Source of the DNA: a virus
Lineage: Duplodnaviria > Heunggongvirae > Uroviricota > Caudoviricetes
IMG/VR virus record: IMGVR_UViG_3300018080_000120
Direction: 5' to 3' (one strand)
DNA: 64,000 bases
Shown here: positions 1 through 64,000 of the stretch, piece by piece
Position numbering within the stretch: the stretch's first letter is position 1
How the letters are laid out: every line of letters starts with the position of its first letter
The notes under the pieces: generated by a model
What the model was told of the DNA's origin: nothing
The model's input: the letters and a program-made list of their open reading frames with translations, nothing else
Database searches by the model: none
Translations under genes and position numbers: made by a program

Positions 1-63
1 CGCGCAGGCGATATATGAAAAGCCACAGGTGCGGCTCGAGACCGTATCCATGGGAGGCGCAGT

Positions 64-255
64 ATGATATGTCCGAATTGTCTTCAACGTATTCGTCCGC
101 ACAGCCCAAATCAAAGAACTCTGAGGGGTGTGCCACAACATAAACGATGTCCAGGGCAAACGTCATATCGACAGATGCATCGCCAAAAGGTAACAGGCGA
201 CATCCAACACAAAGTCCGAGAGGCAAATAGACTCGGTGTTGCACTGGCAGCATAA
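64..255 (+). CDS. small ORF of uncertain reality in leader region
   Basis: ORF track only; no clear RBS; may be spurious or C-terminal fragment context. Confidence 0.2.
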   Translation: MICPNCLQRIRPHSPNQRTLRGVPQHKRCPGQTSYRQMHRQKVTGDIQHKVREANRLGVALAA

Positions 256-267
256 GAAAGGAGTCAA

Positions 268-789
268 ATGATGACGAAAGCAGAAGCAAAGATCGCATTT
301 CTTGAGATGGTGGCAAATACCCTCTTTTCGGTACTAAGAGGGTCGCAACTACCACCAATAGTTCATCCAAACATCAATAATGCAAACCATTTGGCACCGG
401 GGCGAATGTTCAAAGACGGAACGCTGAGGGGTTATGATATCGACGTGATATCCGATGGCGTGATAACGCAATTGAGATTTATTGAGCAAAACCCCAACAA
501 AACGGACGCATTCGGTAACCGGAGCACATATGCGATGATGGCATTGCAAGGACATCAAATCGTTTGGGCCATTGATCGCAGCACAAATAGATGGCTGGGC
601 CGGGTTCAGAACGGAAAATGGATTGCAAACGAGCCTCGCGCCTACTCGAACAGCCCCAAACAGGCGGTTGATCAGCATGGCTTGCAATATACCCAGTCAA
701 ACGGTCAGTGGGTAGACGAGTTGCAAAACATCGCACCAGGAGACATTCCGGGACATATTGAGCAGAGTGCCGAAGTTGAAGGTATATGA
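268..789 (+). CDS. hypothetical protein
   Basis: 173-aa ORF, RBS aaggag ~7 nt upstream, co-oriented operon. Confidence 0.55.
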   Translation: MMTKAEAKIAFLEMVANTLFSVLRGSQLPPIVHPNINNANHLAPGRMFKDGTLRGYDIDVISDGVITQLRFIEQNPNKTDAFGNRSTYAMMALQGHQIVWAIDRSTNRWLGRVQNGKWIANEPRAYSNSPKQAVDQHGLQYTQSNGQWVDELQNIAPGDIPGHIEQSAEVEGI

Positions 790-1127
790 AATTTGTAAAC
801 CAATACCATGGGATAGTCGAAAAGGTATCTCCGGATAAAACGAAGATTACCCTTCGACTTCCCAAAGGTGGACTTATCGAAGCTAAAAACGAAGGATTCG
901 AGGTTGGTGACCAAGTCTGCTTTTTAATGGATCCACTCGGGCGAAAAGTGATAAAAGTCACGCCAAAGATACTTGCGGATGTGCAGGTATTGATTGGCTC
1001 GAGTCCCGAACTACAAGGTGCTTTAATGGAAGTGCTGGAGGATGTGCGAGACGACGAGGATTTTAACGAGTTCGAATACGAACTAACGGAGTGGGAGGAG
1101 AACCATGGAGAATGTATTGTGGAGTAA
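786..1127 (+). CDS. hypothetical protein
   Basis: ATGA start/stop overlap with upstream gene; acidic C-terminus. Confidence 0.5.
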   Translation: MKFVNQYHGIVEKVSPDKTKITLRLPKGGLIEAKNEGFEVGDQVCFLMDPLGRKVIKVTPKILADVQVLIGSSPELQGALMEVLEDVRDDEDFNEFEYELTEWEENHGECIVE

Positions 1128-1680
1128 CCTGGGGACTGACGAATCCGGTGAGTTCGATAAATTCTATAATTATATGGAAAAGTCGGCAGAACCGGACTTG
1201 AAGTCTCTATTCACGCCGATACCAGTAGAAGACCCATATCTCCGAAAGGTGCTGATTGATGCTGCGGAGAAAATGGAGACTTTTCTGGAAAATCGAGCGA
1301 TCGACATAGGATATCGCGCCAGTCAGACGAGTGAACTCGGAATTGAGACTGACTATTTTCTGATGTCCAAAGGAGAGAATAAACCAATCATCCATGTGTT
1401 TAAATATCGCATGGATATGGAAAAATGGGCTTCCTGGTTGAAAGCTCATACTTACTTGGCGAATGAAGGCCCGTTCACAATAAGAAATCGGGGTATCCGG
1501 TTAACCTTCACAGGTGACAGCGCGGAAAAATACTCCAAACTGACGACAAGTATAAGTCGGAAAGGGTCTTCGTCGGTAGGGGATGACAACTTCCTCGACC
1601 TGAGAAATGCACCACCAACATTCGTTGTCCATAGGGACTATTTCAATAAAAAGGAATGGGTGGTTACTCAGGCAGGATAA
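1105..1680 (+). CDS. hypothetical protein
   Basis: 191-aa ORF overlapping upstream gene end (translational coupling). Confidence 0.5.
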   Translation: MENVLWSNLGTDESGEFDKFYNYMEKSAEPDLKSLFTPIPVEDPYLRKVLIDAAEKMETFLENRAIDIGYRASQTSELGIETDYFLMSKGENKPIIHVFKYRMDMEKWASWLKAHTYLANEGPFTIRNRGIRLTFTGDSAEKYSKLTTSISRKGSSSVGDDNFLDLRNAPPTFVVHRDYFNKKEWVVTQAG

Positions 1681-1846
1681 GAAATCCGCATTGCGGCTCA
1701 TCCCCGAATCTTTGGATGCTTTGCATAGTACCAAGGCCGTGCCGAGTGCCGATCGGTGCGTCGAGATACACTGGGTGCAAAGTAGGAAGGCTAATCATCA
1801 ATAACATTCCCAGACAAACATATTATTTCTTACGGAGGTATTTACT

Positions 1847-2503
1847 ATGGGAGAAATGCTATTTATCGGTACAGATTTAAGAGTTGCGAAAGACCCTGTT
1901 TTCATCCCCGGCGGAACCATTGAGGCCCCCAATCCGGACAAGAATCATGCCATGGTCACCCTGATGACCAACCGGAAGGTCGGAGATAAAGAGTATACAG
2001 ATGCCATCTCCGCCCATTTCTACGGAAAGTCCGCGTCCGTTGCTGCCAATTACCTGTGCAAGGGTAAACAGTGCAATCTTCGCGGTCGGCTTCAAGACTA
2101 TACCCAGGACACCGGCGTCGTAGACGCAAGTGGGAAGAAGATCATATACCGCAAGGTAGAGGTCATCGCCACGAAATTGGAACTGCTTGCAGACCCGATT
2201 TCCAAGATGGATGCAAACATCGCCGCCCTAAAACAGGCCGGTAGGCTCGTTGGTGACGTTACCGCCAAAGACATTCTGCCCCAGAAACACTCCATGGTCG
2301 AGTTCAATCCCGCAGCCGCCGCTTCCACAGGGAAGTATGCGCATGCGACAGTTTGGACGAAGGACCGGGGAACCTGGCAGGCCAATGGTCAGGCCGTTTC
2401 CACGCCCGCAGCCGGGGCTGACGAAGTCGCCCAGCTGAAGGCCCGCTTGGCCGCTCTGGAAGCCAATGGTGCCGCCGCTGGTAGTACCGCCTCGCCGTTC
2501 TAA
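1847..2503 (+). CDS. SSB-like OB-fold single-stranded DNA-binding protein (divergent, Ala/Gly-rich tail ending SPF)
   Basis: N-terminal pattern MLFIGT.LRVAKDP...TLMTNRK...YRKVEVIATKLELL resembles SSB OB fold; flexible A/G-rich C-tail; strong RBS ggaggt. Confidence 0.55.
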   Translation: MGEMLFIGTDLRVAKDPVFIPGGTIEAPNPDKNHAMVTLMTNRKVGDKEYTDAISAHFYGKSASVAANYLCKGKQCNLRGRLQDYTQDTGVVDASGKKIIYRKVEVIATKLELLADPISKMDANIAALKQAGRLVGDVTAKDILPQKHSMVEFNPAAAASTGKYAHATVWTKDRGTWQANGQAVSTPAAGADEVAQLKARLAALEANGAAAGSTASPF

Positions 2504-2544
2504 TACGGTCTGTGCTGAACCTTGGGGATACCCTGCCCATTATG

Positions 2545-2570
2545 GGTGGGGTTCCCCACCTTTTTTTGTT
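2545..2570 (+). terminator. rho-independent terminator
   Basis: GGTGGGG/CCCCACC stem followed by TTTTTTTGTTTTT directly after SSB-like gene stop. Confidence 0.6.
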
Positions 2571-2629
2571 TTTCTACCGAAAAATTTTACTATCTATCCC
2601 GTATTAATTTACTATATAGGAGTTAATCT

Positions 2630-3118
2630 ATGTTAAGTTCCGACTTTCCTTTTGCCGGATTTGTCTTAATTGTAGGATGCATTGTCTTTATTTGCTTGTG
2701 TCCTATTGTTGGAGTTCCGGTTATCTTGACCTGGCTGGTTTTGAACAATAAGGACCGGTTTCATGCGTTATTCTGTGAACCTAATGGCGGCGTTTCTATG
2801 GTTAGAACTTCTAAATTAAAGGAAATGGAGCAAGAATTGGAAGAAAAGGACGAATTTGTTGACCCCGTGGCGGAAAATTATAAGAAAGAGGTCGAAAGTC
2901 TGCTAAAACCGGGGTTTGATCAAAGCCCGGAGTGGCAAAAAGAGACGGAAGAGCTGCGAAAACAGCTAAAAGAAAGGCAAGAAAAGGCTAAAAAAGAAGA
3001 GAAGGAAGATTTAGAGCGCGAAAAGCGTGAAAAAGACGGATATACCGAAGAAATTAAGCAAAAAGTCGATGAAAAAGTCCAAAAAGTGCACTCTTCGTGG
3101 GTCTCCGGTTATTTTTAG
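2630..3118 (+). CDS. membrane-anchored protein with K/E-rich coiled-coil tail
   Basis: N-terminal hydrophobic segment then long lysine/glutamate-rich region. Confidence 0.55.
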   Translation: MLSSDFPFAGFVLIVGCIVFICLCPIVGVPVILTWLVLNNKDRFHALFCEPNGGVSMVRTSKLKEMEQELEEKDEFVDPVAENYKKEVESLLKPGFDQSPEWQKETEELRKQLKERQEKAKKEEKEDLEREKREKDGYTEEIKQKVDEKVQKVHSSWVSGYF

Positions 3119-3279
3119 TAGTGAAATTCCGATTTTTGAGCAATTTTGACGATTTTTTCAAGCAAAATACGATTTTTCGTCAAAAAACCGAATTCTTTTG
3201 AACAAAACGCTAATTTTTCGAAAATTTTGCTATTTTTAGCAAGCAAAATGACCATTTTTTCGATTTTGGGGGTAAAAAA
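3119..3279 (+). repeat. intergenic tandem array of ~7 degenerate ~20-22 bp units (GATTTTTY...CAAAAW)
   Basis: visible repeats: cgatttttgagcaattttgac / gattttttcaagcaaaatac / gatttttcgtcaaaaaacc / gaattcttttgaacaaaacgc / taatttttcgaaaattttgc / tatttttagcaagcaaaatgacc / attttttcgattttggg. Confidence 0.6.
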
Positions 3280-3281
3280 CC

Positions 3282-4034
3282 ATGGAAATATCAGCTCTGT
3301 CAAATAACCCATATGTTGTCAATATTTTTCCTGAACCAGAGAAAATTTCTGATATCAATGATGTGATCCAGAGCATTTTACCCTCGAACGACCTATTTGA
3401 CACAATCAGCGCCATTCAGAACGCTCAGATGGAACTTTTCCGCATTTCGGCGGGGGTAGATTATGGCAAAGCCAGTAGCCTGGATTATGTAAAATACCTG
3501 CAACAAGGAAATCCAAGAATAAAGGCTCTGGCCATGTCTATCGTTAGTCCGTGGGATAGTAATGACACCAAAATGTATAAACTGGAACAATGGGTCATTA
3601 ATAATATTGATTATGTATCTGACTGGGAAAATTATGGTCAGGATGAATACTGGGCTTACCCGACTCAAACTCTGGATCGCATGTCGGGGGATTGTGAAGA
3701 TGGCGCATTTTTACTCCATTCTCTTGCTCTTGCTGCTGGTGTTCCAGCTGAGAGGCTTCGAACTTATGGAGGTCTCGTTTTTAATCCCTATGGAACTCAA
3801 GCCGCTGGCCATGGTTGGACTTCATATCAAAGAGAATCAGATGATGAATGGATCGTAATGGACTGGTGTTATTGGCCAGAAGATTCTCCCGTCGGGGAAA
3901 GAACCCCTATGACGGAAGCTTTAAAATATATCGATGATTTCTTCTTCGTAAGTGCAAAAGAAGGAACAGTAGAAACTCCTTACTCAAATAGAGTGAGATA
4001 CGCAATGGGAGATCTCGTCAATATTTTCGCCTAA
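3282..4034 (+). CDS. transglutaminase-like cysteine protease/transglutaminase superfamily protein
   Basis: GDCEDGAFLLHSLALAAGVPAERLRTYGG (Cys core), GHGW (His), WIVMDW (Asp) = Cys-His-Asp triad of TGase-like fold. Confidence 0.7.
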   Translation: MEISALSNNPYVVNIFPEPEKISDINDVIQSILPSNDLFDTISAIQNAQMELFRISAGVDYGKASSLDYVKYLQQGNPRIKALAMSIVSPWDSNDTKMYKLEQWVINNIDYVSDWENYGQDEYWAYPTQTLDRMSGDCEDGAFLLHSLALAAGVPAERLRTYGGLVFNPYGTQAAGHGWTSYQRESDDEWIVMDWCYWPEDSPVGERTPMTEALKYIDDFFFVSAKEGTVETPYSNRVRYAMGDLVNIFA

Positions 4035-4264
4035 AATCGAAAAAGTGTAACAGTTTAGGGAATGTTCAGCCACCCCCCTATAAAATGGCGACCTCGATAT
4101 AACCCGGTAAAATTTGGTCTCCCCGGCTGGCAAAACCACATAATATATAATAATATCATAAACATACAAAATCAGGTATTTTACCATGAAAATAATACTT
4201 ACATTATGGCTGGTATTTACATTATACCATATAATATTAATATATATACATTAGGAGATAAACC

Positions 4265-4390
4265 ATGAAAGATAAAACAAGGGAAAATATAACCATAGGA
4301 TTTATTATTGGTACGGCTATGGTTATAATATTACTATATTTCTTTGGCGATATGGTGGTAGATTGGTTGTTCCACAAACTAATGTGCTGA
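4265..4390 (+). CDS. small hydrophobic protein (41 aa)
   Basis: RBS ttaggagataaacc-ATG; one TM segment; below ORF-track size cutoff. Confidence 0.35.
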   Translation: MKDKTRENITIGFIIGTAMVIILLYFFGDMVVDWLFHKLMC

Positions 4391-4649
4391 ACACCATATA
4401 AATGTAAAATACCCTATAGTTTATAGGAGGATAGAATGATCTGGAAATTATTCGATTATACTTGCATTTGCGTCATGGACCGATATATCGACGGCTGGTA
4501 TTGTTTGGTTGTCGATTATTGGCTTTGTTACATGTTTTATTGATCTATGGGAGAATAGACCATGAAAAAAGTAATGTTGTATGTTTGTATATATGTGGTT
4601 TCGTTGATGGCTTGCACGGCTTTATTTATATGGTTGGATATACTATGAT

Positions 4650-5133
4650 TTATATTTATATATATATGCCGATCAAATTTTCAGTTCCGCAAAAAATTTT
4701 CGATCGATAAGTTTGGTCGGCCGATCGATGAGAATGTGTGGTCGATCGATACCCTGACGCATACATATATATAAGTAAATATATCATAATAAAATACAAT
4801 ATCAATAACTTAAACCATTACAAACCATACTCAAACCCTACATTTCTAATACTACATATCAAATTGTCCAATCATATCTGGCGTTTATCCTATTACACTT
4901 CTATATATACCCCGTATTCTTTTACTCTACTCTATTATATAAAATAAGTAAATAAATCAAGTAGTTGAATAGGTCAAAAATGGTGTAAAAATACCATAAT
5001 AATATCAACTATTTGGCAGACGATAAATATACCATAAATAAGGCGAAAATACCGAAAAATAGGCATACATATATAAATATATATTAATAGATATTTAAAC
5101 TATTGCCATTATTATGTAAAAGGAGATAACTTT
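4650..5133. promoter_or_regulatory. AT-rich non-coding region with iterons (candidate origin/regulatory region)
   Basis: three CGATCGAT copies at ~4702, ~4723, ~4743 (~21 bp spacing); AAATACCATAA-like repeats at ~4985-5060; no convincing ORF. Confidence 0.4.
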
Positions 5134-5301
5134 ATGACAGAATGGTTGAATAGATTAACGATTCAATTAGCTGGAATCTACGACTATCTCGTGAGCTTAC
5201 CAAAGGAAATATATCACTGGTTTATATCTCTAAGCCCATTGGCTCAGATAGGATTAGTATTATTAATTATTGCTGCCATCATAATAATGCTTGACGAATA
5301 G
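5134..5301 (+). CDS. small membrane protein (55 aa)
   Basis: RBS aaaggagataac; hydrophobic C-terminal half; in-frame 168 nt. Confidence 0.4.
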   Translation: MTEWLNRLTIQLAGIYDYLVSLPKEIYHWFISLSPLAQIGLVLLIIAAIIIMLDE

Positions 5302-5335
5302 TCACTAATAAATAAAAAGGAGGTTTTATTCTATT

Positions 5336-5788
5336 ATGAAATTATTTAGTATTATACTTTGTATAAGTTTACTTTACATGATGATTCACCCCGCGGCGAT
5401 CGCAGCAGAGGGGAGCACCATTTTCTGTTTCGAATGTAGTTATCCATGTTGGAGTGATGCAAAAGGCAATCATGCCACTTCCAAAAAATATCCTATGGAA
5501 TTCAAATTCGTATGGAAACTGGGAGAACGTAATGCCACAATGATAGGAAACGTTGGAACAGCTGAAGTGGCTGCCATACAAAACGCTTGTGGTATCACGT
5601 TTGTTGAGATAACAAATACTGGGAATGTCACAGCAACCACGATTAATCTCGAACAAATAAAAGAAATTAAAAAGAATGGCATCTTACAATATGTAATAAC
5701 TGAATCAGTTCACAGCCGTAACACTATAATGCCAGATGGATATCAAACATGGTGCCAATATTACGGAACTTGTGTTATTAAAAGATAA
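5336..5788 (+). CDS. secreted Cys-containing protein with signal peptide
   Basis: N-terminal MKLFSIILCISLLYMMIHPAAIAA signal; RBS aaaaggagg. Confidence 0.55.
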   Translation: MKLFSIILCISLLYMMIHPAAIAAEGSTIFCFECSYPCWSDAKGNHATSKKYPMEFKFVWKLGERNATMIGNVGTAEVAAIQNACGITFVEITNTGNVTATTINLEQIKEIKKNGILQYVITESVHSRNTIMPDGYQTWCQYYGTCVIKR

Positions 5789-5888
5789 GAATGCAAAAAA
5801 ACATAGGTATATTAATAATAGTGATATTTATTATCCTATGGATAATTGAAGGATAAACTATTGCCATATTTGGAGAAAAGAGGAAAAT

Positions 5889-6215
5889 ATGAGACAAAAA
5901 AGGGCTATCTCAATACTCAATCGATTGAAACTAACGTGGGATGAGAAAGAACAGGAAATGTTAATAGATGACCCATTTCCGAAAATCTCAGCGGATGAAT
6001 ATGAAGACTTAATTCAAGGATGTGACATGAGTGGGTCTCCAGGTCATGATGAACAACAAATTCTAAATCTACTTAAGGCAGCCTATCCAGTAATTCCTTT
6101 CAATATAATTAAACAATTGGAAGGTAGAAAATTACAAGGATTCAGCTATGATCGAAAAAAAGGTGTACTTATAGATATATCAGAAGAAAAAGTATATAAG
6201 TATCCAGAAGAATAG
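5889..6215 (+). CDS. hypothetical protein
   Basis: 108-aa ORF with RBS ggagaaaagagg. Confidence 0.5.
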   Translation: MRQKRAISILNRLKLTWDEKEQEMLIDDPFPKISADEYEDLIQGCDMSGSPGHDEQQILNLLKAAYPVIPFNIIKQLEGRKLQGFSYDRKKGVLIDISEEKVYKYPEE

Positions 6216-6217
6216 TC

Positions 6218-6255
6218 TTTACCAGAAAACATTTTACCCCGCGGCGATCCGCGGG
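6218..6255 (+). promoter_or_regulatory. family-1 upstream element E1 (TTTACCAGAAAACATTTTACC box + CCCCGCGGCGATCCGCGGG hairpin)
   Basis: perfect 7-bp GC stem, CGAT loop, ends 11 nt before ATG 6267 within SD. Confidence 0.7.
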
Positions 6256-6266
6256 AGGAGGAGAAA

Positions 6267-6674
6267 ATGAGCTTAAAAAAATGGATAATAGTAGATTTTG
6301 ACTGCTATCATGGTTGTAATAATCCAGAATTTAATCCAGGATGTGATGAGTCTTCAATCCGAATCAAAATTGATGCAGATTTAAGCAAGGAATACGATTT
6401 GTTCAAAAAGTACATGAAGATACCTTGTCCTCGCTGTGGTAAAGTTGGCGAGCAGAAGAGAAGTGGTTGGTGGGAAGTATCAAATAATGGCAAAATGAAA
6501 GACTATGATGGGTCTTTCTTCACATCAGCACATGTCCAAGATTACACAATAGAAATGATGGAAGCAAAAATCCAAGAAATTGATCATTCAATAGAGGCGC
6601 TAAAGAGGGAAAGAAAGGCTTTTGAAAAGAAAAAGGAGTTAGTCACGGAATGGGTAGAAATTCATAGAAATTAA
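6267..6674 (+). CDS. hypothetical Cys-containing protein (paralog of 12190..12597)
   Basis: 135 aa; about 60% identity to 12190 product (MSLKKWIIVDFDCYHGCNNPEF...PCPRCGKVGE). Confidence 0.65.
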   Translation: MSLKKWIIVDFDCYHGCNNPEFNPGCDESSIRIKIDADLSKEYDLFKKYMKIPCPRCGKVGEQKRSGWWEVSNNGKMKDYDGSFFTSAHVQDYTIEMMEAKIQEIDHSIEALKRERKAFEKKKELVTEWVEIHRN

Positions 6675-6681
6675 AGAATTA

Positions 6682-6703
6682 TTCACTCGCGGGCGATCCG
6701 CGG
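6682..6703 (+). promoter_or_regulatory. family-1 upstream element E2 (TTCACTCGCGGGCGATCCGCGG)
   Basis: hairpin CGCGG-GCGATC-CGCGG 14 nt before ATG 6718. Confidence 0.65.
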
Positions 6704-6717
6704 CGAGGAGATAAAAT

Positions 6718-7170
6718 ATGAGAAATGAACAGGGCTGGATAGTTATAGCCGAAACAAAAGATATTCCAGATGGCAACTATCTTCTGTCGTGGTGGTTTGA
6801 TGGCACTGGAGCGTATCCGGTACAGATTAAGGATGGTAAGGTGGCGCCTTATACCAGCTTTCGGGAGCCACAACCACTTTCTGTATTTAACAATTATCAC
6901 CTGCTTGAAGATACAAAAGAGCGAACCGTGTTCTATGAGGTAAACTACGACAGTGCAACGAATGTAGGACCTGCCACAGCCTACGGATCCACTCACCAAA
7001 TAGGATACTATAGAACATTACTCAATGCGAAGAAAGCGGCGGAAAAACATCGTGGGGGTGAGAAGATAGAGTGGGCTCCAAGTGAGGATGCTCTGACATG
7101 TAGATATTATATCAAAGAACAGTCCCGCAATGTTAAATATGAAATAATAGCACATTTGTTTGATGATTAA
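6718..7170 (+). CDS. hypothetical protein (N-terminus duplicated as remnant at 9285)
   Basis: 150 aa; first ~17 aa nearly identical to 9285..9395 remnant. Confidence 0.6.
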   Translation: MRNEQGWIVIAETKDIPDGNYLLSWWFDGTGAYPVQIKDGKVAPYTSFREPQPLSVFNNYHLLEDTKERTVFYEVNYDSATNVGPATAYGSTHQIGYYRTLLNAKKAAEKHRGGEKIEWAPSEDALTCRYYIKEQSRNVKYEIIAHLFDD

Positions 7171-7186
7171 TTTTAAGGAGAATAAT

Positions 7187-7384
7187 ATGTTAGAAACATT
7201 GACCGGAAAGAGAAGATTCCGTAAAGGATTCTTTGGTAAGTTAATACTTCAAGTAGAAGTCACAGCAGAATTCGATACGGAGATATGTCCAGGAATAGGG
7301 GATATCGAGAGAAGAGAAGTTACTGGATATCGGGATGCAACTATTGAAGACTTAACCGTACATGATAATGTAAAAGGAGAATAA
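7187..7384 (+). CDS. hypothetical small protein
   Basis: RBS ttaaggagaataat-ATG; 65 aa. Confidence 0.5.
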   Translation: MLETLTGKRRFRKGFFGKLILQVEVTAEFDTEICPGIGDIERREVTGYRDATIEDLTVHDNVKGE

Positions 7385-7385
7385 A

Positions 7386-7505
7386 ATGCCAGAAGCATTA
7401 AAACAAATGATGTGGTGTGTATTTGGAATACTTGCAATTTATGTAGGCATATATCTTTTGTTTAGTATTCCTGTTATAGTATATAAACTTATAGAACGTT
7501 TATAA
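7386..7505 (+). CDS. small membrane protein (39 aa)
   Basis: RBS aaaaggagaataaa-ATG; single TM. Confidence 0.35.
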   Translation: MPEALKQMMWCVFGILAIYVGIYLLFSIPVIVYKLIERL

Positions 7506-7510
7506 GAGCT

Positions 7511-7546
7511 TTTACCAGAAAACATTTTACCCCGCGGCGATCCGCG
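7511..7546 (+). promoter_or_regulatory. family-1 upstream element E3 (TTTACCAGAAAACATTTTACCCCGCGGCGATCCGCG)
   Basis: second copy of extended box + hairpin, ends 12 nt before ATG 7559. Confidence 0.7.
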
Positions 7547-7558
7547 TTAGAGGTGATA

Positions 7559-7882
7559 ATGAAAGAACCAGAAATAATAAAAGAGTATCAAGTCAGAACT
7601 ATGCGAAAATGGGTAGAGTTAGGGCCAAATCGCAGATGTCCAAGATACTGGCGAGATATAATCTGCTCAAAATCAAGGAGATGCGTCTGCCTTAGAGATG
7701 TTGAAACCCCATGGTGCTGGGGATGTGCGGATTGTGAAAGATTTTTCCCAAAGGTAAGCCGTGGTATGAAGGAAAACAGTGATAACTTTCCTTGTCCTTG
7801 TGACTTATATGGCAAAGAGCAAGTTGTAAAAATGGCAAAAAAGTATATCAGAGGATGGGAAGAACAAAGTTATGAGCAATAG
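7559..7882 (+). CDS. Cys-rich small protein
   Basis: multiple Cys pairs (CPRYW...CVCLRDVETPWCWGCADC). Confidence 0.55.
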   Translation: MKEPEIIKEYQVRTMRKWVELGPNRRCPRYWRDIICSKSRRCVCLRDVETPWCWGCADCERFFPKVSRGMKENSDNFPCPCDLYGKEQVVKMAKKYIRGWEEQSYEQ

Positions 7883-7890
7883 CCTGATTA

Positions 7891-7911
7891 TTCACCCGCA
7901 GGCGATCCGCG
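7891..7911 (+). promoter_or_regulatory. family-1 upstream element E4 (TTCACCCGCAGGCGATCCGCG)
   Basis: degenerate hairpin 14 nt before ATG 7926. Confidence 0.6.
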
Positions 7912-7925
7912 TTAAGGAGGTGAGT

Positions 7926-8582
7926 ATGTATAAATATATAGTATTACTAATCAGTATGTTATGTCTGGTAGCATGTGCTCCTTCTTATGAAGAATTGTGT
8001 GAGAAACGTACTAAGATAGAAACTGAATTAGTGCTCTGGGCTAATTGTAGGAGTAGTTTCGCTCAGACATCTAATATGATACAGAAAATCCGCGAACTGG
8101 ATAAAATCACTGCTGAAATAGAGAAACACTATCCAGCCAAATGCCAGCAGGAATTAGAAGAGAATAAACCAAAAGTGGTAAAAACCTATGACAGTTTTAT
8201 AATAACTTCTGATGGATATGTTATCGAGGCAGATAAGAGAACATATTTCTACGAAGGATATGAGTATGGAAGGCGCTGTAGCTGTCTATTCGACGATCTA
8301 AGTGTATTATATGAGGACTACGACCTAAACGCCGTCCACGAGCTGGTCGCAACATATCCAAGGTGCTTCACACCTGTGAAAGCATGGACTCTTGGAGTAC
8401 TGTGTAATAAGCCAGAGAAACTGCCTGAAGGATATACATACTCAGGAATGCATAAAATAAGATTTAGCGGGTCATATAAAAAATACTATGCACATGCAAA
8501 ACAACTATTCATGTTCCAGACTTATCAAGAACCAAAACCCAAATATTTAGATATAGGAGAAGACTACGAGTTGGTAGAATAG
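7926..8582 (+). CDS. lipoprotein
   Basis: MYKYIVLLISMLCLVAC lipobox signal peptide. Confidence 0.55.
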   Translation: MYKYIVLLISMLCLVACAPSYEELCEKRTKIETELVLWANCRSSFAQTSNMIQKIRELDKITAEIEKHYPAKCQQELEENKPKVVKTYDSFIITSDGYVIEADKRTYFYEGYEYGRRCSCLFDDLSVLYEDYDLNAVHELVATYPRCFTPVKAWTLGVLCNKPEKLPEGYTYSGMHKIRFSGSYKKYYAHAKQLFMFQTYQEPKPKYLDIGEDYELVE

Positions 8583-8627
8583 TATATAACTATATATACC
8601 TAACTATTTTAGGCATTTAACACTCTA
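8581..8627 (+). repeat. family-2 upstream element A (AGTATATAACTATATATACCTAACTATTTT...)
   Basis: shares AAGTATRTATTACTAAYTATTT box with copies at 8891 and 9388. Confidence 0.5.
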
Positions 8628-8639
8628 TTGGAGGGCCAT

Positions 8640-8861
8640 ATGATTACACTGAAAGAAGGGGACATTTGCCCAGAATGTGAGAGGGGGCATTTAAAGCCAG
8701 CTGTGAAGGATATAAACTTTACATGTAAGGGTAAAGTGTTCTTTTCAGAAGAAAATATGGCCATACTACGCTGTGATCTATGTGACTATAAAACCTTTAG
8801 GGATAGGGCAAAAAGCGAAGAAATCGAAAAGGCCCTTATAGCGTTTCGAGAAAAGATGTAA
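8640..8861 (+). CDS. zinc-ribbon small protein
   Basis: CPECERG...CDLCDY; SD ggaggg 5 nt upstream. Confidence 0.55.
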   Translation: MITLKEGDICPECERGHLKPAVKDINFTCKGKVFFSEENMAILRCDLCDYKTFRDRAKSEEIEKALIAFREKM

Positions 8862-8890
8862 AAGGGCATAAATTGTATCTATGTATGTAT

Positions 8891-8951
8891 AAGTATATAT
8901 TACTAACTATTTGCTGAGCCATATCAGTGGTTTAGCAGTGATCAAGGAGGG
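8891..8951 (+). repeat. family-2 upstream element B (AAGTATATATTACTAACTATTT ... GTTTAGCAGTGATCAAGGAGGG)
   Basis: two conserved boxes; ends 5 nt before ATG 8957. Confidence 0.6.
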
Positions 8952-8956
8952 TCAGA

Positions 8957-9250
8957 ATGAAAGATACCAATTTCACGGTAGAAATAGATGTAGGTGATGG
9001 CAGAACCTTACACTTCAATACCGATCAGTTGAAGATAGACATCTATCAATTATCTGGTAAAGAACGGGTAAAGGCAATGCATATATTCGGTGTTGCAGAA
9101 GGGATTATACCAAGAGATCAGCCAGAACAGAAAGTTATGACACTTAAAGCTGAAGCTGTTTGTAAGCCTGATAGTGGTGTTGATGTACTTAAGAGAGGGC
9201 CTCATGGTAATAAGAATAGTGTTATAACCTTTAGTTCAAGTGAAATGTAA
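8957..9250 (+). CDS. hypothetical protein
   Basis: 97-aa ORF downstream of family-2 element. Confidence 0.5.
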   Translation: MKDTNFTVEIDVGDGRTLHFNTDQLKIDIYQLSGKERVKAMHIFGVAEGIIPRDQPEQKVMTLKAEAVCKPDSGVDVLKRGPHGNKNSVITFSSSEM

Positions 9251-9272
9251 TTCACCCGCGACCGATCCACAC
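9251..9272 (+). promoter_or_regulatory. family-1 upstream element E5, degenerate (TTCACCCGCGACCGATCCACAC)
   Basis: left arm conserved, right arm decayed; precedes gene remnant. Confidence 0.5.
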
Positions 9273-9284
9273 TAGGAGACAAAT

Positions 9285-9395
9285 ATGAGGAACGAACAAG
9301 GCTGGATAGTTATAGCCAAAACAGAAAATATACCACCAGTTGATTGCTTTCTACTGGGTAATGAAATCAACGAGTTCGTCAATCATGGTATATAA
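9285..9395 (+). pseudogene. truncated paralog (36 codons) of 6718..7170
   Basis: MRNEQGWIVIAKTENIP... matches MRNEQGWIVIAETKDIP...; DNA near-identical for ~50 nt then diverges to early stop. Confidence 0.5.
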
Positions 9396-9453
9396 GTATG
9401 TATTACTAATATTTTATAACGCCTTTTCGGGGCGTTAGCGGTGATCCAGGAGG
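9388..9453 (+). repeat. family-2 upstream element C (GGTATATAAGTATGTATTACTAATATTTT ... hairpin AACGCC-TTTTCGG-GGCGTT ... GCGTTAGCGGTGATCCAGGAGG)
   Basis: 6-bp perfect hairpin at ~9418-9436 embedded between the two boxes. Confidence 0.6.
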
Positions 9454-9458
9454 TCATT

Positions 9459-9668
9459 ATGGCAAGACAGCAATTTTTCTATTTATTAGAAATTGATGAT
9501 GAAGTTGAAAATGAGGTATTTTACAACACAAAACAAATAGTAGATCACATAGAAGAACAAGGACTGGTCAATGGAGATGAAGATGTACAGGTTTTGAAAG
9601 TAAAGCTCCATAAAGTTATTAAGCCTATTATAGAGAGAAAGATTACTATACCAGAGGATACAGAATAA
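9459..9668 (+). CDS. hypothetical acidic small protein
   Basis: ATG 6 nt after ccaggagg SD (ORF-track GTG 9441 also possible). Confidence 0.5.
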   Translation: MARQQFFYLLEIDDEVENEVFYNTKQIVDHIEEQGLVNGDEDVQVLKVKLHKVIKPIIERKITIPEDTE

Positions 9669-9676
9669 CCCGATAA

Positions 9677-9697
9677 TTCACCCACGACCGATTCGTG
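9677..9697 (+). promoter_or_regulatory. family-1 upstream element E6, compensatory variant (TTCACCCACGACCGATTCGTG)
   Basis: stem CACGA/TCGTG preserved by paired substitutions; 14 nt before ATG 9712. Confidence 0.65.
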
Positions 9698-9711
9698 AGA
9701 AAGAGGAGGAA

Positions 9712-9897
9712 ATGAAGTTATACTTTTTATTCAGAGTCAGTTTGCTAAGCACGACCAAGGATATTTGTAGGAAAGAGATGATGAAACCGGTGAGTGCCAG
9801 CACAGAGCAGAATGCAGTGAATAAACTCTTGCGTTACTTCGATTTTAATCACGAAGGCTGGAAAGTTGAAGAGATAGAAAACTGTACAATATCATAG
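9712..9897 (+). CDS. hypothetical small protein
   Basis: 61-aa ORF. Confidence 0.45.
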   Translation: MKLYFLFRVSLLSTTKDICRKEMMKPVSASTEQNAVNKLLRYFDFNHEGWKVEEIENCTIS

Positions 9898-9918
9898 CGT
9901 TAGCAGTGATCAAGGGGG
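9897..9918 (+). repeat. family-2 upstream element D (GCGTTAGCAGTGATCAAGGGGG)
   Basis: second box only; 7 nt before GTG 9926. Confidence 0.55.
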
Positions 9919-9925
9919 TAAGAAC

Positions 9926-10192
9926 GTGAACATTAAGAAAATAGGTAAATTTATCGAAATAGACCCAACACATTTGTTCTATAAAAAGTATACCATATGG
10001 AGTAATGGAGGCATGTTAGTAGATCGTCGTAAACCTACAAGGGTACAATCATATTTAGATGAATTGCCTCTTCTCTGGGAAGTACTTTTGAAAGCTGCAT
10101 ACTATGTAATTACATGGCCTATTGCAGCAGTTATTAAGTTCGTGTGGTACTTACTTACTGGTATATTTGTTCCTTCTAGGTTTTTAAGGTAG
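9926..10192 (+). CDS. hypothetical protein with C-terminal TM segment (GTG start)
   Basis: 88-aa ORF; hydrophobic C-terminus. Confidence 0.45.
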   Translation: MNIKKIGKFIEIDPTHLFYKKYTIWSNGGMLVDRRKPTRVQSYLDELPLLWEVLLKAAYYVITWPIAAVIKFVWYLLTGIFVPSRFLR

Positions 10193-10212
10193 GAAACAGG
10201 ACAACCTGATTA

Positions 10213-10234
10213 TTCACCCGCGCGAGGATTCGCG
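10213..10234 (+). promoter_or_regulatory. family-1 upstream element E7, compensatory variant (TTCACCCGCGCGAGGATTCGCG)
   Basis: stem CGCGA/TCGCG, loop GGAT. Confidence 0.65.
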
Positions 10235-10252
10235 AGAAAGGGAGGAAGGAGA

Positions 10253-10423
10253 ATGTTTAGACTATTCAAAAAAGACCCTCTAAAAAGGAAGCTAAGAAAG
10301 GCTAAAAGGGCAAAGAAGCAGGAAAGTAAAGCATATTGGAAAGCTGCCGAGGCAAGATGGAAAGAAGGACTTAGAATCGATGAATACATGGAGATGTGTA
10401 TACCGGCTGGAACTATGATTTAA
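10253..10423 (+). CDS. small basic protein (56 aa)
   Basis: strong SD gggaggaaggaga; follows E7; below ORF-track cutoff. Confidence 0.45.
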   Translation: MFRLFKKDPLKRKLRKAKRAKKQESKAYWKAAEARWKEGLRIDEYMEMCIPAGTMI

Positions 10424-10478
10424 ATCCACTACATAAAGCGTAATTCGCCCTGTGGTAACCAACAAGGAGGAGCAGATA

Positions 10479-10793
10479 ATGACAAAATCAGAAATTAACA
10501 GAGTAATGGAGAAAGTCAAACTTAATCCGATGCCTATTGATGAAAAGACAGGAAAACAGAATCCTTGGATATGCCCAAAATGTCAGGCTGAAGGCAAAGC
10601 AAAAGAAGAAATTCTGGATGAGAAAACTGAGTCTGCGGACTTCATGCTCGGAAATGAATCACTGTCGTACATAGAAATGGCGTGTGAATGTGGCTACGAG
10701 TGGTATATTATCTTGGAGTCAAAAGGCTGGACGGATGATGATGTTGCAGCGGAAGATATAATAAGCAAATTCATCCATGAAAAAGAAGAGTAA
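10479..10793 (+). CDS. zinc-ribbon protein
   Basis: CPKCQ...CECG; SD caaggagg. Confidence 0.55.
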   Translation: MTKSEINRVMEKVKLNPMPIDEKTGKQNPWICPKCQAEGKAKEEILDEKTESADFMLGNESLSYIEMACECGYEWYIILESKGWTDDDVAAEDIISKFIHEKEE

Positions 10794-10839
10794 GCAACAT
10801 TATTCATTCGTAGCTATCTGCGAAAAAGGAGGAAAAGAT

Positions 10840-11112
10840 ATGTCTGAGGAGAAAACAAGAGTAATTGACGGAGTCGAATATGAAGAAATGGGCCCTTACT
10901 GTGATATATGTGGGGCTCATATGGGTGAATACTATGATCCTAAGAAGGGATCTTTTATTAACCCGCACAATTATGATGAATACAGCAGCAATGTTTGCCC
11001 AGAATGCGGCCAGGAATATTCTTACGAAGAGGGTGATATGCCTATACTTGATGATGAAATGAAGGCTCTTATACTGGCGCATAACAAAGCGAAGCTCAAA
11101 GGAAAAGAGTAG
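10840..11112 (+). CDS. zinc-ribbon protein
   Basis: CDICG...CPECG; SD aaaggagg. Confidence 0.55.
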   Translation: MSEEKTRVIDGVEYEEMGPYCDICGAHMGEYYDPKKGSFINPHNYDEYSSNVCPECGQEYSYEEGDMPILDDEMKALILAHNKAKLKGKE

Positions 11113-11120
11113 GACAAATC

Positions 11121-11140
11121 TTTACCCGCGGCGATCCGCG
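11121..11140 (+). promoter_or_regulatory. family-1 upstream element E8 (TTTACCCGCGGCGATCCGCG)
   Basis: 13 nt before ATG 11154. Confidence 0.65.
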
Positions 11141-11153
11141 TTAGGAGGATAGA

Positions 11154-11498
11154 ATGATAAATCTTAAAGACTACATTTTAGACAGGATAGCGATTTCGTG
11201 CACTAACTTTCAACCATCGCTAACAGCAATGCGGCTTTTCGGAAGCTCGACCAGCTACGATAATATAGAATATGTATATATCTATAAAGATAACAAACGT
11301 GTGGGCAGCCTTAAGCTGTACTTCGAAGTGGATACTTTTAAAATAACCTTGGATAAAGGCCAGTTAGGTATGTTTAAAGGCAAATCGTATACTGGGCAGT
11401 ACGCCGATTTAACAGCTCTTGATGGAGTGGCCCAATGGCTTATTAAAGAAGCGGTTTCTGAGAACATCGACAAGGCCAAGCTCAAAGAAAAGAGATAA
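11154..11498 (+). CDS. hypothetical protein
   Basis: 114-aa ORF. Confidence 0.55.
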   Translation: MINLKDYILDRIAISCTNFQPSLTAMRLFGSSTSYDNIEYVYIYKDNKRVGSLKLYFEVDTFKITLDKGQLGMFKGKSYTGQYADLTALDGVAQWLIKEAVSENIDKAKLKEKR

Positions 11499-11540
11499 AC
11501 TCTTTATCTACTCAGCGATCCTCATAAAGGTGGTGAAACA

Positions 11541-11738
11541 ATGAACTTCGAAAAAATGAGAGAAACCTGTCCATCACATATTACAGAATATCATGGACAC
11601 TGGCATAAATGTAGATCTCGAATACATCGGGAGACTGCAAGAGGCCAGGTACTCTTTGATGTCTGTAGTAAGAAAAACTGTCCTTTTTTACATGTGTTAA
11701 GGCATGTGTTGGGATTTGTGAAGGAAAAAAGAGGATGA
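11541..11738 (+). CDS. His/Cys-containing small protein
   Basis: 65-aa ORF, SD aaaggtggtg. Confidence 0.45.
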   Translation: MNFEKMRETCPSHITEYHGHWHKCRSRIHRETARGQVLFDVCSKKNCPFLHVLRHVLGFVKEKRG

Positions 11739-11914
11739 TCTCAAAAGAACAATTATTACATATTGTGAGTGTTTGTCCAGATAAGATGCCATCAGAAAAA
11801 GAACTCAAAGATCTGTATGAGTGTCATCTTAGACAATGTAAACATCCAAAGGAAGAAGATGAGTACTGGCAAAGAGTAACGAATAGAGTTAATGATATAA
11901 TAAGAAAAAAGTAG
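11735..11914 (+). CDS. small protein (59 aa)
   Basis: ATGA overlap with upstream; SD aaaagagg. Confidence 0.4.
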   Translation: MISKEQLLHIVSVCPDKMPSEKELKDLYECHLRQCKHPKEEDEYWQRVTNRVNDIIRKK

Positions 11915-11916
11915 TT

Positions 11917-11953
11917 TTTACCAGAAAACGTTTTACCCCGCGGCGATCCGCGG
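11917..11953 (+). promoter_or_regulatory. family-1 upstream element E9 (TTTACCAGAAAACGTTTTACCCCGCGGCGATCCGCGG)
   Basis: third copy of extended box + perfect hairpin. Confidence 0.7.
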
Positions 11954-11966
11954 AGAGGAGGAGAGA

Positions 11967-12146
11967 ATGCTAGTAAAAATCAATTTGAAAGATGGGGAAG
12001 AACCTATACACGGATCATCATGGGATATCGATGAGCCTAGTGGCATGATAATACTGAGAGGAAAAACGCCAGCACCTGATGAGAAAGTATATGAATACAA
12101 TGTACCTATAGATAATATAGTGTATATCCAAGAATTGGAAGAATAA
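11967..12146 (+). CDS. small protein (59 aa)
   Basis: SD gaggaggagaga. Confidence 0.45.
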   Translation: MLVKINLKDGEEPIHGSSWDIDEPSGMIILRGKTPAPDEKVYEYNVPIDNIVYIQELEE

Positions 12147-12154
12147 CCAAATTC

Positions 12155-12176
12155 TTTACCGCGCGAGGATCCGCGC
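12155..12176 (+). promoter_or_regulatory. family-1 upstream element E10 variant (TTTACCGCGCGAGGATCCGCGC)
   Basis: stem GCGCG/CGCGC with GGATCC loop. Confidence 0.65.
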
Positions 12177-12189
12177 TGAGGAGAAGCAA

Positions 12190-12597
12190 ATGAGCTTAAA
12201 AAAATGGATAATAGTAGATTTTGACTGCTATCATGGTTGTAATAATCCGGAGTTTAAGATCGGCTGCGACGAATCCCTTATCCGTATTAAGATCGATGAC
12301 ACTTTGGCCATGAAGCATATGCTTGCCAAAAAATATATGAGAATGCCCTGCCCTCGTTGCGGTAAGGTTGGTGAGCACAAGAGATCTGGCTATTGGCTGG
12401 CTCCAGAAGATGGACAGATGGAAGATTACGATGGGACTACTTTCACTCCTGCGGACGTTCAGGACTACACAGCAGAAATGATGGAAGCGAAAATTTCAGA
12501 AATTGCCCACCTGATAAGCAACAAGAAGGAGGAACTGACAGCCCTTGAGAAAGAAAAGGAGTCTATAAAGGAATGGGTAGAAATTCATAAAAATTAA
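12190..12597 (+). CDS. hypothetical Cys-containing protein (paralog of 6267..6674)
   Basis: 135 aa, same length and register as 6267 product. Confidence 0.65.
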   Translation: MSLKKWIIVDFDCYHGCNNPEFKIGCDESLIRIKIDDTLAMKHMLAKKYMRMPCPRCGKVGEHKRSGYWLAPEDGQMEDYDGTTFTPADVQDYTAEMMEAKISEIAHLISNKKEELTALEKEKESIKEWVEIHKN

Positions 12598-12604
12598 AGA
12601 ACTA

Positions 12605-12626
12605 CCCACCCCGCGGCGATCTACGG
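12605..12626 (+). promoter_or_regulatory. family-1 upstream element E11, degenerate (CCCACCCCGCGGCGATCTACGG)
   Basis: left arm intact, right arm mutated. Confidence 0.5.
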
Positions 12627-12642
12627 AGAGGAGGCAAAAGAT

Positions 12643-12885
12643 ATGTATTTATCAGCCACGCCAGAAAATATGGAAATCGCACTGGCAATCACAAAGGAGC
12701 ATGGTGAAAACGCCAATGTGCAAATAATATCTCGTGATAAACTGAGCGCCTCCAACAAATCATTGAAAGCGCGTCATCCTGATGCAAAAGCTTTTATCTT
12801 TCTGAGCAACATAGATGTGGTATGTTTATGTACTCGGGAACTTGAAAAATATCTTGAAAAACTGGAGAAGGAGAAAGAAAAGTGA
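12643..12885 (+). CDS. hypothetical protein
   Basis: 80-aa ORF. Confidence 0.5.
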   Translation: MYLSATPENMEIALAITKEHGENANVQIISRDKLSASNKSLKARHPDAKAFIFLSNIDVVCLCTRELEKYLEKLEKEKEK

Positions 12886-13079
12886 TAGCAGTTTTTTTCA
12901 TTATAATTTTTGCCACAATGATGATAGCTTTAATGCAAGGAGTAGGATTATGTAATTTTATTACAAAATATGATTGGTCGCCTCTAAAAAGTGTGGTTAT
13001 AACTGTATTTGCTGCATTGGTAGATGGAGTTCTCATGACATGCCTTCTCTATGAAATATGTGGCATATCATTCTTTTAA
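12882..13079 (+). CDS. small membrane protein
   Basis: two TM segments; ATGA overlap. Confidence 0.45.
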   Translation: MIAVFFIIIFATMMIALMQGVGLCNFITKYDWSPLKSVVITVFAALVDGVLMTCLLYEICGISFF

Positions 13080-13088
13080 GGAAAATCT

Positions 13089-13415
13089 ATGATTAAAAAT
13101 CTATTATTATCAATAGTATTTGTTTTATACTGCGGCGCAAATGCTTTGGCGGCTGACAAATGGAATACTGAAGAAAAAGTTCTCTATGGAACTTTCATCG
13201 GATTACAGGCTTTAAACTACGGCAACACAAATGAAGCTTGTGAACAAGGCACGGAAGCAATGCCTCATATGAAGAAAATTCATGAGAAATATGGTTCAAC
13301 AGGTCTTGTTGTTTACAAAGTAGTTACCACAGCAGGTGTTGGTGTTGTAGCTCATTTTCTTCCGAAGCCTTATAGGAGATATTTCCTATGGGGGGGCAAA
13401 TTTCGTTGTTGGTAG
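13089..13415 (+). CDS. secreted protein with signal peptide
   Basis: MIKNLLLSIVFVLYCGANALA signal. Confidence 0.5.
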   Translation: MIKNLLLSIVFVLYCGANALAADKWNTEEKVLYGTFIGLQALNYGNTNEACEQGTEAMPHMKKIHEKYGSTGLVVYKVVTTAGVGVVAHFLPKPYRRYFLWGGKFRCW

Positions 13416-13477
13416 TTTTGTGATACATGATAATTTTGTTGCTGCACATTTCAAATGGTAGGAGGTTAAAAAACATA

Positions 13478-14272
13478 ATGAAAATTGCTGTTCTAAGCAA
13501 ACTGTTCGCTGAAGGGGTAGCACCAGTGGTAGGAAGGCCCTATGCAATAATTAGCATTACCGACCCAACATCGGATAGTGCTACATTCAAACCGAATGAG
13601 TATTGCAGGGGTGTCCTATTCTTAAAGTTTTACGATATTGACTTTACCGACCCGGAAAAAACTGATGACCAAGTTGCCGTGAAAAGAGATTATGGACACG
13701 GTCTATTCACGAATGAGCAAGCAAAACAAATAGTTGACTTTGTTGAAGAAATCAAAGACAAAGTGAAAATCATCATTTGTAATTGCGATGCTGGCATTTC
13801 TAGGTCATCAGGTGTTGGTGCTGCCATTCAGAAATATCTAACCGGCTCGGATAAAGAAATATTTAACGATAATCGATATCTGCCAAATATGTATGTATAT
13901 CGGAAAGTTCTAAATGAGTTTTACAAGGAGGAAATAACGATGCAAAAATTTCAACGAGGACAAAGAGTACGAATAACAGATAAAATGCCTTCTTCTATGT
14001 CGCATTTTGAATGTGACTGCGAAGCTATTGTAGAATATACTTATACTGAAAGATATCATGGAGGCGAAAATAATGATAAAGAATATTCTTTGTTTATTCT
14101 TGTGGAACCTGGTACAAAGCTCGTGAGTCTGGAAACTGGCGAAGTGAGTACCGATAGAGAAGGATACTCAATTTCTTGGTACAAAGAAGACCAACTTACA
14201 TTGGTAAACAAAGACCCAAAACCAGGCCTTGAAATTCTAAAAAGAGCTGGCAGAGAAATAACATGGAAATGA
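13478..14272 (+). CDS. dual-specificity/tyrosine phosphatase-like protein with C-terminal extension
   Basis: ICNCDAGISRSSGVGAAI = CX5R(S) P-loop (HCxAGxxRSG-like); SD ggtaggagg. Confidence 0.55.
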   Translation: MKIAVLSKLFAEGVAPVVGRPYAIISITDPTSDSATFKPNEYCRGVLFLKFYDIDFTDPEKTDDQVAVKRDYGHGLFTNEQAKQIVDFVEEIKDKVKIIICNCDAGISRSSGVGAAIQKYLTGSDKEIFNDNRYLPNMYVYRKVLNEFYKEEITMQKFQRGQRVRITDKMPSSMSHFECDCEAIVEYTYTERYHGGENNDKEYSLFILVEPGTKLVSLETGEVSTDREGYSISWYKEDQLTLVNKDPKPGLEILKRAGREITWK

Positions 14273-14583
14273 AAAAACGAGAATGGATGTACGTCCAGCA
14301 GCCAGCCGAATATGAAATGAGCTGTGACAAATGTGGTGGGGTTAATATCACATGGTCAGAATTCGAAGGTCATATCTGGTGTTACGACTGTGAAATAGAC
14401 ACACCAGGAAATGCTGGTGTCTTTGATGGCCCAATCCCTCTGGCCACAGCCGCTTTGCTCGGAATGAACTTCTCCATAGTCTACCTTGAAACTGGCAAGG
14501 TCGAAACACCGGTCGTAGAGCATGGCCGAATCGTGTGGAAGGAGATAGACTTAAAGAAAGGGAAAACAAATGGTCAGACTTAA
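14263..14583 (+). CDS. zinc-ribbon protein
   Basis: CDKCGG...CYDCE. Confidence 0.5.
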   Translation: MEMKKREWMYVQQPAEYEMSCDKCGGVNITWSEFEGHIWCYDCEIDTPGNAGVFDGPIPLATAALLGMNFSIVYLETGKVETPVVEHGRIVWKEIDLKKGKTNGQT

Positions 14584-15025
14584 ATATAAAAATACCTTCA
14601 TATATCTTACAAATGCAGAGCATATAAGCTTGCTGGCTCGATTCAATATTCTAAATTTTAAACCTCAGCACTATGTTTCTGGATGGCTAATAAACGAAAC
14701 GCCGTGCGTTTTGTGTAAAAAATACCGCAAGTATGATGGCGACATTCAGATTTGTCGTGAATGCCCATTTGATGGGATATTCGAAAAAGACAATTATGCT
14801 GTCTTCGGATGCATAACGGTTATGAAGGGCATTTTGAAAAAACTAGTATGTGGATTTAGTCCCTTCGATATTAGCGTAGAATCTATCAGCTTCCGCGAAT
14901 TTGAAAAAGATAAATGTACAAAGATTTTGGAGTTACTTACCAACTTTCTTAAAAGCGGTGTGAAAATTCCATTTTGGAGAAAAATTCCATTTCGGATAGA
15001 CCAAAAACCACAAAAAGGGAGATAA
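14570..15025 (+). CDS. Cys-rich hypothetical protein
   Basis: 151-aa ORF; CVLCKK...CRECP. Confidence 0.5.
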   Translation: MVRLKYKNTFIYLTNAEHISLLARFNILNFKPQHYVSGWLINETPCVLCKKYRKYDGDIQICRECPFDGIFEKDNYAVFGCITVMKGILKKLVCGFSPFDISVESISFREFEKDKCTKILELLTNFLKSGVKIPFWRKIPFRIDQKPQKGR

Positions 15026-15027
15026 AA

Positions 15028-15393
15028 ATGGGATTGGATGCAAATATTCTGTGTATTGGAAAATTTAGTGAGGATATCAAGAACGCTCTTGATTATTCCC
15101 ACAAAGATGATACTGAGGATGAGGATGCTTACGCAGATACAGCAGAGGGTACGATAGTAATTTCTCATCTTTGTAATTGCAATACAACTGACCAAAGTAT
15201 GCGATTGTCTGATGCTCTTGGTATAGAAGATCCTTGGGATTTCAACCAACATGCTTTTACTGAAGAAAGAGTGGACTGGGACGAACTGATTGAATTATCT
15301 GATAATTGTGCTGAATGGGATATTGATGATGTAAACTATTTACGGGATCTGCTTAACAAAGGATTCCTTTGTATTTATCAACCAAATGGATAG
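15028..15393 (+). CDS. acidic hypothetical protein
   Basis: SD aaagggagataaaa-ATG; D/E-rich. Confidence 0.5.
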   Translation: MGLDANILCIGKFSEDIKNALDYSHKDDTEDEDAYADTAEGTIVISHLCNCNTTDQSMRLSDALGIEDPWDFNQHAFTEERVDWDELIELSDNCAEWDIDDVNYLRDLLNKGFLCIYQPNG

Positions 15394-15404
15394 GGAGAAT
15401 GACT

Positions 15405-15704
15405 ATGCATAAATATATATCAATATTATTAATCAGTCTGTTTTGTGTGTCAGCATTCATTACTCCTCTGGCTGCTTATGAGCCACAAGTAGGGGAAGAG
15501 TTCAAAGTAATACTTAAAGTGGTTATATATACCAGAGATGGCGAGCGAGTTAATGAAATCCTTACAAACAACATAAGATTTCTTCGACAATGCTTGGAAG
15601 TGCATCCTAAAAGGACTCCTATAATCAATGGATTAGGACACACAATATACATACCATATTCAAATATAAAGGCAGTGATAGAGAGAAGAATTCATACCCA
15701 ATGA
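15405..15704 (+). CDS. secreted/membrane small protein
   Basis: signal-like MHKYISILLISLFCVSAFITPLAA. Confidence 0.5.
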   Translation: MHKYISILLISLFCVSAFITPLAAYEPQVGEEFKVILKVVIYTRDGERVNEILTNNIRFLRQCLEVHPKRTPIINGLGHTIYIPYSNIKAVIERRIHTQ

Positions 15705-16042
15705 TATACTATGAATACGATGATGGCTGGTACTTCCTATTAGATGAGACTCGGCAATGTCTTTGGTCTGGAAAAGAGATAGCTGTAGGATTTTCCTATG
15801 ACCCTGACGATGATCCCATTCCCGGCACTCTCCATAAGCACGGTAGTCCAGAAGCCATAAATAAGTGGGCTGCTGAGCAGCGTAAACTATTGAGTGCAGC
15901 TGGACTCCAGGATATGGCCAAAAGAATCATTGTAGTTTCCGGTCAGATTCCAGTTGAAGATCTGAATAAGATCATTTCTATCAGCGGATACGTCGGGATA
16001 TGGTACAAAAGAATGCAAGAAAAAAAGGAGCGTAATGAGTAA
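15701..16042 (+). CDS. hypothetical protein
   Basis: ATGA-coupled 113-aa ORF. Confidence 0.5.
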   Translation: MIYYEYDDGWYFLLDETRQCLWSGKEIAVGFSYDPDDDPIPGTLHKHGSPEAINKWAAEQRKLLSAAGLQDMAKRIIVVSGQIPVEDLNKIISISGYVGIWYKRMQEKKERNE

Positions 16043-16217
16043 AATAGGAGACACATTAAGATCCATGTGGAAGAAACTTGGAGAAGTTCCAGACTGCCCA
16101 GCATGTGGAGGAACAGGGGAGCCAACAGGCAGATATAAAAACTTGGCCGTCCAAGTATGGTGGAAAGGAAGGCTTGTCACTGTCTGCCATAATTGTGAAG
16201 GCCGAGGAAAAGTATAA
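16035..16217 (+). CDS. zinc-ribbon protein
   Basis: CPACGG...CHNCEG; SD aaaaaggag. Confidence 0.55.
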   Translation: MSKIGDTLRSMWKKLGEVPDCPACGGTGEPTGRYKNLAVQVWWKGRLVTVCHNCEGRGKV

Positions 16218-16269
16218 AAAGAAAGGAGTAAGTGATGAACAACCCATTAAAAGAAGTTATGGCAACTTT

Positions 16270-16824
16270 ATGAAAAACGTGCTTGAAGATTTTGAAAATG
16301 GTGAAGTATTCAATCTAAAAAAAGAAGAATCTCTATTTGGCCCTTCTGATACCCCCGCCGTGATCCTGCATAATCCCAAATATCCTCATAATGTTGGTGC
16401 AGTAGTTCGGGCTTTATCTTGCTTTGGTGGTAAAACCTTGGTTTTTACAGGCAACCGGGTTTCTTTAACTCCGCCGGAAAATAAGGGGTATCGCTTACCG
16501 AGAGAGGAAAGAATGAAGGGATACAAAGATGTCACCATGATCAATGATGACTACCCTTTCAATCGCTTTTCTAAAAATGTTATTCCGGTCGCAATAGAAG
16601 TAAGGCGTAATTCTACACCATTGCCTATTTTCGAGCACCCTGAAAATGCTGTCTATGTGTTTGGGCCTGAAGATGGTAGCATTCCACAGGTTATGCTCCA
16701 ACATTGTCAGAGATTCGTGGTGATTCCGTCCAAACACTGCTTAAATTTGGCAGCGGCGGTGAACGTTATTCTTTATGACAGAATATCAAAACTTAACATA
16801 CTTATAGAGGAGGACATAAGATGA
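16270..16824 (+). CDS. SpoU/TrmH-family (SPOUT) RNA 2'-O-methyltransferase
   Basis: PHNVGAVVRALSCFG, VYVFGPEDGSIP, VVIPSKHCLNLAAAVNVILYDR = SpoU motifs 1-3; start chosen after upstream zinc-ribbon gene (ORF track extends to 16078). Confidence 0.75.
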   Translation: MKNVLEDFENGEVFNLKKEESLFGPSDTPAVILHNPKYPHNVGAVVRALSCFGGKTLVFTGNRVSLTPPENKGYRLPREERMKGYKDVTMINDDYPFNRFSKNVIPVAIEVRRNSTPLPIFEHPENAVYVFGPEDGSIPQVMLQHCQRFVVIPSKHCLNLAAAVNVILYDRISKLNILIEEDIR

Positions 16825-17051
16825 GTGACAATGAGAAATTGATAGAAGAAGGAATGGAAACTTTGCGTTCTATGGCAAAATCAGCGGCTAGTAGCGTAGC
16901 CCCTTCTGCTGAAAGATTGAAAGCCGTCGCAGAATCGATTGACTGGTCAGTAGTTAGAACTCTCGAACTTGACTGGAAAACCGTGGAAGGCGAGCTTGTA
17001 CCAGTGCTCAAAATTGAAACCTATCCAAATGGAGAAGAAGTAGGATCGTAA
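16821..17051 (+). CDS. hypothetical protein
   Basis: 76 aa, ATGA overlap. Confidence 0.5.
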   Translation: MSDNEKLIEEGMETLRSMAKSAASSVAPSAERLKAVAESIDWSVVRTLELDWKTVEGELVPVLKIETYPNGEEVGS

Positions 17052-17052
17052 A

Positions 17053-17289
17053 ATGGGAAAAGTAACCCCATATGGTCTACAGTCGTGGAATTTGTGGAAC
17101 ATTTTCACAGGCCGAAAAAAATATACCATTTGTTGTGGGAAATGTCACCATGTTTACGAAGATAAACTAAACTTTCATTTAAATGACACCGCTTCCTCTA
17201 TTTGCCCAGGCTGTGGAAGCCAAAATGTGTGGTCTCATTCCAAATGGGCAGCTTACATGGAGCATGAACTGGAAAAAAGGAGCAAATAA
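17053..17289 (+). CDS. zinc-ribbon protein
   Basis: CCGKCHH...CPGCGS. Confidence 0.5.
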   Translation: MGKVTPYGLQSWNLWNIFTGRKKYTICCGKCHHVYEDKLNFHLNDTASSICPGCGSQNVWSHSKWAAYMEHELEKRSK

Positions 17290-17438
17290 TGAACAGATAC
17301 TTCATAGAGACGGACGGCAACACAGGCGTTCTGAGTGCAAAAAATATCATAGAAGCTCTTGAGCTCTTTGAGAAGTATTTCGGGCCTCTTGGGGATTCTG
17401 TGAGCGTGAAGACCGTCTACAATCAAAGGGGGGAATAA
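17289..17438 (+). CDS. small protein (49 aa)
   Basis: SD aaaaggagcaaata; fills gap exactly to next ATG. Confidence 0.4.
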   Translation: MNRYFIETDGNTGVLSAKNIIEALELFEKYFGPLGDSVSVKTVYNQRGE

Positions 17439-17720
17439 ATGTCCTGTATATTAAAAGATATGATCGAGCGGTATGTAAATGATCGAATACCTCAACTTCA
17501 GGCTGAAATAAAAGAGGTAACCACCAAACTTACAGAAACAACTATTGAATTGAGAACTGCAAAAAGTCAGATTGACCTTCTTAATCACCATCAAAAGATA
17601 AATACTAAAGAGAGGGACGAAATAGCCAAGGGATCTAAATGGTTAAAAATTAGTATATCTTTTTCTATTCTGGGAAATATTGCTCTTATTATAGTTTCAC
17701 TTTACCTTTATTTCTGCTGA
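17439..17720 (+). CDS. coiled-coil protein with C-terminal TM anchor
   Basis: 93 aa. Confidence 0.5.
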   Translation: MSCILKDMIERYVNDRIPQLQAEIKEVTTKLTETTIELRTAKSQIDLLNHHQKINTKERDEIAKGSKWLKISISFSILGNIALIIVSLYLYFC

Positions 17721-17753
17721 TAATATAAACGTTATGAGCATAGGAGATAAGAT

Positions 17754-18464
17754 ATGGAAAAGCATTATGAAACAACCGTGTTTGAAGGGAAAAAAGTAAA
17801 GCGTAGTGTATCTCTGGAAAACATAAAACGCATATCACGTTGGGGGAAAAACATACTAAGCTTAGGAAGAAAAAAGAAAAGGTCAATGGACAAAGGATGT
17901 GCTGTCTCCTTGTGTGGTCCCGCCATAGAGACCCATGTAAAAGAAATTCTTCCTTTACTCAGATGCAAATCCGAGTTGCTTGTAGCGGAATGGAGTAAAA
18001 AGACCATTGAAAAGGAAAATATGGTCGAACGTGTCAAATCAATCGGCGATGAGCGGGTAGTCTTTTATGTCGGAAACGTGTGGGACGGTATTCGACAGCA
18101 TTACCTTAAGAAAAAAGGGTGGAATCATAAACACGTTCTTTTTGATCTTGATTTTTGTAATACTGTTGATGAGCTATTGACCCAAAAGTTACAGATAGAG
18201 TTAAAGCATCTCGCAAGAAGTAAGTTACCCAGACGTCAAGGATTTTGGGTATTTCTCACTTTTTTACAGCGTGGAGATATGGATAAAGAATATTGGGATT
18301 TTGCTAATAAAGTGGGAAGAATTTTTCATGAGGCCGGGTGGCAAATAAGTTATCATCATATGTTGCCATACCGAGATGGGCATAAAGGTGCCCCAATGTG
18401 TAATATCGTATTTAGGTTCCATTGGGATTATAGTAAACAGAGGAGAAACAAAAATGATAGATGA
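17754..18464 (+). CDS. hypothetical protein
   Basis: 236-aa ORF, SD ataggagataag. Confidence 0.55.
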   Translation: MEKHYETTVFEGKKVKRSVSLENIKRISRWGKNILSLGRKKKRSMDKGCAVSLCGPAIETHVKEILPLLRCKSELLVAEWSKKTIEKENMVERVKSIGDERVVFYVGNVWDGIRQHYLKKKGWNHKHVLFDLDFCNTVDELLTQKLQIELKHLARSKLPRRQGFWVFLTFLQRGDMDKEYWDFANKVGRIFHEAGWQISYHHMLPYRDGHKGAPMCNIVFRFHWDYSKQRRNKNDR

Positions 18465-18681
18465 TAGAATAACACTAAGGATTTTGGGCAATGATGTAGA
18501 TCTTGATCATGGCTGTTGGAATTGCTCGGTAGGCAAAACTGGGCCTAAAGGAAAAGACGATACCTTTTGGACCGAAGATGGAGTTTGCGAGATCTGCCGT
18601 GGAACTGGATATGAGTTAACCGACAACGGCAAAAAGATCCTTGAATTCCTAAAGAGACATGTAGGCCGTTCTGATGTATGA
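18454..18681 (+). CDS. zinc-finger small protein
   Basis: CWNC...CEICRG; SD acagaggag. Confidence 0.5.
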   Translation: MIDDRITLRILGNDVDLDHGCWNCSVGKTGPKGKDDTFWTEDGVCEICRGTGYELTDNGKKILEFLKRHVGRSDV

Positions 18682-18785
18682 CAACCAGAAATATTTCCGT
18701 AGACAAAAACGATTAACATTAACCACCCAGCTTAAATATCACCTGGGCCAGGTCTGGCATACTTTGGGAAGAATATGGAGGTTCT

Positions 18786-19433
18786 ATGGGAAGCAAGACT
18801 GGTAATAAATATATAAGTATAGGGAAGTTTTCCCCAGATGAGGTTTTGCCATATGTGGTCTTTGGCGATGTTACTCATAAACTGAGGCAGAAGGGAATAA
18901 AGAGGTCTGACGATCAATGGAAAGCGGTATGTCAAAAAGAATACTGCGGTGTAATGGTCAATATGACTTCAATGCGATATCGGACATTTGCAACCAAAGG
19001 ATTGAAGTGCGTTCAATGCGGATTAGAGGGAAGCTATTTTTCTCTTGAGTCACACATATATAAAAGCGGTAATCGCTATTATCACTTCAATCTTTATGCC
19101 ATTGATAAAGTCGGCGATCCCGTCCTTATGACGAAGGATCATATTATTCCAAAATCTCTCGGGGGGAGAAATGATCTAAACAATCTCCAACCAATGTGTG
19201 TCCTTTGCAACCAAAGAAAAGGCCATAAAATAAATGACCAAAAGCGAGTAAGATCATTTACTGATTTGTTTGCAGAGGTAATTCGAAGTTTTCAACGGTC
19301 TGAAGAAGGAAGGATAACCACAGAGCTTCATTCGAAAGGGCTGTCTGGGCATGAGGCTGCGAGTGCTTTAAGGGAGATGGAAAGATCCGTCAAAAGATGG
19401 GAAAAACAATTAAATCGTCATATGAACAAGTGA
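18786..19433 (+). CDS. HNH endonuclease with N-terminal zinc ribbon
   Basis: DHIIPKSLGGRNDLNNLQPMCVLCNQRKG = HNH motif. Confidence 0.8.
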   Translation: MGSKTGNKYISIGKFSPDEVLPYVVFGDVTHKLRQKGIKRSDDQWKAVCQKEYCGVMVNMTSMRYRTFATKGLKCVQCGLEGSYFSLESHIYKSGNRYYHFNLYAIDKVGDPVLMTKDHIIPKSLGGRNDLNNLQPMCVLCNQRKGHKINDQKRVRSFTDLFAEVIRSFQRSEEGRITTELHSKGLSGHEAASALREMERSVKRWEKQLNRHMNK

Positions 19434-19436
19434 GGT

Positions 19437-19883
19437 ATGAAAATGGAAAAAGCAATAACCAAATTTAGAGGAGAACATGCTTTTCTCAGCAATTTCTTTG
19501 GCGCCGAAATCAGAATAGGCAATAATACTTATTCTACCAATGAGCATGCATTTCATGCCGCTAAATGTGTAGACCCCGCCCAGCACGTGCTTATTTTAAA
19601 CGCCAAAAGCCCCGCTGAGGCAAAGTCTATTGGTAAGGAAGTAACCTTAAAGCCAAATTGGCTCGAAATTCAAGACGAAATCATGTTCTTTATCAATATG
19701 GTTAAATACACCACTCACTTTGACCTAAAACAGAAATTGTTGGCCACTGGCAGCCGAGAGTTGGTTGAGGGCAACTGGTGGGGTGACACTTATTGGGGAG
19801 TCTGCAATGGAGCAGGTGAAAATCGCCTGGGCAAGATCCTTATGAGAATTCGATATATTATGGGAGGAGCAATAGGAGAATAA
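19437..19883 (+). CDS. NADAR (YbiA-like, DUF1768) family protein
   Basis: FRGEHAFLSNFF, STNEHAFHAAK, WGDTYWGVCNGAGENRLGKILMRIR match YbiA/NADAR signature. Confidence 0.8.
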   Translation: MKMEKAITKFRGEHAFLSNFFGAEIRIGNNTYSTNEHAFHAAKCVDPAQHVLILNAKSPAEAKSIGKEVTLKPNWLEIQDEIMFFINMVKYTTHFDLKQKLLATGSRELVEGNWWGDTYWGVCNGAGENRLGKILMRIRYIMGGAIGE

Positions 19884-19884
19884 A

Positions 19885-20103
19885 ATGGACACAGGTACAA
19901 TTATTTTAATTGTCGTATGTATTATCGCTGGTGGTGTCGCTGGTATAATCCTAGGTGCGATATGGGTATGCGTCTCGATATTAAATCTACTTATAGAGGG
20001 ATGGGCGTATAGCTACGGATATATCAATGTGCATGGGAAACCAACCTATATATACTCCATCTCAGACAAAAGAAGATGGGTCTGGAGGGCACCATGGAGT
20101 TAA
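19885..20103 (+). CDS. small membrane protein
   Basis: TM helix IILIVVCIIAGGVAGIILGAIWV. Confidence 0.5.
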   Translation: MDTGTIILIVVCIIAGGVAGIILGAIWVCVSILNLLIEGWAYSYGYINVHGKPTYIYSISDKRRWVWRAPWS

Positions 20104-20321
20104 AACATAAGAGTTTATGTCCGCAGTGCGAAAGAGGGCGTCTCTTCTATAATGTTAGAGATGTCGCGTTCGATTACAAAGGCGAACTACGCACGTTTCG
20201 AAGGGTAGGACTTCTATCTTGCAGCCTTATCGCTTGCGGTTGGGAAGGATTCGCTGACAGAAATAAAGCTCAGTATATAGAAAAGGAATTAACCAAATTT
20301 CGCAGAAAGGTAAACAAATAA
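20094..20321 (+). CDS. zinc-ribbon protein
   Basis: CPQCERG...; SD ggaggg 5 nt before ATG 20094. Confidence 0.5.
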   Translation: MELKHKSLCPQCERGRLFYNVRDVAFDYKGELRTFRRVGLLSCSLIACGWEGFADRNKAQYIEKELTKFRRKVNK

Positions 20322-20322
20322 A

Positions 20323-20550
20323 ATGGCTTTAATAAAAGTTAAATCAGACGAAAAGCTGTTCGACAGAATAAGAGATTTGTCTTATAAGATCCAAAATCTT
20401 GGTGGTATTGTTCAAAATGATATGGAGTTAGAAGCAGCTGAAGTGGTAAGAATCACTGAGACGGATTGGAATACTGCGATCAAGGAACTTTGGGACACTC
20501 GAACCGCCGTTCTGAGACACATAATTCAATGCAATGAGGAGATAGCATAG
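20323..20550 (+). CDS. hypothetical protein
   Basis: 75 aa. Confidence 0.5.
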   Translation: MALIKVKSDEKLFDRIRDLSYKIQNLGGIVQNDMELEAAEVVRITETDWNTAIKELWDTRTAVLRHIIQCNEEIA

Positions 20551-20551
20551 G

Positions 20552-20812
20552 ATGGTAGAAGGAAAATGTGTTTCCAGTGTGGACAGTTTCGGCAGACATA
20601 AATGGTCTACTAAGTTTAGCGCCGTACCAAAAATAGGTGATCGGGTTGAATCGATTGGCGGAGGTTGTAAGCTTGTAGTCTATTCCATAACTCATTGCGA
20701 AAAGGCCGTGAGAGGGATTTATGGAACAAAAGGGTTAATGGTAAGAAAATACGAGCATAAACCATATATAAAGGTGGGATTATGTCGAAATCTAAATGGA
20801 TCTCAGCAATAG
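20552..20812 (+). CDS. hypothetical protein
   Basis: 86 aa. Confidence 0.5.
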   Translation: MVEGKCVSSVDSFGRHKWSTKFSAVPKIGDRVESIGGGCKLVVYSITHCEKAVRGIYGTKGLMVRKYEHKPYIKVGLCRNLNGSQQ

Positions 20813-20902
20813 TAATAGCTGTGGTTATAATTGCTGCACATATTCTATTGATGACATATCTGCCTGAGAAATATACACAATTACCAGGAGGTATGATGTA
20901 AA

Positions 20903-21151
20903 ATGTTTTACAAGAGAGGAACAGTAATAAAAGCAAAAGACTTGCCAGATTGGGCCGGATATTTCCGTAAACAAAGGGGAACATATGTCTATTTGAGAAT
21001 ATCAAATGCTTCGGTTAAGCACCTTAGACTGGACAAAGATAAGATTCATGGTGTGTGTTTCAACGGAAATGTGACTTCTATCGACCCGGAGAAATTTATA
21101 GTAGTCTGTGATGTGCTTGATATGGCACGAAATGTTCAAGAAGTTCAATAA
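20903..21151 (+). CDS. hypothetical protein
   Basis: 82 aa. Confidence 0.5.
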   Translation: MFYKRGTVIKAKDLPDWAGYFRKQRGTYVYLRISNASVKHLRLDKDKIHGVCFNGNVTSIDPEKFIVVCDVLDMARNVQEVQ

Positions 21152-21186
21152 TACGAACTACGGCTCTTGCCCGGAAGGAGAGATGT

Positions 21187-21930
21187 ATGGAAGTAATGAA
21201 AAGAAACGAAAAAGGAGAAGTCGATCTGCCAGACGTGGATATGCAAATACGGATTCCAAAGGATAAATTGGCTTTGTCTTTATTCGCCAATAATCGGATA
21301 GGACATGGATTTCATTTCCGAGAAGATGGGTGGGTATATGTGGAAGGCGAGAGATCTCATAAATGGTTCACCCAAATACACAGTAACCAAGGCGGTGTTA
21401 ATGTGAATGTGTGGGAGCCTATCCTTAAAAACGTGTCGCTTATAGAAAAACGATATTCTCGGATGAAGAAACGCTATGATCGTTTTCTTAATGAAGTCTT
21501 TCGGCCAGTTTTCGAAAAATTAGGCGCGGTTGGCAGGGCACATGCTAAACCTACACATAAGTTTGATCATTATAAAGACCTTGATTGGTGGCTTTATACA
21601 ACTCATCCATATGAAGACACACACAGCGTAGGATTTGAGTGGGTAAAGAGGCCAAATAAGCCGGAGAATCTTGAAATTGGACAAGCTTATTATGAGCTTG
21701 ATAAAAGATTGATGCAATATAGTCGATATAAGTCCAAATTTCGAACCGCGCTGGCTGAATCCATTAAAAGGCTTCTTGCTAAAAATGCACCGAAAGAGGA
21801 AAATATCACACTCAAACTTGTGATCAACGACAAAATATTTTGGTATCTGTCGTATAAACAGCATAGGTATCTTGGCTGGAAAAAAATAGCTTGGCCGGAA
21901 GATCAAGTTAAACAACTGATAGTCGTATAG
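21187..21930 (+). CDS. hypothetical protein
   Basis: 247-aa ORF, SD ggaaggagagatgt. Confidence 0.55.
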   Translation: MEVMKRNEKGEVDLPDVDMQIRIPKDKLALSLFANNRIGHGFHFREDGWVYVEGERSHKWFTQIHSNQGGVNVNVWEPILKNVSLIEKRYSRMKKRYDRFLNEVFRPVFEKLGAVGRAHAKPTHKFDHYKDLDWWLYTTHPYEDTHSVGFEWVKRPNKPENLEIGQAYYELDKRLMQYSRYKSKFRTALAESIKRLLAKNAPKEENITLKLVINDKIFWYLSYKQHRYLGWKKIAWPEDQVKQLIVV

Positions 21931-21945
21931 AGGGGGAATAAAGAA

Positions 21946-22071
21946 ATGATAATTAAATCTATTTTCGTCTGTACCGCGGCAGGATTATTGACTGCGACCG
22001 CTGCTTTATATATTGGTGGAGCCGTTTTTATAGGTGGTCTTGCGGTTTACTATGTGATAACCAAAAAATAG
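21946..22071 (+). CDS. small membrane protein (41 aa)
   Basis: SD agggggaataaagaa; hydrophobic. Confidence 0.35.
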   Translation: MIIKSIFVCTAAGLLTATAALYIGGAVFIGGLAVYYVITKK

Positions 22072-22084
22072 AAAGGAGTTTCCA

Positions 22085-22267
22085 ATGGAAACAAAATGCA
22101 TTAATCAGTTAATTCGCCCAAAGACATCTGTGCCGGAATGGATTAGGCCAGATGGAGTTGGTGATTGTACTAAATGTAAGCCTTGCGAGAACAATCAACA
22201 TTGTGCGGGATACACACCAGTTCGTGTAGGAACCTTCACGATAAGGAGGAAAAAGAAAAATGGATAA
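22085..22267 (+). CDS. Cys-containing small protein
   Basis: 60 aa, CTKCKPCENNQHC. Confidence 0.45.
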   Translation: METKCINQLIRPKTSVPEWIRPDGVGDCTKCKPCENNQHCAGYTPVRVGTFTIRRKKKNG

Positions 22268-22427
22268 TAGGCCAAAAAGAATGATCCATTTCGTAGCCGG
22301 GGCAGCTATTGGTTTAATGTCTTTTATGTTTGGCATGATGGTAGTTGCAGACAACCATATCTTTCTCGGCGCACTCATTTTATTCGCTGGAGGAGTTGCA
22401 GCGCACTGGAATTTTAGGAGAATATAA
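22260..22427 (+). CDS. small membrane protein (55 aa)
   Basis: two TM segments, overlaps upstream stop. Confidence 0.4.
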   Translation: MDNRPKRMIHFVAGAAIGLMSFMFGMMVVADNHIFLGALILFAGGVAAHWNFRRI

Positions 22428-22428
22428 C

Positions 22429-22641
22429 ATGAGTCCATATTTTGCAGTAGCTCTGATATTCGAAACATGTGTTTTTACTCTTGCTTTGCTTGTCTCTCGT
22501 TATCTTGGCAAACAAGCTGATGCCTTTCTTAGAAAGCATAAATTTAATAAAGACACTGGTGATTTTTGGGAGTTTACTATTTCATATGTATTTCCAGCAT
22601 TTTGTTTTGCTTATGGAATGTTGCATTACGCGACTTCATAG
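22429..22641 (+). CDS. small membrane protein
   Basis: SD ttaggagaatataac-ATG; TM helices. Confidence 0.45.
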   Translation: MSPYFAVALIFETCVFTLALLVSRYLGKQADAFLRKHKFNKDTGDFWEFTISYVFPAFCFAYGMLHYATS

Positions 22642-22653
22642 GAGGATATAAAA

Positions 22654-22824
22654 ATGAGATGGGATATATTATTACTCATAGTATTGATCTATTTCGCTAT
22701 GGGCTGTACTTACGCTCAACAACTGTCCATGCGAAAAGAGAAAAGATCAGTGCGAAATAAAATGGTAATTGCATGGCTGCCAGCTTTCTTTAGCAAGCGA
22801 GTAGCCCGCTGGATCTATAAATAA
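22654..22824 (+). CDS. small membrane protein (56 aa)
   Basis: SD taggaggatataaaa. Confidence 0.4.
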   Translation: MRWDILLLIVLIYFAMGCTYAQQLSMRKEKRSVRNKMVIAWLPAFFSKRVARWIYK

Positions 22825-22836
22825 GGAGATTCTCAA

Positions 22837-23142
22837 ATGCACAACAGAATACGTATTCGTTGGATCGAGACTTCACTTATTCCTGAGCCTGAAATTGTGG
22901 GAGAAGTTGAAATCGCTGAAAATTTCAACGGAGTAGGTGAAAGCCCGCTAAGAAGATTCGTAATTACCAAAAAGCAAGGTTCTCTGACATCATCGGCTGC
23001 TCCTGGGCATGACTATCTGCCAAAGTTGACACAAGAAGAGCAGGATAGAATTGAAGCCATGGTAAGATGTTATTATGAAGGCGTTACTCATAACAAAGAA
23101 AGTATTTCCTGGATGGAGAAATCAGATGATAACGGTAGTTAA
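22837..23142 (+). CDS. hypothetical protein
   Basis: 101 aa. Confidence 0.5.
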   Translation: MHNRIRIRWIETSLIPEPEIVGEVEIAENFNGVGESPLRRFVITKKQGSLTSSAAPGHDYLPKLTQEEQDRIEAMVRCYYEGVTHNKESISWMEKSDDNGS

Positions 23143-23452
23143 CCGTAAATTCTATAAAGGCCCAGGTATCTATATTGGCCGACCCATGCCAAGGCTTGGA
23201 TTAAATGGAAGCCTTCTTGCTAATCAGTATAGAATCGGCAAGGATGGAACCCGCGATGAATGCTGCGATAAATATGAAATTTGGTTCAACTGGCGTCTTG
23301 AGAGCGACCCATCTTTTGTTGCCTACATTGATTCACTTGTGATAGGAGCAAAGGAAGGTAAAGATCTTATCTTTATATGCTGGTGTAAACCTGAGCGGTG
23401 CCATGGGGACTTTATCAAGTCATTCATTGAGAATAAATTATGGGGCAATTAA
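23126..23452 (+). CDS. DUF4326-family protein
   Basis: IYIGRPMPRLGLNGSLLANQYRIG...CWCKPERCHGDFI resembles DUF4326 signature (YIGR...GNPF..., C.C.P..CHGD). Confidence 0.6.
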   Translation: MITVVNRKFYKGPGIYIGRPMPRLGLNGSLLANQYRIGKDGTRDECCDKYEIWFNWRLESDPSFVAYIDSLVIGAKEGKDLIFICWCKPERCHGDFIKSFIENKLWGN

Positions 23453-23760
23453 AACGGCCAGCATGTGTGAGATGTGGAGTTTGTTGTATTGCTGCCACTT
23501 GTTATCTGGGAAAAGAATCATCGCGTACTGGCCTATGCGTTCACCTTAGAATAAATCAGCGGGAAGGATATACTACTTGCAAGCTGATCGAAAAATGGGG
23601 AATGCCGGATTCTTTTGGAAAAGGATGTGTCATTCGCCGAGATCCCGTGGTGTTTGAGGAATTTAGAAAGCTTGCAGAAACCAAAATAGGCCACAAACTC
23701 CCTGGAATAGGAGAACAAAGTGCAAAGAACAATAACTTTGAAAGTGCAAAAAATTATTGA
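23440..23760 (+). CDS. YkgJ-family (CxxCxxCC) putative zinc/iron-chelating protein
   Basis: CVRCGVCCIAATC motif. Confidence 0.5.
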   Translation: MGQLKRPACVRCGVCCIAATCYLGKESSRTGLCVHLRINQREGYTTCKLIEKWGMPDSFGKGCVIRRDPVVFEEFRKLAETKIGHKLPGIGEQSAKNNNFESAKNY

Positions 23761-23950
23761 CTCGGAGGACGAAAAAGACTACGAGTCAAAAAGAGATCTT
23801 CTGATTCGGCAGCTTCAGTCTTTAAGGCTTAATGTAACAGTAGAGGCTAAAGACGAAATTTATGACCTCGTAGAGCAATGTGAGAATTGCCCAGAGGAAA
23901 CTAAAGGCGTGCTTTGTTATATATGCGAGAACTTATCAGGAAGGGGATAA
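23720..23950 (+). CDS. hypothetical protein (GTG start)
   Basis: 76 aa; Cys pairs CENCPEE...CYIC. Confidence 0.45.
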   Translation: MQRTITLKVQKIIDSEDEKDYESKRDLLIRQLQSLRLNVTVEAKDEIYDLVEQCENCPEETKGVLCYICENLSGRG

Positions 23951-23953
23951 AAT

Positions 23954-24844
23954 ATGAAAGCTCAAAATTTAACAATCAGTATCCCGTGTGAGGGAAAATG
24001 TGATAAGAATTGTGAATATTGCATCAGTAAGATGACTGGTTATCTAAAGCCAGATCTATATATGATGAGAAGAAATCTTCCCAAAGTAAGGAATCTTCTG
24101 GAGAGAGCTGATGCAGCATTCGTTTTATTCACAGGCAAAAAAGAGCCTTTGCTCAATTTTGAAGTCCTGCTGGAATTTGCCAACTATTTCAAAGATTATC
24201 CTATAGAAATTCAAACAAATGGTCTCCGCCTCAACAAACATAGAGAGTGGATTCATTTCTTAGAGGGTGCAGGCGTAGATGTATTTGCTTTTTCAATCGA
24301 TGATATTAGACAGATGGAAAGATACAGGCTTATGTTTAAAGCAATAGCTGATGTAAATCTCACCACCCGAATTTGTTTGAATTTGACCAATAAAATTTCG
24401 ACAAATGTGAATTTCGAAGAAATCTTTTCTATCTGCAAATCGTATCCTGTTCAGCAACTACTAGTTCGAAATATAATGATACCTGACAAAATAGTGAACA
24501 CTGAGGAATCTCATAGGGCAGCACAATGGATAAAGAGCAATGTAGATCCAGTTCGATACTATGAAATGTATATGGAGTTTCTCAGACTATCAGGAATCGC
24601 TTATGCAGGAAGTGGCTATGGCACTCTTGATAAAATACTGGCTGATGTAGATAACCGGAGAACACATCTTGTACGAAAGCTGCCTCATGGTGCCTTAGTA
24701 TGGGACCATGAAGATATTGCTGTGAGTTTTTCAGACTATTGCATTCAAGAGGCAAATAATACAGAAGATATTCGAAGCTTGATCCTTCAGGATACTGGAC
24801 ATGTTGATACTTCCTGGGATAAGAAAGCAAGTCGATTATTTTAA
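23954..24844 (+). CDS. radical SAM domain protein
   Basis: CDKNCEYC = CxxxCxxC near N-terminus. Confidence 0.7.
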   Translation: MKAQNLTISIPCEGKCDKNCEYCISKMTGYLKPDLYMMRRNLPKVRNLLERADAAFVLFTGKKEPLLNFEVLLEFANYFKDYPIEIQTNGLRLNKHREWIHFLEGAGVDVFAFSIDDIRQMERYRLMFKAIADVNLTTRICLNLTNKISTNVNFEEIFSICKSYPVQQLLVRNIMIPDKIVNTEESHRAAQWIKSNVDPVRYYEMYMEFLRLSGIAYAGSGYGTLDKILADVDNRRTHLVRKLPHGALVWDHEDIAVSFSDYCIQEANNTEDIRSLILQDTGHVDTSWDKKASRLF

Positions 24845-24855
24845 GGAGATTTATA

Positions 24856-25104
24856 ATGTCTGAACCTGAGAAAATAGAGAAAGAAGAAAATCTCGGCTTG
24901 ATATATGCTGAATATAAAGCCAGAATCGTACAGCGCGATAAAAGTGGCAATATGATATCCATCTTCACTACCTGGCGGGAAGATTTCATTTCAAAGATGA
25001 TAGAAGGATCTAATCTCAGCTTTACCAAGGGAGAAAAATTCCATATCGAAATAGTTCCTGAAACAGAAGATTTTCAGCATATATCTGACGATTTAGATAT
25101 CTAA
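24856..25104 (+). CDS. hypothetical protein
   Basis: 82 aa. Confidence 0.5.
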   Translation: MSEPEKIEKEENLGLIYAEYKARIVQRDKSGNMISIFTTWREDFISKMIEGSNLSFTKGEKFHIEIVPETEDFQHISDDLDI

Positions 25105-25119
25105 TGGAGGAAATAAGAA

Positions 25120-26037
25120 TTGATTGAACTAAGCAAAGATTACGAAAGAATATATGATAACATAATCGATCACACAGGGCGCTATATACAAAAACATAAA
25201 TTGCAATCTGTAGTGATTGGGTTATCTGGTGGAATAGATAGCACTCTGACCGCAGCTCTTGCAGATGCTATAGCTTGGGATATTGATGTCCATCTGAGAA
25301 TAATCGGCGTAAGTATTCCTTCTATGACCAACCATCAGGCCGAAATAGAAAGGGCGAGAAAGACGGGCGAAGCTTTTTGTGATGAGCTTCATGTAATGGG
25401 CAAGGGATTCGGCACAAAGAGATATACTCTGGATTCCATTCTTAAAGCATTCACCTCTCGGCTAAAACCATATAACAAAATCTTCCCCATTCCTATCGCA
25501 ATCCGGAATAGAAGTTCTAGAATGCAAAAGGTTGGCCGAGGCAATTTGAAAGCTCGAATAAGAATGGCAATTCTTTATGACATTGCCCATCATCGTTCAG
25601 GTATGGTTTTATCTACTGATAACTATACTGAATATTTACTCGGCTTCTGGACCTTACATGGAGATGTCGGCGATTTTGGAATGTTTCAAAACTTATTCAA
25701 GACCGAAGTTTACGGGCTTGCTAAGTATGTTTCCACCCGCCTTGTGAAGAAAGGTTGGAAGAATAAAAAACTCCCTCTGCAAATTGAGGCGCTTAGGGAA
25801 GCTGCTTCAGCTATTCCAACGGATGGGCTTGGTCTTGGCAGCGATATGGATCAGATAGGAGCCTCGAATTATTATCAGGTTGACAAAGTCTTGTTGAAAC
25901 ATCTAAATGATGTTCCTATAGTTTCGCCTTATATAGCCGAGAGAATGACAGCCGATCGTATTATTAAAAGACACAAAAGTACGAATTATAAAAGGCATAA
26001 TCCATATAACATTCCAAGAGAGGGCTTATTGAAATGA
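25120..26037 (+). CDS. nadE: NH3-dependent NAD+ synthetase-like PP-loop ATPase (TTG start)
   Basis: GLSGGIDSTLTAALA PP-loop; TDNYTEYLLGFWTLHGDVGDFGMFQNLFKTEVYGLAKYV matches NadE region (GTDNKSE..GY.T.YGDG...P...L.K..V..LA). Confidence 0.65.
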   Translation: MIELSKDYERIYDNIIDHTGRYIQKHKLQSVVIGLSGGIDSTLTAALADAIAWDIDVHLRIIGVSIPSMTNHQAEIERARKTGEAFCDELHVMGKGFGTKRYTLDSILKAFTSRLKPYNKIFPIPIAIRNRSSRMQKVGRGNLKARIRMAILYDIAHHRSGMVLSTDNYTEYLLGFWTLHGDVGDFGMFQNLFKTEVYGLAKYVSTRLVKKGWKNKKLPLQIEALREAASAIPTDGLGLGSDMDQIGASNYYQVDKVLLKHLNDVPIVSPYIAERMTADRIIKRHKSTNYKRHNPYNIPREGLLK

Positions 26038-27221
26038 TAATCAAGAGCTTATTAGATAATGACACCTACAAATTTACCATGTGGCAAGCTGCACTACATC
26101 GATTTCCGGATGCAATGGTGCGATACAAATTTCATTGTCGCACTCCAGGTTTGGACCTCGGTAAATTTGCTGTTAGGGTGGTGGATGAGATAAATCACCT
26201 TTGCTCCTTAAGATTTCTGGGCGACGAGCTGGAATATTTGAGTAAATTACGATTCATTAAGCCTGATTTCGCTCAATTTCTCAAGCTATACCAATATGAT
26301 CCCCAGTTTGTAAAAGTCAATTCTCATAAGAGTTTTGAGAATAACGACTTAGAGATTGAAGTGGAAGGCCCGTGGGTTCATACCATTGGTTTCGAAGTTC
26401 CGATTCTGGCCATTGTCAGCGAGATATACAGCGAATCACAGAATCCAGACTGGGACCTTGGTAGAAATAAGCTTGACGAAAAAATAGAGCTGGTCAAAAG
26501 GCATGGCTTTCCTCAAACATTGACAACTACGGAACTCATTTTTCTATTTTCAGAATTTGGTGGTAGAAGAAGAGCAAGTTTCGATTGGCATGATTATGTG
26601 ATTCGATTATTATCTGTTACCTTGCCGGAAAATCTTGTTGGTACCAGCAACGTCTATTTTGCCAAGAAATACAATCTGAAAGCGATTGGAACTCAAGCTC
26701 ATGAATGGTTTCAAGCTCATCAACAGCTTGGCTATCGATTGATAGACTTTCAAAGAATGGCTTTGGAAAACTGGGCAAAAGAATATCGCGGAGATTTAGG
26801 AATTGCATTATCTGATACTGTTGGCGTGAATGCCTTTCTCAGAGATTTTGATATGTATTTTGCCAAACTCTACGATGGAAGCCGCCAGGATTCTGGATCT
26901 CCGTATTCATATTGTGAAAAAATGATACACCATTATGAAGGATTCAAAATATCTCCATTGTCGAAATTCGTAGTTCCGAGTAATGGTTTAACAATGAGAG
27001 AAGCCCTGAAAATTTACCATGAGTTTCGGCATCATATAAACATATCTTGTGGTATTGGAACTCATTTAACAAATGACCTTAACTATAAACCAGCACAGCT
27101 GGTTATGAAAATGGTTGAGTGTAACGGTCAGCCTGTCGCAAAGATAAGCGATGATCCAGCGAAGGGAATGTGTGAAGATCCCGAATATGTGGAACATCTA
27201 AAGAAAGCCTTTAGCCTTTAA
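26034..27221 (+). CDS. pncB: nicotinate phosphoribosyltransferase-like protein
   Basis: N-terminus LLDNDTYKFTMWQAALHRFPDAMVRYKF resembles PncB N-terminus; length ~400 aa. Confidence 0.65.
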   Translation: MIIKSLLDNDTYKFTMWQAALHRFPDAMVRYKFHCRTPGLDLGKFAVRVVDEINHLCSLRFLGDELEYLSKLRFIKPDFAQFLKLYQYDPQFVKVNSHKSFENNDLEIEVEGPWVHTIGFEVPILAIVSEIYSESQNPDWDLGRNKLDEKIELVKRHGFPQTLTTTELIFLFSEFGGRRRASFDWHDYVIRLLSVTLPENLVGTSNVYFAKKYNLKAIGTQAHEWFQAHQQLGYRLIDFQRMALENWAKEYRGDLGIALSDTVGVNAFLRDFDMYFAKLYDGSRQDSGSPYSYCEKMIHHYEGFKISPLSKFVVPSNGLTMREALKIYHEFRHHINISCGIGTHLTNDLNYKPAQLVMKMVECNGQPVAKISDDPAKGMCEDPEYVEHLKKAFSL

Positions 27222-27235
27222 CTAAGAGAGGGTTT

Positions 27236-27874
27236 ATGCCAACTAAATTACAATTAGAAGAGGAGATAGGAGAGTTAAGTAGGAGTAAAAATGATATTTT
27301 GCGAGCTCTTGAGTTGTATCGGAATTATATTACTCGCAAATTATATAATCGAAAAGATTTTTCGAAGTCTCATCGTAAGCGTGGGCATTATCCATTTATT
27401 CCATCTGGCAGCTGCGAAGTGCTTTCCTGGTTAGAAGGAACCGCTAAATATCTGAACGAGCGAGATGGTAATGAACCTAACGCAGGTTTATGGAGATATC
27501 GATTTTTAGATTGCGGGTGTGGTATAGGAAATATCGTAATGTTTGCATCCATTATGGGATTTAATTCAACTGGTATAGAGTACGACTTTCGAACCATTGC
27601 AATAGCTAGAGAACTTTTAGATGGCCGGGGAACAATAATAAAAGGCGATATTACAGCCTTCCATAATTATGCTAAATATGATGTGATCTATTATTATCAG
27701 CCAATGACTGATCATGGACTGATGGATAAGTTTCAACAAAAATTGATAAAAGATCTGAAGGTTGGTGCTATCATTTTGCCAAATGGAATCACCAAACCGA
27801 TACGGGAAAGTGGGAAGTTTAAAAAGATATTAACTGGTGACCACTACTATGCTTATGAGAAAGTGAGTAAATAA
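27236..27874 (+). CDS. class I SAM-dependent methyltransferase
   Basis: FLDCGCGIGNIVMFAS = motif I. Confidence 0.65.
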   Translation: MPTKLQLEEEIGELSRSKNDILRALELYRNYITRKLYNRKDFSKSHRKRGHYPFIPSGSCEVLSWLEGTAKYLNERDGNEPNAGLWRYRFLDCGCGIGNIVMFASIMGFNSTGIEYDFRTIAIARELLDGRGTIIKGDITAFHNYAKYDVIYYYQPMTDHGLMDKFQQKLIKDLKVGAIILPNGITKPIRESGKFKKILTGDHYYAYEKVSK

Positions 27875-27875
27875 A

Positions 27876-28082
27876 ATGGAACAATCTCAATATAAAGATG
27901 ATGCAGATTTAGCCAAAATATATCTGGAGAAAACAAAAGATCCAGATCTGCCGGAAAATTATACATGGGATAACTTCTTTGATGAAGTAGGAGTACCAAA
28001 AGAAGCTCGTAGTGATTTTGCGGCAGCAGCAATATTAAAACAGGCAAAGGAAATAGAAAAGCAGGAGAACAGTAATGACTAA
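27876..28082 (+). CDS. hypothetical protein
   Basis: 68 aa. Confidence 0.45.
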   Translation: MEQSQYKDDADLAKIYLEKTKDPDLPENYTWDNFFDEVGVPKEARSDFAAAAILKQAKEIEKQENSND

Positions 28083-28398
28083 TTTAATGTTTACTCCCCA
28101 GGATGGTCGAAAAAAATTCGAAATCGGTCAAACAGTGTGGTATCTCGATCATTTTAACTGCATTGTAAAGGAAGGTAGATTTGTCGGATATATAGAGCGT
28201 GACATCAAATGTGAAGACACAGTTTATGTCAGAGATGTAAAAAGCGGATTGGATCGTATTATGGAAGCCTGGACATTTGATACACCTGAGAAAGCTCATA
28301 AATGTTGTATAAAATATATCGAAAGACAAATGGATCAAAAGCAGTCAGAATTGAAAGCTTTAAGGAAAAAGCTTGCAGACTATCAGGTTTTACAATAG
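28075..28398 (+). CDS. hypothetical protein
   Basis: 107 aa. Confidence 0.5.
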   Translation: MTNLMFTPQDGRKKFEIGQTVWYLDHFNCIVKEGRFVGYIERDIKCEDTVYVRDVKSGLDRIMEAWTFDTPEKAHKCCIKYIERQMDQKQSELKALRKKLADYQVLQ

Positions 28399-28405
28399 GG
28401 AGTAG

Positions 28406-28543
28406 ATGGCAAAAGTAATTGATATTACCAAGCGTATCGAAAGGAAGAAAAAGGAAGATGAAGAAAAGGCTGCAAGGAGAAGAGCCATTGATCATATAAT
28501 AGATGAGGCAAATCGTTACTGGGGCGATGAGGAGGAGGAATAA
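28406..28543 (+). CDS. small charged protein (45 aa)
   Basis: SD gggagtag; below track cutoff. Confidence 0.35.
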   Translation: MAKVIDITKRIERKKKEDEEKAARRRAIDHIIDEANRYWGDEEEE

Positions 28544-28722
28544 TGAGTCTTTGTGACATAGAGGACAGCGAAAGAGTAGCTGAATGCTGCTCATGTGGTA
28601 GAATGATGCCTGCACATCAAATAGTAATCTGTGAATATTGTGCAAGCACTTTTTGCATAATTTGTGCTGGCCTGTCAGAACCAGATGCAATAGCACGATG
28701 TAAAAATTGTAGGGGGTTTTAA
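28543..28722 (+). CDS. zinc-finger small protein (59 aa)
   Basis: CCSCG...CEYC...CAGL...CKNC; ATGA coupling. Confidence 0.45.
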   Translation: MSLCDIEDSERVAECCSCGRMMPAHQIVICEYCASTFCIICAGLSEPDAIARCKNCRGF

Positions 28723-28724
28723 CG

Positions 28725-29075
28725 ATGAGATTACTTATATTTAAAATTTCTGAAAAGGCGCATTGGGAAGATGGAATGATTGTGGTCGCGGCAGAAAATT
28801 TTGATGACGCGATAGATGTCCTAAAAAACATAACAGATAAGGATATGCATCAGGACGGAGACGAGAACAGCCGCTTCTTTGAGGGCGATGATATGTCTGT
28901 TTATAAAAGTGAAGAAGAAGTTCCTGAAAAAGGAGAGGATTGTTGGGTTCTTCATACAGTCATCGATAATCTACATTGGTGTGATGAGCCTAAATCTGGT
29001 ATGAATCACCGACATCTCCAATGTGTTCACAGATCCAAACGCGGTTTTATAGCCGGAGTTTATTACGAGGTATAA
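28725..29075 (+). CDS. hypothetical protein
   Basis: 116 aa. Confidence 0.5.
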   Translation: MRLLIFKISEKAHWEDGMIVVAAENFDDAIDVLKNITDKDMHQDGDENSRFFEGDDMSVYKSEEEVPEKGEDCWVLHTVIDNLHWCDEPKSGMNHRHLQCVHRSKRGFIAGVYYEV

Positions 29076-29076
29076 A

Positions 29077-29214
29077 ATGGAAGAAAAAATAAAATATAAT
29101 AGCCATACGAAATCACCATATTATTGGCCAATTTTTGGCCAACGCCACAAAGATATCGAAAATACCTTAATGATAGGTTTGATCAGCTTTTTTCTATCTT
29201 TGGTAATCTTATAA
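29077..29214 (+). CDS. small membrane protein (45 aa)
   Basis: hydrophobic C-terminus. Confidence 0.3.
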   Translation: MEEKIKYNSHTKSPYYWPIFGQRHKDIENTLMIGLISFFLSLVIL

Positions 29215-29229
29215 GAACGGAGGAAAAGA

Positions 29230-29367
29230 ATGTATTCCAAAGACGAATATTTCGTAGAATTATGTGCTTTGTCTGAGCGCCCAGCCAGCGATAATCCAAA
29301 TCCGCCGCACGAGCTCACTGACGAAAAGGGCGATAAAGAAACAGAAATAGAGGAGGATATATCATGA
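29230..29367 (+). CDS. small acidic protein (45 aa)
   Basis: SD acggaggaaaaga; ATGA overlap with next gene. Confidence 0.35.
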   Translation: MYSKDEYFVELCALSERPASDNPNPPHELTDEKGDKETEIEEDIS

Positions 29368-29723
29368 TACAATATGTAAGAAAAGGGAAAAACAGATTTC
29401 CAATTGGTGTATTGGTTGCCAAATTGGATGATGATGGCCGGATTGTAGTAGGCCATAGTAAGTGGTGTCAGAGCAGAGACAAATATGACAAAATGGAAGG
29501 TATTAGGATTGCTGATTCAAGAGCCGATCTTGACAGTAAATCTCCTCCGGCTTTGTCTATTCTTAAAGCGTATGGAAAGTTTTTAGAACGCGCTTTGAAA
29601 TATTACAAAGGCGCATCACTTTCTTTTAACACGCAAGAGGCTTTTGTCAGAGCCACTAAAAAGCTCGAAGCTGTTAAAGAGGAACATGCTGCTGAAAAAG
29701 CAAATTATGCGATGGAAGTATAA
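29364..29723 (+). CDS. hypothetical protein
   Basis: 119 aa. Confidence 0.5.
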   Translation: MIQYVRKGKNRFPIGVLVAKLDDDGRIVVGHSKWCQSRDKYDKMEGIRIADSRADLDSKSPPALSILKAYGKFLERALKYYKGASLSFNTQEAFVRATKKLEAVKEEHAAEKANYAMEV

Positions 29724-29725
29724 GA

Positions 29726-29932
29726 ATGACGGCCAGAAAATTACCAACAATCGAAAAGTGGGGAGAAACTTACTACATAGATCATCGGTTAGGTGAATTG
29801 AGAAATGTGGAAAATCCATGGGACGTTGTAAATATTGATAATTGTCCTGATGAAGAAGAATTCTTTAACATTATGATGGACGCTGTATCCATAGAAAAAC
29901 ATGAAGACACTGAACTCAATAAATGGGGGTAA
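29726..29932 (+). CDS. hypothetical protein
   Basis: 68 aa. Confidence 0.45.
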   Translation: MTARKLPTIEKWGETYYIDHRLGELRNVENPWDVVNIDNCPDEEEFFNIMMDAVSIEKHEDTELNKWG

Positions 29933-29934
29933 AT

Positions 29935-30366
29935 ATGCTGTTAGCTGTTTACGGAAGTTTTCGAAAAGGTGAAAGCCGTGCCCACGTTCTCGATGAATTG
30001 AGAGCAAAGGGTAAATCAGAACTCGCTGAAATTCCAGGAGTTAAACTGTATGTCATGGGTTATGTGCCTGGTGCAAAGGTAACATATGATCTTGACGATA
30101 AAGCGGTGGTTGAACTGATATATGCACATCTTTCTAAGAAGGAAACAGAAGATCTTCTGGAAGAGCTGGACCGCATTGAAGGTGTCAAGCACGGCTTGTA
30201 CCAGAGAAATTATATCATAACTCAATTAGGCGAGGCTCTTATTTACACATTCTGTGGTTCGGTAGAAGGATCTGTAGAGATAACCGATTGGCATGAATGG
30301 CAAGGTAGAAGCGAAAGAGAAAAAAGAAAAGCCGTAAGAAATCTTGATGGCAGAGCAATAATGTAG
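29935..30366 (+). CDS. gamma-glutamylcyclotransferase (GGCT/AIG2)-like protein
   Basis: MLLAVYGSFRKGESRAHVL (YGSLxxG motif), LEELDRIEG...YQRNYI (catalytic Glu region). Confidence 0.6.
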   Translation: MLLAVYGSFRKGESRAHVLDELRAKGKSELAEIPGVKLYVMGYVPGAKVTYDLDDKAVVELIYAHLSKKETEDLLEELDRIEGVKHGLYQRNYIITQLGEALIYTFCGSVEGSVEITDWHEWQGRSEREKRKAVRNLDGRAIM

Positions 30367-30377
30367 GAGGGTTTCTA

Positions 30378-30572
30378 ATGGAAATACCAAAGAGACCATT
30401 AACATTTGAAGAAGTACTTGAGAAATATGGCAACACTCAAGTATACTTTTGCTACAATTGCTGGACGAGTTCTACTCTTACGAAATCATTTGGGCTGCCA
30501 AAATGCTATAACTGTGGCATGGAGATGTCCGTGATTACGTTGAAAGAGCTGGCTGAAAGGATGAGCAAATAA
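30378..30572 (+). CDS. zinc-ribbon protein
   Basis: CYNCW...CYNCG. Confidence 0.5.
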   Translation: MEIPKRPLTFEEVLEKYGNTQVYFCYNCWTSSTLTKSFGLPKCYNCGMEMSVITLKELAERMSK

Positions 30573-30928
30573 TGGACCCTATTGAACTCGCTTTAGGTGA
30601 TAATCGGGATCCCGAGAATGATAAAATAAAGGTAGAAGTTATAGAATTTACTGATCGCAAAATAGGCATGCGGATTGGTAGAACTATAAAGACTGACGAT
30701 GTAAAATATGAGTTCGTTAAATTCGATCTGATGTTTGATGGGACAATTCCAGATGGTTCAGATCATTTTCGAGCCTATGATCAAGTGTTTCGGGATCTTT
30801 TTAAGGAGATGTCTATTCGTGAAGCGGTTGTTCGGGCCATTGGAAATAACAGCAAAGTCATGGGCCAAGTGGTCGAATTATTGAAAAAGGCCATCAATCT
30901 GGAGGAAATAAATGCCAGTAGCGTGTAG
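30572..30928 (+). CDS. hypothetical protein
   Basis: 118 aa. Confidence 0.5.
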   Translation: MDPIELALGDNRDPENDKIKVEVIEFTDRKIGMRIGRTIKTDDVKYEFVKFDLMFDGTIPDGSDHFRAYDQVFRDLFKEMSIREAVVRAIGNNSKVMGQVVELLKKAINLEEINASSV

Positions 30929-31085
30929 TAAATGTGGAACTGTAATATTATTGTCGGAATCAGTGATATGTGCTGAGTGTGGCACGGTTTATTGCAAGAA
31001 CTGTGCTAAAGACCTGAATCTTTTTGTGAGTGAGGACGGGAGTTATTCGGTGGATCACTGTTCGAACTGCGGCATTGCCGCTTAG
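30912..31085 (+). CDS. zinc-ribbon small protein (57 aa)
   Basis: CSKCG...CAECG...CSNCG. Confidence 0.4.
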   Translation: MPVACSKCGTVILLSESVICAECGTVYCKNCAKDLNLFVSEDGSYSVDHCSNCGIAA

Positions 31086-31118
31086 AGAAGCTAGATCTAA
31101 AAGAAAGGAGGGACATTC

Positions 31119-31538
31119 ATGGTTAGATTGCTCAATTTTGGGATGGGTATCCCGGCATGGATAAATTTGCTTGTTATCTTAGTCGCTGTTGCGCTAGCTG
31201 TATGGATTGGATATGCAATATATGCATTGATTCTTGATCCGAACAACTGGAAGCTACGGGTAAAGCCCATTGTCTTTCGAGTTTTAATACTCGCCGTTTT
31301 TCTATGGGCCACTCTGACGGCTTTTGGTCCAGGTACCCCAGCGCCGCCGATGCCTTCAGACATTGGTGCAATGAAGCTTATCGAAAAAGCTCCAGATGAA
31401 AAGTCTCTTTCTGAAATTCAGAAAGAAGCTGCTGAGAAACGTGATGAATTTCTCAAGGCACAAGACAGAGGCTTTCAAAAGGAAAAAGAGGAAGCCGACA
31501 AGTACATCGATGAAGCACTCAAAAAATATGCCGACTAA
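31119..31538 (+). CDS. membrane protein with coiled-coil tail
   Basis: two TM helices then K/E-rich tail. Confidence 0.55.
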   Translation: MVRLLNFGMGIPAWINLLVILVAVALAVWIGYAIYALILDPNNWKLRVKPIVFRVLILAVFLWATLTAFGPGTPAPPMPSDIGAMKLIEKAPDEKSLSEIQKEAAEKRDEFLKAQDRGFQKEKEEADKYIDEALKKYAD

Positions 31539-31579
31539 TATAGTTGGTAAATAAAAAAAGAGAAGGAGAAAAGAAGACT

Positions 31580-32461
31580 ATGAAAAGTATCAAAAGATTT
31601 TTATCCGCAATTGTAGTTACCGCATGTATGTTTCTTGTAATGGGATGTACCGAGCGCGTTCCGCCTGGGTACGTTGGTATGGTTATGGAGCCCGACGGTC
31701 TGACAGGTATCGTCTGTCAGCCTGGTAATCACCAATGTTACAATCGTGACAAAATGGCCCTTATTGAGATGGTTGAAGTCACCAAGACAGAAAAGATGGC
31801 AGTTTTGTGTACCGACGATCTCAATATGAAGTTTGACCTGAAGATTCGTTCAAGGCTAAAAACGCAGGATAGCAAAAGCGTTATGGCCGTGTTGAATCGG
31901 CAAGGCTCAAAGATCAAGTGGGACGGTGCCTCCGGTATTTTACCGTTTGATGCACTATATGTGACTTATGTTCAGGGGCCGGCCCGGTCCATCGCAAGGG
32001 GCATAGTATCAAAATATGAAACGACTGCCATCCGAGGCGCTCGAAAAGAAATCGAGAAATCGATAGCCACAGAATTGCTGGAGGCCGTCAAAGGAACTCC
32101 TGTTGAAATCACGATGGTTGTGACCTCCAATCTGGATTACCCCGACGTTATAACTAAAGCCATGGAAAAGAAGAGAACCCGGGAGATCGAGATCCAAGAG
32201 GAAAAGGCCAAACAGGCCATGGAATTGCTGAAGGCTGATAACCGGCTCAAGGTTGCCAATAAGTTGAAGGTTACGAGAACCGCTGAGGCGGAAGCAGAAG
32301 CCGTGTACAATCGCATCATGGGCAAATCCCTGACTGATAGGTACCTCAAGTTGAGAGAGGTCGAGGCCAGACTCGAGCTGTACAAGAATATCAAGGATAA
32401 GGACAAGATCGTCATTACAGACGGTGGAACGGCCACACCCTTGGTAAATCTCGGTAAATAA
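31580..32461 (+). CDS. lipoprotein
   Basis: MKSIKRFLSAIVVTACMFLVMGC lipobox. Confidence 0.55.
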   Translation: MKSIKRFLSAIVVTACMFLVMGCTERVPPGYVGMVMEPDGLTGIVCQPGNHQCYNRDKMALIEMVEVTKTEKMAVLCTDDLNMKFDLKIRSRLKTQDSKSVMAVLNRQGSKIKWDGASGILPFDALYVTYVQGPARSIARGIVSKYETTAIRGARKEIEKSIATELLEAVKGTPVEITMVVTSNLDYPDVITKAMEKKRTREIEIQEEKAKQAMELLKADNRLKVANKLKVTRTAEAEAEAVYNRIMGKSLTDRYLKLREVEARLELYKNIKDKDKIVITDGGTATPLVNLGK

Positions 32462-32486
32462 TCCGGCCCCAGTTGTAAGACTATTA

Positions 32487-32516
32487 GTGGCCTCTTAACT
32501 GAGGCCACTTTTTTTA
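32487..32516 (+). terminator. rho-independent terminator
   Basis: GTGGCCTC-TTAACT-GAGGCCAC then TTTTTTT. Confidence 0.75.
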
Positions 32517-32530
32517 TTTTGGAGGAAAAA

Positions 32531-33091
32531 ATGAAAAGGTTAGCTGCAATTTTTATAATTTTGATATTTCCGATGTCAGCCTTCTGTTTTGACGATGTTA
32601 GTGTTGGCTTGTTTAGTGGAGGTCAGATATCTTTCAATGATCACTGGCGAAATCATCATCATAATTACAGACTTGAAGAATTATCTGTGAGTCTCGGCAA
32701 ATATCTGGATGAAAGAAAGAAATGGAAGATAGAATGTGAGTTTCTAACGGGATTTTTCACAGATAGATATCAAAATTATATCAAAAGTTGCAGATCATTA
32801 GGATTTAATCTTCATCTAAAAAGAGAGTTTTATTCCATCTCTGTTTTCACTCCTTATATTGGAACTTATGGAGGATTGGCAATTCTAAGTCCTCACAATA
32901 ATCAATCTAATTTTGAAAATTCTGGAGCACTTGGAACCTTTGGTGGATATGCCGGTTTCAAGTTTCCGATATCAGATTACCAACATGTCTCAGTTGCATT
33001 TCGAATAATGCATACTTCTGATCCTTTTAATACAGGAGATCTTGGCAGAAATCACCAAGGAATTTCAGTCCGTATGTCCTGGGAGTTTTAA
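32531..33091 (+). CDS. secreted outer-membrane-like protein
   Basis: signal peptide MKRLAAIFIILIFPMSAFC; C-terminal ...WEF aromatic terminus typical of beta-barrel OMPs. Confidence 0.5.
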   Translation: MKRLAAIFIILIFPMSAFCFDDVSVGLFSGGQISFNDHWRNHHHNYRLEELSVSLGKYLDERKKWKIECEFLTGFFTDRYQNYIKSCRSLGFNLHLKREFYSISVFTPYIGTYGGLAILSPHNNQSNFENSGALGTFGGYAGFKFPISDYQHVSVAFRIMHTSDPFNTGDLGRNHQGISVRMSWEF

Positions 33092-33092
33092 A

Positions 33093-33689
33093 ATGCTGAT
33101 GAACTATTTTGTAAAAAACAAAGAAGACCTTTTGGACTATATGAAACATGTCCGCGAATCGCATGGAGGACCAGATCGCCTCATATATATAGATATGCCA
33201 ACCATCCCGTATAAATTTCCATGTTTTATAGGGCATATCGCCGATTATGTCTCGGCAACAATGGGGCCTCTTGGAGATGAAAGATTTAAGATAAAATTAT
33301 CTTTTGTAACGGTTCATAGAGATTTAGCCAAGACTCTGATATATCCTACTAATTCCAAAATTCCTTCTAAATATGGTAAAGGTCAATATCCATGGTTTCC
33401 TTTTCCGTGTAAAACACCTGATGAGTTAATTGATCTCAAACACAGTCATGAGCATCATTTCTCTCAGGTCTTTGGGCAGGAAGTATTAGAATCCCCAATA
33501 AATCTTGATAGCGTTCCGTGTTTAGTGAGATCTCTTCCTCATCGAACAGTGGTAGCTGCATATAAAAATGACATCATCAATCCTCACGGATTGGTTTATA
33601 AAGTAAAATTCTTTCAATTGAGCGAACATCAGGCCAAAGGCTTAGTTTACTATTTCAAAAATAAGAAAGGTGAGAGTAATTTTTTATGA
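33093..33689 (+). CDS. hypothetical protein (tandem paralog 1)
   Basis: HRDLAKTLIYP / LVYKVKFFQLSEHQAKGLVYYFKNKKG shared with next gene. Confidence 0.55.
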   Translation: MLMNYFVKNKEDLLDYMKHVRESHGGPDRLIYIDMPTIPYKFPCFIGHIADYVSATMGPLGDERFKIKLSFVTVHRDLAKTLIYPTNSKIPSKYGKGQYPWFPFPCKTPDELIDLKHSHEHHFSQVFGQEVLESPINLDSVPCLVRSLPHRTVVAAYKNDIINPHGLVYKVKFFQLSEHQAKGLVYYFKNKKGESNFL

Positions 33690-34330
33690 TTAGTAAATTG
33701 ATATACACCGAAGCAGAATTTGATGACTATGCCACATCCATATACAACAAGGAAAGGGAGGATGCAAGAATGATACTATATCATCCTTTCGCTATTCCTA
33801 AGAAATTCCCTATTCTTGTAGATTCGTATATAAGATATAGTGTGTCACCAGCTGTGAGTGCAGCTATTGCAGAAGGAGCAGTAGCTGTCAATCCATTTAA
33901 CAAAATAGTCAGTTTTATTTGGGTAGACAGAAATTTGGCAAAATGTTTGGTTTATCCAAAAACAAATCCGATCAAACTGAAATACACTGATGATTCATAT
34001 AATAAGTGGTCCAGCTATATAGCCAAGAGTGACGAAAATGTGGAATATTATAGAGTGGTATCAATGAATAACTTCATACATCAAAATCCAGGTGAAGCGT
34101 GTTTCCAAACTCCACCTCTTTATGGTGAAACGCCATGTCTTATAACGCATCGCGTTTATCAATCTGTCAACTCACTATATATATCAGCGGATAACCCGTT
34201 AGGATTATTGACCAGAGTTCATTTTTTTCAAGTGAACCTGAATGCTGCAAGAAATTTGGTCTATTACAATAAGAATCAGAAGAAGAAAATTGAAGAGGAA
34301 AAGTACCAGTCATTTTGGGGTATTCTATGA
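33686..34330 (+). CDS. hypothetical protein (tandem paralog 2)
   Basis: DRNLAKCLVYP / LLTRVHFFQVNLNAARNLVYYNKNQKK. Confidence 0.55.
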   Translation: MISKLIYTEAEFDDYATSIYNKEREDARMILYHPFAIPKKFPILVDSYIRYSVSPAVSAAIAEGAVAVNPFNKIVSFIWVDRNLAKCLVYPKTNPIKLKYTDDSYNKWSSYIAKSDENVEYYRVVSMNNFIHQNPGEACFQTPPLYGETPCLITHRVYQSVNSLYISADNPLGLLTRVHFFQVNLNAARNLVYYNKNQKKKIEEEKYQSFWGIL

Positions 34331-34455
34331 AAGCAAAAACAATAAAGAAAATACAAAACATAGCCAGATGGATATTAACTGCTGCCGCTCTTTATGTATT
34401 GGTTAATGGTATAATAGTGGGAAGCGTGTTGTTTTCCATGTGGGGAAATGGATAA
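34327..34455 (+). CDS. small membrane protein (42 aa)
   Basis: ATGA overlap; TM helix. Confidence 0.3.
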   Translation: MKAKTIKKIQNIARWILTAAALYVLVNGIIVGSVLFSMWGNG

Positions 34456-34622
34456 AATTATGTTCACAATTTGCTTTGTTCACGACATGTATGGCCGGAC
34501 TATTGGGTTGAAAATTTACTTTACCCCGGTTTCGGTACCGGCAACAATATGGCGGTACAAACATATATATAGTAATATAATACGAAAGGACGGCAGGTAC
34601 GTCAAAATATAGGAGGTGCATT

Positions 34623-34847
34623 ATGGATGAAATGACAATGTATTGTATATTTTGGCTCACAATTTTCGGAATTGTTATTGCATCGTTAATCTATTCCTAT
34701 AAATCGAAGAGAGCCGAAATATCTGTCATCGTGAGAGAAAAAGCAAGGGTGGCAAGAGTATCAGTTAAATGTAAGGTAGATCATGCGAATAATGTACAAA
34801 ACACCCTTAAGACAATTTTCAAAGAATCAGATATCAGTATAACCTAA
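34623..34847 (+). CDS. small membrane protein
   Basis: SD aggaggtgcatt; N-terminal TM. Confidence 0.5.
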   Translation: MDEMTMYCIFWLTIFGIVIASLIYSYKSKRAEISVIVREKARVARVSVKCKVDHANNVQNTLKTIFKESDISIT

Positions 34848-34883
34848 GGTGCGGCTCATGCCCGCTAATGGAGGGATAATAAA

Positions 34884-35777
34884 ATGAAAGTAGGATTAGC
34901 CCTGGGAGCAGGTGGAGCAAGAGGTCTTGCTCATCTTGGCGTATTAAAATTATTAGAAGAGGAAAAGATTCCAATTAGTCAAATCACAGGATCTTCAATT
35001 GGTTCTGTAGTTGCCGCAGCCTATGCTCAAAAGCCAGATGCTAACCGATTAATAGAAGGATTGAAGAGATTGGTAAGTCATGGTGCTTTCGATAAGTTAG
35101 GTTTGGATTATTTGAAACCCGGCGCCGAATTATCTCTTTTGCGGCAGATAGCTGAGAACGTCAAGAAAAGGATCGTCATAAATCTTGCATATAATAAGAA
35201 AGCTTTTCTGAAAAGAGAAGACCTCAGATCTGTATTGAGCAAAATTTTAGAAAACAAAAATATAGAAGACTGTAGAATTTCTCTTGGCATTGCCTCGACC
35301 GATTTGAAAACAGGCGATACTTATATGTTTCATAAAGGAAACATTATTGAAGCAGCGATGGCTAGTTGTGCCGTTCCCGGATTTCTTTCCCCCTTCGAGA
35401 TCGGCCACAAATTGTTATCGGATGGCGGAGTTAGCTGTCCAGTCCCCGTTCAATTTTTGAACACGGACTTAAAAATTGCAGTGGAAGTTGGAGTGCGAGA
35501 GCATTTTCCTCTGAGAAATCTCAATATCATAGAGATAATAGATTGCTCGAGCGGAATAATGATAAGAAAGCTGGCCGCTTTAATGGCAAGGACAGCGGAT
35601 ATTGCAATTTATCCCGATACCAAAGACGTGCATTGGTCTGATTTTCATAGAGCAGACGAACTAATTAGAGCTGGTTATATTGCTGCAGGTAGAGCTCTGC
35701 CTAAAATTAAGGAAGCTTTACGAAAACCTTCGTGGCTGGAGAGGCTTTTACACAAGAAAAGGACTTGGGTAGTATGA
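34884..35777 (+). CDS. patatin-like phospholipase
   Basis: GAGGARGLAHLGVL (oxyanion GGxR), GSSIGS (GxSxG serine), LSDGGV (catalytic Asp DGG). Confidence 0.85.
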   Translation: MKVGLALGAGGARGLAHLGVLKLLEEEKIPISQITGSSIGSVVAAAYAQKPDANRLIEGLKRLVSHGAFDKLGLDYLKPGAELSLLRQIAENVKKRIVINLAYNKKAFLKREDLRSVLSKILENKNIEDCRISLGIASTDLKTGDTYMFHKGNIIEAAMASCAVPGFLSPFEIGHKLLSDGGVSCPVPVQFLNTDLKIAVEVGVREHFPLRNLNIIEIIDCSSGIMIRKLAALMARTADIAIYPDTKDVHWSDFHRADELIRAGYIAAGRALPKIKEALRKPSWLERLLHKKRTWVV

Positions 35778-36208
35778 AAGTAATTATCGCTGGTAGTCGA
35801 AGTATAAAAGATTATGCTTTTGTTAGACAAATTCTAAATCATGTATGCCAAATCTATTCAATAATTCCGTCTGAAATAGTCTCTGGAAAGGCGAAAAGGG
35901 GAATAGATAAATTAGGTGAAAGATGGGCGGAAGAAAATGGAGTCCCCGTTAAACCATTTCCTGCGGATTGGGATAATCTGGCAGCTCCTGGTGCAGTTGT
36001 AAGAACTAACAACTTTGGTAAACAATATAACGTGAGAGCTGGATATGACCGCAATCAGGAAATGGCAGAATATGGTGATGTTCTGATCGCTATATGGGAT
36101 GGTGTCAGTAATGGTACTAAGGATATGGTTGAAAGAGCAAGAAAAGAAGGTCTAATAGTCTTTCTTTATAACACATCCATTGACGAATGGAAAATTTGGA
36201 GTGTATAA
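35774..36208 (+). CDS. SLOG-superfamily (DUF2493/YspA-like) protein
   Basis: MKVIIAGSRSI..., GKAKRGIDKLGERWA, AGYDRNQEMAEYGDVLIAIWDGVSNGTKDMVERA match DUF2493 pattern (GSR, G.D, RN..M, WDG.S.GT). Confidence 0.55.
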   Translation: MKVIIAGSRSIKDYAFVRQILNHVCQIYSIIPSEIVSGKAKRGIDKLGERWAEENGVPVKPFPADWDNLAAPGAVVRTNNFGKQYNVRAGYDRNQEMAEYGDVLIAIWDGVSNGTKDMVERARKEGLIVFLYNTSIDEWKIWSV

Positions 36209-36375
36209 TGGGCTTGTATAATGCAGTAGATCCGATCGATTGCCCAGTTTACCGGGGACAGTGTGAGGATTGTGGACTTAGCATCTTTGAGATGCCAGAT
36301 GGAACGTTAAGGGTGAAAGGAACCCCTCCACCTGACCATCTTTGTACTTTATCAAGAGAGGATCAAGAAAAATGA
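36208..36375 (+). CDS. small Cys-containing protein
   Basis: track ORF 36187..36375; start ambiguous (36187 or 36208). Confidence 0.4.
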   Translation: MGLYNAVDPIDCPVYRGQCEDCGLSIFEMPDGTLRVKGTPPPDHLCTLSREDQEK

Positions 36376-36563
36376 GAAGGCACAAACACTGTGGGAAAGT
36401 GGCTGAAATGCTGCAAAAGGCAGATAAAGGGAGAAAGAAACCTTGGATGCCAAGAGGTGGAGACCCTATACCAGCAAGCAGAGCCCACAAACCAAAGAAA
36501 GGGGCGTACAACCGCAAAAAAGAAAGAAATATTTCGAGATTTTTGGAGGATGATTATGGATAG
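36372..36563 (+). CDS. small basic protein
   Basis: K/R-rich 63 aa; ATGA overlap. Confidence 0.4.
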   Translation: MRRHKHCGKVAEMLQKADKGRKKPWMPRGGDPIPASRAHKPKKGAYNRKKERNISRFLEDDYG

Positions 36564-36738
36564 AGTAGGCGAATGGTTAATGGGAACTTTAATAGTGGTT
36601 GGTATCATAATATCAGTAGCTCTTTTCGGAACCACTTGTTTGATAGGAGCAGTTTTATTACTCGCGGTTATTTTGTTTCTTTTTCGGCCAATTTTGTCAA
36701 TTGTGCTCATCATACTTCTCATAGCTCTAATACGTTGA
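36556..36738 (+). CDS. small membrane protein
   Basis: SD ttggaggatgatt-ATG; two TM helices. Confidence 0.45.
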   Translation: MDRVGEWLMGTLIVVGIIISVALFGTTCLIGAVLLLAVILFLFRPILSIVLIILLIALIR

Positions 36739-36745
36739 GGTTAAA

Positions 36746-37057
36746 ATGACAATAGCAATCACTAAAAGAATGCTTGAGACATACAATGTCGATAGCGGAA
36801 AAATTCATAAAGATCGCCGAACCGCTGAACTGGAATTTGAATTTACAATGAAAAGTTCAATGCAAAGACTGCCAGATCTTAGGGTATTCTCTACTTTCAC
36901 AGTGGATGATGAATTTCTTACTCGAATTCATACTGATGCGAGTGGATTCATTATGAGGGAGGGCGTTAGAAAAATTCTTAAAGAAAAGTTAAATGAGGTT
37001 TTATTACACTGGGTCTATAGAGGAATGGAACTAGTGTTAAGGCGTCAAGAAGGATAA
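36746..37057 (+). CDS. hypothetical protein
   Basis: 103 aa. Confidence 0.5.
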   Translation: MTIAITKRMLETYNVDSGKIHKDRRTAELEFEFTMKSSMQRLPDLRVFSTFTVDDEFLTRIHTDASGFIMREGVRKILKEKLNEVLLHWVYRGMELVLRRQEG

Positions 37058-37075
37058 GGAGGAGCTAAGGGGCAA

Positions 37076-37249
37076 ATGTCGGCTTTTGTCTGCGAAGAGT
37101 GCAGACTAATATCGGATAATGGAGATAAGTGTTCATCTTGTAGCAGTAAGAGACTACTTCGCATAACTTCGATGAACATAGGAAAAGTAATCGATAACCC
37201 ATATCAACAAATGTGTATCCGTATGGATCACACAATTGACAAAGAATAG
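37076..37249 (+). CDS. zinc-ribbon small protein (57 aa)
   Basis: CEEC...CSSC; SD aaggaggagctaagg. Confidence 0.4.
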   Translation: MSAFVCEECRLISDNGDKCSSCSSKRLLRITSMNIGKVIDNPYQQMCIRMDHTIDKE

Positions 37250-37261
37250 AGGAGGAATAAG

Positions 37262-37570
37262 ATGAAAAGATTTTTAACGATTTTGTTTGTATCACTATTT
37301 ACATTTGGTTTGATGGCCCCGGCCAGCGCTGCCACAGGAACGAATGTAATTGTTCCTCTGGAAGAATTGGATGACATGACTCGAAATAAGGTCATCAAAA
37401 AGATCAAGATAAAACAGCTTAATGACAAAGGGAAGCCTATTACCACTGAGGTAAAATATATAAAACGATATGAGTTCAAGGACAGTGCATGCAGGTCGGT
37501 ATCTGCGGCATGTCACGCTCTAGCCTTTATTGCTTTGAATATCACTACCATTAGCTTGTTGGTAGGGTAA
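37262..37570 (+). CDS. secreted protein with signal peptide
   Basis: MKRFLTILFVSLFTFGLMAPASA. Confidence 0.5.
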   Translation: MKRFLTILFVSLFTFGLMAPASAATGTNVIVPLEELDDMTRNKVIKKIKIKQLNDKGKPITTEVKYIKRYEFKDSACRSVSAACHALAFIALNITTISLLVG

Positions 37571-37571
37571 A

Positions 37572-37745
37572 ATGAGTCACGATTGTAAAAATTGCGGAAA
37601 CGCATGTAAATTGAGGCCACTTGACGACCTTACTCCATTAGAATTATGGCATATTATGGAAGGATTCGATGACATATATCCATATGTTCAGATTGGATGG
37701 AGTGCAATGCAAACGCCAATGATGGCATTTCCAGAGGAGGAGTAG
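37572..37745 (+). CDS. Cys-containing small protein (57 aa)
   Basis: CKNCGNAC; overlaps alternative start of next ORF. Confidence 0.3.
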   Translation: MSHDCKNCGNACKLRPLDDLTPLELWHIMEGFDDIYPYVQIGWSAMQTPMMAFPEEE

Positions 37746-38149
37746 AGCGGCGCTCTCCTTGTCTAATGGCTTTAACAATAGAGCATATAGAGGATTGCCA
37801 ACACTATCTTGGAAAAGCATATGCTGCAGTTCACTCATTTCTCGATCAGTATGCACATGATTTTCCGGTCGAACATTTTGTCGATTATCACCGGACTTTT
37901 TTGCACAATTCCTATGGTGTGGCAATCCTAAAAGCATTTTTTGGGGAGGGCGGTGAAAAAGCCGCCCTTATTCATCTATATCGAGATTATTTCGAAGGGC
38001 CTATCACGCATTTACCTTTAGAGGTAGTGCTGGAGAGGGCTCGTAAATCTCTAATATGGTGGAATACAATGCAGCATAGTTATTCACCCCAACCACATAT
38101 TTTAAGAGGTTGGGAAGGACAAAGTCTGTGCTATTTAGCATTTAAGTAA
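37697..38149 (+). CDS. hypothetical protein (start uncertain, possibly 37766)
   Basis: 150-aa track ORF. Confidence 0.45.
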   Translation: MECNANANDGISRGGVERRSPCLMALTIEHIEDCQHYLGKAYAAVHSFLDQYAHDFPVEHFVDYHRTFLHNSYGVAILKAFFGEGGEKAALIHLYRDYFEGPITHLPLEVVLERARKSLIWWNTMQHSYSPQPHILRGWEGQSLCYLAFK

Positions 38150-38158
38150 GGAGGCAAA

Positions 38159-38587
38159 ATGCCAGTAATAGTATTCAATAAAAGGACGGGCAAATATCTT
38201 CAAAGACATTCGGGGTCTTTTAATAAAAAAGTCCGAGATATGCGATGGAAATTGGGGAAGAAGATCTGCGAAATATTTGGACCAGCTCCCTCGTGGTATG
38301 GAGGAATGAGTGAGAGTGCTCGAGAAGAGTATGAGAAGTATCATGTTAAAGTACGGCAATTTTGTGAAGATTCCATCTTCAACGCAGAACCAGGAGATGC
38401 TCGAGTTTATGCCACCGAGAGTTCAGCGAAAACATCAGTTGGAGTATGGAATAAACCATTTAAAGATCGTGTTTACAAATTGCCAGATCATCTGGAAATA
38501 CATGAAATAAAGGAATCGTTCGTTTGCGTGATGAGACCAGATGGCAGTTCAAACTGCGATGATGAGGAAGAAAATGAGCGAAGCTAA
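38159..38587 (+). CDS. hypothetical protein
   Basis: 142 aa, SD taaggaggcaaa. Confidence 0.55.
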   Translation: MPVIVFNKRTGKYLQRHSGSFNKKVRDMRWKLGKKICEIFGPAPSWYGGMSESAREEYEKYHVKVRQFCEDSIFNAEPGDARVYATESSAKTSVGVWNKPFKDRVYKLPDHLEIHEIKESFVCVMRPDGSSNCDDEEENERS

Positions 38588-38876
38588 ATGGGTTGTTAAA
38601 AAAGAGTGGACTACCGAGGAAGATTGTGAAGAGATGCTCGAAGAATATGGCCATGATCCAGATGACTATGAAATGGATGATTTCCAGGAAATAGAAATCT
38701 CCGTTGTCAGAAACAATAACATTCATGGCCTTAGATCTTATGGATGGGCTGGTGTAGATAAGATAATTTTATTCAGTGATGAGAGCTTCGATGAAGAAGT
38801 AACTCAGGAAACAATTGACTGGTGTGTTAAAGTGGCAGAAGCAGTTGCCAAAACTCTTAACAAGAAAGGTTTATAA
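38574..38876 (+). CDS. acidic hypothetical protein
   Basis: D/E-rich. Confidence 0.5.
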   Translation: MSEAKWVVKKEWTTEEDCEEMLEEYGHDPDDYEMDDFQEIEISVVRNNNIHGLRSYGWAGVDKIILFSDESFDEEVTQETIDWCVKVAEAVAKTLNKKGL

Positions 38877-38878
38877 AA

Positions 38879-39214
38879 ATGCCAGAAAATAAAAAGAAAA
38901 CAACAACAATGGATGTAAGACAAGTAAAAGCGAAACTTATCAAAGATGCGGGTCGCATTGTACAATTGGATCAGCTGTGTGCGATGACAAAGGATAAAGA
39001 GCTGTCTGAAAAGATGAAGCTTGCCAGTGAAACCGCCATAAATGCGATTGCAGCAGTACTAATTCTAACGCCTGATATAATTGAGTTGCCCTACAGCATG
39101 GAAGAGCTGAAAAGCAGTTCTAAGATTATGATAGTCGAGAGTAAAGAAGAAGGTCAGGATAAACTCGCAGCGCTTCAAAGAAATCTAACTCTCGGCCAAG
39201 GAGGCAACGCGTAA
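38879..39214 (+). CDS. hypothetical protein
   Basis: 111 aa. Confidence 0.5.
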   Translation: MPENKKKTTTMDVRQVKAKLIKDAGRIVQLDQLCAMTKDKELSEKMKLASETAINAIAAVLILTPDIIELPYSMEELKSSSKIMIVESKEEGQDKLAALQRNLTLGQGGNA

Positions 39215-39224
39215 GGAGTAAGCC

Positions 39225-40637
39225 ATGAATTTTGCAAAGGCTCTACAAGAAAATCGAGTTCTTCAAGAAGCAACTTCTATTTTGAGTAAAATAGAGCAGG
39301 CCGGATATTCTGCTTTTATCGTTGGTGGGGCAGTCCGTGATTTACTAATGGGTAAGGAAATAGATGATGTTGATTTAACCACCAATTGTCCAGTAAAAAT
39401 CCTCGAAGAAATGTTTATTACCTATGACATTGGCAGATCAAAAGATTTTGGTATCTTGTCTATAGTTGGGGATCATGGAACTTATGAAACTGCTCAATTC
39501 CGAACTGATGGTAAATATGAGGATGGTAGAAGACCTAAAGATGTCAAAATAGCAGGCACTTTTCGAGAAGATTCTTTCCGGCGAGATTTTACCGTCAACG
39601 CTATGGGTATAGATAAGAAAGGAAATCTTTTTGATTACGTTGGCGGAAGAGGTGATATTTATTGTCGAAGAATTCGTGCGGTTGGAAATCCAGTAGTGAG
39701 ATTTACGGAAGATCATCTGCGAATGATAAGAGCTCCGAGGTTTGCTTCTAAAACAGGCTTTTCCATCGAAAGGAGTACTCGAATAGCCATAAGAAGGCTG
39801 TTCAAACTAATAAATAATATCACACCTGAAAGAATCCGCTTGGAAATCATAAAAGCTGCAAAGCTTGGTGGAAAAAGATTTGCCAATTTCATTCTTCAGC
39901 TCGACAATTTGAAACTTTTGTCTCGAATTTTACCAGAAGTCCATAATCTAAAATATTTCGAGCACAATCTCCGCCATCATCCTGAGGGAAAAGACGTGCT
40001 TACTCATGTTATTCGGTGTTTGGAAGTCAGTGATGGTGTTGACTATCTTTCACTACTAAGCATTCTGTTTCATGACATAGGAAAAGGGACTTCTTGGCAA
40101 GAAAAAGGTGGTGGGTTTCCCCCAAGTTATCATCGACATGAACGAGCGAGTGCAGACCTCACTCAAGGAATATGTGAGAGGCTGAAATTCAGTCTTTACG
40201 AAACTCGAGCTATGGTTTTTGCCGTCAAAAATCACATGAAGTTTTTTGAAATGTGTGATATGAAGCCATCCAAAATAGCTCGGCTTGTGAACGAGGAACA
40301 TTTCGATATTCTTAAAAGAGTGGCATATGCTGACCAATTTTCTCGTGGCGAAGAATTCATGTATTACAATCAATTCGACAAGTATTTAGCAAAAGCTCTC
40401 AAGCTGAAAAACCAGTGGGAAAACAAAACAGTGGACCACAAATTGAAATTGGTTGATGGCAAGAGGATCATGGAATTGCTGGATATTGATCCCGGCCCAA
40501 TAGTGGGAGAGATCAAAAACGAAGTGGAAGAATATATAATTGATAACTCTATAAACCCAGACGATAAGGAGAAGATAGATGAAATAATTCTGTCTATTGG
40601 AGGGAAAAATGAAAAGCATACTAAGATCGATTCTTGA
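39225..40637 (+). CDS. cca: CCA-adding enzyme / tRNA nucleotidyltransferase with C-terminal HD domain
   Basis: FIVGGAVRDLLMGKEIDDVDLTT (class II NTase head GGxVRD...DxD), FRRDFTVNAM (RRD motif), LFHDIGK (HD). Confidence 0.9.
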   Translation: MNFAKALQENRVLQEATSILSKIEQAGYSAFIVGGAVRDLLMGKEIDDVDLTTNCPVKILEEMFITYDIGRSKDFGILSIVGDHGTYETAQFRTDGKYEDGRRPKDVKIAGTFREDSFRRDFTVNAMGIDKKGNLFDYVGGRGDIYCRRIRAVGNPVVRFTEDHLRMIRAPRFASKTGFSIERSTRIAIRRLFKLINNITPERIRLEIIKAAKLGGKRFANFILQLDNLKLLSRILPEVHNLKYFEHNLRHHPEGKDVLTHVIRCLEVSDGVDYLSLLSILFHDIGKGTSWQEKGGGFPPSYHRHERASADLTQGICERLKFSLYETRAMVFAVKNHMKFFEMCDMKPSKIARLVNEEHFDILKRVAYADQFSRGEEFMYYNQFDKYLAKALKLKNQWENKTVDHKLKLVDGKRIMELLDIDPGPIVGEIKNEVEEYIIDNSINPDDKEKIDEIILSIGGKNEKHTKIDS

Positions 40638-41019
40638 TATGTTGAAAGCGGCTCTTAAACTTGTGCGAACTTTTATACGGCTGTTATTCAAAGCTGTTTA
40701 TCTGTCTCTAAGGAACAGAATTTACAAATTGTTAGCGCGTTTTCTCATGAGCAAGTATTTTCTGTTCCTGGCGAAAATCTATTATTCAACAAAATGGGTC
40801 ATACCATATAATAGAGCTAAAGTCTGTATGGCTTATCGCTTGTACGAAGGCAGCGAACTTTATCGGCAGCGGTGCATTCAAGTAAACCCGCATTTTGCTG
40901 AAGAGTCCTTTATAACTTGCAAGGGATATAACTATTTCAGGCACAAACTTACTAAGATGGACAAGTTGAAAGCTTTGGTAATTCCTTTCAATTATTGCTC
41001 GCCGCCACAGGAGGATTGA
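40609..41019 (+). CDS. hypothetical protein
   Basis: SD ggaggg 5 nt upstream; track ORF from 40597. Confidence 0.5.
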   Translation: MKSILRSILDMLKAALKLVRTFIRLLFKAVYLSLRNRIYKLLARFLMSKYFLFLAKIYYSTKWVIPYNRAKVCMAYRLYEGSELYRQRCIQVNPHFAEESFITCKGYNYFRHKLTKMDKLKALVIPFNYCSPPQED

Positions 41020-41023
41020 TATT

Positions 41024-41227
41024 ATGTCAAAAGACTTGGTCGTCATTGATCCCAAAGTAATAGCAAAAACAATGGTAGATAAATTTGAATTCGACTTTGA
41101 TCAATTAAGAGAAAATGAGTGTGATGGTTGGTCTGATGCAATAATAGACGCTATGCAATATCTTTATGACATCGAAACAAAGGTTTACGAGCAGATGAAA
41201 TCGATATATCTCGGGAGTGGAAAATGA
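41024..41227 (+). CDS. hypothetical protein
   Basis: 67 aa. Confidence 0.45.
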   Translation: MSKDLVVIDPKVIAKTMVDKFEFDFDQLRENECDGWSDAIIDAMQYLYDIETKVYEQMKSIYLGSGK

Positions 41228-41412
41228 TAGAAATAGACGGAAAGATTCATGATAAATATTGTCCATTTCATCATATGCCTTATTTCTCTGGAGATGGATG
41301 TCCTAATTGCCGTAAATTAAGTCCTTCTGTAAAAGAAAAGATTCCTTTAGCAATTCGTATGTCAAATAAAGAAAAGAGGCTTAAAGATGTTCAGGAAGTA
41401 TCCGGAAATTGA
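41224..41412 (+). CDS. zinc-ribbon protein
   Basis: CPFHH...CPNC. Confidence 0.45.
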   Translation: MIEIDGKIHDKYCPFHHMPYFSGDGCPNCRKLSPSVKEKIPLAIRMSNKEKRLKDVQEVSGN

Positions 41413-42355
41413 GAATACTTACAATAGAAAGTTCATAGATAAGTTTATCTATTTGTATCCACAACTTCTTAAGGCACATTATGTGATCTATGAGAAGCTA
41501 CATGGTAGTAATGTACAAATTATCGTTCCCAGTAATGGAGATTTTCAGTTAGGTAAGCGCCACAGTCTAATTGAACCCAATGAAAACTTTTATGGTATAT
41601 GGGATACTATAAAACGTTATTCTCAGCCTATAAACAAAATCTCTGAATATGTGAAGAGATGTGGTTATTCCTATATGAATTACTACTGCGAGTATTTTGG
41701 TGGCGATGGTGAAAGAGAGCCAAGGATCCAAAAAGGAGTAATTTACAACCCTCTACAACAGATTAGATTTTTCGCTGTGGCGATTGAGGGTAGACTTCAG
41801 CCGCCCATAGTTCTTGAAGATATTTTTGACCATTTAGGGCTGAAAGAATTGTTAGTACCAAAAATAGGTATAATAGAAGGCTTGGATGCTGCTTTACATA
41901 TAGATGTAAATATGACTACTTTAATTAATCCTTACATTGAGGATAACTTTTTGGAAGGTGTGGTCATCCAGCCTCATACCAGAACTTTCGTAGATAAAAC
42001 TGGTAAACGTTTCCTTCTGAAGAAAAAACATCCGAAGTTTGAAGAAAGGGGAAAAAGGAAGAAATCAAAGCCAGTAGTTAATGATTTAGACGAAAAGATC
42101 ATTGGTCGGCTTCATGAGATATTTCTTGGATATCTAAATGAAAATAGGCTGCAAGGAACATTTTCTAAGGTCGGAGAAATTCAGGACAAATCCGAGATGA
42201 GCAAGTACATCGAATTTACGATAAAAGATGCCATCAAAGATTTTGAAAAAGATTTCGGCGATGAAATGGATGAAGCTGGGTATAGCCGCTTAGAAAGGAA
42301 GCGTATCTACAAAGGGGCAGGAGTTATTGTGGAAATGCTTAAGCAATATTTATAG
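41387..42355 (+). CDS. ATP-dependent RNA ligase (Rnl2-like)
   Basis: EKLHGSNVQI = ligase motif I (KxHGxN as in T4 Rnl2 KIHGTN); NFLEGVVIQP (motif IV), FLLKKKHPKF (motif V). Confidence 0.7.
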   Translation: MFRKYPEIENTYNRKFIDKFIYLYPQLLKAHYVIYEKLHGSNVQIIVPSNGDFQLGKRHSLIEPNENFYGIWDTIKRYSQPINKISEYVKRCGYSYMNYYCEYFGGDGEREPRIQKGVIYNPLQQIRFFAVAIEGRLQPPIVLEDIFDHLGLKELLVPKIGIIEGLDAALHIDVNMTTLINPYIEDNFLEGVVIQPHTRTFVDKTGKRFLLKKKHPKFEERGKRKKSKPVVNDLDEKIIGRLHEIFLGYLNENRLQGTFSKVGEIQDKSEMSKYIEFTIKDAIKDFEKDFGDEMDEAGYSRLERKRIYKGAGVIVEMLKQYL

Positions 42356-42364
42356 GAGAGAACA

Positions 42365-42655
42365 ATGAAAAGAGCAGAAAAATCAATTCCAAGATTTAGT
42401 GGTACATTGTGGAAAACAAAGATATTTTTCAAAGCATTTTGGAAACATATTATTACGGGTATATTAATACTTCTATTTTTTCTGTGGACACTTGTGAGCA
42501 TTGTTCATAGCATTTCGTCTATTAATAGACAAGATGTCATCGATGGCTCAGCCCGAGCTGTGGTAAAAACTGAAAAATTCTTTGAAGATCTAAAAACAAA
42601 AGTAGATGAATTAAGAAAGGAGAAAAACGATGCAGATAAAAACTATGGGAAGTAG
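42365..42655 (+). CDS. membrane protein
   Basis: TM helix ITGILILLFFLWTLVSIV. Confidence 0.5.
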   Translation: MKRAEKSIPRFSGTLWKTKIFFKAFWKHIITGILILLFFLWTLVSIVHSISSINRQDVIDGSARAVVKTEKFFEDLKTKVDELRKEKNDADKNYGK

Positions 42656-43259
42656 AAGTAAAATGGCGATACTGTGCATATCATACCTGGTATTAATTCT
42701 GACCATTTCGCTCAATTTAGGATGTGCAGGCATGCAATATCAGGCTCCGCAATTGACCACAAAGTCTTGTTCGGAGCTATTTTCGTGGGTAAAGAGTGTC
42801 ATGCCACCGGTTTTCGACGAGGGTTTTGATGAAGTTCCTGAGGTTTACATAGTAAGCCGTGACGAGATAAGAGAAAGGATGGCCGATGCAATAGACAGTG
42901 ATCCGCTGTTCAAAAAGTGGGTAGAAAAATATGGTCGCAAAAGTGCAGAAGAAATGCGCGCTGCTACAATCGAAAACGTCGTCACTCTCTGTCATATGAC
43001 AACATTGAAAATATATGTGGTTGATGGCTTAAGTCCATGCCAAACTGAAACCCAAATTGCCTATGGAATGGCTTACTATCTCATGGTTTCCAAGTATGGA
43101 AGAGGAGATGATTTGTCTTTTGGCCAAGCTTTGATGAGACGGATGTATTATGGAAGAATATCCACCATCATAAAGATGGCTTATTTTCGAACTTTTTGTG
43201 TGAAAGTGGAGACTTCTAAGGAGCCTTCGAAAGAAGCGGGAGAAGGCGATTACATATAA
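42630..43259 (+). CDS. lipoprotein/secreted protein
   Basis: signal MAILCISYLVLILTISLNLGC. Confidence 0.5.
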   Translation: MQIKTMGSRSKMAILCISYLVLILTISLNLGCAGMQYQAPQLTTKSCSELFSWVKSVMPPVFDEGFDEVPEVYIVSRDEIRERMADAIDSDPLFKKWVEKYGRKSAEEMRAATIENVVTLCHMTTLKIYVVDGLSPCQTETQIAYGMAYYLMVSKYGRGDDLSFGQALMRRMYYGRISTIIKMAYFRTFCVKVETSKEPSKEAGEGDYI

Positions 43260-43459
43260 TGGTTGTTTGCGCAAAATGCCACAAAAGGGATTTGTTTACC
43301 ACGCAATGTAAAAGACCTTTAGAAAATCATTCAATTATGATAGCTCCATCGAAATTGGCTGATGGGTGCGACATGTGTGGAAAAAAAGGCAAACTTTACA
43401 TATGTTTGGAATATAACAAAATAAAAAGAGAAACAAATGAAAACATTTATTGCTCATAG
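43259..43459 (+). CDS. zinc-ribbon protein
   Basis: CAKCH...CDMCG. Confidence 0.45.
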   Translation: MVVCAKCHKRDLFTTQCKRPLENHSIMIAPSKLADGCDMCGKKGKLYICLEYNKIKRETNENIYCS

Positions 43460-43468
43460 GAGATCAAT

Positions 43469-44782
43469 GTGTTTGTAATACCGCCCGGATTACTTATAAA
43501 TAGTAATGTAAATGACATAATATTGCCACTAGATTATTTTGGCATACATCTTGAGGATTTCATTGCCAAGCCTATTAAAGTCTGGATGAATAGAGCTCTT
43601 GATATCGAACCGGAATGTTTTGGACAATTAATGAACCTGGCAAATCTGCCGTTCATTCATTCTCATGTATCTCAGATGGCTGATGGTCATAAGGGATATG
43701 GTATGTCTATTGGCGGTGTAATTGCCACAAAAGATGTGATAATTCCTAACGCAGTAGGAAAAGACGTTGGGTGTGGTATGTTGGCTTTCATGTTGACTAA
43801 TCTAACTTTAGATGATATTATGCCCCGAAGAGAAGACATTGTTGCAGAAATTCTCAAAAAGATCCCGGTTGGTTTTGATCACAGAAAGAATCCTTTCCGA
43901 ATGAAAGGATACATCATGACCAAAATAAAGAAGGAGATATTAGAGAGAAGCGCAATAAATGGTATCGGCCATCCCAAAAAGCCTGAGCCTCCTGTTTTTG
44001 GAAAGGAAAAGGAAAGAATAGAATATCAAACTGCAACCCTTGGCGGAGGGAATCATTTTATTGAAATTCAGAAAGACGAAGAAGGCCATCCCTGGATAAT
44101 GATTCATTCAGGAAGTCGTAATTTTGGCTCCAGAGTATGTGGTTATTACGACAAAATTGCCGCAGATATAAATGATAAATACTATTCTCAAGTGCCAAGA
44201 AAATGGGAGCTTGCATTCATACCGAGAGAAGATCCTTTGTTCAATTATTATTGGTATGACATGCAATGTGCTTTGTATTTTGCCTATCTAAATAGGTTAT
44301 ATATGCATTTTGTGATTGTGGAAGATGTATTACCTGCCATATTCGGCAAAAGGACAGGATATACTGCACCTATTAATATCCATCATAACTATGCGTCTCT
44401 TGAAAATCACTTCGGGAAAAATGTGTTCGTCCACCGGAAAGGTGCGACCCAAGCAAAGAAAGGACAAACTTGCATAATACCTGGATCAATGGGTACAAAT
44501 AGTTATATTGGAAAAGGTTTGGGGAACAAAGATTCATTCGAATCTTGTTCTCATGGATCTGGTAGGGCTCTTCCTCGCAATAAGGCTTTGAAGAAGTTTA
44601 CCAAAGAACAAGTTCTTGCTTATTACAAAGAAAGAGATATTGTGCTGGGTGTTAAGGATCTTGAAAAGATCGCAGCTGAATGTGATTGGGCTTACAAAGA
44701 TATCAAGGACGTAATGAAAAATCAGGAAGACCTTGTAAAAATTGTCCATGAACTGACACCAGTTGCAGTCGTCAAGGGATAA
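43469..44782 (+). CDS. rtcB: RtcB-family RNA ligase
   Basis: IPGSMGTNSYIGKG, CSHGSGR, VFVHRKGAT, GGGNHFIE match RtcB conserved motifs. Confidence 0.85.
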   Translation: MFVIPPGLLINSNVNDIILPLDYFGIHLEDFIAKPIKVWMNRALDIEPECFGQLMNLANLPFIHSHVSQMADGHKGYGMSIGGVIATKDVIIPNAVGKDVGCGMLAFMLTNLTLDDIMPRREDIVAEILKKIPVGFDHRKNPFRMKGYIMTKIKKEILERSAINGIGHPKKPEPPVFGKEKERIEYQTATLGGGNHFIEIQKDEEGHPWIMIHSGSRNFGSRVCGYYDKIAADINDKYYSQVPRKWELAFIPREDPLFNYYWYDMQCALYFAYLNRLYMHFVIVEDVLPAIFGKRTGYTAPINIHHNYASLENHFGKNVFVHRKGATQAKKGQTCIIPGSMGTNSYIGKGLGNKDSFESCSHGSGRALPRNKALKKFTKEQVLAYYKERDIVLGVKDLEKIAAECDWAYKDIKDVMKNQEDLVKIVHELTPVAVVKG

Positions 44783-44808
44783 GATTAACCTTTAACTGAG
44801 AAGAGGGA

Positions 44809-45270
44809 ATGTATTACACATACGATGAGGCTTTGAATAGAATAGAAGAATTCATGATGAAAAGTGGTCTTCGATATTTCTGTACGAAGGTTTGTAAAGG
44901 CGCTTGCTGTTCTGGTTGTTATGAAAGTGATAAGGCATGCCATAAAAATGAAGGCCGGAGATTATCATGTTCCATTTTTCTTTGCTTGCAATTGGTCAGT
45001 ATAGCATTTTCTTCCGAAGAAAGAAATGAGTTTCTCGAAGTGAAAGGCCATTGCTTAGATGTGATTGACAGGAATTTAACAAAAGGCAGTCAATATTTTG
45101 ATGTACATACAAAGACATTACAGAACAAATGTAAATTTAATTCTGCTGTAATAGACAAACTGGAACAAATAAATACTTCCAAAGTCAAATATAAAGTAAT
45201 GAGTATGAGAGCACTTCTTAATAGGATGGCTGAGCGCGCTCTATGGAAGAAGAGAAAAAATGAAGCATAA
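44809..45270 (+). CDS. Cys-rich hypothetical protein
   Basis: CKGACCSGCYESDKACH. Confidence 0.5.
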   Translation: MYYTYDEALNRIEEFMMKSGLRYFCTKVCKGACCSGCYESDKACHKNEGRRLSCSIFLCLQLVSIAFSSEERNEFLEVKGHCLDVIDRNLTKGSQYFDVHTKTLQNKCKFNSAVIDKLEQINTSKVKYKVMSMRALLNRMAERALWKKRKNEA

Positions 45271-45826
45271 AATAATAACATTAATGATAATAGCGGCAAT
45301 TATTTATTCTTCTGCCGCTGCCGCACAAAACCTGGAAGTGATTGTGCCTGATTATAAAGTCAGTGCTTTAACACAGGCTATTATTGATTTACATCCAAAG
45401 ATAGATTCGGTGATTGCAAATAAAATTGCTTATTGTGTTATGTCAGAGTGTACAAAGAAAGATCTTGAACCCGCACTCATAACTGCATTAATTTACGTTG
45501 AATCCACTTTTAATCCACTGTCAGAAAGCAAAAAGGGAGCATGTGGATTAATGCAAGTTCGATACTCAATTTGGAAAGAAACTGACATTCTGATTAAGAA
45601 CAACGTAACTTCACGAGATCAATTATTTTGGATAGAAGCCAATATAAAGTGTGGAACAGACATCTTTCTAAGATATTATGAAAGGGCGGAAGGGGATATA
45701 GGCAAAGCTTTATACAGATATAATACTGGCAAAAGCTTGCCTGGTAAAACTAAACCTACAAAGATAAGGTATATAAATAAGGTGGTATATACTGCCTATA
45801 TTATTTTGTCAAAAATAGGAGGTTAA
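45260..45826 (+). CDS. lytic transglycosylase (SLT domain) with signal peptide
   Basis: ESTFNPLSESKKGACGLMQV = SLT catalytic motif (E-S...GLMQ). Confidence 0.85.
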   Translation: MKHKIITLMIIAAIIYSSAAAAQNLEVIVPDYKVSALTQAIIDLHPKIDSVIANKIAYCVMSECTKKDLEPALITALIYVESTFNPLSESKKGACGLMQVRYSIWKETDILIKNNVTSRDQLFWIEANIKCGTDIFLRYYERAEGDIGKALYRYNTGKSLPGKTKPTKIRYINKVVYTAYIILSKIGG

Positions 45827-45832
45827 GAAAGG

Positions 45833-47122
45833 GTGATGAATTTCGGAAACTTAAACAGAAAGTTATTAAGGAAGGTTTGGGAAAGGGAGATGGAATTTGC
45901 TATGTTAGGAGGAGACCCTGAGTTCTTTGTTGCAAATAAAAAGGGCAAAATTCTTCCAGCGGACAAATTTCTTCCAAGTAAATATAAACCTTACAAGGTA
46001 AATGCGATAAGTGATTCAAAAGACAAAGAATGGCAAAAGAATCGCATTTATTTTGATGGCATTCAAGCCGAAATGGCGGTAGCGCCATGTACTTGTAGAG
46101 AAGATTTGCTATCTAATTTCTATAATTGCTTGAGAGGGGCAGAAAGAAAGATTGGAACCAACCAGATAATTCTGAAGCCTTCGGTTAAAGTTGATTTCAA
46201 AACCATCGAAGAGGCTGACCCCGAAGCGAGGATATTTGGGTGTGACCCTGATTTTAATGCGTATACCCTTACTCAGAATACTCCAGAAATGGATGCTTCT
46301 CGTCATCCATATCGATATGCTGGCGGGCACATTCATCTTGGTATAATTAAAAACTATCTTGAAGAGATCCCAGAAAATCAACGCGTGATAGCAATGGAGC
46401 CTGAAGGGCATATTCGTCTCGTGAAGTTCCTGGATGTTATGGTTGGTATTCCTGCTTTGTTGCTTGATAATGTACCTGGATCAAAGAGGAGAAGATCAAA
46501 ATACGGTAAGGCTGGTTGTTTCAGACCAACACCATACGGTATAGAATATAGAACTTTGAGCTGTTGGTGGCTTAAGTCGCCCATTACTGCGTCCTTAGTT
46601 TATGGCCTCGCAAGAATGGCATGGAGTCTGTGCATACAAAAGCTGGACGAAGAAGTAAGAGAAGCCGCAGGATGCGCTGAGGAGGATATCAGAGGAATTC
46701 TTGATTCTGGTGATGTAAAAGCTGCCACAAAATTGTGGGAAAATCATTTAGGTCCTCATATAGCTGGTATGTATAGTGAAAGTGAAAATCCCCTGCATAT
46801 AGGAGCATTCACTTCTCCCGATTATGCTTATTTGGACCCCAAATGGGAACCGTTAAAAGGAAGTAGACCCAGTCTTCTAGCTGGTAGAGCGTTAGACCCA
46901 AAAGAGGATGGCCTTCCAGTCTTCACTCTTGCAGCTTTTGAATATATGAGGAAGAACGGAATTCACAGTGTCATAAATGAAGATGTCAAGACAGAATGGG
47001 ATATAGATCAGAGAAGAGCTTTAGAAGCTCCAAACAGCGGAATGGTTGAAGGCTTATATGAAAAGCTACGCTTTCATCCAGATTTCCATAAATTCCAAGA
47101 ATCTTTTCTTGGAGCATTTTAA
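45833..47122 (+). CDS. glutamine-synthetase-like amidoligase superfamily protein (paralog A)
   Basis: LGGDPEFF N-terminal metal-binding acidic motif, YAGGHIHLGI (HxH), shared with 62027 product (GCDPEFFL, FHIHFGLP, ELRP). Confidence 0.4.
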   Translation: MMNFGNLNRKLLRKVWEREMEFAMLGGDPEFFVANKKGKILPADKFLPSKYKPYKVNAISDSKDKEWQKNRIYFDGIQAEMAVAPCTCREDLLSNFYNCLRGAERKIGTNQIILKPSVKVDFKTIEEADPEARIFGCDPDFNAYTLTQNTPEMDASRHPYRYAGGHIHLGIIKNYLEEIPENQRVIAMEPEGHIRLVKFLDVMVGIPALLLDNVPGSKRRRSKYGKAGCFRPTPYGIEYRTLSCWWLKSPITASLVYGLARMAWSLCIQKLDEEVREAAGCAEEDIRGILDSGDVKAATKLWENHLGPHIAGMYSESENPLHIGAFTSPDYAYLDPKWEPLKGSRPSLLAGRALDPKEDGLPVFTLAAFEYMRKNGIHSVINEDVKTEWDIDQRRALEAPNSGMVEGLYEKLRFHPDFHKFQESFLGAF

Positions 47123-47140
47123 TTTCAGGGAGGATAAGAG

Positions 47141-47410
47141 ATGAAAAGAGTGATAGTAGGACTATTAACAAAAGGTCAGGTGCTCACGGTAGGAGAAACG
47201 GCTTATCAGGGCCTCGTAATAAAAACCATCCAATATCGGCAAAATGGGCAGGATAAAATAAATGTTGGTACTCCAGGATATCGTGTTGAGATGGCCGATG
47301 AAAACACTTCATTGAATTTGTTCGTGCCAGAAAGAGATACAGAAGGTGCTCTGTTTATTGAGGAGAAAACCAAAAAGGGGGATGAAGTGGAGGTAGCCAG
47401 TGCAGATTGA
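47141..47410 (+). CDS. hypothetical protein
   Basis: 89 aa. Confidence 0.5.
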   Translation: MKRVIVGLLTKGQVLTVGETAYQGLVIKTIQYRQNGQDKINVGTPGYRVEMADENTSLNLFVPERDTEGALFIEEKTKKGDEVEVASAD

Positions 47411-48155
47411 TAAAAAACACAATGTAGTTATTTTAAACAATGACTATTTATATGCAGGGCCGTTCGAAGATTCTGCGAATATCTCATTTCATATAGACGA
47501 TATTGTTCCTGGTAAAACAGACCTGGTTCTTTTTACAGGCGGCGCTGATGTCCATCCAATGCTCTACAAAGGAAGAGACTGTGGCATCTCAGCGACCAAT
47601 ATTGGAAGGGATGGTAAAGAAAGGCACATCTTTAACTTTTGTAAAAAGCATGGAATAAAAATGACCGGAATCTGTAGGGGATTTCAGTTCCTAAATGTAA
47701 TGTGCGGCGGGTTCATGTATCAGCATATAAATAATCATGGTGGCTGTTGCCATCCAGTGAAATTTCACGATGCAGAATTTATCGTGACTAGCACTCACCA
47801 TCAGTTGGTGGGTCTTGGAGAAGGATCTATTCCTATGGCATGGTCATCGGAACGAAGATCTAACGTGTATTATGGTCCTCAAGGAAATAAGGTTTCTCCG
47901 CCAGAAAGAGAGATGGAGGCTGCAATATTTCCTGAAGAAATGGCGATGGGTGTGCAGTACCATCCCGAGATGATGTATATCAATGAAGAAGGTAGAATAC
48001 ATTACGAAAAGATGATAAATGACTTTATCTGTTTAGAGATGAGTGATTTTGTCCAAAAATACACCAAAATCAATGGAGGAAAAAGATGGCTCCAAAAGAT
48101 ACGGAAGGCGATGTCAAGAACGAAGCCATTGAGGTTGTCTCAGAAGAGCAATTAA
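47400..48155 (+). CDS. class I glutamine amidotransferase-like / gamma-glutamyl hydrolase (peptidase C26, COG2071) protein
   Basis: GICRGFQFLNVMCGG (nucleophile Cys), VTSTHHQLV, GVQYHPE (His-Glu). Confidence 0.85.
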   Translation: MQIDKKHNVVILNNDYLYAGPFEDSANISFHIDDIVPGKTDLVLFTGGADVHPMLYKGRDCGISATNIGRDGKERHIFNFCKKHGIKMTGICRGFQFLNVMCGGFMYQHINNHGGCCHPVKFHDAEFIVTSTHHQLVGLGEGSIPMAWSSERRSNVYYGPQGNKVSPPEREMEAAIFPEEMAMGVQYHPEMMYINEEGRIHYEKMINDFICLEMSDFVQKYTKINGGKRWLQKIRKAMSRTKPLRLSQKSN

Positions 48156-48880
48156 CCGAGGAAAGTAAGAAGGTAGATGTATTAGATTCTAACTTTCCTC
48201 TATTTAAAAGACTTAGAGAGGAAGCTCCAGGTACCCATAAACATACTCAAACATTAATGAGTATGATAGACAATGTTTGTGCAGCTTTGGGGATAGAAGG
48301 CAGATCTTTAAAAATGGCTGCCATGTATCACGACATTGGTAAACTTTGGGCACCAACAATCTTCTCTGAAAACCAAATTATGGATGAGAATGTGCATGAT
48401 GGATTAGAACCTTGGGTAAGCTATCATTTGTTAACTCGGCATGTCTCTGATTCAGTTACCATTCTTATGGCCAATGATTTTCCCAGCGAGGTGATAAAAA
48501 TAGTCAGCCAACATCATGGTAAATCCATTCTAAAAGCCATCTATGACAAAGCTGTAAAGGCGAAAGGCCGGAAAAGAATAAAAATACCTATGAATGATTT
48601 CCGGTACAAAACCGAAAAGCCCTCCTCTTTAGAATCACTGATTCTAATGCTATGCGATAGCATTGAAGCAAGATCGAGAGCAGTTTACGGCGAACAGAAG
48701 AAAAATGTTGACCCGGCTGTTTTTGTGCTGGATACTTTCAATAGCATTATGGCAGATGGTCAGTTTGATGAGGTTGAAATAAGACTAGGGCATATCAATA
48801 TAATTCAAGAAGCTTTGATATCTGATGTTGGTGCCAATTATCACAAAAGGGTAGAATTTCCTGGAGATAAAAAGCTTTAA
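48086..48880 (+). CDS. HD-domain phosphohydrolase
   Basis: HTQTLMS...AAMYHDIGK...QHHGKS...LMLCDSIEA = H..HD..H..D pattern; 70-nt overlap with upstream gene. Confidence 0.65.
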   Translation: MAPKDTEGDVKNEAIEVVSEEQLTEESKKVDVLDSNFPLFKRLREEAPGTHKHTQTLMSMIDNVCAALGIEGRSLKMAAMYHDIGKLWAPTIFSENQIMDENVHDGLEPWVSYHLLTRHVSDSVTILMANDFPSEVIKIVSQHHGKSILKAIYDKAVKAKGRKRIKIPMNDFRYKTEKPSSLESLILMLCDSIEARSRAVYGEQKKNVDPAVFVLDTFNSIMADGQFDEVEIRLGHINIIQEALISDVGANYHKRVEFPGDKKL

Positions 48881-48892
48881 AGGAGTGAAATT

Positions 48893-49396
48893 ATGTTTGG
48901 CTTAGGAATGAACCTACAACACATCGCGCAAATGAAAGCTCGTAATTTATTGGAATCTGTGAGGAAAGATGAAAAGCAGATAATCAAATATTCTGATGTG
49001 ATTTTAGACATTGGTGACCTTAAAGCATTTAAAGCTCAATGGATATATTTGCTTTTCGCTTATGACGGACAACAGACCGATATGATCGGATGTACTCGCA
49101 AAGAAGACATCGATGAATACGCTGAACATTTCAAAATATTTTCCAACGGTGAAGATCATAAAACTCTTTTGAAATGTTTCCCATTAGATCCTCTCAATCT
49201 GCCATATGAAATTAATATAGGCAAAAATTATAAGATATGGCTTCTTTGCCAAGATTGGTATATAGAGGCATGGGACACGATAAAACAGGTAACCAATGTT
49301 ATTGAATCGATGGTGCAAGACAACTCTACCGCCATAATAGATGATTTTGCGATACTCTTTGGATGCGAAGAAAATTACCCAATTAAAGAGGAGTAG
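48893..49396 (+). CDS. hypothetical protein
   Basis: 167 aa. Confidence 0.5.
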   Translation: MFGLGMNLQHIAQMKARNLLESVRKDEKQIIKYSDVILDIGDLKAFKAQWIYLLFAYDGQQTDMIGCTRKEDIDEYAEHFKIFSNGEDHKTLLKCFPLDPLNLPYEINIGKNYKIWLLCQDWYIEAWDTIKQVTNVIESMVQDNSTAIIDDFAILFGCEENYPIKEE

Positions 49397-49398
49397 AA

Positions 49399-49962
49399 AT
49401 GGCGCGAGAAAAATTTCCTATTGTAAACGATAGGGACGAAATCATTTCATTCACTAATGATAAAAAAATGCTTCATTGTCTAAACATGTCTCATCGCGCT
49501 ATACATATCTTCGTGGAAACTTATGGTGGCAGGTTTATACTTCAAAAGAAAGGCAAAGGAACAGAAAACGAAGGAAAATGGAGTTCTGCTGTCTCTGGAC
49601 ATGTAAGAATTGGCGAGTTTTATCGAGGCGCAGCTGTGCGAGAGATGGAAGAGGAGCTCGGCCTGGAAATTTATTCAGAAGAGCTTGATTATATTGGCAA
49701 ACTCAAGGCTTCTCCAGAAACTGGATATGAATTCATTGAACTCTATATCTATCTTGCCGATAATTCTGAATTAGGTCAAATAAAGCCTTCATCGGAAGAA
49801 ATTGAAGAGTTGGTTATATGTCCTTTAGAAGATATAAAAAAGGATGTTGTGAAAGATAGGGGCATATATTCGGTTCCTTTTTTAATGCTGTTCGATATGT
49901 TTTTAAAATCTGAATATTACAGACTTTCAAAAGGAGTTCAAAAGAAATGCGGAAAGACCTAG
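49399..49962 (+). CDS. Nudix hydrolase
   Basis: GHVRIGEFYRGAAVREMEEELGL = Nudix box GX5EX7REUXEEXGU. Confidence 0.8.
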   Translation: MAREKFPIVNDRDEIISFTNDKKMLHCLNMSHRAIHIFVETYGGRFILQKKGKGTENEGKWSSAVSGHVRIGEFYRGAAVREMEEELGLEIYSEELDYIGKLKASPETGYEFIELYIYLADNSELGQIKPSSEEIEELVICPLEDIKKDVVKDRGIYSVPFLMLFDMFLKSEYYRLSKGVQKKCGKT

Positions 49963-50411
49963 TAGAAAATATATATAATCTCAACAAAGAGCTGGTGGGC
50001 AAAAATGCTTACATTATCATAAGTGATAACTCCATAATTGCTGCAACTTCTAAATATGATTTAAATAACTATTTAGAAGAAGATGAATGTGTTCTCACGC
50101 CAGACCTTGGAGACGAACTTACCGAAGCAAAAATTATATATGGCTACGTTTTTGATATTGAAGAATTGCCATACGAACTGCCTAAAGAAATAGAAGATAA
50201 GAGTATGTTTTTGTTAATAGATTCAACTCAACAATCGATTGCGGTTTATGAATGTAGCTCAATTGAAGAAGCAACAGGTTGGGTTGAATTTCACATTGAA
50301 GATGAGGGGCTTGACATTGAAGATTTTGCTCTAATAGTGGGAGAAGAGCTGTCTTTTAATTTAACTGTTACAGAAACAGGGTCACATATAAGCCCATTGA
50401 TCTTTAAATAG
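49947..50411 (+). CDS. acidic hypothetical protein
   Basis: 154 aa D/E-rich. Confidence 0.5.
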   Translation: MRKDLVENIYNLNKELVGKNAYIIISDNSIIAATSKYDLNNYLEEDECVLTPDLGDELTEAKIIYGYVFDIEELPYELPKEIEDKSMFLLIDSTQQSIAVYECSSIEEATGWVEFHIEDEGLDIEDFALIVGEELSFNLTVTETGSHISPLIFK

Positions 50412-50421
50412 GAGATTGGAA

Positions 50422-50802
50422 ATGCCAGATAATGTAAAAGTAACGGCTAAGCGTGGTTATGGATGCTATGAAAAAACTACTGAAAGAACTGGCAGATTGA
50501 TAGGTCTTGCAAATGAAAAAGAATGCCGAGCAATAATAAACTTGAAAGACGGCGCAAGACGAGCATCTACTCATGGCAATAAATCAATAGATGATATCTA
50601 TGATGATCCACATATATATGAATCTCGATTTGTCTTGGTTTTTAGAGAAGCCGGGTTGCAAAAACTGTTTATTTCTCCAAAGATAAGATCAAAGATGAGT
50701 GATACACTTCAAAAAGGATTTATATGCTGTGATGACAGCCGATACGTATTCGAGATGATTGAAGAAAAGGAGAAAAAACAGGAGGAAAAATGTATTTTAT
50801 AA
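50422..50802 (+). CDS. hypothetical protein
   Basis: SD taggagattggaa. Confidence 0.5.
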   Translation: MPDNVKVTAKRGYGCYEKTTERTGRLIGLANEKECRAIINLKDGARRASTHGNKSIDDIYDDPHIYESRFVLVFREAGLQKLFISPKIRSKMSDTLQKGFICCDDSRYVFEMIEEKEKKQEEKCIL

Positions 50803-51935
50803 AACCTCTCCAGAAAATTGAAGTGGTGGAAAGCGATAAAATATGTAAGCCTGGGAGTATCGGATATATTGCTGCTATCGATGTTGGAGTTCGATTCAAT
50901 ACTAACAGACTTTCGATAGTATTCACTCGATTCGGAAAAGGCGGAAAGAACCGGCTGTCTAACATAAGTTTGGTTCAAAACATTCTGGATGTAAGTTTTA
51001 TTGAGGATGAAGGGCTGCAGAATTCTTTGAAAGTGTGCATACAAGGATATGGCCCTGTAAGAAAGGCCTCCATTGTAAAACCAATACCACATTCCAAAAA
51101 CCTATTGACTATGGATACGTGGGATTTCATGGGATATATTTCAGCTTTTTCTATATTGCTCGATAAAATGAAGTATAGAAGAAATATAGACGGACATTTC
51201 CATGGCCCGACTTATTTTCATGGTGGTAAACTGGTAGAAGAGAGAATGGAAGACATACCCATAGAATTTCTTGGATATGCTTTATGTGGCAAAATGGGTA
51301 GACCGCCTCTGAATACCTTTCTGTATAACTATTTCAAGACAAAAAAGCATCGTCAGTGGTGGCTGGAAAAAATGTATAAATACTATGCCATGAATTTAAG
51401 AGCTCACGTCATTGACAAAATGCGAATTCTTAAAAATACGTTCACCAAGACTAGATTACAATTCAGCGATTGTTTGGGTCTAAAAGCATCTCAATTTATT
51501 AAGCTGGACCCACATTTTGAAATAAAAGGTATGAATGATTTGGCATTTTATAATTTCAAAACACCACCATTGAACAGGGTTCCAACGCCAAGGCCTCAGC
51601 CTGGGAGACGGGCCTATCCAAGAGTGCGGCAGGCTCAAAATCAAGGCTTTATCACTGTTAATATGGAACCCCAACAACTCGGATATGCTTTCGAAAATGG
51701 TCCGGTAGAGGCTCATCCAGCTGAAAATGCTATTCAGGAAGAAGTCCCATCTGTACTTCCAGTCAATCCTCAAATTGTGATAGATGGAATCGATGTTGAA
51801 CTTGTAAGACAGCTTCCATCCCGGCCAAGAAATGGAGATAGATTTAATATAACAGACGTGGAAGGTACTCGACGTACGTATGTATATGACATGGCAATGA
51901 GAGCATACATAAAAACCAGGCCAATCGGAGAATAA
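50790..51935 (+). CDS. hypothetical protein sharing N-terminal domain with next gene; candidate RNAP-associated
   Basis: IEVVESDKICKPGSIGYIAAID vs next gene IIVVESSVSKNGHPNVGDIGYLD. Confidence 0.5.
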   Translation: MYFIKPLQKIEVVESDKICKPGSIGYIAAIDVGVRFNTNRLSIVFTRFGKGGKNRLSNISLVQNILDVSFIEDEGLQNSLKVCIQGYGPVRKASIVKPIPHSKNLLTMDTWDFMGYISAFSILLDKMKYRRNIDGHFHGPTYFHGGKLVEERMEDIPIEFLGYALCGKMGRPPLNTFLYNYFKTKKHRQWWLEKMYKYYAMNLRAHVIDKMRILKNTFTKTRLQFSDCLGLKASQFIKLDPHFEIKGMNDLAFYNFKTPPLNRVPTPRPQPGRRAYPRVRQAQNQGFITVNMEPQQLGYAFENGPVEAHPAENAIQEEVPSVLPVNPQIVIDGIDVELVRQLPSRPRNGDRFNITDVEGTRRTYVYDMAMRAYIKTRPIGE

Positions 51936-51947
51936 AGGAGATCCATC

Positions 51948-53063
51948 ATGATTCAGCGAGGAAAAAGAATAATAGTCGTTGAAAGCTCTGTCTCAAAGAA
52001 CGGGCATCCTAATGTCGGCGATATTGGTTATTTGGATAATGCTTATTTATTTCCTAAACAGAGATTTATTTTAGCAGATGCTTTCTTTTATCAATACAAG
52101 AAAGATGCTACGAAATCTAAAACCCGGCTTGAGAAGAAAGTGTTTATAATAGATCTCAATATGAACAAATCTCTAAAGAATAAAATCCAGAAATCAGGCA
52201 TTTCTAAAAAATATTTTTCAGACAATAATAATGTCATTAACTTAACCGCAGTGGGATTTGATCCACACAGCGAGTTCCATGACACTTCTCCTCAGATATT
52301 TGATCACTGTGGTTTATGGACCTCTTCAAATTTAAATCCTGTAAAAATTCCTTTTGTCCATATTGCAGATGCAAATTGTATAACTTTACAAAGGGAAAAA
52401 ATTTCTGAAATAGATAAAATCAGTGCTTGGTTTGCTTGTTTCGAAGAGGTGTTTCGCAAATCTCGTCGTACAATGATATCTAAAGAAGCACATAATGTTG
52501 TGTCTTCTTGTATAGAAAAACATGTAAAAAAAGTTCACAACAGTAAAGGCGTTATAAAATATACTGTAAACAAAATATCTCCCGTAAGAATAGCCCTTGA
52601 AAGTTCTAGAAGCTTTGTGAAAAGTGTTAGATTTTTGGAAATTATTCTTGACATGGAATTCGAGAGGTACAGAAAATCAATTTTTAATTGGCCAAGAGAG
52701 AACGATCTGAGTAAATTGGCCATAGTATGGAATAAATCGTCTATATTTGAAACTAATAGAATAAGCAATGTAATATTCTATGATATAAGTATATCAGAGG
52801 CCGCAATTGCAATTAAAGTTCTCCGGTTTTCATTATTTCGTGCCCTTTTCGTATCACCAAATACATATAGAGCTTTTAGCCCTTTCGAAAATTTTCTTAT
52901 AATTAACAATCAGTTAAGCCTTTTTAAATCACACGCAGACTTTGCGATATTTTGCGAATTCTGTGATAAAGTTAAGTCGTCTGCTAATCAGAGCAGTGCG
53001 GCTCTTACCCGTATTCTCGATAGGTTGGCCGAACTTGAATCGAAAAGGTCCAACTCGAAGTAA
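51948..53063 (+). CDS. hypothetical protein (paralogous N-terminus to 50790 product); candidate RNAP-associated
   Basis: 371-aa ORF immediately upstream of RNAP gene. Confidence 0.5.
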   Translation: MIQRGKRIIVVESSVSKNGHPNVGDIGYLDNAYLFPKQRFILADAFFYQYKKDATKSKTRLEKKVFIIDLNMNKSLKNKIQKSGISKKYFSDNNNVINLTAVGFDPHSEFHDTSPQIFDHCGLWTSSNLNPVKIPFVHIADANCITLQREKISEIDKISAWFACFEEVFRKSRRTMISKEAHNVVSSCIEKHVKKVHNSKGVIKYTVNKISPVRIALESSRSFVKSVRFLEIILDMEFERYRKSIFNWPRENDLSKLAIVWNKSSIFETNRISNVIFYDISISEAAIAIKVLRFSLFRALFVSPNTYRAFSPFENFLIINNQLSLFKSHADFAIFCEFCDKVKSSANQSSAALTRILDRLAELESKRSNSK

Positions 53064-53090
53064 CCTCAAAATCTAAATAAGGAGGCGAAG

Positions 53091-56000
53091 TTGGGAGAAA
53101 ACATTCAAGGCAGGACAGAGAGTTTGGTTAATGACATAAAATGTGAATTTAACCGACAAAAGGAATATCTTAAGTCCAATGCTGAAATGGATCTTCAAGT
53201 CGCTGATGATCTGCTGAAGATAACTTTTAGCGACGGTAATATCTCTCAAACTCTTTCTATTCCTCTTCCTACTATAAATGAGAAAGGACTTAATCTCCTA
53301 AACAATAACGATGTAACCAGAGTGATGTGTGATTATTGGTTGGAGAGAGAACAAAAACGCTTGAATTATCACGATGTTATCCGAGTGATATTGTGTGGTG
53401 AAATAAATGAAGTAATGCCACATAGGTCAAGTATGGGATCTCTTCTGAGTCGAGTAATAAAAGCATTTAGTCAGAACGCAGTACCATATATGGTCAATTC
53501 TATTCAGCGACTCGTCAGTGAAATTGTCAACGTAATGCCGCTTCATGAAACGGACATGAATAGTTGGGCAATGAATCATCGATTGATAATTATAGACCCA
53601 TTATTTAACGCCCTAACTGATCCAAATGACAGGCTTGAATATCAAGTCGAAAAGAACAAAAAGTATTATAAAAAGTTTGGATGGAGTACAATCGGCCTAT
53701 CTGAAGGAGTCTTGTCCGATAAAAACTTCATTCTAACAACTGATCTTAGAAAACTGACTCCATATGGATGGTATCATAATCCGCAGAGAAATCTTTATTC
53801 CACTCTTGGAATGAAAGGTGATGAGCTTCCAAAAGTAAGATCTCGATCTGAACACGAGCTCATCAAAAGAGGTATTCAACGAAAAGGATGGAATCTTGTC
53901 ACTGCAATAATTGACACTCCATTGGTATTTGAAGACCAAATTCTGGTTGACAAAAGACATGCTGGTCTTTTTCATACTGTGGAAAAAAGATTTGTCGTTT
54001 ATGGCGATAAAATAATGATTAAAAAGGGCGACAAAATTTCTACAGACGGCGTTCTCGGGATATCTAATGACAATGAAAAAGTTCGGATGACATTGAAATG
54101 CGATGAAGCTGAAATTACAGATGTCAAGAAAGAACTGGCAAATGTCGGCGGCGAAGAAGTGGTAACGACTGTTATTAAGGTCAAAGGTAAAAGATATTTC
54201 CGGGATGGCACCAAGTTTTCCAATCTTCATGGAAATAAAGGAATTGTTCGTATGGTAGATCTCGGTTATGCAATAGACCCGAGAGATGGAAAGAAAGTCC
54301 CGATTGATGTTATGATTTCTGCCACATCCATTAACAAAAGAGCCAACTTCGGTCAAATACTGGAAGCTCTGTCCAGCAATCTTATTCCTGAGGATGCAGA
54401 GTATTTGATAATAGAAGATGATCATCAAACTAATAGAACAAAAGTGGAAAATGCTCTGGAAACTGCTGGATTTCCAAAAGATGGTACGTGGATGATTGAT
54501 ACTTATTGCGGTGAACATTCTGCAATAGTTGGCAAAATGTTTTGGGGAGTGACCAAAGATCCAGAAGACCAATTGTGGGAGGGTAATCGAACTCTTGTTA
54601 CAGATAATCGAGAATTGAGAACTTCTGGGCTCAAATTTAGCCATGTTGAATTTAAGGCTCTTACGACTCGGTTTGGCCCTCAAAACGCTGTCACTAAAGA
54701 AATACTTTCGCATGCTCAAGGCATGGAAGTTCTTCACGATGAGATAAAGATTTTGAAATCTGCTCATGGAGAACTGCCAGACAACCTTCCTGAAATAGAT
54801 GCTTCTAATGTGGATTTTGTAGATAATAGCAAAGGGATATTTCACACCGCGACGGAAGTTGCTGGAACAGTTGTGGATGAGAGCTTCATGCCTGATGGAT
54901 TCATTCTTAAATTACCTTGTGATTTTCAGGCAATTGTGAATAAAAAGAACCCTGACCATTTCACTTGTGGAATGCCTCAGGAAATAATTGACCCTGAAGA
55001 AAAGAATGTATATCAATATAATAAAATATTTATACCAAATGCTTTGCTTCGTAGATGTTGGAGGCATCCATCTGGTAAATGGGGACTGAGTGTAACGGGG
55101 TCCCTTATAAATCGAATTATAGAATGGTGCCATCGATTCAAAGCAAGCGGTGATGTAAATGACCAAGTGGTCTTAATGAGAGTAATTGCCAGCTATTTTC
55201 GCAATATTGCAAAAATGATGGGGTCCAAAACTGGCGAATTGAGTACTTATGGAATGGCCGTCCGATATCCTTATTCTACTCGAGCAACTGCTGCACTATC
55301 TGATAATTTGCCAAGAGACACAATCGAAATTCATAGGGACATGGCGAACCTATTGAAGGTTAAGACTGGTGATATAGTCATAGCTGAAAGATTTCCCTGT
55401 CTTGGATTTATGTCCATTCGACCACAGTTTGTTAGAGTAACAGACGATCCGCAATGCAAATATGTGATAAGAGTGAGTGGAAATAGTCTGGTATCCATGA
55501 ATCTGGATTTTGATGGAGATACTCTATTTCTCGCAAGTCTTCATACTCCACAAGCAAAAGAAGCGATGCGAAAGGAATTGACTAATTCGAATACATTGTG
55601 CAAACAAGTAATCGAACAAATGAATGCAAAGAAAGTGCCTCAAACAAAGGAAATGAATCTGGATGGCTTCGAAATTCGAGTCTTTCCGCCGCCAACTAAT
55701 GAAGAACATGCTCAAATAGTGAGAAATGCGACTGGTGTGAAAAGCCATACCGGGCCGGTTATCGCACTTGCTTATAATCTCATGCGGATAGTAGAAAGAA
55801 ATGTGCCTTATTCTGATAATACTCAGCATGTTAATCTTGAGGTTCTTCTTGACTTCCTTGGTAATACTGTTTTTAAACAGAAACATGGTATTAAATCCTT
55901 GCAGGAAGAGGCAACAGATGCCATATGCTTGGCCGATGCGGAAAGAATGGTTGAGCTGGGATTTGAAAGAAGCCCAAGTGAATTATTGTGCAGATTGATT

Positions 56001-56390
56001 AAAGAAGAAGCGAAGTCGATTGGAGTAAAGGACCTAAAATGGTATTATAAAACAGCAAAGGAAAGAGGCTGGAGTAAGATAATAAATCTTATCGTCAGAA
56101 AGAAGAATAAAGTATACTTTGCTACTCGATCTACTCTCGGCCCCTTTAATCTGCTGGAGCATCTAAAAGTAGGTCCCGCTGATTTGCCAAGTTTTATGTT
56201 GAGTTTGATTCTAAGAAAAGAGACAGAAGATATCGAAGAAAAGCTCAATCTAAGGAAATTCGAAAGAGCGGAAAAGCATCGAGAAGCTGTGCTTTCTGCA
56301 TTCAAGGGCGTCTATAGAATAATGTCGGACTATATTGATAATATGATGACGCCTAAACCACAAGCAATGAGCGGCTCTTGCTCGGCCTAG
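53091..56390 (+). CDS. single-polypeptide two-barrel DNA-dependent RNA polymerase (fused beta-like and beta-prime-like catalytic modules; TTG start)
   Basis: beta-type: KFSNLHGNKGIVRMV and PIDVMISATSINKRANFGQILEAL (cf. GRHGNKGV...[22 protein letters not shown]); beta-prime-type: ERFPCLGFMSIRPQ and MNLDFDGDTLFLASLHT (cf. NADFDGDQM); SD aaggagg. Confidence 0.8.
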   Translation: MGENIQGRTESLVNDIKCEFNRQKEYLKSNAEMDLQVADDLLKITFSDGNISQTLSIPLPTINEKGLNLLNNNDVTRVMCDYWLEREQKRLNYHDVIRVILCGEINEVMPHRSSMGSLLSRVIKAFSQNAVPYMVNSIQRLVSEIVNVMPLHETDMNSWAMNHRLIIIDPLFNALTDPNDRLEYQVEKNKKYYKKFGWSTIGLSEGVLSDKNFILTTDLRKLTPYGWYHNPQRNLYSTLGMKGDELPKVRSRSEHELIKRGIQRKGWNLVTAIIDTPLVFEDQILVDKRHAGLFHTVEKRFVVYGDKIMIKKGDKISTDGVLGISNDNEKVRMTLKCDEAEITDVKKELANVGGEEVVTTVIKVKGKRYFRDGTKFSNLHGNKGIVRMVDLGYAIDPRDGKKVPIDVMISATSINKRANFGQILEALSSNLIPEDAEYLIIEDDHQTNRTKVENALETAGFPKDGTWMIDTYCGEHSAIVGKMFWGVTKDPEDQLWEGNRTLVTDNRELRTSGLKFSHVEFKALTTRFGPQNAVTKEILSHAQGMEVLHDEIKILKSAHGELPDNLPEIDASNVDFVDNSKGIFHTATEVAGTVVDESFMPDGFILKLPCDFQAIVNKKNPDHFTCGMPQEIIDPEEKNVYQYNKIFIPNALLRRCWRHPSGKWGLSVTGSLINRIIEWCHRFKASGDVNDQVVLMRVIASYFRNIAKMMGSKTGELSTYGMAVRYPYSTRATAALSDNLPRDTIEIHRDMANLLKVKTGDIVIAERFPCLGFMSIRPQFVRVTDDPQCKYVIRVSGNSLVSMNLDFDGDTLFLASLHTPQAKEAMRKELTNSNTLCKQVIEQMNAKKVPQTKEMNLDGFEIRVFPPPTNEEHAQIVRNATGVKSHTGPVIALAYNLMRIVERNVPYSDNTQHVNLEVLLDFLGNTVFKQKHGIKSLQEEATDAICLADAERMVELGFERSPSELLCRLIKEEAKSIGVKDLKWYYKTAKERGWSKIINLIVRKKNKVYFATRSTLGPFNLLEHLKVGPADLPSFMLSLILRKETEDIEEKLNLRKFERAEKHREAVLSAFKGVYRIMSDYIDNMMTPKPQAMSGSCSA

Positions 56391-56432
56391 TGGAAAGTAA
56401 GAGCTGTTAAATAAATTTTTAGGAGGTTCTAT

Positions 56433-56798
56433 ATGTTAGACTATAGTAAGAGCGTATTCGTAGGAAAGGTAGATAATGCTCCACAAATTAATCAAAATGC
56501 CCAGGGCAGGAAACAAGCATTTTTTCATCTGATAGTTAACAACCGGGTGAGAGATGCTAATGGAAACTGGGTAGATAAATTTGTCAAAGCGCCTATTTAT
56601 GCCACGGATAAAAAGGCCGATATCATTGAGCAATATGTTGTAAAAGGACATCAATTGCTTATCGAAGCGAGATATCAAAGTTGGGAGGCAAATGGTCAAA
56701 TGCAGCACGCTTTTGAGTTGTTAGGCGTGACTTTGGGATATAAGCCCAAGCAAGACAATGCAGGGGGACAGCCTCCTAAAGATGATATTCCGTTCTAA
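56433..56798 (+). CDS. ssb: single-stranded DNA-binding protein
   Basis: OB-fold pattern VFVGKVDNAPQI...QAFFHLIVNNRVRD...YVVKGHQLLIEARYQSWEANGQ and canonical acidic C-terminal tail DDIPF. Confidence 0.85.
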   Translation: MLDYSKSVFVGKVDNAPQINQNAQGRKQAFFHLIVNNRVRDANGNWVDKFVKAPIYATDKKADIIEQYVVKGHQLLIEARYQSWEANGQMQHAFELLGVTLGYKPKQDNAGGQPPKDDIPF

Positions 56799-56832
56799 TT
56801 AGCTCATCATCTCTCTCTCACTCATCGTTAAA

Positions 56833-56869
56833 GGGGGTGTGGATATTCTCTGCACCCCCGAATTTTTTT
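56833..56869 (+). terminator. rho-independent terminator
   Basis: GGGGGTG...CACCCCC stem then GAATTTTTTT. Confidence 0.7.
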
Positions 56870-56881
56870 GGAGAAGAAGAT

Positions 56882-57460
56882 ATGAAAATAATGAAAACTT
56901 ATAAAGTTCAATCCAGTCGCAATTTATTTCTTACTGGAGATGAGCACTATTTCCATAAACTAATACTTCGTTTAAGACAATTTTCCACAATGGAAGAGAT
57001 GAATGAGACTCTTATATCGAATAACAACGAAGTGGTTAGAGATAAGGATCTTGTAGTTCATCACGGAGATTTCTCTTTAGGAACCGTGAAGCAGACTGAA
57101 GAAATATTAAGACGACTGAAAGGCCACCATATCATAATTCCTGGCGATCATGATGCTATTCTGGGACAACTAAACAAGAGTGGATTATTTGAATTGCGCT
57201 CTCCAATCTTTAAGATGCAGAGAGATGATATCCAACTAATCGGCTGCCATTATTGCTTAAGAACGTGGCCAAGATCGCATTATAACAGCTGGCATACTTT
57301 TGCCCATTCTCATGGCAGATTATTGCCAGTTGGTAAATCACATGATGTGGGAGTCGATAATAATTATTTCCGACCGATTTCTTTTGCTCAGTTGATCGAG
57401 ATAATGGAGAAAAGATTGGACAACGAAAATTTTATAAAGCAGGAGGATCGAAAAAGATGA
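56882..57460 (+). CDS. calcineurin-like metallophosphoesterase
   Basis: LTGDEHYFH, VVHHGDFS, IIIPGDHD resemble phosphoesterase motifs I-III; start after terminator. Confidence 0.5.
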   Translation: MKIMKTYKVQSSRNLFLTGDEHYFHKLILRLRQFSTMEEMNETLISNNNEVVRDKDLVVHHGDFSLGTVKQTEEILRRLKGHHIIIPGDHDAILGQLNKSGLFELRSPIFKMQRDDIQLIGCHYCLRTWPRSHYNSWHTFAHSHGRLLPVGKSHDVGVDNNYFRPISFAQLIEIMEKRLDNENFIKQEDRKR

Positions 57461-57954
57461 GTAATGCTCAGCAAAAAGCGTATGTTGAAAAAGGAATAGG
57501 CAAAGACCGTTGTGTTGCACTGGGTGAAGATATTGAATTGGCTGATGCTGAAGCAGCTGAAATAATACCAGCGCCTGATAAAGTCCCAACACTTGAAGAA
57601 AGAGTCGCTAATTTGGAACAAATGTTATCCCATCTCACCCTATCGCTTGATAGTCTTTATGAAATGTTCAAGCCAATTCGAAACCGCTTGCAAGGCAAAG
57701 TTGATCATGCAGTCAATAATAAGTTTCGAGAGGTAAAATCTGAAAACAAGATTCCCGAAGGAACAATATTGACAGGTAAATCAAAAGGTTTGTCATATTA
57801 TCTAACGGTAAGAGATGGCGGATTCTATATTGGTGATGTGAAACATGGAAGTTTATCAGCCGCCGCAGAAAAAGTGAGCGGTGTAAGAAGAAGCGGTTTA
57901 ACATTTTGGCATTTTACAGATGGCAAAACAGTGAAAGAAAAGTTTTCAGAATAA
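57457..57954 (+). CDS. hypothetical protein
   Basis: 165 aa. Confidence 0.5.
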   Translation: MSNAQQKAYVEKGIGKDRCVALGEDIELADAEAAEIIPAPDKVPTLEERVANLEQMLSHLTLSLDSLYEMFKPIRNRLQGKVDHAVNNKFREVKSENKIPEGTILTGKSKGLSYYLTVRDGGFYIGDVKHGSLSAAAEKVSGVRRSGLTFWHFTDGKTVKEKFSE

Positions 57955-57967
57955 AGGAGTCCCGAAA

Positions 57968-58666
57968 ATGGGTAAATCTCACGAAGAATGTGGAGACGCT
58001 TTAACAAATCTATTTTTAAAGAGGGTTTGTAAGCTATGTGGAATATGCGAAGCTCCGGATAATCCAGAGTTCTGTACTTTGTTCTGTCATGCCGATTGTA
58101 TGAAGTTTTTCAAAGATATTGTAGTAACCGCTGCCATGCTAAAAAGGTCTGATCCTGAAAAATTCGAAAGAATTCGTAGTTTTGAGGGATTTTGCGCCTT
58201 GCATTGTAAAATATGTCCTTTTCGAGGGCCAGATTGTTCTGGACTAAGACAAAGGGTTGAATGCTATCAACATTTCCTTGAACAGTCATCGACGGTTGAT
58301 GTGGGCGAAGAAATAGATAAAGCTAGATTGTATGAAAAGTGGAGCGGCATCGATCTGGACACGATTCCTAAATTGGAAAAGGATGCAAATGCAGTGTCCA
58401 AAAACGCCAGAAAGAGAATAACCAAAAAAGCAAAAAATGCCAAAAAAGACGCAACAACAATAATAGAAGGGATAAGAAAAGGAAAGAATAAAAAACACAA
58501 GCCTAAAGTAAAAAATAGAGGTAAAAAGAAAGATATATCAACAACATTCTTTTACAATGAAGAAGATGAAGGATGGAAAGAGTTGATAAATAAATATTTG
58601 GAGATCACCACACCGAATGAGGATAATAATAGACAATCGGATAAAACTGCTGGATCTACCACCTGA
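57968..58666 (+). CDS. Cys-rich protein with K-rich basic tail
   Basis: multiple CxxC pairs then KKAKNAKKD...KNKKHKPKVKNRGKKK. Confidence 0.5.
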   Translation: MGKSHEECGDALTNLFLKRVCKLCGICEAPDNPEFCTLFCHADCMKFFKDIVVTAAMLKRSDPEKFERIRSFEGFCALHCKICPFRGPDCSGLRQRVECYQHFLEQSSTVDVGEEIDKARLYEKWSGIDLDTIPKLEKDANAVSKNARKRITKKAKNAKKDATTIIEGIRKGKNKKHKPKVKNRGKKKDISTTFFYNEEDEGWKELINKYLEITTPNEDNNRQSDKTAGSTT

Positions 58667-60020
58667 AATAAATGAATGGTTAATCAACGAACTGACTTTT
58701 AGCAATCCAAAATACGAAGAAGCAGTAAAATATGGCCGATATACGAGAAATATTCCAGAATTTCTAAAATTATATTCAAAAACGCCGAATGGTCTGTTCG
58801 TTCCCCGTGGATTTTTGCAAAAAATCGAAAAAAGGTTATTTGGAAAAGGGCATAATATTGAAATCGTTGATAGTCGAGTATTAAACGATCCAATAGACGT
58901 AGATTCTCTTATTAGTTTGCGTCCATACCAAGAACCAGCAAAATATGATTTATTGGAAAATCCGAATGGTATGCTCATCGCTCCTGCCGGATCTGGCAAA
59001 ACAGTTCTCGGATTAGATGTTTTTGCGACTCTCCGCCAAAAGCTGTTGTGGCTGACCCATACAAAAAGATTAGCTGGACAAGTGATAGACCGAATTTTAG
59101 GTTCTGAAGAAAATCCTCCGCTTTTGGGCAATATCACCAAAGACGACATAGGAATGCTCGGAAGTGGTAAATGGAAAATTGGCAACAAAGCGACAATAGG
59201 AATAATTCAGACTTTAGTACGTAGATTGGAAATGTTGCCAGAAATTGGTCGAGAATTCGGATTAGTCATAGTCGATGAAGCACACCATGTTCCAGCAAGC
59301 ACCTTTTTGAAGGTTTTAGGTTATTTTTCCGCTTATCACTTATATGGATTGACAGCTACTCCATATCGCCGAGACAAACTTGAGAACATCATGTTTGCTA
59401 CCCTTGGCGGTAAAAACGCGGAAATTCAAAGATATTCAGTCAAAAAGGAAAAAGGAATAATCACTCCAAAAGTGATCGTAAAGGAAGTCCCCGCACCAAT
59501 TCACGAAGGTAATGATTTCCAATATATCCTTCGAGAGTTGTTGATACCAAATGAACACCGGCTTCTTTTAATAGGAATAGACGTTATAAATGAAGCTCAT
59601 GCCGGAAATTGCTGTATCGTGATAAGTCTGCGAAAAGAGTATTGCGAAATGCTCCATGACATAATAAAAAGAGCATGGGACAAAACTGGCATTGCAACAG
59701 GCGATTATTCCGACAAACATAATAATGCCCAGGTGGAAAAACTGGAAAATGGGGAAATAACAGTTTTAGTAACAACTTTCGAATTGCTTGGTGAAGGGTT
59801 TGACGTTAAAAAGTTAAATCGCGGATTTCTCGCTCTACCGTTCAGAGAGAAAACAAGGGTGGAGCAGGCGGTTGGCCGAATTCAGAGAACTTGCCCTGGT
59901 AAGAAAGATGCGTTTATCTACGATTATGTCGATTCAAATATCGGAATTTTAAAGAATCAATTCCGTCATAGAGCCTATACCTACAAAAAGTTGGGTATGG
60001 AAATAATAGTAGGGGGATAG
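58617..60020 (+). CDS. superfamily-2 DEAH-box helicase
   Basis: LIAPAGSGKT (Walker A), VIVDEAHH (DEAH), GLTATPYRRD (motif III), QAVGRIQR (motif VI). Confidence 0.8.
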   Translation: MRIIIDNRIKLLDLPPEINEWLINELTFSNPKYEEAVKYGRYTRNIPEFLKLYSKTPNGLFVPRGFLQKIEKRLFGKGHNIEIVDSRVLNDPIDVDSLISLRPYQEPAKYDLLENPNGMLIAPAGSGKTVLGLDVFATLRQKLLWLTHTKRLAGQVIDRILGSEENPPLLGNITKDDIGMLGSGKWKIGNKATIGIIQTLVRRLEMLPEIGREFGLVIVDEAHHVPASTFLKVLGYFSAYHLYGLTATPYRRDKLENIMFATLGGKNAEIQRYSVKKEKGIITPKVIVKEVPAPIHEGNDFQYILRELLIPNEHRLLLIGIDVINEAHAGNCCIVISLRKEYCEMLHDIIKRAWDKTGIATGDYSDKHNNAQVEKLENGEITVLVTTFELLGEGFDVKKLNRGFLALPFREKTRVEQAVGRIQRTCPGKKDAFIYDYVDSNIGILKNQFRHRAYTYKKLGMEIIVGG

Positions 60021-60022
60021 AA

Positions 60023-60232
60023 ATGAAAGAAGATTTCGAAAAATATAAAAATTCAAATTTTGCGAAGTGCCCTTTATGTAATTCACGTATAATAGGCACA
60101 CGTGCTCCTTTTAAAAGACGGGGCAAAGACGAAGTTACATGGCAAATGCATTGTTTTTTATGTGGACATTATTGGCATGAAATATACAAAATGGTGGATA
60201 TTGAATTCTTTTCTGATGAAGAAGAGAAGTAA
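60023..60232 (+). CDS. zinc-ribbon protein
   Basis: CPLCN...CFLCGH. Confidence 0.5.
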   Translation: MKEDFEKYKNSNFAKCPLCNSRIIGTRAPFKRRGKDEVTWQMHCFLCGHYWHEIYKMVDIEFFSDEEEK

Positions 60233-60234
60233 TT

Positions 60235-60420
60235 ATGCCTAAATTTCAAGTGGTGAGAGTATGGGATGTTGAGGTAAAAAATGCTCCAGACGCAGTTGCA
60301 AAGACTAGGAACTGGAAACACCATACAACTCGTGCTTACAAAAAAGGCGGAGAAATGGAAAAGCAAGAAAAATCCGCCTTATTGAAAGCACTTGACATAA
60401 TAATAGGTGAAGAAATATAA
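60235..60420 (+). CDS. hypothetical protein
   Basis: 61 aa. Confidence 0.45.
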   Translation: MPKFQVVRVWDVEVKNAPDAVAKTRNWKHHTTRAYKKGGEMEKQEKSALLKALDIIIGEEI

Positions 60421-60461
60421 CTACCGTGGTCAAACGGAAAAAGGAGGAGAAAAAAAACAAA

Positions 60462-60932
60462 ATGAAAGATTCCAAAAAAATGACACAAGGCCAAAAAAGT
60501 TACTTGGTGACAAGAATCAATGGTATCATGGAAGAAAAGATAAAGGGAATTGTGGAAGAGTATGGGTATTCTGTACTTCCCCATCAGCCACCGCCGGGAT
60601 GGCCGAAGGATCATGTTGTAGATGGTGAAATTATTAAAGCGGTTATAAAGGGCAAAGTAGGTCTTTTACCTAAGAAGAAAGTAATAGAAAACCTTAAGAA
60701 AAAGGTTACCACTCCTGGCCACCTGATATTAAACAATGCAGATTTTCTCGATATGGAAGCAGTAAAACTTTTCAATATCAGCAGACGCACTGAAAATCTT
60801 GTCAAGTACAACAAAGTGGCAAAAAGAGTGAAGGCCTTGAAGGATGCTGCTCTCGCTTTAAAAGATAAAATAATGTTTGATGGAGAGGTAGCTCCAAAAC
60901 TTCTCGCAGACTTCGAAGCACAAGAATTCTAA
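60462..60932 (+). CDS. lysine-rich hypothetical protein
   Basis: strong SD aaaaaggaggag; track ORF from GTG 60426. Confidence 0.5.
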   Translation: MKDSKKMTQGQKSYLVTRINGIMEEKIKGIVEEYGYSVLPHQPPPGWPKDHVVDGEIIKAVIKGKVGLLPKKKVIENLKKKVTTPGHLILNNADFLDMEAVKLFNISRRTENLVKYNKVAKRVKALKDAALALKDKIMFDGEVAPKLLADFEAQEF

Positions 60933-60939
60933 GATCATC

Positions 60940-61125
60940 ATGGTCGAGAGAAAAAATCGGAGGGAAAAAATAAAAATGATATTAATCAATGGTCCTTATG
61001 AGGGTCATCCTTCCAATCCAGAAGGAAAGACTATCATTGTCACTGAAAACAATGGTACCACCCATGCAATGACAGAGGATGAATTTATCTTATATCTTCA
61101 AGGGAGAAAAGATGGGATCATATAA
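60940..61125 (+). CDS. hypothetical protein
   Basis: 61 aa. Confidence 0.45.
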   Translation: MVERKNRREKIKMILINGPYEGHPSNPEGKTIIVTENNGTTHAMTEDEFILYLQGRKDGII

Positions 61126-61996
61126 TGTAGCGTGTTCCGTTTCAAACATAAGCATTGGGCCGGGGGAGAGGATAGCGTATTTTCCATTAAGACCTAACCA
61201 ATATGCAAAAGGATTTGAAGGTGGGCCAGCGGACGGTAATAATACACTCATACATACTAATTGTTACTATTATCCTGTAACTTTGCCTATTTTTGGTACC
61301 TACGATGACTATGGCGGAATAGAAAACATTGAAAAGAATTTAAACACTTATATTCTTGAGAAGTATTTCGGGCAAGTAATTGAAGTCATTGCGAATATAC
61401 ATCGCGGAGAAGGTATCCCGAAAATAACTTCCGGAATGTTTGTTCACCGGGATATTTTTGACACTCTCGTCAATAAATGTGCAAAGGTAGATGAATTCGG
61501 AAGAAAACACATCTTAATGTATAATAGTTCTGAGAAGAATATAGATAAAGAGTTGTCACGAGAGTTCGATGAATTCGCTGCATCCATTCGAAAAGCGAAG
61601 GAAAGAGAAGCAGAATTTTCTTCACAGCTGAAAGAGAAAACTCGCCTTGGCTGGGAAATATGGATTGAAAATTGGAAAATATTCAACTTTCGAGACTATC
61701 CTGTGTTCCGTGACATTTATCTACCGCATATAGAAAACGGAGATCTAAAACAACAGCTAATACAATTCGTGAAGTTTGAAACGGGTTTATTCGCAACAAA
61801 TAACTTTTATTTTCCAGCGATGAATGGATACCAATGTGGAAATGTCTACGCCAGCAGATATCTATATCAGAAAGCATATAAAATGATGCGAAACGAAGTT
61901 TATTCTCGGCGCTGGAGAAATTTTTTTAAAGATCCAATTGATATGTTCATATGGAGAAATAAAAGGCGACTAAAGAAGTTGATAGGAAAGGGGTAA
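61112..61996 (+). CDS. hypothetical protein
   Basis: SD agggagaaaag-ATG. Confidence 0.5.
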   Translation: MGSYNVACSVSNISIGPGERIAYFPLRPNQYAKGFEGGPADGNNTLIHTNCYYYPVTLPIFGTYDDYGGIENIEKNLNTYILEKYFGQVIEVIANIHRGEGIPKITSGMFVHRDIFDTLVNKCAKVDEFGRKHILMYNSSEKNIDKELSREFDEFAASIRKAKEREAEFSSQLKEKTRLGWEIWIENWKIFNFRDYPVFRDIYLPHIENGDLKQQLIQFVKFETGLFATNNFYFPAMNGYQCGNVYASRYLYQKAYKMMRNEVYSRRWRNFFKDPIDMFIWRNKRRLKKLIGKG

Positions 61997-62026
61997 AAGG
62001 AGGCAAGAGGTGAAAGCGAGGTAAAA

Positions 62027-63235
62027 ATGAAGCTTAAAATTAAGGCATCGAAACTGATGTCTAAGAATAAATCTGTCTTGGGATCAATGGAAGATAGGTT
62101 GATTCGTATTCCAGCAGGTCTAAGAGAAGAATTAAATATCAGAACAGGATCTTTTTTGAGACTGAAACAAAAGGGTGGTAGAGAAGCGGTTTTACAGGTT
62201 ATGATTTCTTATCTCGAAGATGCGCTTGAAGATGAAATGCAGGCTTATGTAAGTAAGGACACACATAATTTATTAAAGCTGTCCAAAATAAGTCTGGTAG
62301 ATCCAGCTGATGATATTTTAGTTGGGTGTGACCCCGAATTCTTTTTAGTTGACCTAAAGACAGGTAGAACCCGACCTGCATCCCATTTCTTTCCATATGT
62401 AGGAAAGTTGGGGAGTGATTGTGGTTTGGCAGAACTTCGACCAAGACCAGCTTATTATGAAAAAGATTTAACAGCAAATCTATTAGAGTTAATGGATAAA
62501 GCTTACAAACGTATAGCTGATAGAGTTCTGTATCGAAAAGAAGATCTTGCAATGATAGCTGCATCGCACTTGAATGAAGCATCAGCAGGATTTCATATTC
62601 ATTTTGGTCTGCCCTCAATATTATTAGATGAATCGGATATATCAGGTAAGTTACTGAAAAATATGTCTTATATATTAGATTATTATGTAGGCATTCCGGC
62701 AATTATGCCTGAAGGATCAGAGGACTGTAGAAGAAGGGTATCTGGTTATAGTCAGTATGGAAAACCAGGCGATGTAAGAGCAGATCGCATAACATTGGAA
62801 TATAGAGTTCCCGGCGGACATTTGCTAAGACATCCAGTTCTAACTGCTGGTTTATTAGGTATAGGTGTAGTTGTAATGAAAGATATGCTGAGTCGGATAA
62901 AATTATATTCAAATGAATATAGAAACAAAAATATATTCTATGAATATGACCAGTTAAGAGATTTATATCCTAATTTACCAGATCGGGTGGAGATTTACAA
63001 AAGCATAGTGTCTCCAGATACAAAAAACGCAATTCGTCATTTGGATAATATAGTTGATGATTTATCTAAAATGATAGGATTTTCTGAAAACTCAGAAGCC
63101 GTCTTGAATTATTTTAAATATGTATTATCTTATATAAGAGGAGAGAAAAAGTTCGGCGGCAATTTAGCAATCAATTGGAGGTTATTTGATGAGAAACAAC
63201 CGGAACAAGTGGCGTTTTTACAATCCGCCTTCTAA
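62027..63235 (+). CDS. glutamine-synthetase-like amidoligase superfamily protein (paralog B)
   Basis: VGCDPEFFLVD, AELRPRP, AGFHIHFGLP; paralog of 45833 product. Confidence 0.4.
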   Translation: MKLKIKASKLMSKNKSVLGSMEDRLIRIPAGLREELNIRTGSFLRLKQKGGREAVLQVMISYLEDALEDEMQAYVSKDTHNLLKLSKISLVDPADDILVGCDPEFFLVDLKTGRTRPASHFFPYVGKLGSDCGLAELRPRPAYYEKDLTANLLELMDKAYKRIADRVLYRKEDLAMIAASHLNEASAGFHIHFGLPSILLDESDISGKLLKNMSYILDYYVGIPAIMPEGSEDCRRRVSGYSQYGKPGDVRADRITLEYRVPGGHLLRHPVLTAGLLGIGVVVMKDMLSRIKLYSNEYRNKNIFYEYDQLRDLYPNLPDRVEIYKSIVSPDTKNAIRHLDNIVDDLSKMIGFSENSEAVLNYFKYVLSYIRGEKKFGGNLAINWRLFDEKQPEQVAFLQSAF

Positions 63236-64000
63236 ACCAGAACTTTCAGCGGAAGAAGTGAGATATTGGAAACAATCACTGAAAAAATTGCTGAAAGTCG
63301 GCATGGAATTTGAGTTCAATCTGCCAGAGCAAAAGAAAGGTGGATGTAAAGGAGATAACATTGATTGTGTGTGCTTAAATATAAAGAAAGGGTGCTGGGA
63401 AATTTGTCAGAGACTACCAGTTTGTAGAAAGATAAAATCCTATGACACATGTGATAATAAAAAGAAGACATGTACACCTGAAAAATGTGAGTCTTGCAAG
63501 AGTTTCAAGTTCAAATGTTTAGGAACAACATGTGCAGATTTTTGTAGTATGTGTTTCGCATGTGAAGAATTTGCCAAAAACTGCGAAAAATGCCCGAAAA
63601 GATTCGATCCCAACAAAGATCCGCGCCAGATAAGAGAAAATCTGGTCAAATATTTTGAACCAAGTCATAACTATGGACTTGTTAGCCCGTCTGGCGTTGT
63701 TGAAGTCAAAGAGGATGGGTCTTTGAAAGGTGACCGTGGGGCCGAAATCATAACTGTTGGTAGAAGAGTGGACTATTGGGAATTCTACGGCATGGCAAAG
63801 AACATCATTGATAGATTGACCGCTGACGGCGGATATCTAAATGAGAGATGTGGTTCTCATATGCATCTTTTGACCAGTTATTATGGTGAACATGATACTG
63901 GTGGTAGAGGAATGAATGAGATGGAAAAAGACATGCCAGAAATAATACTGGCCAATTTCCATCAGTTGTGTCGAAGATATCAAAATGCCATAACCTGGAT
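63189..64000 (+). CDS. amidoligase-like protein with Cys-rich insert (partial, continues beyond window)
   Basis: VGMEFEFNLPE (E-x-E N-terminal motif of GS-like amidoligases), CGSHMHLL (HxH), long CxxC-rich insert; not in ORF track because no stop in window. Confidence 0.45.
   Translation, partial: MRNNRNKWRFYNPPSKPELSAEEVRYWKQSLKKLLKVGMEFEFNLPEQKKGGCKGDNIDCVCLNIKKGCWEICQRLPVCRKIKSYDTCDNKKKTCTPEKCESCKSFKFKCLGTTCADFCSMCFACEEFAKNCEKCPKRFDPNKDPRQIRENLVKYFEPSHNYGLVSPSGVVEVKEDGSLKGDRGAEIITVGRRVDYWEFYGMAKNIIDRLTADGGYLNERCGSHMHLLTSYYGEHDTGGRGMNEMEKDMPEIILANFHQLCRRYQNAITW

Follow-up and report, generated by a model that had tools for sequence, protein, structure and literature searches.

Evidence for cassette shuffling through start-associated repeats and identical gene ends in the early-gene array of an uncultivated phage

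Introduction

Short repeated sequences placed just ahead of small genes have been described in two groups of phages. T4-type phages carry promoter-early stem-loop (PeSL) cassettes (Arbiol et al. 2010, PMC2839356; Comeau et al. 2014, PMC4122927), which are reported to form encapsidated mini-circles (PMC2839356; PMC4122927). Cluster K mycobacteriophages carry start-associated sequences (SAS) and extended SAS (ESAS) (Pope et al. 2011, PMC3203893), whose function is unknown and for which a role in translation initiation is suspected (PMC3203893).

Here, we analysed a window of 64,000 nucleotides (IMG/VR record IMGVR_UViG_3300018080_000120) from the 124-kb contig of an uncultivated large phage in which every gene lies on one strand. 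Its 5.3-12.7 kb portion is a hyperplastic early-gene array that follows a 1.1-kb AT-rich non-coding stretch and is laid out as cassettes that each comprise one to three small ORFan genes, with one repeat filling each standard spacer. The closest known system to this repeat, which we call family 1, is PeSL. The window also encodes its own two-barrel RNA-polymerase-like protein. Searches against 50,697 isolated phage records gave no nucleotide match to positions 5000-13500 (megablast) and no match to the RNA-polymerase-like protein (tblastn). An earlier note on the DNA letters had proposed that the repeats are recombination hot-spots that duplicate or replace gene cassettes, and we followed up this proposal in natural relatives.

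Results

A repeat with a ribosome-binding site fills the spacers of the array

The 15-nt core CCGCGGCGATCCGCG occurs nine times (up to three mismatches), always on the + strand and always within 5391-12625, where 0.18 occurrences are expected by chance. At least 13 copies of the element are present in 7 kb, filling the spacers within 6216-12642 (Table 1). The short form, of about 43 nt, consists of ATTATTCACCC, an inverted repeat around a CGAT loop and then GGAGG, and the long form (51-53 nt) has TTTACCAGAAAAC upstream in addition. Elements span whole spacers of uniform length and are always oriented like the genes; the ribosome-binding site is always part of the repeat and keeps a constant distance to the start codon, and in all intact copies a TT(T/C)AC motif stands immediately 5' of the inverted repeat.

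A hairpin of 5-7 bp around a GAT loop is predicted in nine of 13 copies and is lost in the remaining four. Fold z-scores (-2.1 to +1.1) lend weak support to a selected hairpin, and covariation in a rigid ungapped alignment was weakly positive (59% of cells pair vs 55% when shuffled, 26 of 500 shuffles reaching the observed value), so we claim no proven RNA structure. Rfam covariance models gave no match at E <= 1 over 3900-14500. A sigma-70 consensus scan returned 37 sites where 38.9 are expected, with none spanning a family-1 element except for one weak site (9/12) overlapping E6 at its 3' end, and an intrinsic-terminator scan found no T-run and no + strand call at any element. Exact-pattern scans of IMG/VR and JGI metagenome contigs returned only single chance matches in high-GC DNA. 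We take the element to be probably cis-regulatory, acting either as a hairpin beside the ribosome-binding site on early mRNA or as an operator-like site. Two other ideas were dropped. One was that the TTCACC flank hides the ribosome-binding site as an anti-Shine-Dalgarno sequence; the complementary GGUGA is present in E3 and E4 only. The other was that restriction or methylation accounts for the conserved GATC or CCGCGG of the core; the window shows no avoidance of GATC, with 244 sites vs 218-264 expected.

Table 1. Features of the early-gene array, in window coordinates.
Feature	Positions	Strand	Description
E1, long form	6216..6266	+	before copy A; TTTACC-N11-TTTTACC + CCGCGG-CGAT-CCGCGG + GGAGG; start-associated
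61-nt identity tract	6265..6325	+	same as 12188-12248; crossover site of L010 and L023
Copy A	6267..6674	+	135-aa zinc-ribbon-like protein of unknown function
Interval absent from L010	6326..12248	+	5,923 bp, copy A body through copy B 5' tract
E2, short form	6675..6717	+	before 150-aa gene
150-aa ORFan	6718..7170	+	first 51 nt recur at 9285
E3, long form	7506..7558	+	core 7532-7550 is left crossover of 3,594-bp segment absent from L023
Interval absent from L023	7551..11144	+	3,594 bp, 11 small genes including 9285 remnant
E4, short form	7883..7925	+	A bulge in stem; precedes lipoprotein-like gene starting 7926
E5, degenerate	9251..9284	+	hairpin lost
36-codon ORF	9285..9395	+	first 17 codons match 150-aa gene (15/17 aa)
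E6, short form	9669..9711	+	stem changed yet complementary: CACGA...TCGTG
E7, short form	10207..10252	+	stem CGCGA...TCGCG
E12, diverged	10794..10839	+	stem UUCGUAG...CUGCGAA; 3' flank common to E11
E8, short form	11113..11153	+	core 11126-11144 is right crossover of 3,594-bp segment absent from L023
E13, degenerate	11499..11540	+	CAGCGATCC kept, without hairpin
E9, long form	11915..11966	+	
E10, short form	12147..12189	+	before copy B; GCGCG-AGGATC-CGCGC
Copy B	12190..12597	+	135 aa, paralog or allele of copy A
E11, partly degenerate	12598..12642	+	L023 homology resumes at right edge (12637)
80-aa gene	12643..12885	+	in L023 forms 3' part of 108-aa ORF, different 5' fusion

Two 135-aa genes differ in their bodies and agree at their ends

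As the earlier note had stated, copies A and B are full-length paralogs of 135 aa with the N- and C-termini it quoted, and a family-1 element directly precedes each, the spacers 6216-6266 and 12147-12189 consisting wholly of the repeat. The proteins align without gaps (69% identical, 79% similar, E = 7e-71), and the coding sequences differ at 121 of 408 nt, the bodies being only about 65% identical in nucleotides. The 61-nt tract (coding positions 1-59 plus 2 nt upstream) holds no difference at all, an identity run that none of 100,000 permutations equalled in length, and 20 nt at the other end (coding positions 381-400) are identical as well. At conserved, degenerate amino-acid positions the two copies use identical codons at 17 of 18 sites in codons 1-20, 24 of 60 in codons 21-123 and seven of seven in codons 124-135. 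Suppressed synonymous divergence is confined to both gene ends.

The family to which they belong has only 11 members, all metagenomic, across which the C-terminal EWVEIH motif is not conserved, and a protein-based scan of IMG/VR with copy A found nothing. The distant relatives (54-67% amino-acid identity) lie in tightly packed arrays with spacers of about 10 nt and no element, and are therefore unusable for breakpoint mapping.

Close relatives carry reciprocal joins and lack whole cassettes

Two variant genomes were found: L010 (ENA ERZ27256783), a MEGAHIT contig of only 1.9 kb that has no private SNPs, and L023 (Logan SRR21285571), a 36.8-kb contig. Junction sequences could be read directly in both. 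The 135-aa gene is present once in each, in different combinations of context and body. L010 joins the upstream context of copy A to the body of copy B, with 50 of 50 informative sites of A type upstream and 160 of 160 of B type downstream, while L023 has the reciprocal join of copy-B context and copy-A body, with 50 of 50 sites of B type upstream and A type thereafter up to window position 6593. Both switch within the 61-nt tract. An independent, 100%-identical contig (L009) carries the window-type junction of E10 with copy B. E1 and E10 differ in sequence; the two independent exchanges between paralogs used the genes' own 5' ends instead of the element.

Blocks shared by L023 and the window show 99.5-100% identity (100% over 1,095 nt), and between such genomes cassettes are present or absent. 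Where the window has the 3,594-bp segment, the sole element of L023 between the 39-aa and 114-aa genes is a hybrid whose left flank is that of E3 and whose right flank is that of E8, with the junction in the core; another junction of L023 falls at the right-hand edge of E11, 3 nt ahead of the start codon. Two breakpoints have no connection with family-1 elements: near 7373 the break is at a ribosome-binding site, and at 6593 it lies within coding sequence. Because these two are not at family-1 elements, illegitimate or other recombination contributes too. In all, five of seven breakpoint positions lie in or beside elements or the identity tract, sites that make up 8.7% of the region (binomial P ~1e-4); since only two variant genomes are available, the term 'hot-spot' rests on few events. 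Further look-ups of neighbouring genes turned up no additional arrangements.

These relatives support cassette shuffling by recombination in the early-gene region, as the earlier note had proposed: the paralogs are not syntenic, and cassettes come and go. Its more specific view, in which the elements are the hot-spots and hold the breakpoints, agrees with the E3/E8 core and the E11 edge and does not extend to the exchanges between paralogs, which crossed in the 5' coding tract outside the elements, or to 7373 and 6593.

Short-read assembly can itself join sequences at repeats, and the junctions of L010 and L023 might then be chimeras, the arrangement of the window alone being natural. Several contigs do end at repeats (L011 at 6296 and 7546, L025 at 12248, L026 at 12219), and L010, with only 1.9 kb and no private SNPs, could be a chimera at the 61-nt repeat. 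L010 comes, however, from an assembly at k=141, at which a 61-nt repeat does not collapse, and of the interval genes looked up none of four was present among the contigs of its sample, against five flanking genes that were. For L023, assembly at small k ran without a break through both the 61-nt tract and the element, and the contig has its own substitutions together with 2.4 kb of novel sequence; the gene is therefore single-copy in that genome. Reciprocal junctions in the same tract were moreover produced by two different pipelines, and we regard an artefact as very unlikely.

The ORF at 9285 retains the start of the 150-aa gene

The recurrence of the 6718 gene start at 9285, behind the degenerate E5, was confirmed: E5 and 51 nt of the gene occupy 9251-9335, and the frame stops after 36 codons. 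Identity is 87% over 55 nt (6714-6768 vs 9281-9335) and, with the element included, 82% over 88 nt (6681-6768 vs 9250-9335), with nothing related beyond. Past the matching start the ORF continues in unrelated sequence, ending in the AT-rich box of a family-2 repeat. A protein-based scan of IMG/VR with the 150-aa protein found nothing. Of the earlier 'decayed paralog', the matching start stands, and the reading as a gene remnant is plausible. The 150-aa gene has no other homologue among 5.8 billion proteins. Most likely, the ORF would be the leftover of a homologue of the 150-aa gene, the greater part of which gave way to a cassette with a family-2 repeat at its head.

Alternatively, simple local duplication followed by divergence or decay could account for the presence, within 6 kb of one strand, of two complete paralogs and a truncated copy. 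Both the 135-aa gene and the beginning of the 150-aa gene would then have been duplicated in situ, and the repeats would be regulatory spacers of an ordinary kind, uninvolved in rearrangement. Yet the paralog bodies are about 35% diverged, whereas neighbouring blocks are 99.5-100% identical between relatives, so that a 'gene duplication', as the earlier note called it, is unlikely as a recent local event. Each relative has one copy, with all alternative combinations of context and body represented; the 3.6-kb presence/absence difference is marked by the E3/E8 hybrid element; and divergence after duplication cannot explain the identical ends of the 135-aa genes. We give the local-duplication account very little credence. 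Copies A and B behave more like divergent alleles that were brought together and whose ends recombination seems to have homogenised.

Discussion

We consider it probable that the repeat cores and the identical gene ends together channel the deletion, insertion, swapping and fusion of cassettes, the 135-aa genes being old diverged versions and the 9285 ORF a leftover. Short homology for such recombination would be offered by the cores (about 19 nt identical) and by the 61-nt 5' ends of the allelic 135-aa genes, either within one genome or between co-infecting relatives, and cassettes would be deleted, inserted, swapped or fused as a result. The 135-aa genes would represent old diverged versions of one gene that recombine mutually, which may have homogenised their ends. 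If the element is cis-regulatory, recombination would be a by-product of its reiteration rather than its purpose. No recombinase gene was identified among 40 proteins scanned; we infer which recombinase is involved, in which direction each event went and what the element itself does.

The repeat could instead be the recognition site of a dedicated enzyme, with cassettes moving as excised circles; candidates would be an HUH transposase recognising a hairpin plus TTAC (IS200/IS605, REP-RAYT), a structure-specific nuclease or a hairpin-recognising phage RNA polymerase. The TT(T/C)AC that all intact copies have directly 5' of the inverted repeat, the strict orientation, the restriction to one region and the E3/E8 junction exactly within the inverted-repeat core would suit such active mobility, and a graph of 'deleted genome + 5.9-kb circle' is an alternative resolution of the same repeats. 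Against it, the 40 scanned proteins contained no transposase, integrase, HUH or Y1_Tnp domain, the paralog crossovers lie in coding sequence rather than in the element, and the ribosome-binding site within the repeat, at its fixed distance from the start codon, fits a role in gene expression. On balance this seems quite improbable.

A more far-reaching possibility, which we hold to be doubtful, is that the family-1 repeat represents a class of mobile, start-associated regulatory modules that is itself new, in which an early promoter or operator containing a hairpin actively carries ORFan cassettes between genomes. Its reader might be the phage's own unusual fused two-barrel RNA polymerase or a phage regulator, and the cassettes might travel, for example, as excised circles of 3.6 kb and 5.9 kb. 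If so, it would be an independently evolved counterpart of PeSL in a lineage without cultured relatives.

Under the reading that we prefer, passive channelling by repeats and gene ends, recombination at the repeats and the identical 5' tract is a new example of a known route of phage genome evolution. At base-pair resolution, the junctions give natural evidence that the exchange of gene cassettes is channelled by reiterated start-associated spacers and by conserved gene ends; this evidence was obtained from metagenomes alone, for a large phage lineage without a cultured relative. The same repeats fragment short-read assemblies and may create or hide structural variants, which calls for caution. 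With its at least 13 copies, strict orientation and fixed distance to the start codon, the element also offers a handle on early-gene control in this phage.

Among known systems, the RNase III sites of the T7 early region are repeated processing hairpins between consecutive early genes on one polycistronic strand, and are much longer, irregular helices than the family-1 hairpin; we know of no evidence that they serve as recombination points. In the modular theory of tailed-phage mosaicism, modules are exchanged at short shared gene-boundary or linker sequences, mixed with illegitimate joins, whereas in the present phage a defined element, highly reiterated (at least 13 copies in 7 kb), provides the shared sequence, and the junctions are resolved to the base pair. 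Like the family-1 repeat, the SAS of Cluster K phages are conserved repeats close upstream of many start codons, nearly all in the same orientation, and about half of the copies have, immediately upstream, an imperfect inverted repeat with a short variable spacer. Their 13-bp consensus appears unrelated in sequence to the family-1 repeat, the host group differs, and the ESAS inverted repeats measure 17 bp vs 5-7 bp here. SAS and ESAS are, moreover, conserved with gene families across genomes and have not been described as recombination junctions (PMC3203893).

The likeness to PeSL is closer. In both systems reiterated intergenic motifs are dense in a hyperplastic region, lie just upstream of ORFans and end in a Shine-Dalgarno sequence and start codon; both contain a G+C-rich stem-loop (here a predicted fold in 9/13 copies); in both a chimeric copy of the motif bounds indels between close relatives, here the E3/E8 hybrid of L023; and excision as circles has been proposed. 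However, PeSL has a sigma-70 -35/-10 promoter and a T-run terminator, neither of which was detected in the family-1 repeat, which is therefore an analogue and not a member. PeSL is also longer (about 100 nt vs about 43-53 nt) and is carried by T4-type phages, whereas the phage described here is not T4-like by what is visible, given its own two-barrel RNA-polymerase-like protein and the absence of nucleotide or RNA-polymerase-protein matches to isolated phages. Finally, part of the exchange here proceeds outside the cassette, via the identical 5' ends of allelic genes. The array would carry the PeSL concept past T4-type phages, and also past cassettes built of promoter and terminator.

Two diverged paralogs with identical ends

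The 135-aa genes that we call copy A and copy B are full-length paralogs with the termini quoted in an earlier note on this DNA: the gap-free alignment of their proteins shows 69% identity (E = 7e-71), and each gene is directly preceded by one copy of the family-1 repeat, as had been claimed. The 121 nucleotide differences between them (out of 408 nt) are unevenly distributed. Positions 1–59 of the coding sequence and the two bases upstream form a 61-nt tract without mismatch, a run of identity whose length was reached in none of 100,000 permutations, and positions 381–400 are equally free of mismatches. At conserved, degenerate amino acid positions, the same codon is used in 17 of 18 cases within the first 20 codons and in 7 of 7 within the last 12, versus 24 of 60 in the middle.

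The N-terminal motif is kept across the metagenomic family of these proteins (11 members). The C-terminal EWVEIH is found within that family only in copies A and B, in a region of the protein that is otherwise variable. Because of this restriction, and because codon identity is concentrated at the ends, protein-level selection was rejected as the cause of the identical ends, which recent recombination or gene conversion does explain.

Coordinates of the features discussed (positions in the window unless a contig is named)
Feature	Position	Description
Copy A	6267–6674	135-aa ORF
Copy B	12190–12597	135-aa paralog of copy A
61-nt tract	6265–6325; 12188–12248	identical in both places
E1	6216–6266	family-1 element
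E3	7506–7558	family-1 element
E5	9251–9284	family-1 element, degenerate
E8	11113–11153	family-1 element
E10	12147–12189	family-1 element
E11	12598–12642	family-1 element
150-aa gene	6718–7170	
9285 remnant	9285–9395	36-codon ORF behind E5
80-aa gene	12643–12885	
Element-like TTCACCCCGCGGCGATCGCAGCAGAGG	5385–5411	in frame inside ORF 5336–5788
38-nt repeat	7163–7200; 7362–7399	76% identical
Family-2 repeat	8886–8950; 9383–9453; 9882–9918	
13-mer AAACTATTGCCAT	5097–5109; 5855–5867	exact
AT-rich stretch	4040–5130	1.1 kb, GC ~0.32
RNA-polymerase-like gene	53091–56390	1,099 aa
RNA-repair and NAD-salvage sets	25120–27221; 39225–44782; 49399–49962	
phiEco32-type COOH-NH2 ligases	45833; 62027	two
L010		contig, ENA ERZ27256783, 1,889 bp
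L023		contig, Logan SRR21285571, 36.8 kb
Fused gene	L023 8038–8694	218 aa
108-aa ORF	L023 10682–11008	
18-nt tandem repeat	L001 3238–3525	~16 units, inside a 202-aa gene
32-nt repeat AATGAGAAAAGTATACGGGCTATAAAGAGAGG	L004 15744–15775; 16605–16636; 17153–17184	intergenic

Probable recombinant structures in the same phage population

Nucleotide and protein searches and exact-pattern scans did not find the family-1 element in isolated phages or in IMG/VR or JGI contigs. Exact-protein look-ups provided fragments of the same phage population from six other datasets, most of them 100% identical to the window. Many end at repeats: one covers 6296–7546 (L011), another stops at 12248 (L025), and a third begins at 12219 (L026). 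A further contig (L009, JGI 3300017991) independently confirms the window's junction of E10 with copy B. Two contigs, L010 and L023, are structurally different.

L010 matches the window exactly from 5651 onwards, through the 108-aa gene, E1 and the 61-nt tract, after which come copy B, E11 and genes of 80, 65 and 108 aa. Informative sites are A-type upstream (50/50) and B-type downstream (160/160). As an A-type upstream context thus runs into a B-type body, L010 lacks 5,923 bp, with the switch inside the 61-nt tract. L010 could be an assembly chimera, which is the main caveat of the analysis; in its dataset, none of four interval genes looked up was present on any contig, and the flanking genes were.

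A chimera is a much harder explanation for L023. This contig is a mosaic, and the blocks that it shares with the window have 99.5–100% identity, with an uninterrupted run of 1,095 matching bases among them. At one junction, the 39-aa gene is followed by the left half of E3, which runs directly into the right half of E8 and the 114-aa gene, with the crossover within the common core CCGCGGCGATCCGCGTTAG; the 3,594 bp between the two elements (11 genes, the 9285 remnant among them) are absent. At another, E10, the context of copy B, is followed by the 61-nt tract and then by copy-A sequence, 99.6% identical as far as window position 6593, which is the reciprocal of the L010 junction. There, after the first 109 codons of copy-A type, the reading frame continues into an unrelated, hydrophobic C-terminal half; the resulting 218-aa fusion is a natural domain swap that arose by the same shuffling. 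On its 3' side lie 2.4 kb of genes without counterpart in the window. Homology restarts at 12637, at the right edge of E11 and 3 nt before the ATG of the 80-aa gene. The 108-aa ORF of L023 contains that gene as its last 80 codons, so that E11 adjoins an ATG that is internal in L023, and one gene has alternative 5' ends in two genomes. The left limit of homology is near 7373, where the 39-aa gene has its ribosome-binding site. This boundary falls within the second copy of a 38-nt repeat, which in two neighbouring small genes extends from the ribosome-binding site over the start codon.

All four combinations of context (E1 or E10) and body (A or B) are found in nature. The L010 and L023 recombinants both switch inside one 61-nt tract, and the separate 3.6-kb difference has its junction in an element core. 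Of seven breakpoint positions, five are within or next to elements or the tract, which together occupy 8.7% of the region (binomial P ~1e-4, from few events); the remaining two show that joins of other kinds occur as well. Comparison with related genomes therefore supports the proposal of cassette shuffling at the repeats, except that the paralog exchanges cross in the identical 5' tract of the genes and not in the elements; the expectation of breakpoints within elements likewise holds for part of the joins only.

The gene duplication also put forward in the earlier note is unlikely to be a recent in-situ event, as the A and B bodies are ~35% diverged versus near-identical shared blocks in relatives. 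Accordingly, the shuffling is recent and the A/B split old. A and B are better seen as diverged alleles or as paralogs of ancient origin, versions that recombination would join, separate and homogenise at their ends.

The family-1 element

The 15-nt core CCGCGGCGATCCGCG occurs nine times at ≤3 mismatches, always on the + strand and within 5391–12625 (chance expectation 0.18); counting diverged copies recognised by reading the spacers, there are 13. The repeat entirely fills stop-to-start spacers of strikingly uniform length, 41–46 nt in nine of ten short-form copies (34 nt in the degenerate E5) and 51–53 nt in the three long-form ones, whose extra upstream part is TTTACCAGAAAAC. Its constant location on the coding strand, inclusion of a GGAGG ribosome-binding site and fixed distance to the start codon point to a role in early-gene expression. 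Promoter and intrinsic-terminator scans found no sigma-70-type promoter or terminator tail in the elements, nor was there any Rfam match.

A hairpin of 5–7 bp around a conserved GAT loop is possible in 9 of 13 copies, and the diverged E6, E7, E10 and E12 retain complementarity through changes on both arms. Fold z-scores of individual copies are weak (−2.1 to +1.1), and the covariation count on a rigid alignment shows a marginal excess (59% of cells paired vs 55% in controls, a value reached by 26 of 500 shuffles). Our best guess is that the element is a cis-regulatory hairpin or operator beside the ribosome-binding site. The element-like TTCACCCCGCGGCGATCGCAGCAGAGG codes for the final part of a predicted signal peptide (..MIHPAAIAAEG..), and may be a former spacer element that is now translated after fusion.

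A probable gene remnant behind E5

The start of the 150-aa gene (~50 nt) does recur behind E5 and ends after 36 codons, as the sequence had suggested: 6681–6768 and 9250–9335 are 82% identical over 88 nt, spanning the element and the first 51 nt of coding sequence. Fifteen of the first 17 amino acids agree, the sequences are unrelated further on, and the stop codon lies inside the AT-rich box of a family-2 repeat. This would fit the pattern of the shuffling, an element and ~50 nt of 5' coding sequence being kept and the rest replaced. No other homologue of the 150-aa protein was found among 5.8 billion proteins.

The family-2 copies precede three other genes and combine the AT-rich box TATAAGTAT-TATTACTAA-TATTT with a variable hairpin (AACGCC..GGCGTT at 9421–9439) and, next to the start codon on its 5' side, GTTAGCRGTGATCMAGGRGG.

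Genome setting

The window, part of a 124-kb contig, comes from a large phage-like genome. Its 1,099-aa protein, a single chain matching both Rpb2 domain-6 and Rpb1 domain-2, looks like a fused two-barrel (Rpb2/Rpb1-type) RNA polymerase; a tblastn search of 50,697 isolated phage records gave it no match. The window also encodes an RNA-repair set (CCA-adding enzyme, RNA ligase 2, RtcB), an NAD-salvage set (NAD synthase, NAPRTase, NUDIX), the two phiEco32-type ligases, a patatin and an SLT lysozyme domain. The AT-rich stretch, mostly non-coding and with repeated AAATACC/TTTTACC motifs, separates a transglutaminase-like gene from the small-gene array; it could represent an end of the genome, an origin or a region of early promoters. 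In front of genes 5134 and 5889, the 13-mer lies ~25 nt from the start codon, and is a possible third motif of the start-associated or promoter-like kind. Distant relatives carry repeats of other kinds: a tandem repeat within a gene in L001 (contig ZHEN22-1 scaffold_264), and in L004 an unrelated intergenic repeat upstream of small genes.

Comparison with known systems

The start-associated sequences (SAS/ESAS) of Cluster K mycobacteriophages are, like the family-1 elements, located at gene starts in one orientation with an inverted repeat upstream, which is of 17 bp in SAS/ESAS versus 5–7 bp here; no link to recombination was described for them (PMC3203893). Among described systems, the PeSL (promoter-early stem-loop) cassettes of T4-type phages come closest. 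PeSLs are intergenic motifs, reiterated in hyperplastic regions, that combine a promoter with a stem-loop; they precede ORFans, with a Shine-Dalgarno sequence and the start codon at their end. Indels that distinguish close relatives are marked by chimeric PeSLs, and excised DNA has also been detected in circular form (PMC2839356, PMC4122927). Family-1 elements have the distribution and recombination footprint in common with PeSLs, but our sequence scans found in them neither the promoter that characterises PeSLs nor a terminator tail. They are therefore not PeSLs, but are PeSL-like in their part in genome evolution.

Follow-up and report, generated by a model that had tools for sequence, protein, structure and literature searches.

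Organization of the locus

The window analyzed here is a stretch of 64,000 nucleotides from a virus genome of at least 124 kb (Caudoviricetes; IMG/VR record IMGVR_UViG_3300018080_000120); together with the next 10 kb of the genome it represents the sequence covered in this study. Part of the early region, a 3.57-kb segment on the + strand, is absent from the closest relative (L122; Table 1). Within this segment four start codons (8640, 8957, 9459 and 9926) are preceded by copies A–D of a repeat, family 2, all of which are intergenic and located on the + strand, and one additional AT-rich box (AT box copy E, 5068–5097) lies outside it. The modules sit between ORFans of 36–218 aa for which no Pfam or PHROG family was found, and a search for homologues of the gene after copy B among 5.8 billion proteins returned nothing. 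Both ends of the segment fall inside copies of another repeat, family 1 (7526–7553 and 11119–11146), as revealed by a three-way junction alignment; that is, the crossover of this indel lies within two family 1 copies. Family 1 consists of TTyACCC and a GC-rich hairpin of 5–7 bp with an nGATy loop, followed by a Shine-Dalgarno (SD) sequence, and occurs in 15 copies between 5378 and 12645.

Table 1 Coordinates of the family 2 elements, and of the segment absent from the closest relative, in the window
Feature	Position	Strand	Description
Segment absent from closest relative	7553–11121	+	3.57 kb, about 11 small ORFan genes (blastn)
Possible diverged AT box F (TATATATAAGTAAATATATCATAATAAAAT)	4766–4795	+	Within non-coding 4040–5130; PWM 12.9, equal to background; tentative
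AT box copy E (CATATATAAATATATATTAATAGATATTTA)	5068–5097	+	PWM 25.6; 37 nt upstream of ATG 5134, first small gene
Possible diverged AT box G (GGTATATTAATAATAGTGATATTTA)	5806–5833	+	Upstream of gene 5889; weak, alignment needs indels
AT box copy A	8581–8610	+	Begins at stop codon of gene 7926–8582; ends 30 nt upstream of ATG 8640
AT box copy B (TATGTATAAGTATATATTACTAACTATTTG)	8884–8913	+	Pattern match, PWM and alignment
Copy B leader hairpin	8911–8938	+	12 bp including 4 G.U pairs, loop AUCA
Copy B SD segment	8938–8956	+	GTGATCAAGGAGG (SD) and GTCAGA, leading into ATG 8957
AT box copy C	9387–9416	+	Contains stop codon of 36-aa chimeric ORF 9285–9395
Copy C leader hairpin	9417–9437	+	UAACGCCUU-UUC-GGGGCGUUA
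Copy C SD segment	9438–9458	+	GCGGTGATCCAGGAGG (SD) and TCATT, leading into ATG 9459
Copy D, truncated module	9882–9925	+	CTG..C.ATATCA...GCGTTAGCAGTGATCAAGGGGG; leads into GTG 9926

Identification of the family 2 repeat

The earlier note on this DNA described, upstream of these four genes, an AT-rich box and a second box (box 2) in three copies each. Both could be recovered. The pattern AAGTATRTATTACTAAYTATTT matched at 8588–8609 (three mismatches), 8891–8912 (none) and 9394–9415 (two), with 0 matches in 100 dinucleotide shuffles, and the box 2 pattern GCGTTAGCRGTGATCMAGGRGG matched at 8929–8950 (two mismatches), 9432–9453 and 9897–9918 (no mismatch in either), with none in shuffles; judged by the shuffles, the chance expectation is zero for each box. 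The complete module has the order AT box, hairpin, GTGATCMAGGAGG (SD) and ATG. It had been suggested that the same module precedes all four genes: the repeat is real, but only copies B and C are complete, whereas copy A is an AT box only and copy D is truncated. Similarly, three AT boxes do occur within 8581–9925, but the fourth clear one, copy E, lies outside that range. The copies had also been described as interleaved with family 1, which is correct because family 1 copies at 7891, 9251, 9677 and 10213 are found before, between and after the family 2 copies. Copies B and C are 73% identical over 74 nt, compared with 51% and 55% in their flanks and 49 ± 3% for random pairs. Since the similarity ends at the intergenic borders and the downstream genes are unrelated ORFans, what is kept is the module itself.

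Distribution of the AT box

A PWM was built from copies A, B, C and E, which scored 28.9–30.4 (A, B and C) and 25.6 (E) against a shuffle maximum of 19.6. The AT box forms a contiguous block with a fixed direction, about 26 nt long (consensus approximately GTATATAAGTATATATTACTAAcTATTT) and ending 30–45 nt upstream of start codons, and its four clear copies are all intergenic and in one orientation. Copy E precedes the first gene after a 1.1-kb non-coding AT-rich stretch (4040–5130), whose + strand ORFs are limited to three tiny ones (4265–4648). This copy lacks a hairpin and is followed by another leader, AAACTATTGCCAT; the same leader follows the doubtful copy G, after which the predicted hairpin (5831–5856) was not significant (z = −0.8). 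In total, four clear and two doubtful AT boxes could be identified, all at 4.7–9.4 kb of the window; the remainder of the 64 kb, the adjoining 10 kb of the genome and 20 kb from the closest relative contained none. Given that only four clear copies occur in 64 kb and none beyond, the AT box does not represent a genome-wide promoter class in the sequence covered. Two additional PWM matches (7925 and 15404) were rejected; they are coding and correspond to paralogous signal peptides (MYKYIVLLIS and MHKYISILLIS).

A 19-mer scan of IMG/VR for the exact AT box found no occurrence. Scanning JGI metagenomes with a 20-mer of the box gave 10 matches, which were considered to be due to chance because they were isolated, in unrelated contexts and had nothing else similar to the window. 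More distant relatives, whose polymerase is 61–63% identical, have AT-rich boxes of their own, arranged in tandem at the corresponding place shortly before the early genes: TATAAAATAYGTGTAYACA three times in L136, the last one followed by a small hairpin and an SD, and GTACTAATAGTA four times in L123. The homologous non-coding region of the relatives has iterons for a divergent regulator gene, which are GC-containing palindromes rather than AT boxes. No matches to GenBank phages were obtained by megablast of 7500–11500 or tblastn of the RNA polymerase (RNAP), and IMG/VR scans with the box 2 pattern and RNAP peptide patterns revealed no relatives. With regard to the idea of Dam, GATC was neither depleted nor enriched in the window (observed/expected 0.92).

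Leader hairpins and ribosome-binding sites

The hairpin previously noticed in copy C is real, with 9 bp including 2 G.U pairs (−10.5 kcal/mol, z = −2.6). A stronger one, overlooked at that time, is present in copy B (−15.4 kcal/mol, z = −4.9), and none of 200 shuffles folded as well. The copy B hairpin folds on the sense strand only, the reverse strand reaching only −5.5 kcal/mol, and its 3′ arm is the GGTTTAGCAG part of box 2. As a hairpin occurs in copy B as well as in copy C, the 'GCGTTAGC' half of box 2 can be assigned to the hairpin 3′ arm. Both hairpins start at, or at most 1 nt past, the end of the conserved TATTT. Their 5′ arms differ with pairing retained, copy B using four G.U pairs, a covariation that rests on n = 2 as the hairpin is present in these two copies only. 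Copy A has neither a hairpin nor box 2. In copies B and C only, UGAUC is predicted to be able to pair with GGUCA, which would place the SD in a small loop. The start codon at 9459 was confirmed by the gene call on an identical contig (L121). Copy D, which is 76% identical to the 3′ part of copy B, has no AT box and retains only the 3′ arm and GTGATCAAGGGGG; its 5′ arm has decayed and serves as the last codons of ORF 9712–9897.

Intrinsic (rho-independent) termination was rejected as a role for the hairpins at 8911–8938 and 9417–9437, neither of which is in the terminator list. They are followed by AGCAGUGAUC or AGCGGUGAUC, with no T run and hence no U tract, and thus would not act as terminators. 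Canonical intrinsic terminators are found elsewhere in the window (2530–2560, 32480–32518 and 56840–56880), which points to transcription by a host-type RNAP over at least a portion of the genome. Rfam 15 covariance models gave no match at E ≤ 1 on either strand of positions 4000–13500.

Relationship between the two repeat families and recombination

It had been considered that family 2 might be a diverged version of family 1. As far as membership is concerned, this is not supported: a covariance model (R1) built from the 15 family 1 copies, which recovers 15 of 15 at 29–49 bits, finds no family 2 copy at E ≤ 10. Covariation of the family 1 hairpin in a MAFFT alignment is weak (67% of positions paired, with similar values for controls), and individual folds were relied on for this family because its copies differ in loop register. 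Only single chance matches on unrelated contigs were obtained when IMG/VR was scanned with the family 1 core 15-mer. The words common to both families are short: GCGTTAG (family 1 at 7544 and 11138; family 2 at 9432 and 9897) and CGG[CT]GATCC (family 1 at 6242, 7535, 11129 and 11941; family 2 at 9439, in copy C). A shared core of the form G(C/T)GATCC-purine-GG-AGG had been proposed, which is correct only in part: the gap between GATCC and the SD is 5–9 nt in family 1 and one nt in family 2.

In their general layout the two families are alike, as both have the same orientation, lie between a stop codon and an SD, carry the words G(C/T)GATC(C/A) and GCGTTAG and have a hairpin shortly upstream of the SD. 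However, family 2 has no TTyACCC box and contains the AT box, which is absent from family 1; its hairpins are longer than those of family 1 and their loops are unrelated, and GATC lies downstream of the hairpin in family 2 but inside the hairpin loop in family 1.

The early region is recombination-prone, as indicated by the 3.57-kb indel with its crossover inside repeats and by the chimeric ORF. This chimeric 36-aa ORF (9285–9395) adjoins copy C. Copy D and the chimeric ORF might be traces of recombination at family 2 itself, which is only suggestive; no indel bounded by family 2 copies was seen in the comparison with the closest relative.

A putative promoter and leader cassette

Taken as a repeat, family 2 is of an ordinary kind among phage regulatory repeats, with a putative promoter role. 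The previous suggestion of a distinct module and possibly a distinct promoter class is consistent with our findings and partly supported by them, the promoter being putative. The reading we prefer, to which we give about an even chance, is that family 2 is a promoter and 5′-leader cassette in a recombination-prone early region, resembling in function the PeSLs (promoter-early stem-loop cassettes) known from T4-type phages without belonging to that family (Arbiol et al., 2010, PMC2839356; Comeau et al., 2014, PMC4122927).

In this model, family 2 would be a compound cassette that regulates single small early genes in a phage of virulent type. Its AT box would be the promoter and might be recognized by a phage-specific transcription machinery, which suits it better than the sigma-70 holoenzyme because the conserved part is one contiguous block. 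Transcription would begin at or just past the conserved TATTT. In copies B and C a stable hairpin would then lie at the extreme 5′ end of the mRNA and could protect it from 5′-end-dependent decay, and the GUGAUCMAGGAGG leader would provide a strong ribosome-binding site. The cassette may have been copied or recombined before unrelated ORFan genes and have decayed over time: copy D would have lost the promoter half, and copy A would either have lost its leader or have lacked one from the start. Like family 1, the cassette lies in a region where gene blocks are gained and lost through short repeats.

As it stands, family 2 is a small, strain-specific regulatory repeat set of a familiar kind, unsurprising to phage biologists and of use for annotation and for the design of 5′-end mapping. 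If the AT box is a promoter, it would offer a 26-nt test substrate for the transcription program of an uncultivated phage lineage with an unusual fused RNA polymerase. In that case it would also, together with family 1, point to a PeSL-like shuffling of ORFan genes by short regulatory repeats outside T4-like phages.

Which polymerase might read the AT box

The window encodes a single-chain fused beta/beta′ RNA polymerase (1099 aa, 53091–56390) with Rpb2_6 and Rpb1_2 domains; because of it, a phage-specific promoter is possible but unproven. The enzyme belongs to a large, uncharacterized, metagenomic family of 432 homologues, none of which is in GenBank phages. No split RNAP subunits were detected among about 50 window proteins scanned, and a genome collection scanned with the RNAP gave two marginal MAG matches and no clue to the host. 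The AT box may be a promoter read by this single-chain fused two-barrel polymerase, with the hairpin as an initiation or early-elongation signal or as part of the leader, a more specific proposal that we regard as unlikely. If true, the AT box would be the first candidate promoter for the fused beta/beta′ family. The only characterized single-chain relative of cellular RNAPs that we found in the literature is YonO, whose promoter sequence is undetermined (PMC5467207).

An ordinary sigma-70 promoter was rejected on the basis of a consensus scan together with manual scoring. The scan lists no AT box, and the 34 promoters found show no enrichment over the 40 ± 6 expected; among the candidate −10 hexamers, A-11 and T-7 are not conserved between copies. 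The late promoter of phage SPO1, whose word is CGTTAGA with GATATT at a set distance, was also rejected; box 2 includes CGTTAG but no GATATT at the right distance downstream.

A true PeSL-type early promoter and stem-loop read by the host RNAP (sigma-A/sigma-70), with a degenerate −10 within the AT box, a weak −35 in the non-conserved flank and the AT-rich upstream part as an UP element, would account for one general requirement, in that promoters active before any phage protein need the host RNAP unless the polymerase is injected. Copies B and E contain TATATT, which agrees with the −10 consensus at five of six positions, TTGGTA (A) and TCGTCA (C), 16–17 nt upstream, each match four of the six −35 positions, and degenerate consensus hexamers are also seen in PeSLs of some T4-like phages (PMC4122927). 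Nevertheless, a scan by standard rules lists none of the boxes, the candidate −10 is without A-11 in copy C (TGTATT) and without T-7 in copy A (TATATA), the −35-like words fall outside the conserved block with none in copy E, and conservation runs unbroken over about 26 nt instead of being confined to two hexamers with a free spacer between them. We consider this explanation unlikely.

Other explanations

The genes of the region all point the same way and are closely packed, which makes read-through transcription likely, and there is no terminator upstream of the boxes. It is therefore conceivable, though in our view quite unlikely, that family 2 acts at the RNA level in a long polycistronic early transcript, with the AU-rich box as an entry or cleavage site for an endonuclease (RNase Y/E-like or a phage nuclease). 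The sense-strand hairpin found directly 3′ of the box would then form a protective 5′ end for the cistron that follows, so that neighboring genes would be independent of each other in stability. Several observations are difficult to reconcile with such processing. First, 26 nt of sequence-specific conservation exceeds the needs of known AU-rich cleavage sites. Second, copies A and E have no hairpin, and copy E follows the 1.1-kb non-coding stretch, where a promoter is needed anyway. Finally, the relatives have tandem AT-rich boxes ahead of their first early gene, an arrangement typical of promoters.

The possibility that family 2 has no function of its own, being a scrambled recombination by-product of family 1 plus an extended Shine-Dalgarno sequence that is retained because it is young, appeared very improbable. 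It would fit the presence in copy C of CGGTGATCC, which agrees with the family 1 word CGGCGATCC at 9 of 10 positions, and of GCGTTAG in swapped order, this word following the hairpin in family 1, as well as the lack of the whole segment in the closest relative and the decay of copy D. However, nothing in family 1 corresponds to the AT box, of which a further copy lies 3.5 kb away at 5068, family 2 escapes the family 1 model, hairpin pairing is retained despite differing arms, and the modules are still 73–76% identical while their flanks have diverged to background. An equally slight chance is given to the AT box being an operator for a phage DNA-binding regulator (repressing or activating some of the early genes) or a site for a host nucleoid protein, which its length, few copies and selected genes and the iterons of the relatives might favor, since the box is asymmetric (copies A and E have lost the partial dyad AGTA-N5-TACT that B and C show) and strictly co-directional with the genes, and the iterons are different GC-containing palindromes.

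Comparison with known systems

The promoter and leader cassette proposed here can be compared with three kinds of known elements. Stem-loops at the 5′ terminus stabilize mRNA in the ompA leader of Escherichia coli, the ermC and aprE leaders of Bacillus subtilis and the stabilizer of phage SP82. The arrangement is alike in that a stable hairpin follows the start site, putative in our case, and precedes a very strong SD; the host here evidently uses strong SDs. There is no sequence relationship, and the hairpin would occupy the corresponding position relative to the transcript end only if the start site is as proposed above.

With respect to the second kind, early promoters of jumbo phages that encode RNAPs contain AT-rich motifs peculiar to the phage, highly conserved blocks of 10–13 nt centered near −10 (PMC7598289; PMC5312081). 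Those of AR9, which are read by a virion RNAP, have the consensus AAATATATATTAT-(6N)-G+1 (PMC5312081). The earlier note had pointed out a resemblance of the AT box to short AT-rich promoters of multisubunit RNAPs encoded by phages. This was observed to the extent that AAATATATATTAT is matched at 12 of 13 positions in copy E and 11 of 13 in copy B, but it is not specific, because with up to two mismatches the window contains 16 matches compared with 8.7 ± 3 expected by chance in AT-rich sequence. As in the AR9/phiKZ type, a contiguous AT-rich block precedes early genes of a phage with a beta/beta′-type RNA polymerase, and the AT-rich motifs differ between relatives here too. In contrast, copies A, B, C and E all carry T, not the G of AR9, 6 nt past the block, there are 4–6 copies in the sequence covered rather than tens, and the polymerase, which shows no detectable similarity to any GenBank phage, is one fused chain of 1099 aa instead of four to five split subunits.

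Finally, PeSLs differ from family 2 in several respects. Family 2 is without a −35/N17/−10 of sigma-70 type, its hairpin lies downstream of the box within the leader and, having no U tract, would not act as a terminator, and the hairpin is present in only two of the four copies; moreover, this phage, which has an RNA polymerase of its own, shows no relationship to the T4-like phages. The likeness lies in the organization: in both cases, short composite repeats made of a promoter-type box, a stem-loop and an SD are found in the intergenic spaces of an unbroken run of small ORFans in a hyperplastic early region, degraded copies are present, and close relatives differ by indels of gene blocks with crossovers inside repeats, which in this phage holds for family 1.

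Organization of the family 2 module

Family 2, the upstream module in which an AT-rich box is joined by a second box (box 2) that runs into the SD, is a genuine repeat family, though a small, strain-specific one of a well-known type. The three copies of each box described in the earlier note were recovered at their positions (chance expectation, 0), and the proposed interleaving was also observed, with copies of family 1 (the other upstream repeat array, 15 copies) flanking and separating the family 2 boxes. By using a position-weight scan, we identified a fourth clear AT box (copy E), located before the first small gene, and two weak look-alikes near 5806 and 4766. Hits at 7925 and 15404 were rejected as false: they fall in sequence that encodes two paralogous signal peptides, whose AT-rich codons resemble the AT box in DNA. 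The complete module has the order AT box, hairpin, GUGAUCMAGGAGG and start codon. Copies B and C were 73% identical over 74 nt, and their flanks were at background (51% and 55% identity; random pairs, 49 +/- 3%). Copy D had no AT box; its 3' part was 76% identical to copy B and its 5' arm had decayed into the final codons of an ORF. The genes downstream of these modules were unrelated ORFans, and no homologue at all was found for the gene after copy B.

The best-supported reading, in which we place moderate confidence, is that family 2 is a promoter plus 5'-leader cassette; its promoter activity, start site and stabilising role, as well as the identity of the polymerase, are all inferred. The AT box would be a directional, phage-specific promoter, the hairpin of copies B and C would stabilise the transcript from its extreme 5' end, a strong ribosome-binding site would follow this hairpin, and the cassette would be located where short repeats drive gain and loss of genes. 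A sigma-70-type promoter was rejected for the AT box, as a consensus scan omitted the boxes and showed no enrichment. Both invariant -10 positions were unconserved in every candidate hexamer, and conservation formed a single continuous block. That the box is a degenerate host promoter, which would make the module a true promoter-early stem-loop cassette (PeSL) as in T4-type phages, appears unlikely.

Coordinates of features in the window
Feature	Position (nt)	Remark
Intrinsic terminator	~2530-2560	Canonical; within higher-GC 1-4000
Imperfect direct repeats	3120-3280	ATTTTTGAGCAATTTTGACGATTTTTTCAAGCAAAAT and relatives, spacing 81 nt; similar A/T-run region in L123
Transglutaminase-like gene	3282-4034	Downstream of the direct repeats
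AT-rich stretch	4040-5130	~1.1 kb, mostly non-coding
Three tiny ORFs	4265-4648	Only ORFs of the AT-rich stretch
CGATCGAT words	4700-4750	Within the AT-rich stretch, before the small-gene array
AT box, copy E	5068-5097
Family 1 copy	5385-5411	Inside ORF 5336-5788, not intergenic
Segmental duplication	6255-6732 / 12178-12655	Spacing 5923 nt, 72-83% identity; 135-aa gene and family 1 modules on its flanks
Signal peptides	7926-7976; 15405-15455	Start of genes; MYKYIVLLISMLCLVAC (with lipobox); MHKYISILLISLFCVSA
Genes after copies A, B, C, D	8640; 8957; 9459; 9926	Gene starts
Hairpin, copy B	8911-8938	12 bp, 4/12 G.U
Shared core, family 2	8938-8944; 9441-9447; 9906-9912	G(C/T)GATC(C/A)
ORF overlapping copy D 5' arm	9712-9897
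NAD synthase	25120-26037	NAD salvage
NAPRTase	26034-27221	NAD salvage
RNA-repair set	39225-44782	CCA-adding enzyme, Rnl2-type RNA ligase, RtcB
Genes upstream of polymerase	50790-51935; 51948-53063	No family found
Fused RNA polymerase	53091-56390 (+)	1099 aa

Leader hairpins and ribosome-binding site

Folding of copy B predicted a hairpin of -15.4 kcal/mol (z = -4.9; opposite strand, only -5.5 kcal/mol), which is equivalent to, and stronger than, the one that the earlier note gave for copy C. The 'GCGTTAGC' half of box 2 is the 3' arm, and the remainder, GTGATCMAGGRGG, is leader and SD. Pairing is kept in both copies although their 5' arms differ (UUGCUGAGCCAU vs UAACGCCUU). Intrinsic terminators were rejected, since no U tract follows either hairpin, and a search of Rfam revealed no match. 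Copy A consists of the AT box alone. A reading as a site of RNA processing whose hairpin is protective seems quite improbable. In the complete module, the hairpin begins either directly at the end of the conserved TATTT or no more than 1 nt beyond it. An operator for a regulator is very improbable.

The G(C/T)GATC(C/A) core, which also occurs in the family 1 loops, is complementary to the part of the 16S rRNA 3' end that lies immediately 5' of the anti-SD (GGAUCACCUCCUUA). A canonical extended SD has such a complement 3' of AGGAGG, whereas in both families here it lies 5'. In copies B and C, base pairing of UGAUC with GGUCA downstream of the SD is predicted, and this would leave the SD in a loop.

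Relationship with family 1 and gene turnover

Family 1 comprises, in order, TTyACCC, a GC hairpin of 5-7 bp whose loop is nGATy, and the SD, and individual folds revealed compensatory variants (CACGA/UCGUG, CGCGA/UCGCG and UUCGUAG/CUGCGAA). When its 15 copies were used to train a covariance model, the model recovered 15/15, all of them at 5378-12645 with no copy in the remainder of the 64 kb, and found 0 family 2 copies at E ≤ 10. Of the suggestion that family 2 is either a diverged family 1 or a distinct class, membership in family 1 was not borne out, and the two families have only short words in common (GCGTTAG and CGG[CT]GATCC). Copy C resembles these two words in exchanged order, which suggests that its leader may possibly derive by recombination from family 1 material. 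It should be noted that a 36-aa ORF (9285-9395) looks like a recombination scar: over its first 17 codons, and in the family 1 module ahead of it, it is paralogous to gene 6718-7170 (14/17 aa; DNA 82% identical, 9250-9335 vs 6681-6768), its remainder is unrelated, and its stop codon falls within AT box C.

The closest relative obtained, L122 (Logan SRR21285571), has a phosphatase 92% identical and long DNA blocks 96-99% identical to the window. A 3.57-kb segment (7553-11121, ~11 small genes), which contains copies A-D of family 2, is missing from L122 (junction at L122 5369-5400). A three-way alignment placed the crossover inside CCCGCGGCGATCCGCGTTAG, common to the family 1 copies at 7526-7553 and 11119-11146. 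These positions provide direct evidence for family 1-mediated gain or loss of gene blocks. That family 2 is a recombination by-product without function is likewise very improbable; its boxes are conserved between copies whose flanks are at background.

Distribution in related phages

No AT box or box 2 was found in 20 kb of L122 or in 10 kb past the window end; the exact AT box was absent from IMG/VR, and JGI metagenome matches were only chance-like. In the more distant relatives L123 and L136 (polymerase 61-63% identical), the layout is the same but the sequences differ: iterons in a non-coding region, then AT-rich tandem boxes (TATAAAATAYGTGTAYACA ×3 in L136; GTACTAATAGTA ×4 in L123), then small genes preceded by upstream families of their own (TTnACCCCnCCGGAATTT and CAGACACTTAnAGGAGG in L123). 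The TTyACCCC word of family 1 is also kept in TTnACCCCnCCGGAATTT. An independent contig, L121 (ENA ERZ27256773, 1081 nt), is 100% identical to window 8833-9913 and ends inside copy D box 2, and another, L144, begins at ~14.2 kb; it seems to be around the repeat-rich early region that assemblies of this phage break.

Genome setting and fused RNA polymerase

The window has the look of a section from a large, virulent-type phage genome: almost every plausible gene lies on the + strand and has a strong, AGGAGG-type SD, and the functions that could be recognised include NAD salvage, RNA repair, helicase and SSB. A NUDIX gene and COOH-NH2 ligases are also present, and ARAGORN found 0 tRNA genes in the 64 kb despite the RNA-repair set. 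GC content is ~0.38, but 0.45-0.47 in 1-4000, where SSB-like gene order is syntenic with L123. CTAG is strongly depleted across the window (26 observed vs 99 expected, ratio 0.26); the remaining 4-nt palindromes have ratios of 0.73-1.06. Downstream of the AT-rich stretch, ~30 small ORFan genes fill 5.1-13 kb; regular intergenic spacers occur nowhere else in the window, and this part is probably an early-type region. The AT-rich stretch and its homologous regions in L123 (3000-4260) and L136 (3400-4560) possibly represent a regulatory region or an origin; the latter two add a minus-strand gene with many flanking iterons (TGTGGCCACRAT and ATGGCCATG, respectively).

The polymerase is a single-chain, fused beta/beta' two-barrel enzyme with both double-psi barrel regions (beta Rpb2_6, residues 331-476; beta' Rpb1_2, residues 742-826). 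We found 432 metagenomic homologues of ~1100 aa, some on 189-327 kb contigs, 0 tblastn matches among 50,697 GenBank phage records and no match in IMG/VR; the nearest PDB sequence matches were bacterial beta subunits (E = 2e-6). It is doubtful that the AT box is a promoter read by this polymerase.

Comparison with known systems

Phage-specific AT-rich early motifs near -10 have been described in reviews (PMC7598289). A likeness to the AT-rich promoters that phage multisubunit RNAPs use was reasonably suggested: copy E matches the early consensus of jumbo phage AR9 at 12/13 positions (PMC5312081). This match, however, is not above chance (16 matches in the window vs 8.7 +/- 3 expected), and the polymerase here is of another type, being fused. 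In T4-type phages, PeSLs are repeats that combine a promoter with a stem-loop and lie between ORFans of hyperplastic regions, and recombination between them accounts for indels between sister phages (PMC2839356, PMC4122927). They are the nearest functional analogue of family 2, which is without their defining promoter and terminator features and is therefore PeSL-like in function rather than a PeSL.

Follow-up and report, generated by a model that had tools for sequence, protein, structure and literature searches.

The genome of a large, uncultured and poorly sampled phage carries adjacent, translationally coupled genes for a NAD+ synthetase (nadE) and a nicotinate phosphoribosyltransferase (pncB), which probably act as a trimmed Preiss-Handler module that raises NAD+ in infection with the help of host NadD and PncA, and that would be useful against NADase defence or under NAD+ limitation. 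Among the outcomes of bacterial immunity to phages, NAD+ depletion is one of the most common. Three phage pathways for rebuilding NAD+ have been demonstrated, none of them via the deamidated route; if the present reading is true, phages with a PncB and NadE module would boost NAD+ from nicotinate while borrowing the NadD of the host, and the outcome would hinge on host pncA, host nadD and the niacin supply, a dependence that is possibly exploitable in phage engineering. The identities of both genes, their intact catalytic motifs and their coupling are observed in the 64,000-nucleotide stretch that was analysed (the window); how the cluster recurs and is built is observed in the viral contigs and genome bins compared with it. 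New here is a radical SAM (rSAM) gene of an unnamed family, which many phages and tiny archaea carry together with genes of NAD salvage.

The phage contig and its nadE-pncB pair

The window belongs to an 85-kb phage contig, in which nadE and pncB lie mid-contig with uniform strand and GC (0.37-0.40 for the genes, 0.39 for the window). Its open reading frames are small and on one strand, a phage-like layout, and it encodes a phage COOH.NH2 ligase (phrog_3815, 151.7 bits), a phage helicase (phrog_16, 195.7 bits), an RNA polymerase beta/beta'-like fusion, and an RNA-repair set of RtcB, Rnl2 and CCA-adding genes. Matching GC, one-strand layout and the ligase and helicase families bear out the phage-like setting assumed in the initial annotation. 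No structural hallmark gene and no tRNA gene was found in the 64-kb window, no relative of the RNA polymerase-like protein was found in deposited phages by tblastn, and no deposited phage related at the nadE/pncB locus was found by blastn. The phage genome to which the window belongs is large, incomplete and poorly sampled. Identical nadE and pncB genes occur in several samples with unchanged phage neighbours, and host contamination or a prophage border was rejected on the grounds of these shared neighbours, the mid-contig position and the uniform strand and GC. The features of the locus are listed in Table 1.

Table 1 Coordinates of the features of the window considered here
Feature	Position	Strand	Details
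NADAR domain protein	19437..19883	+	PF08719, 87.3 bits; ADP-ribose processing context
DUF4326 protein	23075..23452	+	PF14216, 58.7 bits
rSAM gene	23954..24844	+	296 aa; CxxxCxxC at C16/C20/C23; candidate extra NAD-module component
orf82	24856..25104	+	82 aa, between rSAM and nadE; AGGAG ribosome-binding site upstream
Shine-Dalgarno and nadE start	25107..25122	+	GGAGG 25107-25111, 8-nt spacer, TTG 25120-25122; read from the sequence
nadE	25120..26037	+	predicted single-domain NH3-type NAD+ synthetase, 305 aa, TTG start
ATGA overlap	26034..26037	+	pncB start overlaps nadE stop by 4 nt; read from the sequence
pncB	26034..27221	+	nicotinate phosphoribosyltransferase, 395 aa
Methyltransferase	27236..27874	+	class I, SAM-dependent, 212 aa; PF13847, 29.9 bits; directly 3' of pncB
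YAcAr (SLOG-family) protein	35732..36208	+	phrog_289, 110 bits; the identical copy in L081/L175 is recorded with PF10686
Nudix gene	49399-49962		Nudix domain, 57.7 bits

The NadE protein matches the Pfam NAD_synthase family PF02540 with 126.8 bits (cut-off 21) and the equivalog-domain model TIGR00552 with 111.8 bits (cut-off 63.65). Against full-length equivalog models its scores fall under the cut-offs (NF010587, 126.6 versus 255; NF001979, 69.5 versus 250), so it is best classed as a divergent subfamily member. The initial annotation had called this PP-loop gene NadE-like from an SGGIDS motif and a YGDxG-type region, and the NadE profiles agree; the region reads HGDVG (residues 180-184) where the canonical NadE motif stands, and SGGIDS (residues 36-41, nucleotides 25225-25242) is invariant across a 36-sequence alignment. 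All family-invariant residues are kept, including GNLKARIRM (141-149), STDNYTE (165-171), HGD (180-182), K194 and PTDGLG (233-238). The AlphaFold2 model (pLDDT 87.7, pTM 0.89) was compared with the PDB by Foldseek, and the best 50 matches listed are all NAD or NMN synthetases, the best of the single-domain NadE structures reaching a TM on target of 0.72-0.86. Secondary matches are weak (tRNA_Me_trans 16.5, LarE 20.5, MnmA 17.3 bits), and identity as QueC, a tRNA thiolase or LarE was rejected, at 17-20 bits versus 110-127 for NadE and with NadE as the only fold.

No CN_hydrolase (nitrilase-like glutaminase) domain was found in the 305-aa protein by Pfam scan; since a single synthetase domain without this glutaminase marks the ammonia-utilising type (classification of PMC3376133), NadE is predicted to use ammonia. 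The substrates of the single-domain NadE enzymes so far characterised are nicotinate adenine dinucleotide (NaAD) and ammonia (PMC3376133). Members of the subfamily are about 280 aa long, and among the best database matches the named ones include proteins from metagenome-assembled genomes (MAGs) of Desulfobacterales/Desulfobacteraceae and Patescibacteria at about 43-44% identity.

The PncB protein scores well above the cut-offs of two curated models, TIGR01514 (436.6 bits; cut-off 269.55) and NF003704 (502.2 bits; cut-off 379). The initial annotation had claimed likeness to PncB for the N-terminus; the curated profile match extends over the whole length (residues 1-394) and both domains are present, PF17767 at residues 7-129 (118.6 bits) and PF04095 at residues 170-394 (234.8 bits). 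Among solved structures the most similar is Pseudomonas aeruginosa PncB, 1YIR, matched end-to-end with 367 bits. The GTQAHEW motif (residues 219-225, with His223) aligns with GTMAHEW of 1YIR and GTQAHEW of 3OS4. In the enteric enzyme the conserved histidine of this motif undergoes the autophosphorylation by which ATP hydrolysis is coupled. An inactive phosphoribosyltransferase was rejected, the protein being full-length with this phospho-histidine motif kept. The strong NAPRTase scores, set against the mere 44.5 bits for phrog_448, the family of phage Nampt, argue for nicotinate over nicotinamide as the predicted substrate. Both profile identities hold, and the contrary scenario named in the initial annotation, a QueC or tRNA thiolase beside a phosphoribosyltransferase lacking its active-site residues, is excluded.

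Homologues P0002 and P0003 (alignment A1) have N-termini that fit the start assigned to nadE, and the 4-nt overlap with pncB confirms the translational coupling proposed earlier. Ribosome-binding sites precede each gene in the cluster. On the + strand no terminator-like site was found between 22,000 and 29,042, and promoter- and terminator-like sites were not above shuffled expectation.

Missing steps and recurrence of the pair

The absence of the nicotinate mononucleotide (NaMN) adenylyltransferase step, already remarked on in the initial annotation, was confirmed by Pfam, phmmer and tblastn. Pfam scans of 38 window proteins gave no NadD/NMNAT, PncA or NAMPT, NadD and PncA probes had no match among all six-frame window open reading frames (phmmer --max), and NadD, NMNAT and NAMPT probes had none in the window by tblastn; the NAMPT and NMNAT tblastn probes came from locus L094 and the others from related loci. 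None of NadD, PncA, NAMPT and NMNAT was found among the genes in the readable flanks of the 85-kb contig, and no NadD or NMNAT in the sister contigs of this incomplete genome, which extend the flanks by some 10 kb in either direction. The NadD and PncA steps would be supplied by the host or encoded elsewhere in the genome. [quoted passage not shown]

Reconstitution of NAD+, the term of the initial annotation, is not supported for the pair in its strict sense of rebuilding from the NADase products nicotinamide and ADP-ribose: NADases release nicotinamide, PncB needs nicotinate and no PncA was found here, so the module could not by itself recycle nicotinamide. Relatives with a PncA-like gene fit this strict reading better.

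Pairs of PncB and NadE recur in at least 10 unrelated viral contigs. Adjacency was found at loci L001, L004, L092 and L108-L114 and in record MT835470; at L089/L090 the pair occurs on 24+ contigs amid RNR, ThyX, dUTPase, DNA ligase and PIF1 genes, and at L091 on a contig of 221 kb that also encodes a Gp23 capsid protein. Among 50,697 deposited phage records, 8 match the window NadE and 13 the window PncB, and chance pairing is excluded because genes so rare in phage records are nonetheless adjacent in many independent viral contigs. The IMG/VR loci L006-L080, which make up most of the pncB matches, were left out, as pncB lies at the contig end there and was read as a host gene at a prophage border.

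Fuller relatives add PncA-like, NadD-type and Nudix genes to PncB and NadE, and for this reason the window pair appears to be a reduced Preiss-Handler module. The wider cluster (PncA, rSAM, PncB, NadD, NadE, Nudix) occurs in other phages and in DPANN and CPR genome bins. Adenylyltransferases of the relatives are NadD-type (TIGR00482, 144.5 and 117.9 bits; cut-off 112.45), in keeping with the canonical order of reactions, and the NadE proteins of L002 and L005 are 635-673 aa long, with a CN_hydrolase domain.

The radical SAM gene and other neighbours

The rSAM gene adjoining nadE and pncB was not mentioned in the initial annotation. Its product has the CxxxCxxC motif, a profile match and a partial TIM-barrel fold of the radical SAM superfamily. 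No named subfamily (viperin, MoaA, QueE, activases, SPASM maturases) scored above its curated cut-off: against NCBIfam, TIGR04084 gave 34.8 bits (cut-off 225), MoaA 27 (cut-off 284) and viperin 17.1 (cut-off 180). One further cysteine is invariant (C263), and a SPASM-type auxiliary cluster motif is not evident. With only generic radical SAM similarity by profile or fold, the protein is placed in an unnamed family. Its nearest compact structural relatives are viperin and MoaA, which act on CTP and GTP; the resemblance is one of fold only, at 12-16% identity and with an unlike, beta-rich C-terminal part.

Six viral lineages have the gene within clusters for NAD salvage, and a 124-kb contig is listed as carrying the same gene. 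In genome bins, which were searched with a 3-sequence rSAM alignment, it lies within NAD-salvage clusters at 25 of the 52 loci, mostly in DPANN archaea; its neighbours in the bins include NadD, a NadR-like gene and a NAD-kinase-like gene, and the clusters look like housekeeping ones. The rSAM gene is the most conserved extra partner of nadE and pncB, and its product may have an unrecognised place in the NAD-salvage pathway. Its position in NAD clusters suggests that a reaction may be missing from a pathway usually regarded as fully mapped, and gives a concrete handle on an enzyme of no known subfamily. Tentatively, and with the balance against it, the rSAM protein could be a functional nicotinate or nicotinamide salvage component common to DPANN, CPR and large phages, and the phage rSAM-NadE-PncB core, with PncA, NadD and Nudix optional, a fourth pathway of NAD+ restoration, of Preiss-Handler type, by which NADase immunity is overcome.

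Two smaller neighbours are lineage-specific. The orf82 product has no Pfam or PHROG match; the gene stands in the same position in L088 (61.5% identity), is identical in L081/L082 and is absent at the other rSAM/NAD loci compared. The idea that it encodes a conserved peptide on which the rSAM protein acts was rejected, the gene being confined to the present phage lineage. The methyltransferase gene was kept only in same-phage contigs (L081/L082) and was not found at any other NAD locus; it was set aside as a module member on the same ground, and its membership is uncertain. Tight gene packing is normal in phages, and adjacency of the pair to the rSAM and methyltransferase genes in one genome is weak evidence alone.

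The window also encodes proteins of NAD+/ADP-ribose context. The NADAR protein that had been noted earlier was confirmed by its Pfam match. A link of DUF4326 to NAD+/ADP-ribose systems was predicted by comparative genomics (Iyer et al. 2021, PMC7824862), and YAcAr is a predicted NAD+/ADP-ribose-utilising domain (PMC7824862). The Nudix gene, cited earlier as a further NAD-related gene, does encode a Nudix domain; its NAD-type role did not stand, since its best weak matches are of IPP-isomerase/YfcD type, not ADP-ribose- or NMNAT-linked, and it lies 22 kb from nadE and pncB, and it was rejected as a member of the pathway.

Proposed route, alternatives and known systems

In the favoured reading nadE and pncB would be co-transcribed with the upstream rSAM gene and orf82 and expressed during infection. 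PncB would convert nicotinate and PRPP to NaMN, driven by ATP, and NadE would amidate NaAD to NAD+ with ammonia; the conversions of NaMN to NaAD (NadD) and of nicotinamide to nicotinate (PncA) would come from the host or the unsampled part of the genome. The greater flux into NAD+ would sustain the phage when NAD+ is limiting or when its pool is emptied by NADases such as TIR, SIR2 and SEFIR effectors. The activity of both enzymes, the timing in infection, the counter-defence purpose and a role for rSAM are what we infer from these genes, and it is plausible that the pair acts as a counter-measure to NAD+-depleting immunity.

The same biochemistry could instead serve general metabolic support, as an auxiliary metabolic gene pair giving extra NAD+ for phage reactions that consume it or depend on redox, or nicotinate use in hosts that lack this branch, an alternative of real though lesser weight. 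It would agree with the L089/L090 pair, which stands among nucleotide-metabolism and replication genes and not anti-defence genes, with the rSAM cluster in genome bins free of evident phage conflict, with the complementary phage and host NAD+ routes proposed in the Microbiome 2024 survey (PMC11662467), and with a jumbo phage that induces the host pncA-pncB1-nadE genes, where no defence system was invoked (PMC7318152). Against it, genes of conflict type are plentiful in the window (NADAR, DUF4326, YAcAr, RtcB, Rnl2, CCA-adding enzyme), and phage NAD+ resynthesis defeats NADase defences in NARP1, NARP2 and NARP3, the experimentally tested pathways all being counter-defence. The two purposes are not mutually exclusive and can coexist.

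Improbably, NadE could be a Francisella-type NMN synthetase that converts NaMN to NMN, with an NMN adenylyltransferase of host or phage completing NAD+, which would explain the absence of NadD beside the pair. Several phage lineages carry PncB and NadE without NadD within 7-8 kb, engineered bacteria can make NMN by way of PncB with NadE*, and 3FIU, an NMN synthetase from Francisella, is the top fold match (E 4.6e-12, TM on target 0.86). Its margin over the ordinary NadE 1XNG (E 1.2e-11) is negligible, however, and the fold search, which rests on a modelled structure, does not separate NaAD from NaMN specificity. By sequence 3FIU ranks sixth, and the NAD synthetases of C. jejuni, H. pylori and P. 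horikoshii are the closest among solved structures. NadE relatives of 41-43% identity adjoin adenylyltransferases of NadD type, not NadM type, and a Desulfobacterales MAG carries the same subfamily in a cellular context. A tested archaeal short NadE lacked NMN synthetase activity, and the Francisella switch accompanies replacement of NadD by NadM (PMC3376133).

Still less probable is the production by rSAM, orf82, NadE, PncB and the methyltransferase of a modified pyridine nucleotide, a NADase-resistant or interfering analogue or a signal mimic, in place of NAD+. The rSAM kin viperin and MoaA act on nucleoside triphosphates, rSAM is conserved beside salvage genes in many lineages, and a SAM-dependent methyltransferase directly follows PncB; but PncB scores as an ordinary NAPRTase equivalog, NadE retains every family-invariant residue, the methyltransferase and orf82 are confined to one lineage, and the housekeeping-like NAD clusters of genome bins argue for normal NAD+ supply. 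An annotation artefact, whether a QueC, tRNA thiolase or LarE with a dead phosphoribosyltransferase or host DNA at a prophage border, can be dismissed despite the weak tRNA_Me_trans, LarE and MnmA matches and the contig-end position of most IMG/VR pncB genes, given the NadE scores and fold, the full-length PncB with its motif, and the mid-contig, multi-sample setting.

The trimmed Preiss-Handler module can be set beside several known systems. The host pncA-pncB1-nadE operon of P. aeruginosa, induced during jumbo-phage infection (PMC7318152), likewise joins pncB and nadE without nadD; it differs in having pncA, which the window lacks, and in a NadE of a different subfamily. NARP1 (Adps and Namat, using ADPR-PP) and NARP3 (PnuC and NadR, with nicotinamide riboside uptake) are also two-gene phage operons and restore NAD+ during infection, with unrelated enzymes and substrates; no Namat or NAMPT homologue was found in the window by tblastn, and the Pfam scans of 38 window proteins showed no Prs-like, PnuC or NadR family. 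NARP2 (Nampt and Nmnat, for example of Vibrio phage KVP40), which counters Thoeris, DSR and SIR2-type defences experimentally, is likewise a classical phage salvage of NAD+ from PRPP and a pyridine base, in which Nampt has the PF04095 domain in common with PncB. Unlike NARP2, the module would use nicotinate, deamidated intermediates and a final ATP-dependent amidation, and lacks the adenylyltransferase; the window phosphoribosyltransferase has NAPRTase_N, not NAMPT_N, and the L094 NAMPT and NMNAT probes had no tblastn match. The distinction from NadV/Nmnat drawn in the initial annotation is upheld by the PncB and NadE identities and the missing adenylyltransferase step.

Similar in content are the pncB-nadD-nadE clusters of gut jumbo phages, for example Kuafu_71 and Kuafu_19, described computationally (Microbiome 2024, PMC11662467), in which PncB and NadE are likewise clustered and NAD+ from nicotinate was proposed. 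All three genes are present at L092, L108-L114 and L001 and in MT835470, whereas the window phage has two of the three in its sampled DNA, without nadD, in the order nadE then pncB and with rSAM upstream; 'radical SAM' does not occur in the full text of PMC11662467. A paper on a cultured Xanthomonas phage speculates on the same role for such genes (PMC13384950). The phage Preiss-Handler route is already in the literature (PMC11662467, PMC13384950) and is not a new idea.

Identity and layout of the gene pair

The initial annotation described co-directional NadE-like and PncB-like genes, and these match the ORF list exactly. The translational coupling that it proposed is borne out by an ATGA overlap joining the nadE stop codon to the pncB ATG. 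The start codon of nadE is TTG, 8 nt downstream of GGAGG, and the radical SAM gene (rSAM) and orf82 are set off by 11-15 nt spacers and each have their own ribosome-binding site. A class I methyltransferase gene begins 14 nt past pncB. No terminator-like hairpins were found on the + strand from ~22,000 to 29,042, and promoter-like matches were no more frequent than in shuffled sequence.

The phosphoribosyltransferase-like protein is PncB, as first read: it scores 436.6 bits against the equivalog model TIGR01514 (threshold 269.55) and 502.2 bits against NF003704 (cut-off 379), contains both Pfam domains of the nicotinate phosphoribosyltransferase family, aligns end to end with PncB of P. aeruginosa (1YIR; 367 bits), and retains the GTQAHEW motif with His223. 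The PP-loop protein likewise proved to be NadE, with 126.8 bits for Pfam NAD_synthase and 111.8 bits for TIGR00552 (vs 63.65), and profile scores exclude QueC, MnmA or LarE identity. On its sequence it is classed as a divergent member of the family, because it scores under the full-length equivalog models. A database search returned 4,591 homologues, the best of which are ~280-aa proteins with 40-47 % identity over the full length, and every invariant residue of a 36-sequence alignment is present in the window protein (invariant motifs SGGIDS, GNxKARxRM, STDNYTE, GFWTLHGD, KTEVY, PTDGLG and KRxNP). The 50 best listed PDB matches to its AlphaFold model (pLDDT 87.7) are NAD/NMN synthetases only; that the enzyme is an NMN synthetase instead of an NAD synthetase is possible but disfavoured. 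NadE contains no glutaminase domain, and since single-domain NadE proteins of this kind are classified as ammonia-utilising (PMC3376133), the window NAD synthetase is predicted to be of that type. The subfamily is not confined to phages, because a NadE sharing 43 % identity with that of the phage is encoded at 8001-8846 of locus L093 (Desulfobacterales MAG GCA_030632885.1) in ordinary cellular surroundings, with APS reductase and aminotransferases and no adjoining PncB.

Coordinates of the gene pair and of other features in the window
Feature	Position	Strand	Remarks
SpoU-family RNA methyltransferase	16078-16824		small ORF
NADAR	19437-19883	+	NAD+/ADP-ribose link from comparative-genomic surveys
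DUF4326	23075-23452	+	NAD+/ADP-ribose link from comparative-genomic surveys
Radical SAM gene	23954-24844	+	891 nt, upstream of nadE
orf82	24856-25104	+	82 codons, between rSAM and nadE
nadE	25120-26037	+	305 aa
pncB	26034-27221	+	395 aa
Gamma-glutamyl cyclotransferase-like (GGACT)	29923-30366		small ORF
SPFH/Band-7 protein	31544-32461		downstream of NAD module
Patatin-like phospholipase	34884-35777		downstream of NAD module
YAcAr (SLOG)	35732-36208	+	NAD+/ADP-ribose link from comparative-genomic surveys
CCA-adding enzyme	39225-40637		RNA repair; PolyA_pol head and HD
Rnl2-like RNA ligase	41387-42355		RNA repair
RtcB	43469-44782		RNA repair; 357.7 bits
COOH.NH2 ligase	45833-47122		phiEco32-type
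RNAP-like protein	53091-56390		1,099 aa
COOH.NH2 ligase	62027-63235		phiEco32-type

Genomic setting

Every credible gene in the window is on the + strand, and past the first 4 kb the GC content is uniform at ~0.39, a value shared by nadE and pncB. A composition step is seen at 1-6000: GC stands at 0.45-0.47 over the initial 4 kb, drops to 0.32 between 4 and 6 kb and is ~0.39 in the rest of the window. The window corresponds to approximately nt 15,882-79,881 of an ENA contig of 85,077 bp; several other samples carry identical genes, and no related phage was found among deposited records. Phage-type genes are represented by the COOH.NH2 ligase pair and an SF2 helicase, and RtcB, the Rnl2-like ligase, the CCA-adding enzyme, SLT, HNH, patatin and SPFH proteins are also encoded, as are DUF4326, YAcAr and the NADAR family protein that had been noted from the sequence. 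No structural genes and no tRNA genes were found in the 64 kb. The window is read as part of the accessory genome of a large phage, rich in conflict-type genes; its gene content supports this reading well, though it includes no hallmark gene.

The NADAR, DUF4326 and YAcAr genes flank the NadE-PncB pair within 6-9 kb on either side. The RNA-repair set probably acts against tRNA-cleaving defences; RtcB is also found ~4 kb or less from PncB in two compared loci (L001, L003), and in three others (L092, L095, L120) the rSAM/NAD cluster has RNA ligase genes nearby. In the RNAP-like protein, motifs of beta (Rpb2 domain 6) and of beta' (Rpb1 domain 2) occur within a single polypeptide; a tblastn search of 50,697 deposited phage records at E 1e-10 found no match to it. 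More GATase_6 genes and a third COOH.NH2 ligase occur downstream of the window (L083/L084, 11163-19189), and together these ligases and GATase_6 genes resemble a system that ligates peptides or amino groups. A weak Band-7 protein directly follows NadE at the unrelated locus L004 (10189-11454).

Recurrence of the pair and linkage to a radical SAM gene

Among the 50,697 deposited phage records, 8 matched the window NadE and 13 the window PncB, and the two genes were adjacent in two uncultured gut-phage records. When IMG/VR and a protein-context index were surveyed, the pairing was found to recur on unrelated contigs. PncB is followed by NadE in L004, in L089/L090 (24+ contigs, amid RNR, ThyX and ligase genes) and in L091, a 221-kb contig carrying a Gp23 capsid gene, and by a glutamine-dependent NadE in L002 and L005. 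Fuller clusters have the orders PncB-Nudix-NadD-NadE-PncA-like (L001), PncA-like-rSAM-PncB-NadD-NadE (L092, L108-L113), rSAM-PncB-NadE-NadD-PncA-like (L114) and PncA-like-PncB-NadE with NadD further along (MT835470). Their adenylyltransferases are NadD-type; their isochorismatase-family genes show weak nicotinamidase likeness by profile and are named PncA-like on context. Neither NadD nor PncA, NAMPT or NMNAT homologues were detectable in the window or its sampled flanks, in line with the earlier remark that the NaMN adenylyltransferase is missing from the window. Given the fuller clusters of its relatives, the window lineage (the window, contigs L081 and L082 of the same phage, and the 69 % identical L088) is a trimmed version, with PncB and NadE alone.

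The rSAM of the window is 69 % identical to that of L088, where the gene order is the same, and aligns end to end with the rSAM inside the L092 cluster (24 % identity, E 9e-17). PncB lies within 7 kb of rSAM in 7 of 24 full-length IMG/VR relatives, and in an eighth (L094) rSAM is flanked by an NMNAT-like gene and NAMPT. At this last locus (6435-9214 of a 188-kb contig) rSAM sits between the cytidylyltransferase-like gene and NAMPT, inside a NARP2-type pair and not a PncB-type cluster. When all neighbours were clustered, PncB, NadE and NadD were the only families common to unrelated rSAM loci. In GTDB contigs, taken as one genome per species, the family occurs at 52 loci, mostly in DPANN archaea and CPR bacteria, with others in Deltaproteobacteria, and NAD-salvage genes lie within 7 kb at 25 of these; a random gene in a ~1-Mb genome would be expected that close to a single-copy gene in ~1-2 % of cases, a figure that is an estimate and not a computed control. 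On a 394-kb archaeal-bin contig (L145, 5079-13059) the order is PncB-PncA-like-rSAM-NadE-NadD-Nudix, continuing with a NadR-like protein (CTP_transf and AAA_28) and a weak NAD-kinase match. No NAD neighbours were found near the Deltaproteobacteria members (contigs of 0.94-1.76 Mb) or near the majority of those IMG/VR members that most resemble the window rSAM, and the linkage is recurrent but not universal. The family matched no curated subfamily, its members carry generic automatic names only, and by structure it comes closest to GDGT-MAS, viperin and MoaA, with identities of 12-16 %. The rSAM is a candidate pathway component. No mention of a radical SAM partner was found in the NAD-in-phage literature searched, in which the association appears to be unreported.

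Predicted route, purpose and comparison with known systems

The best-supported order is the canonical one, in which phage PncB would convert nicotinate to NaMN, NadD from the host or from an unsampled phage gene would convert NaMN to NaAD, and phage NadE would convert NaAD to NAD+. The pair had been proposed as a candidate NAD+ reconstitution module; both enzyme identities hold, and reconstitution in the strict sense is not supported. NADase effectors release nicotinamide, not nicotinate, and the window module would therefore recycle the breakdown product only via a host nicotinamidase. The term reconstitution suits the fuller relatives, with their PncA-like and Nudix genes, better than the window pair. 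The host may provide NadD, since relatives have NadD-type partners, and this is further supported by the constitutive NadD and NadE expression suggested for many bacteria by comparative genomics (PMC2330245) and by a bacterial pncA-pncB1-nadE operon without nadD, which is induced in jumbo-phage infection (PMC7318152).

The purpose may be counter-defence or general NAD+ supply: in the window the neighbouring NADAR, DUF4326, YAcAr and RNA-repair genes lean to a role in conflict, and surroundings of the L089 type lean to metabolism.

The phage pathways demonstrated so far, NARP1 (Adps and Namat) and NARP2 (Nampt and Nmnat; both bioRxiv 10.1101/2024.02.11.579819) and NARP3 (PnuC and NadR; PMC13464706), include neither PncB nor NadE, and the broad surveys of Iyer and colleagues (among them PMC7824862) describe the NadV/NadM/NadR route only. 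Preiss-Handler clusters have been reported computationally in gut jumbo phages (PMC11662467), and Preiss-Handler genes are given as auxiliary genes of one cultured Xanthomonas phage (PMC13384950), so the idea of a phage Preiss-Handler route is already known and not new. The initial annotation was thus right in its observation, right in part in its interpretation, and preceded by others in its idea. The gut jumbo phage clusters embody the same idea, but the window pair is without nadD, and this two-gene form is a distinct variant.
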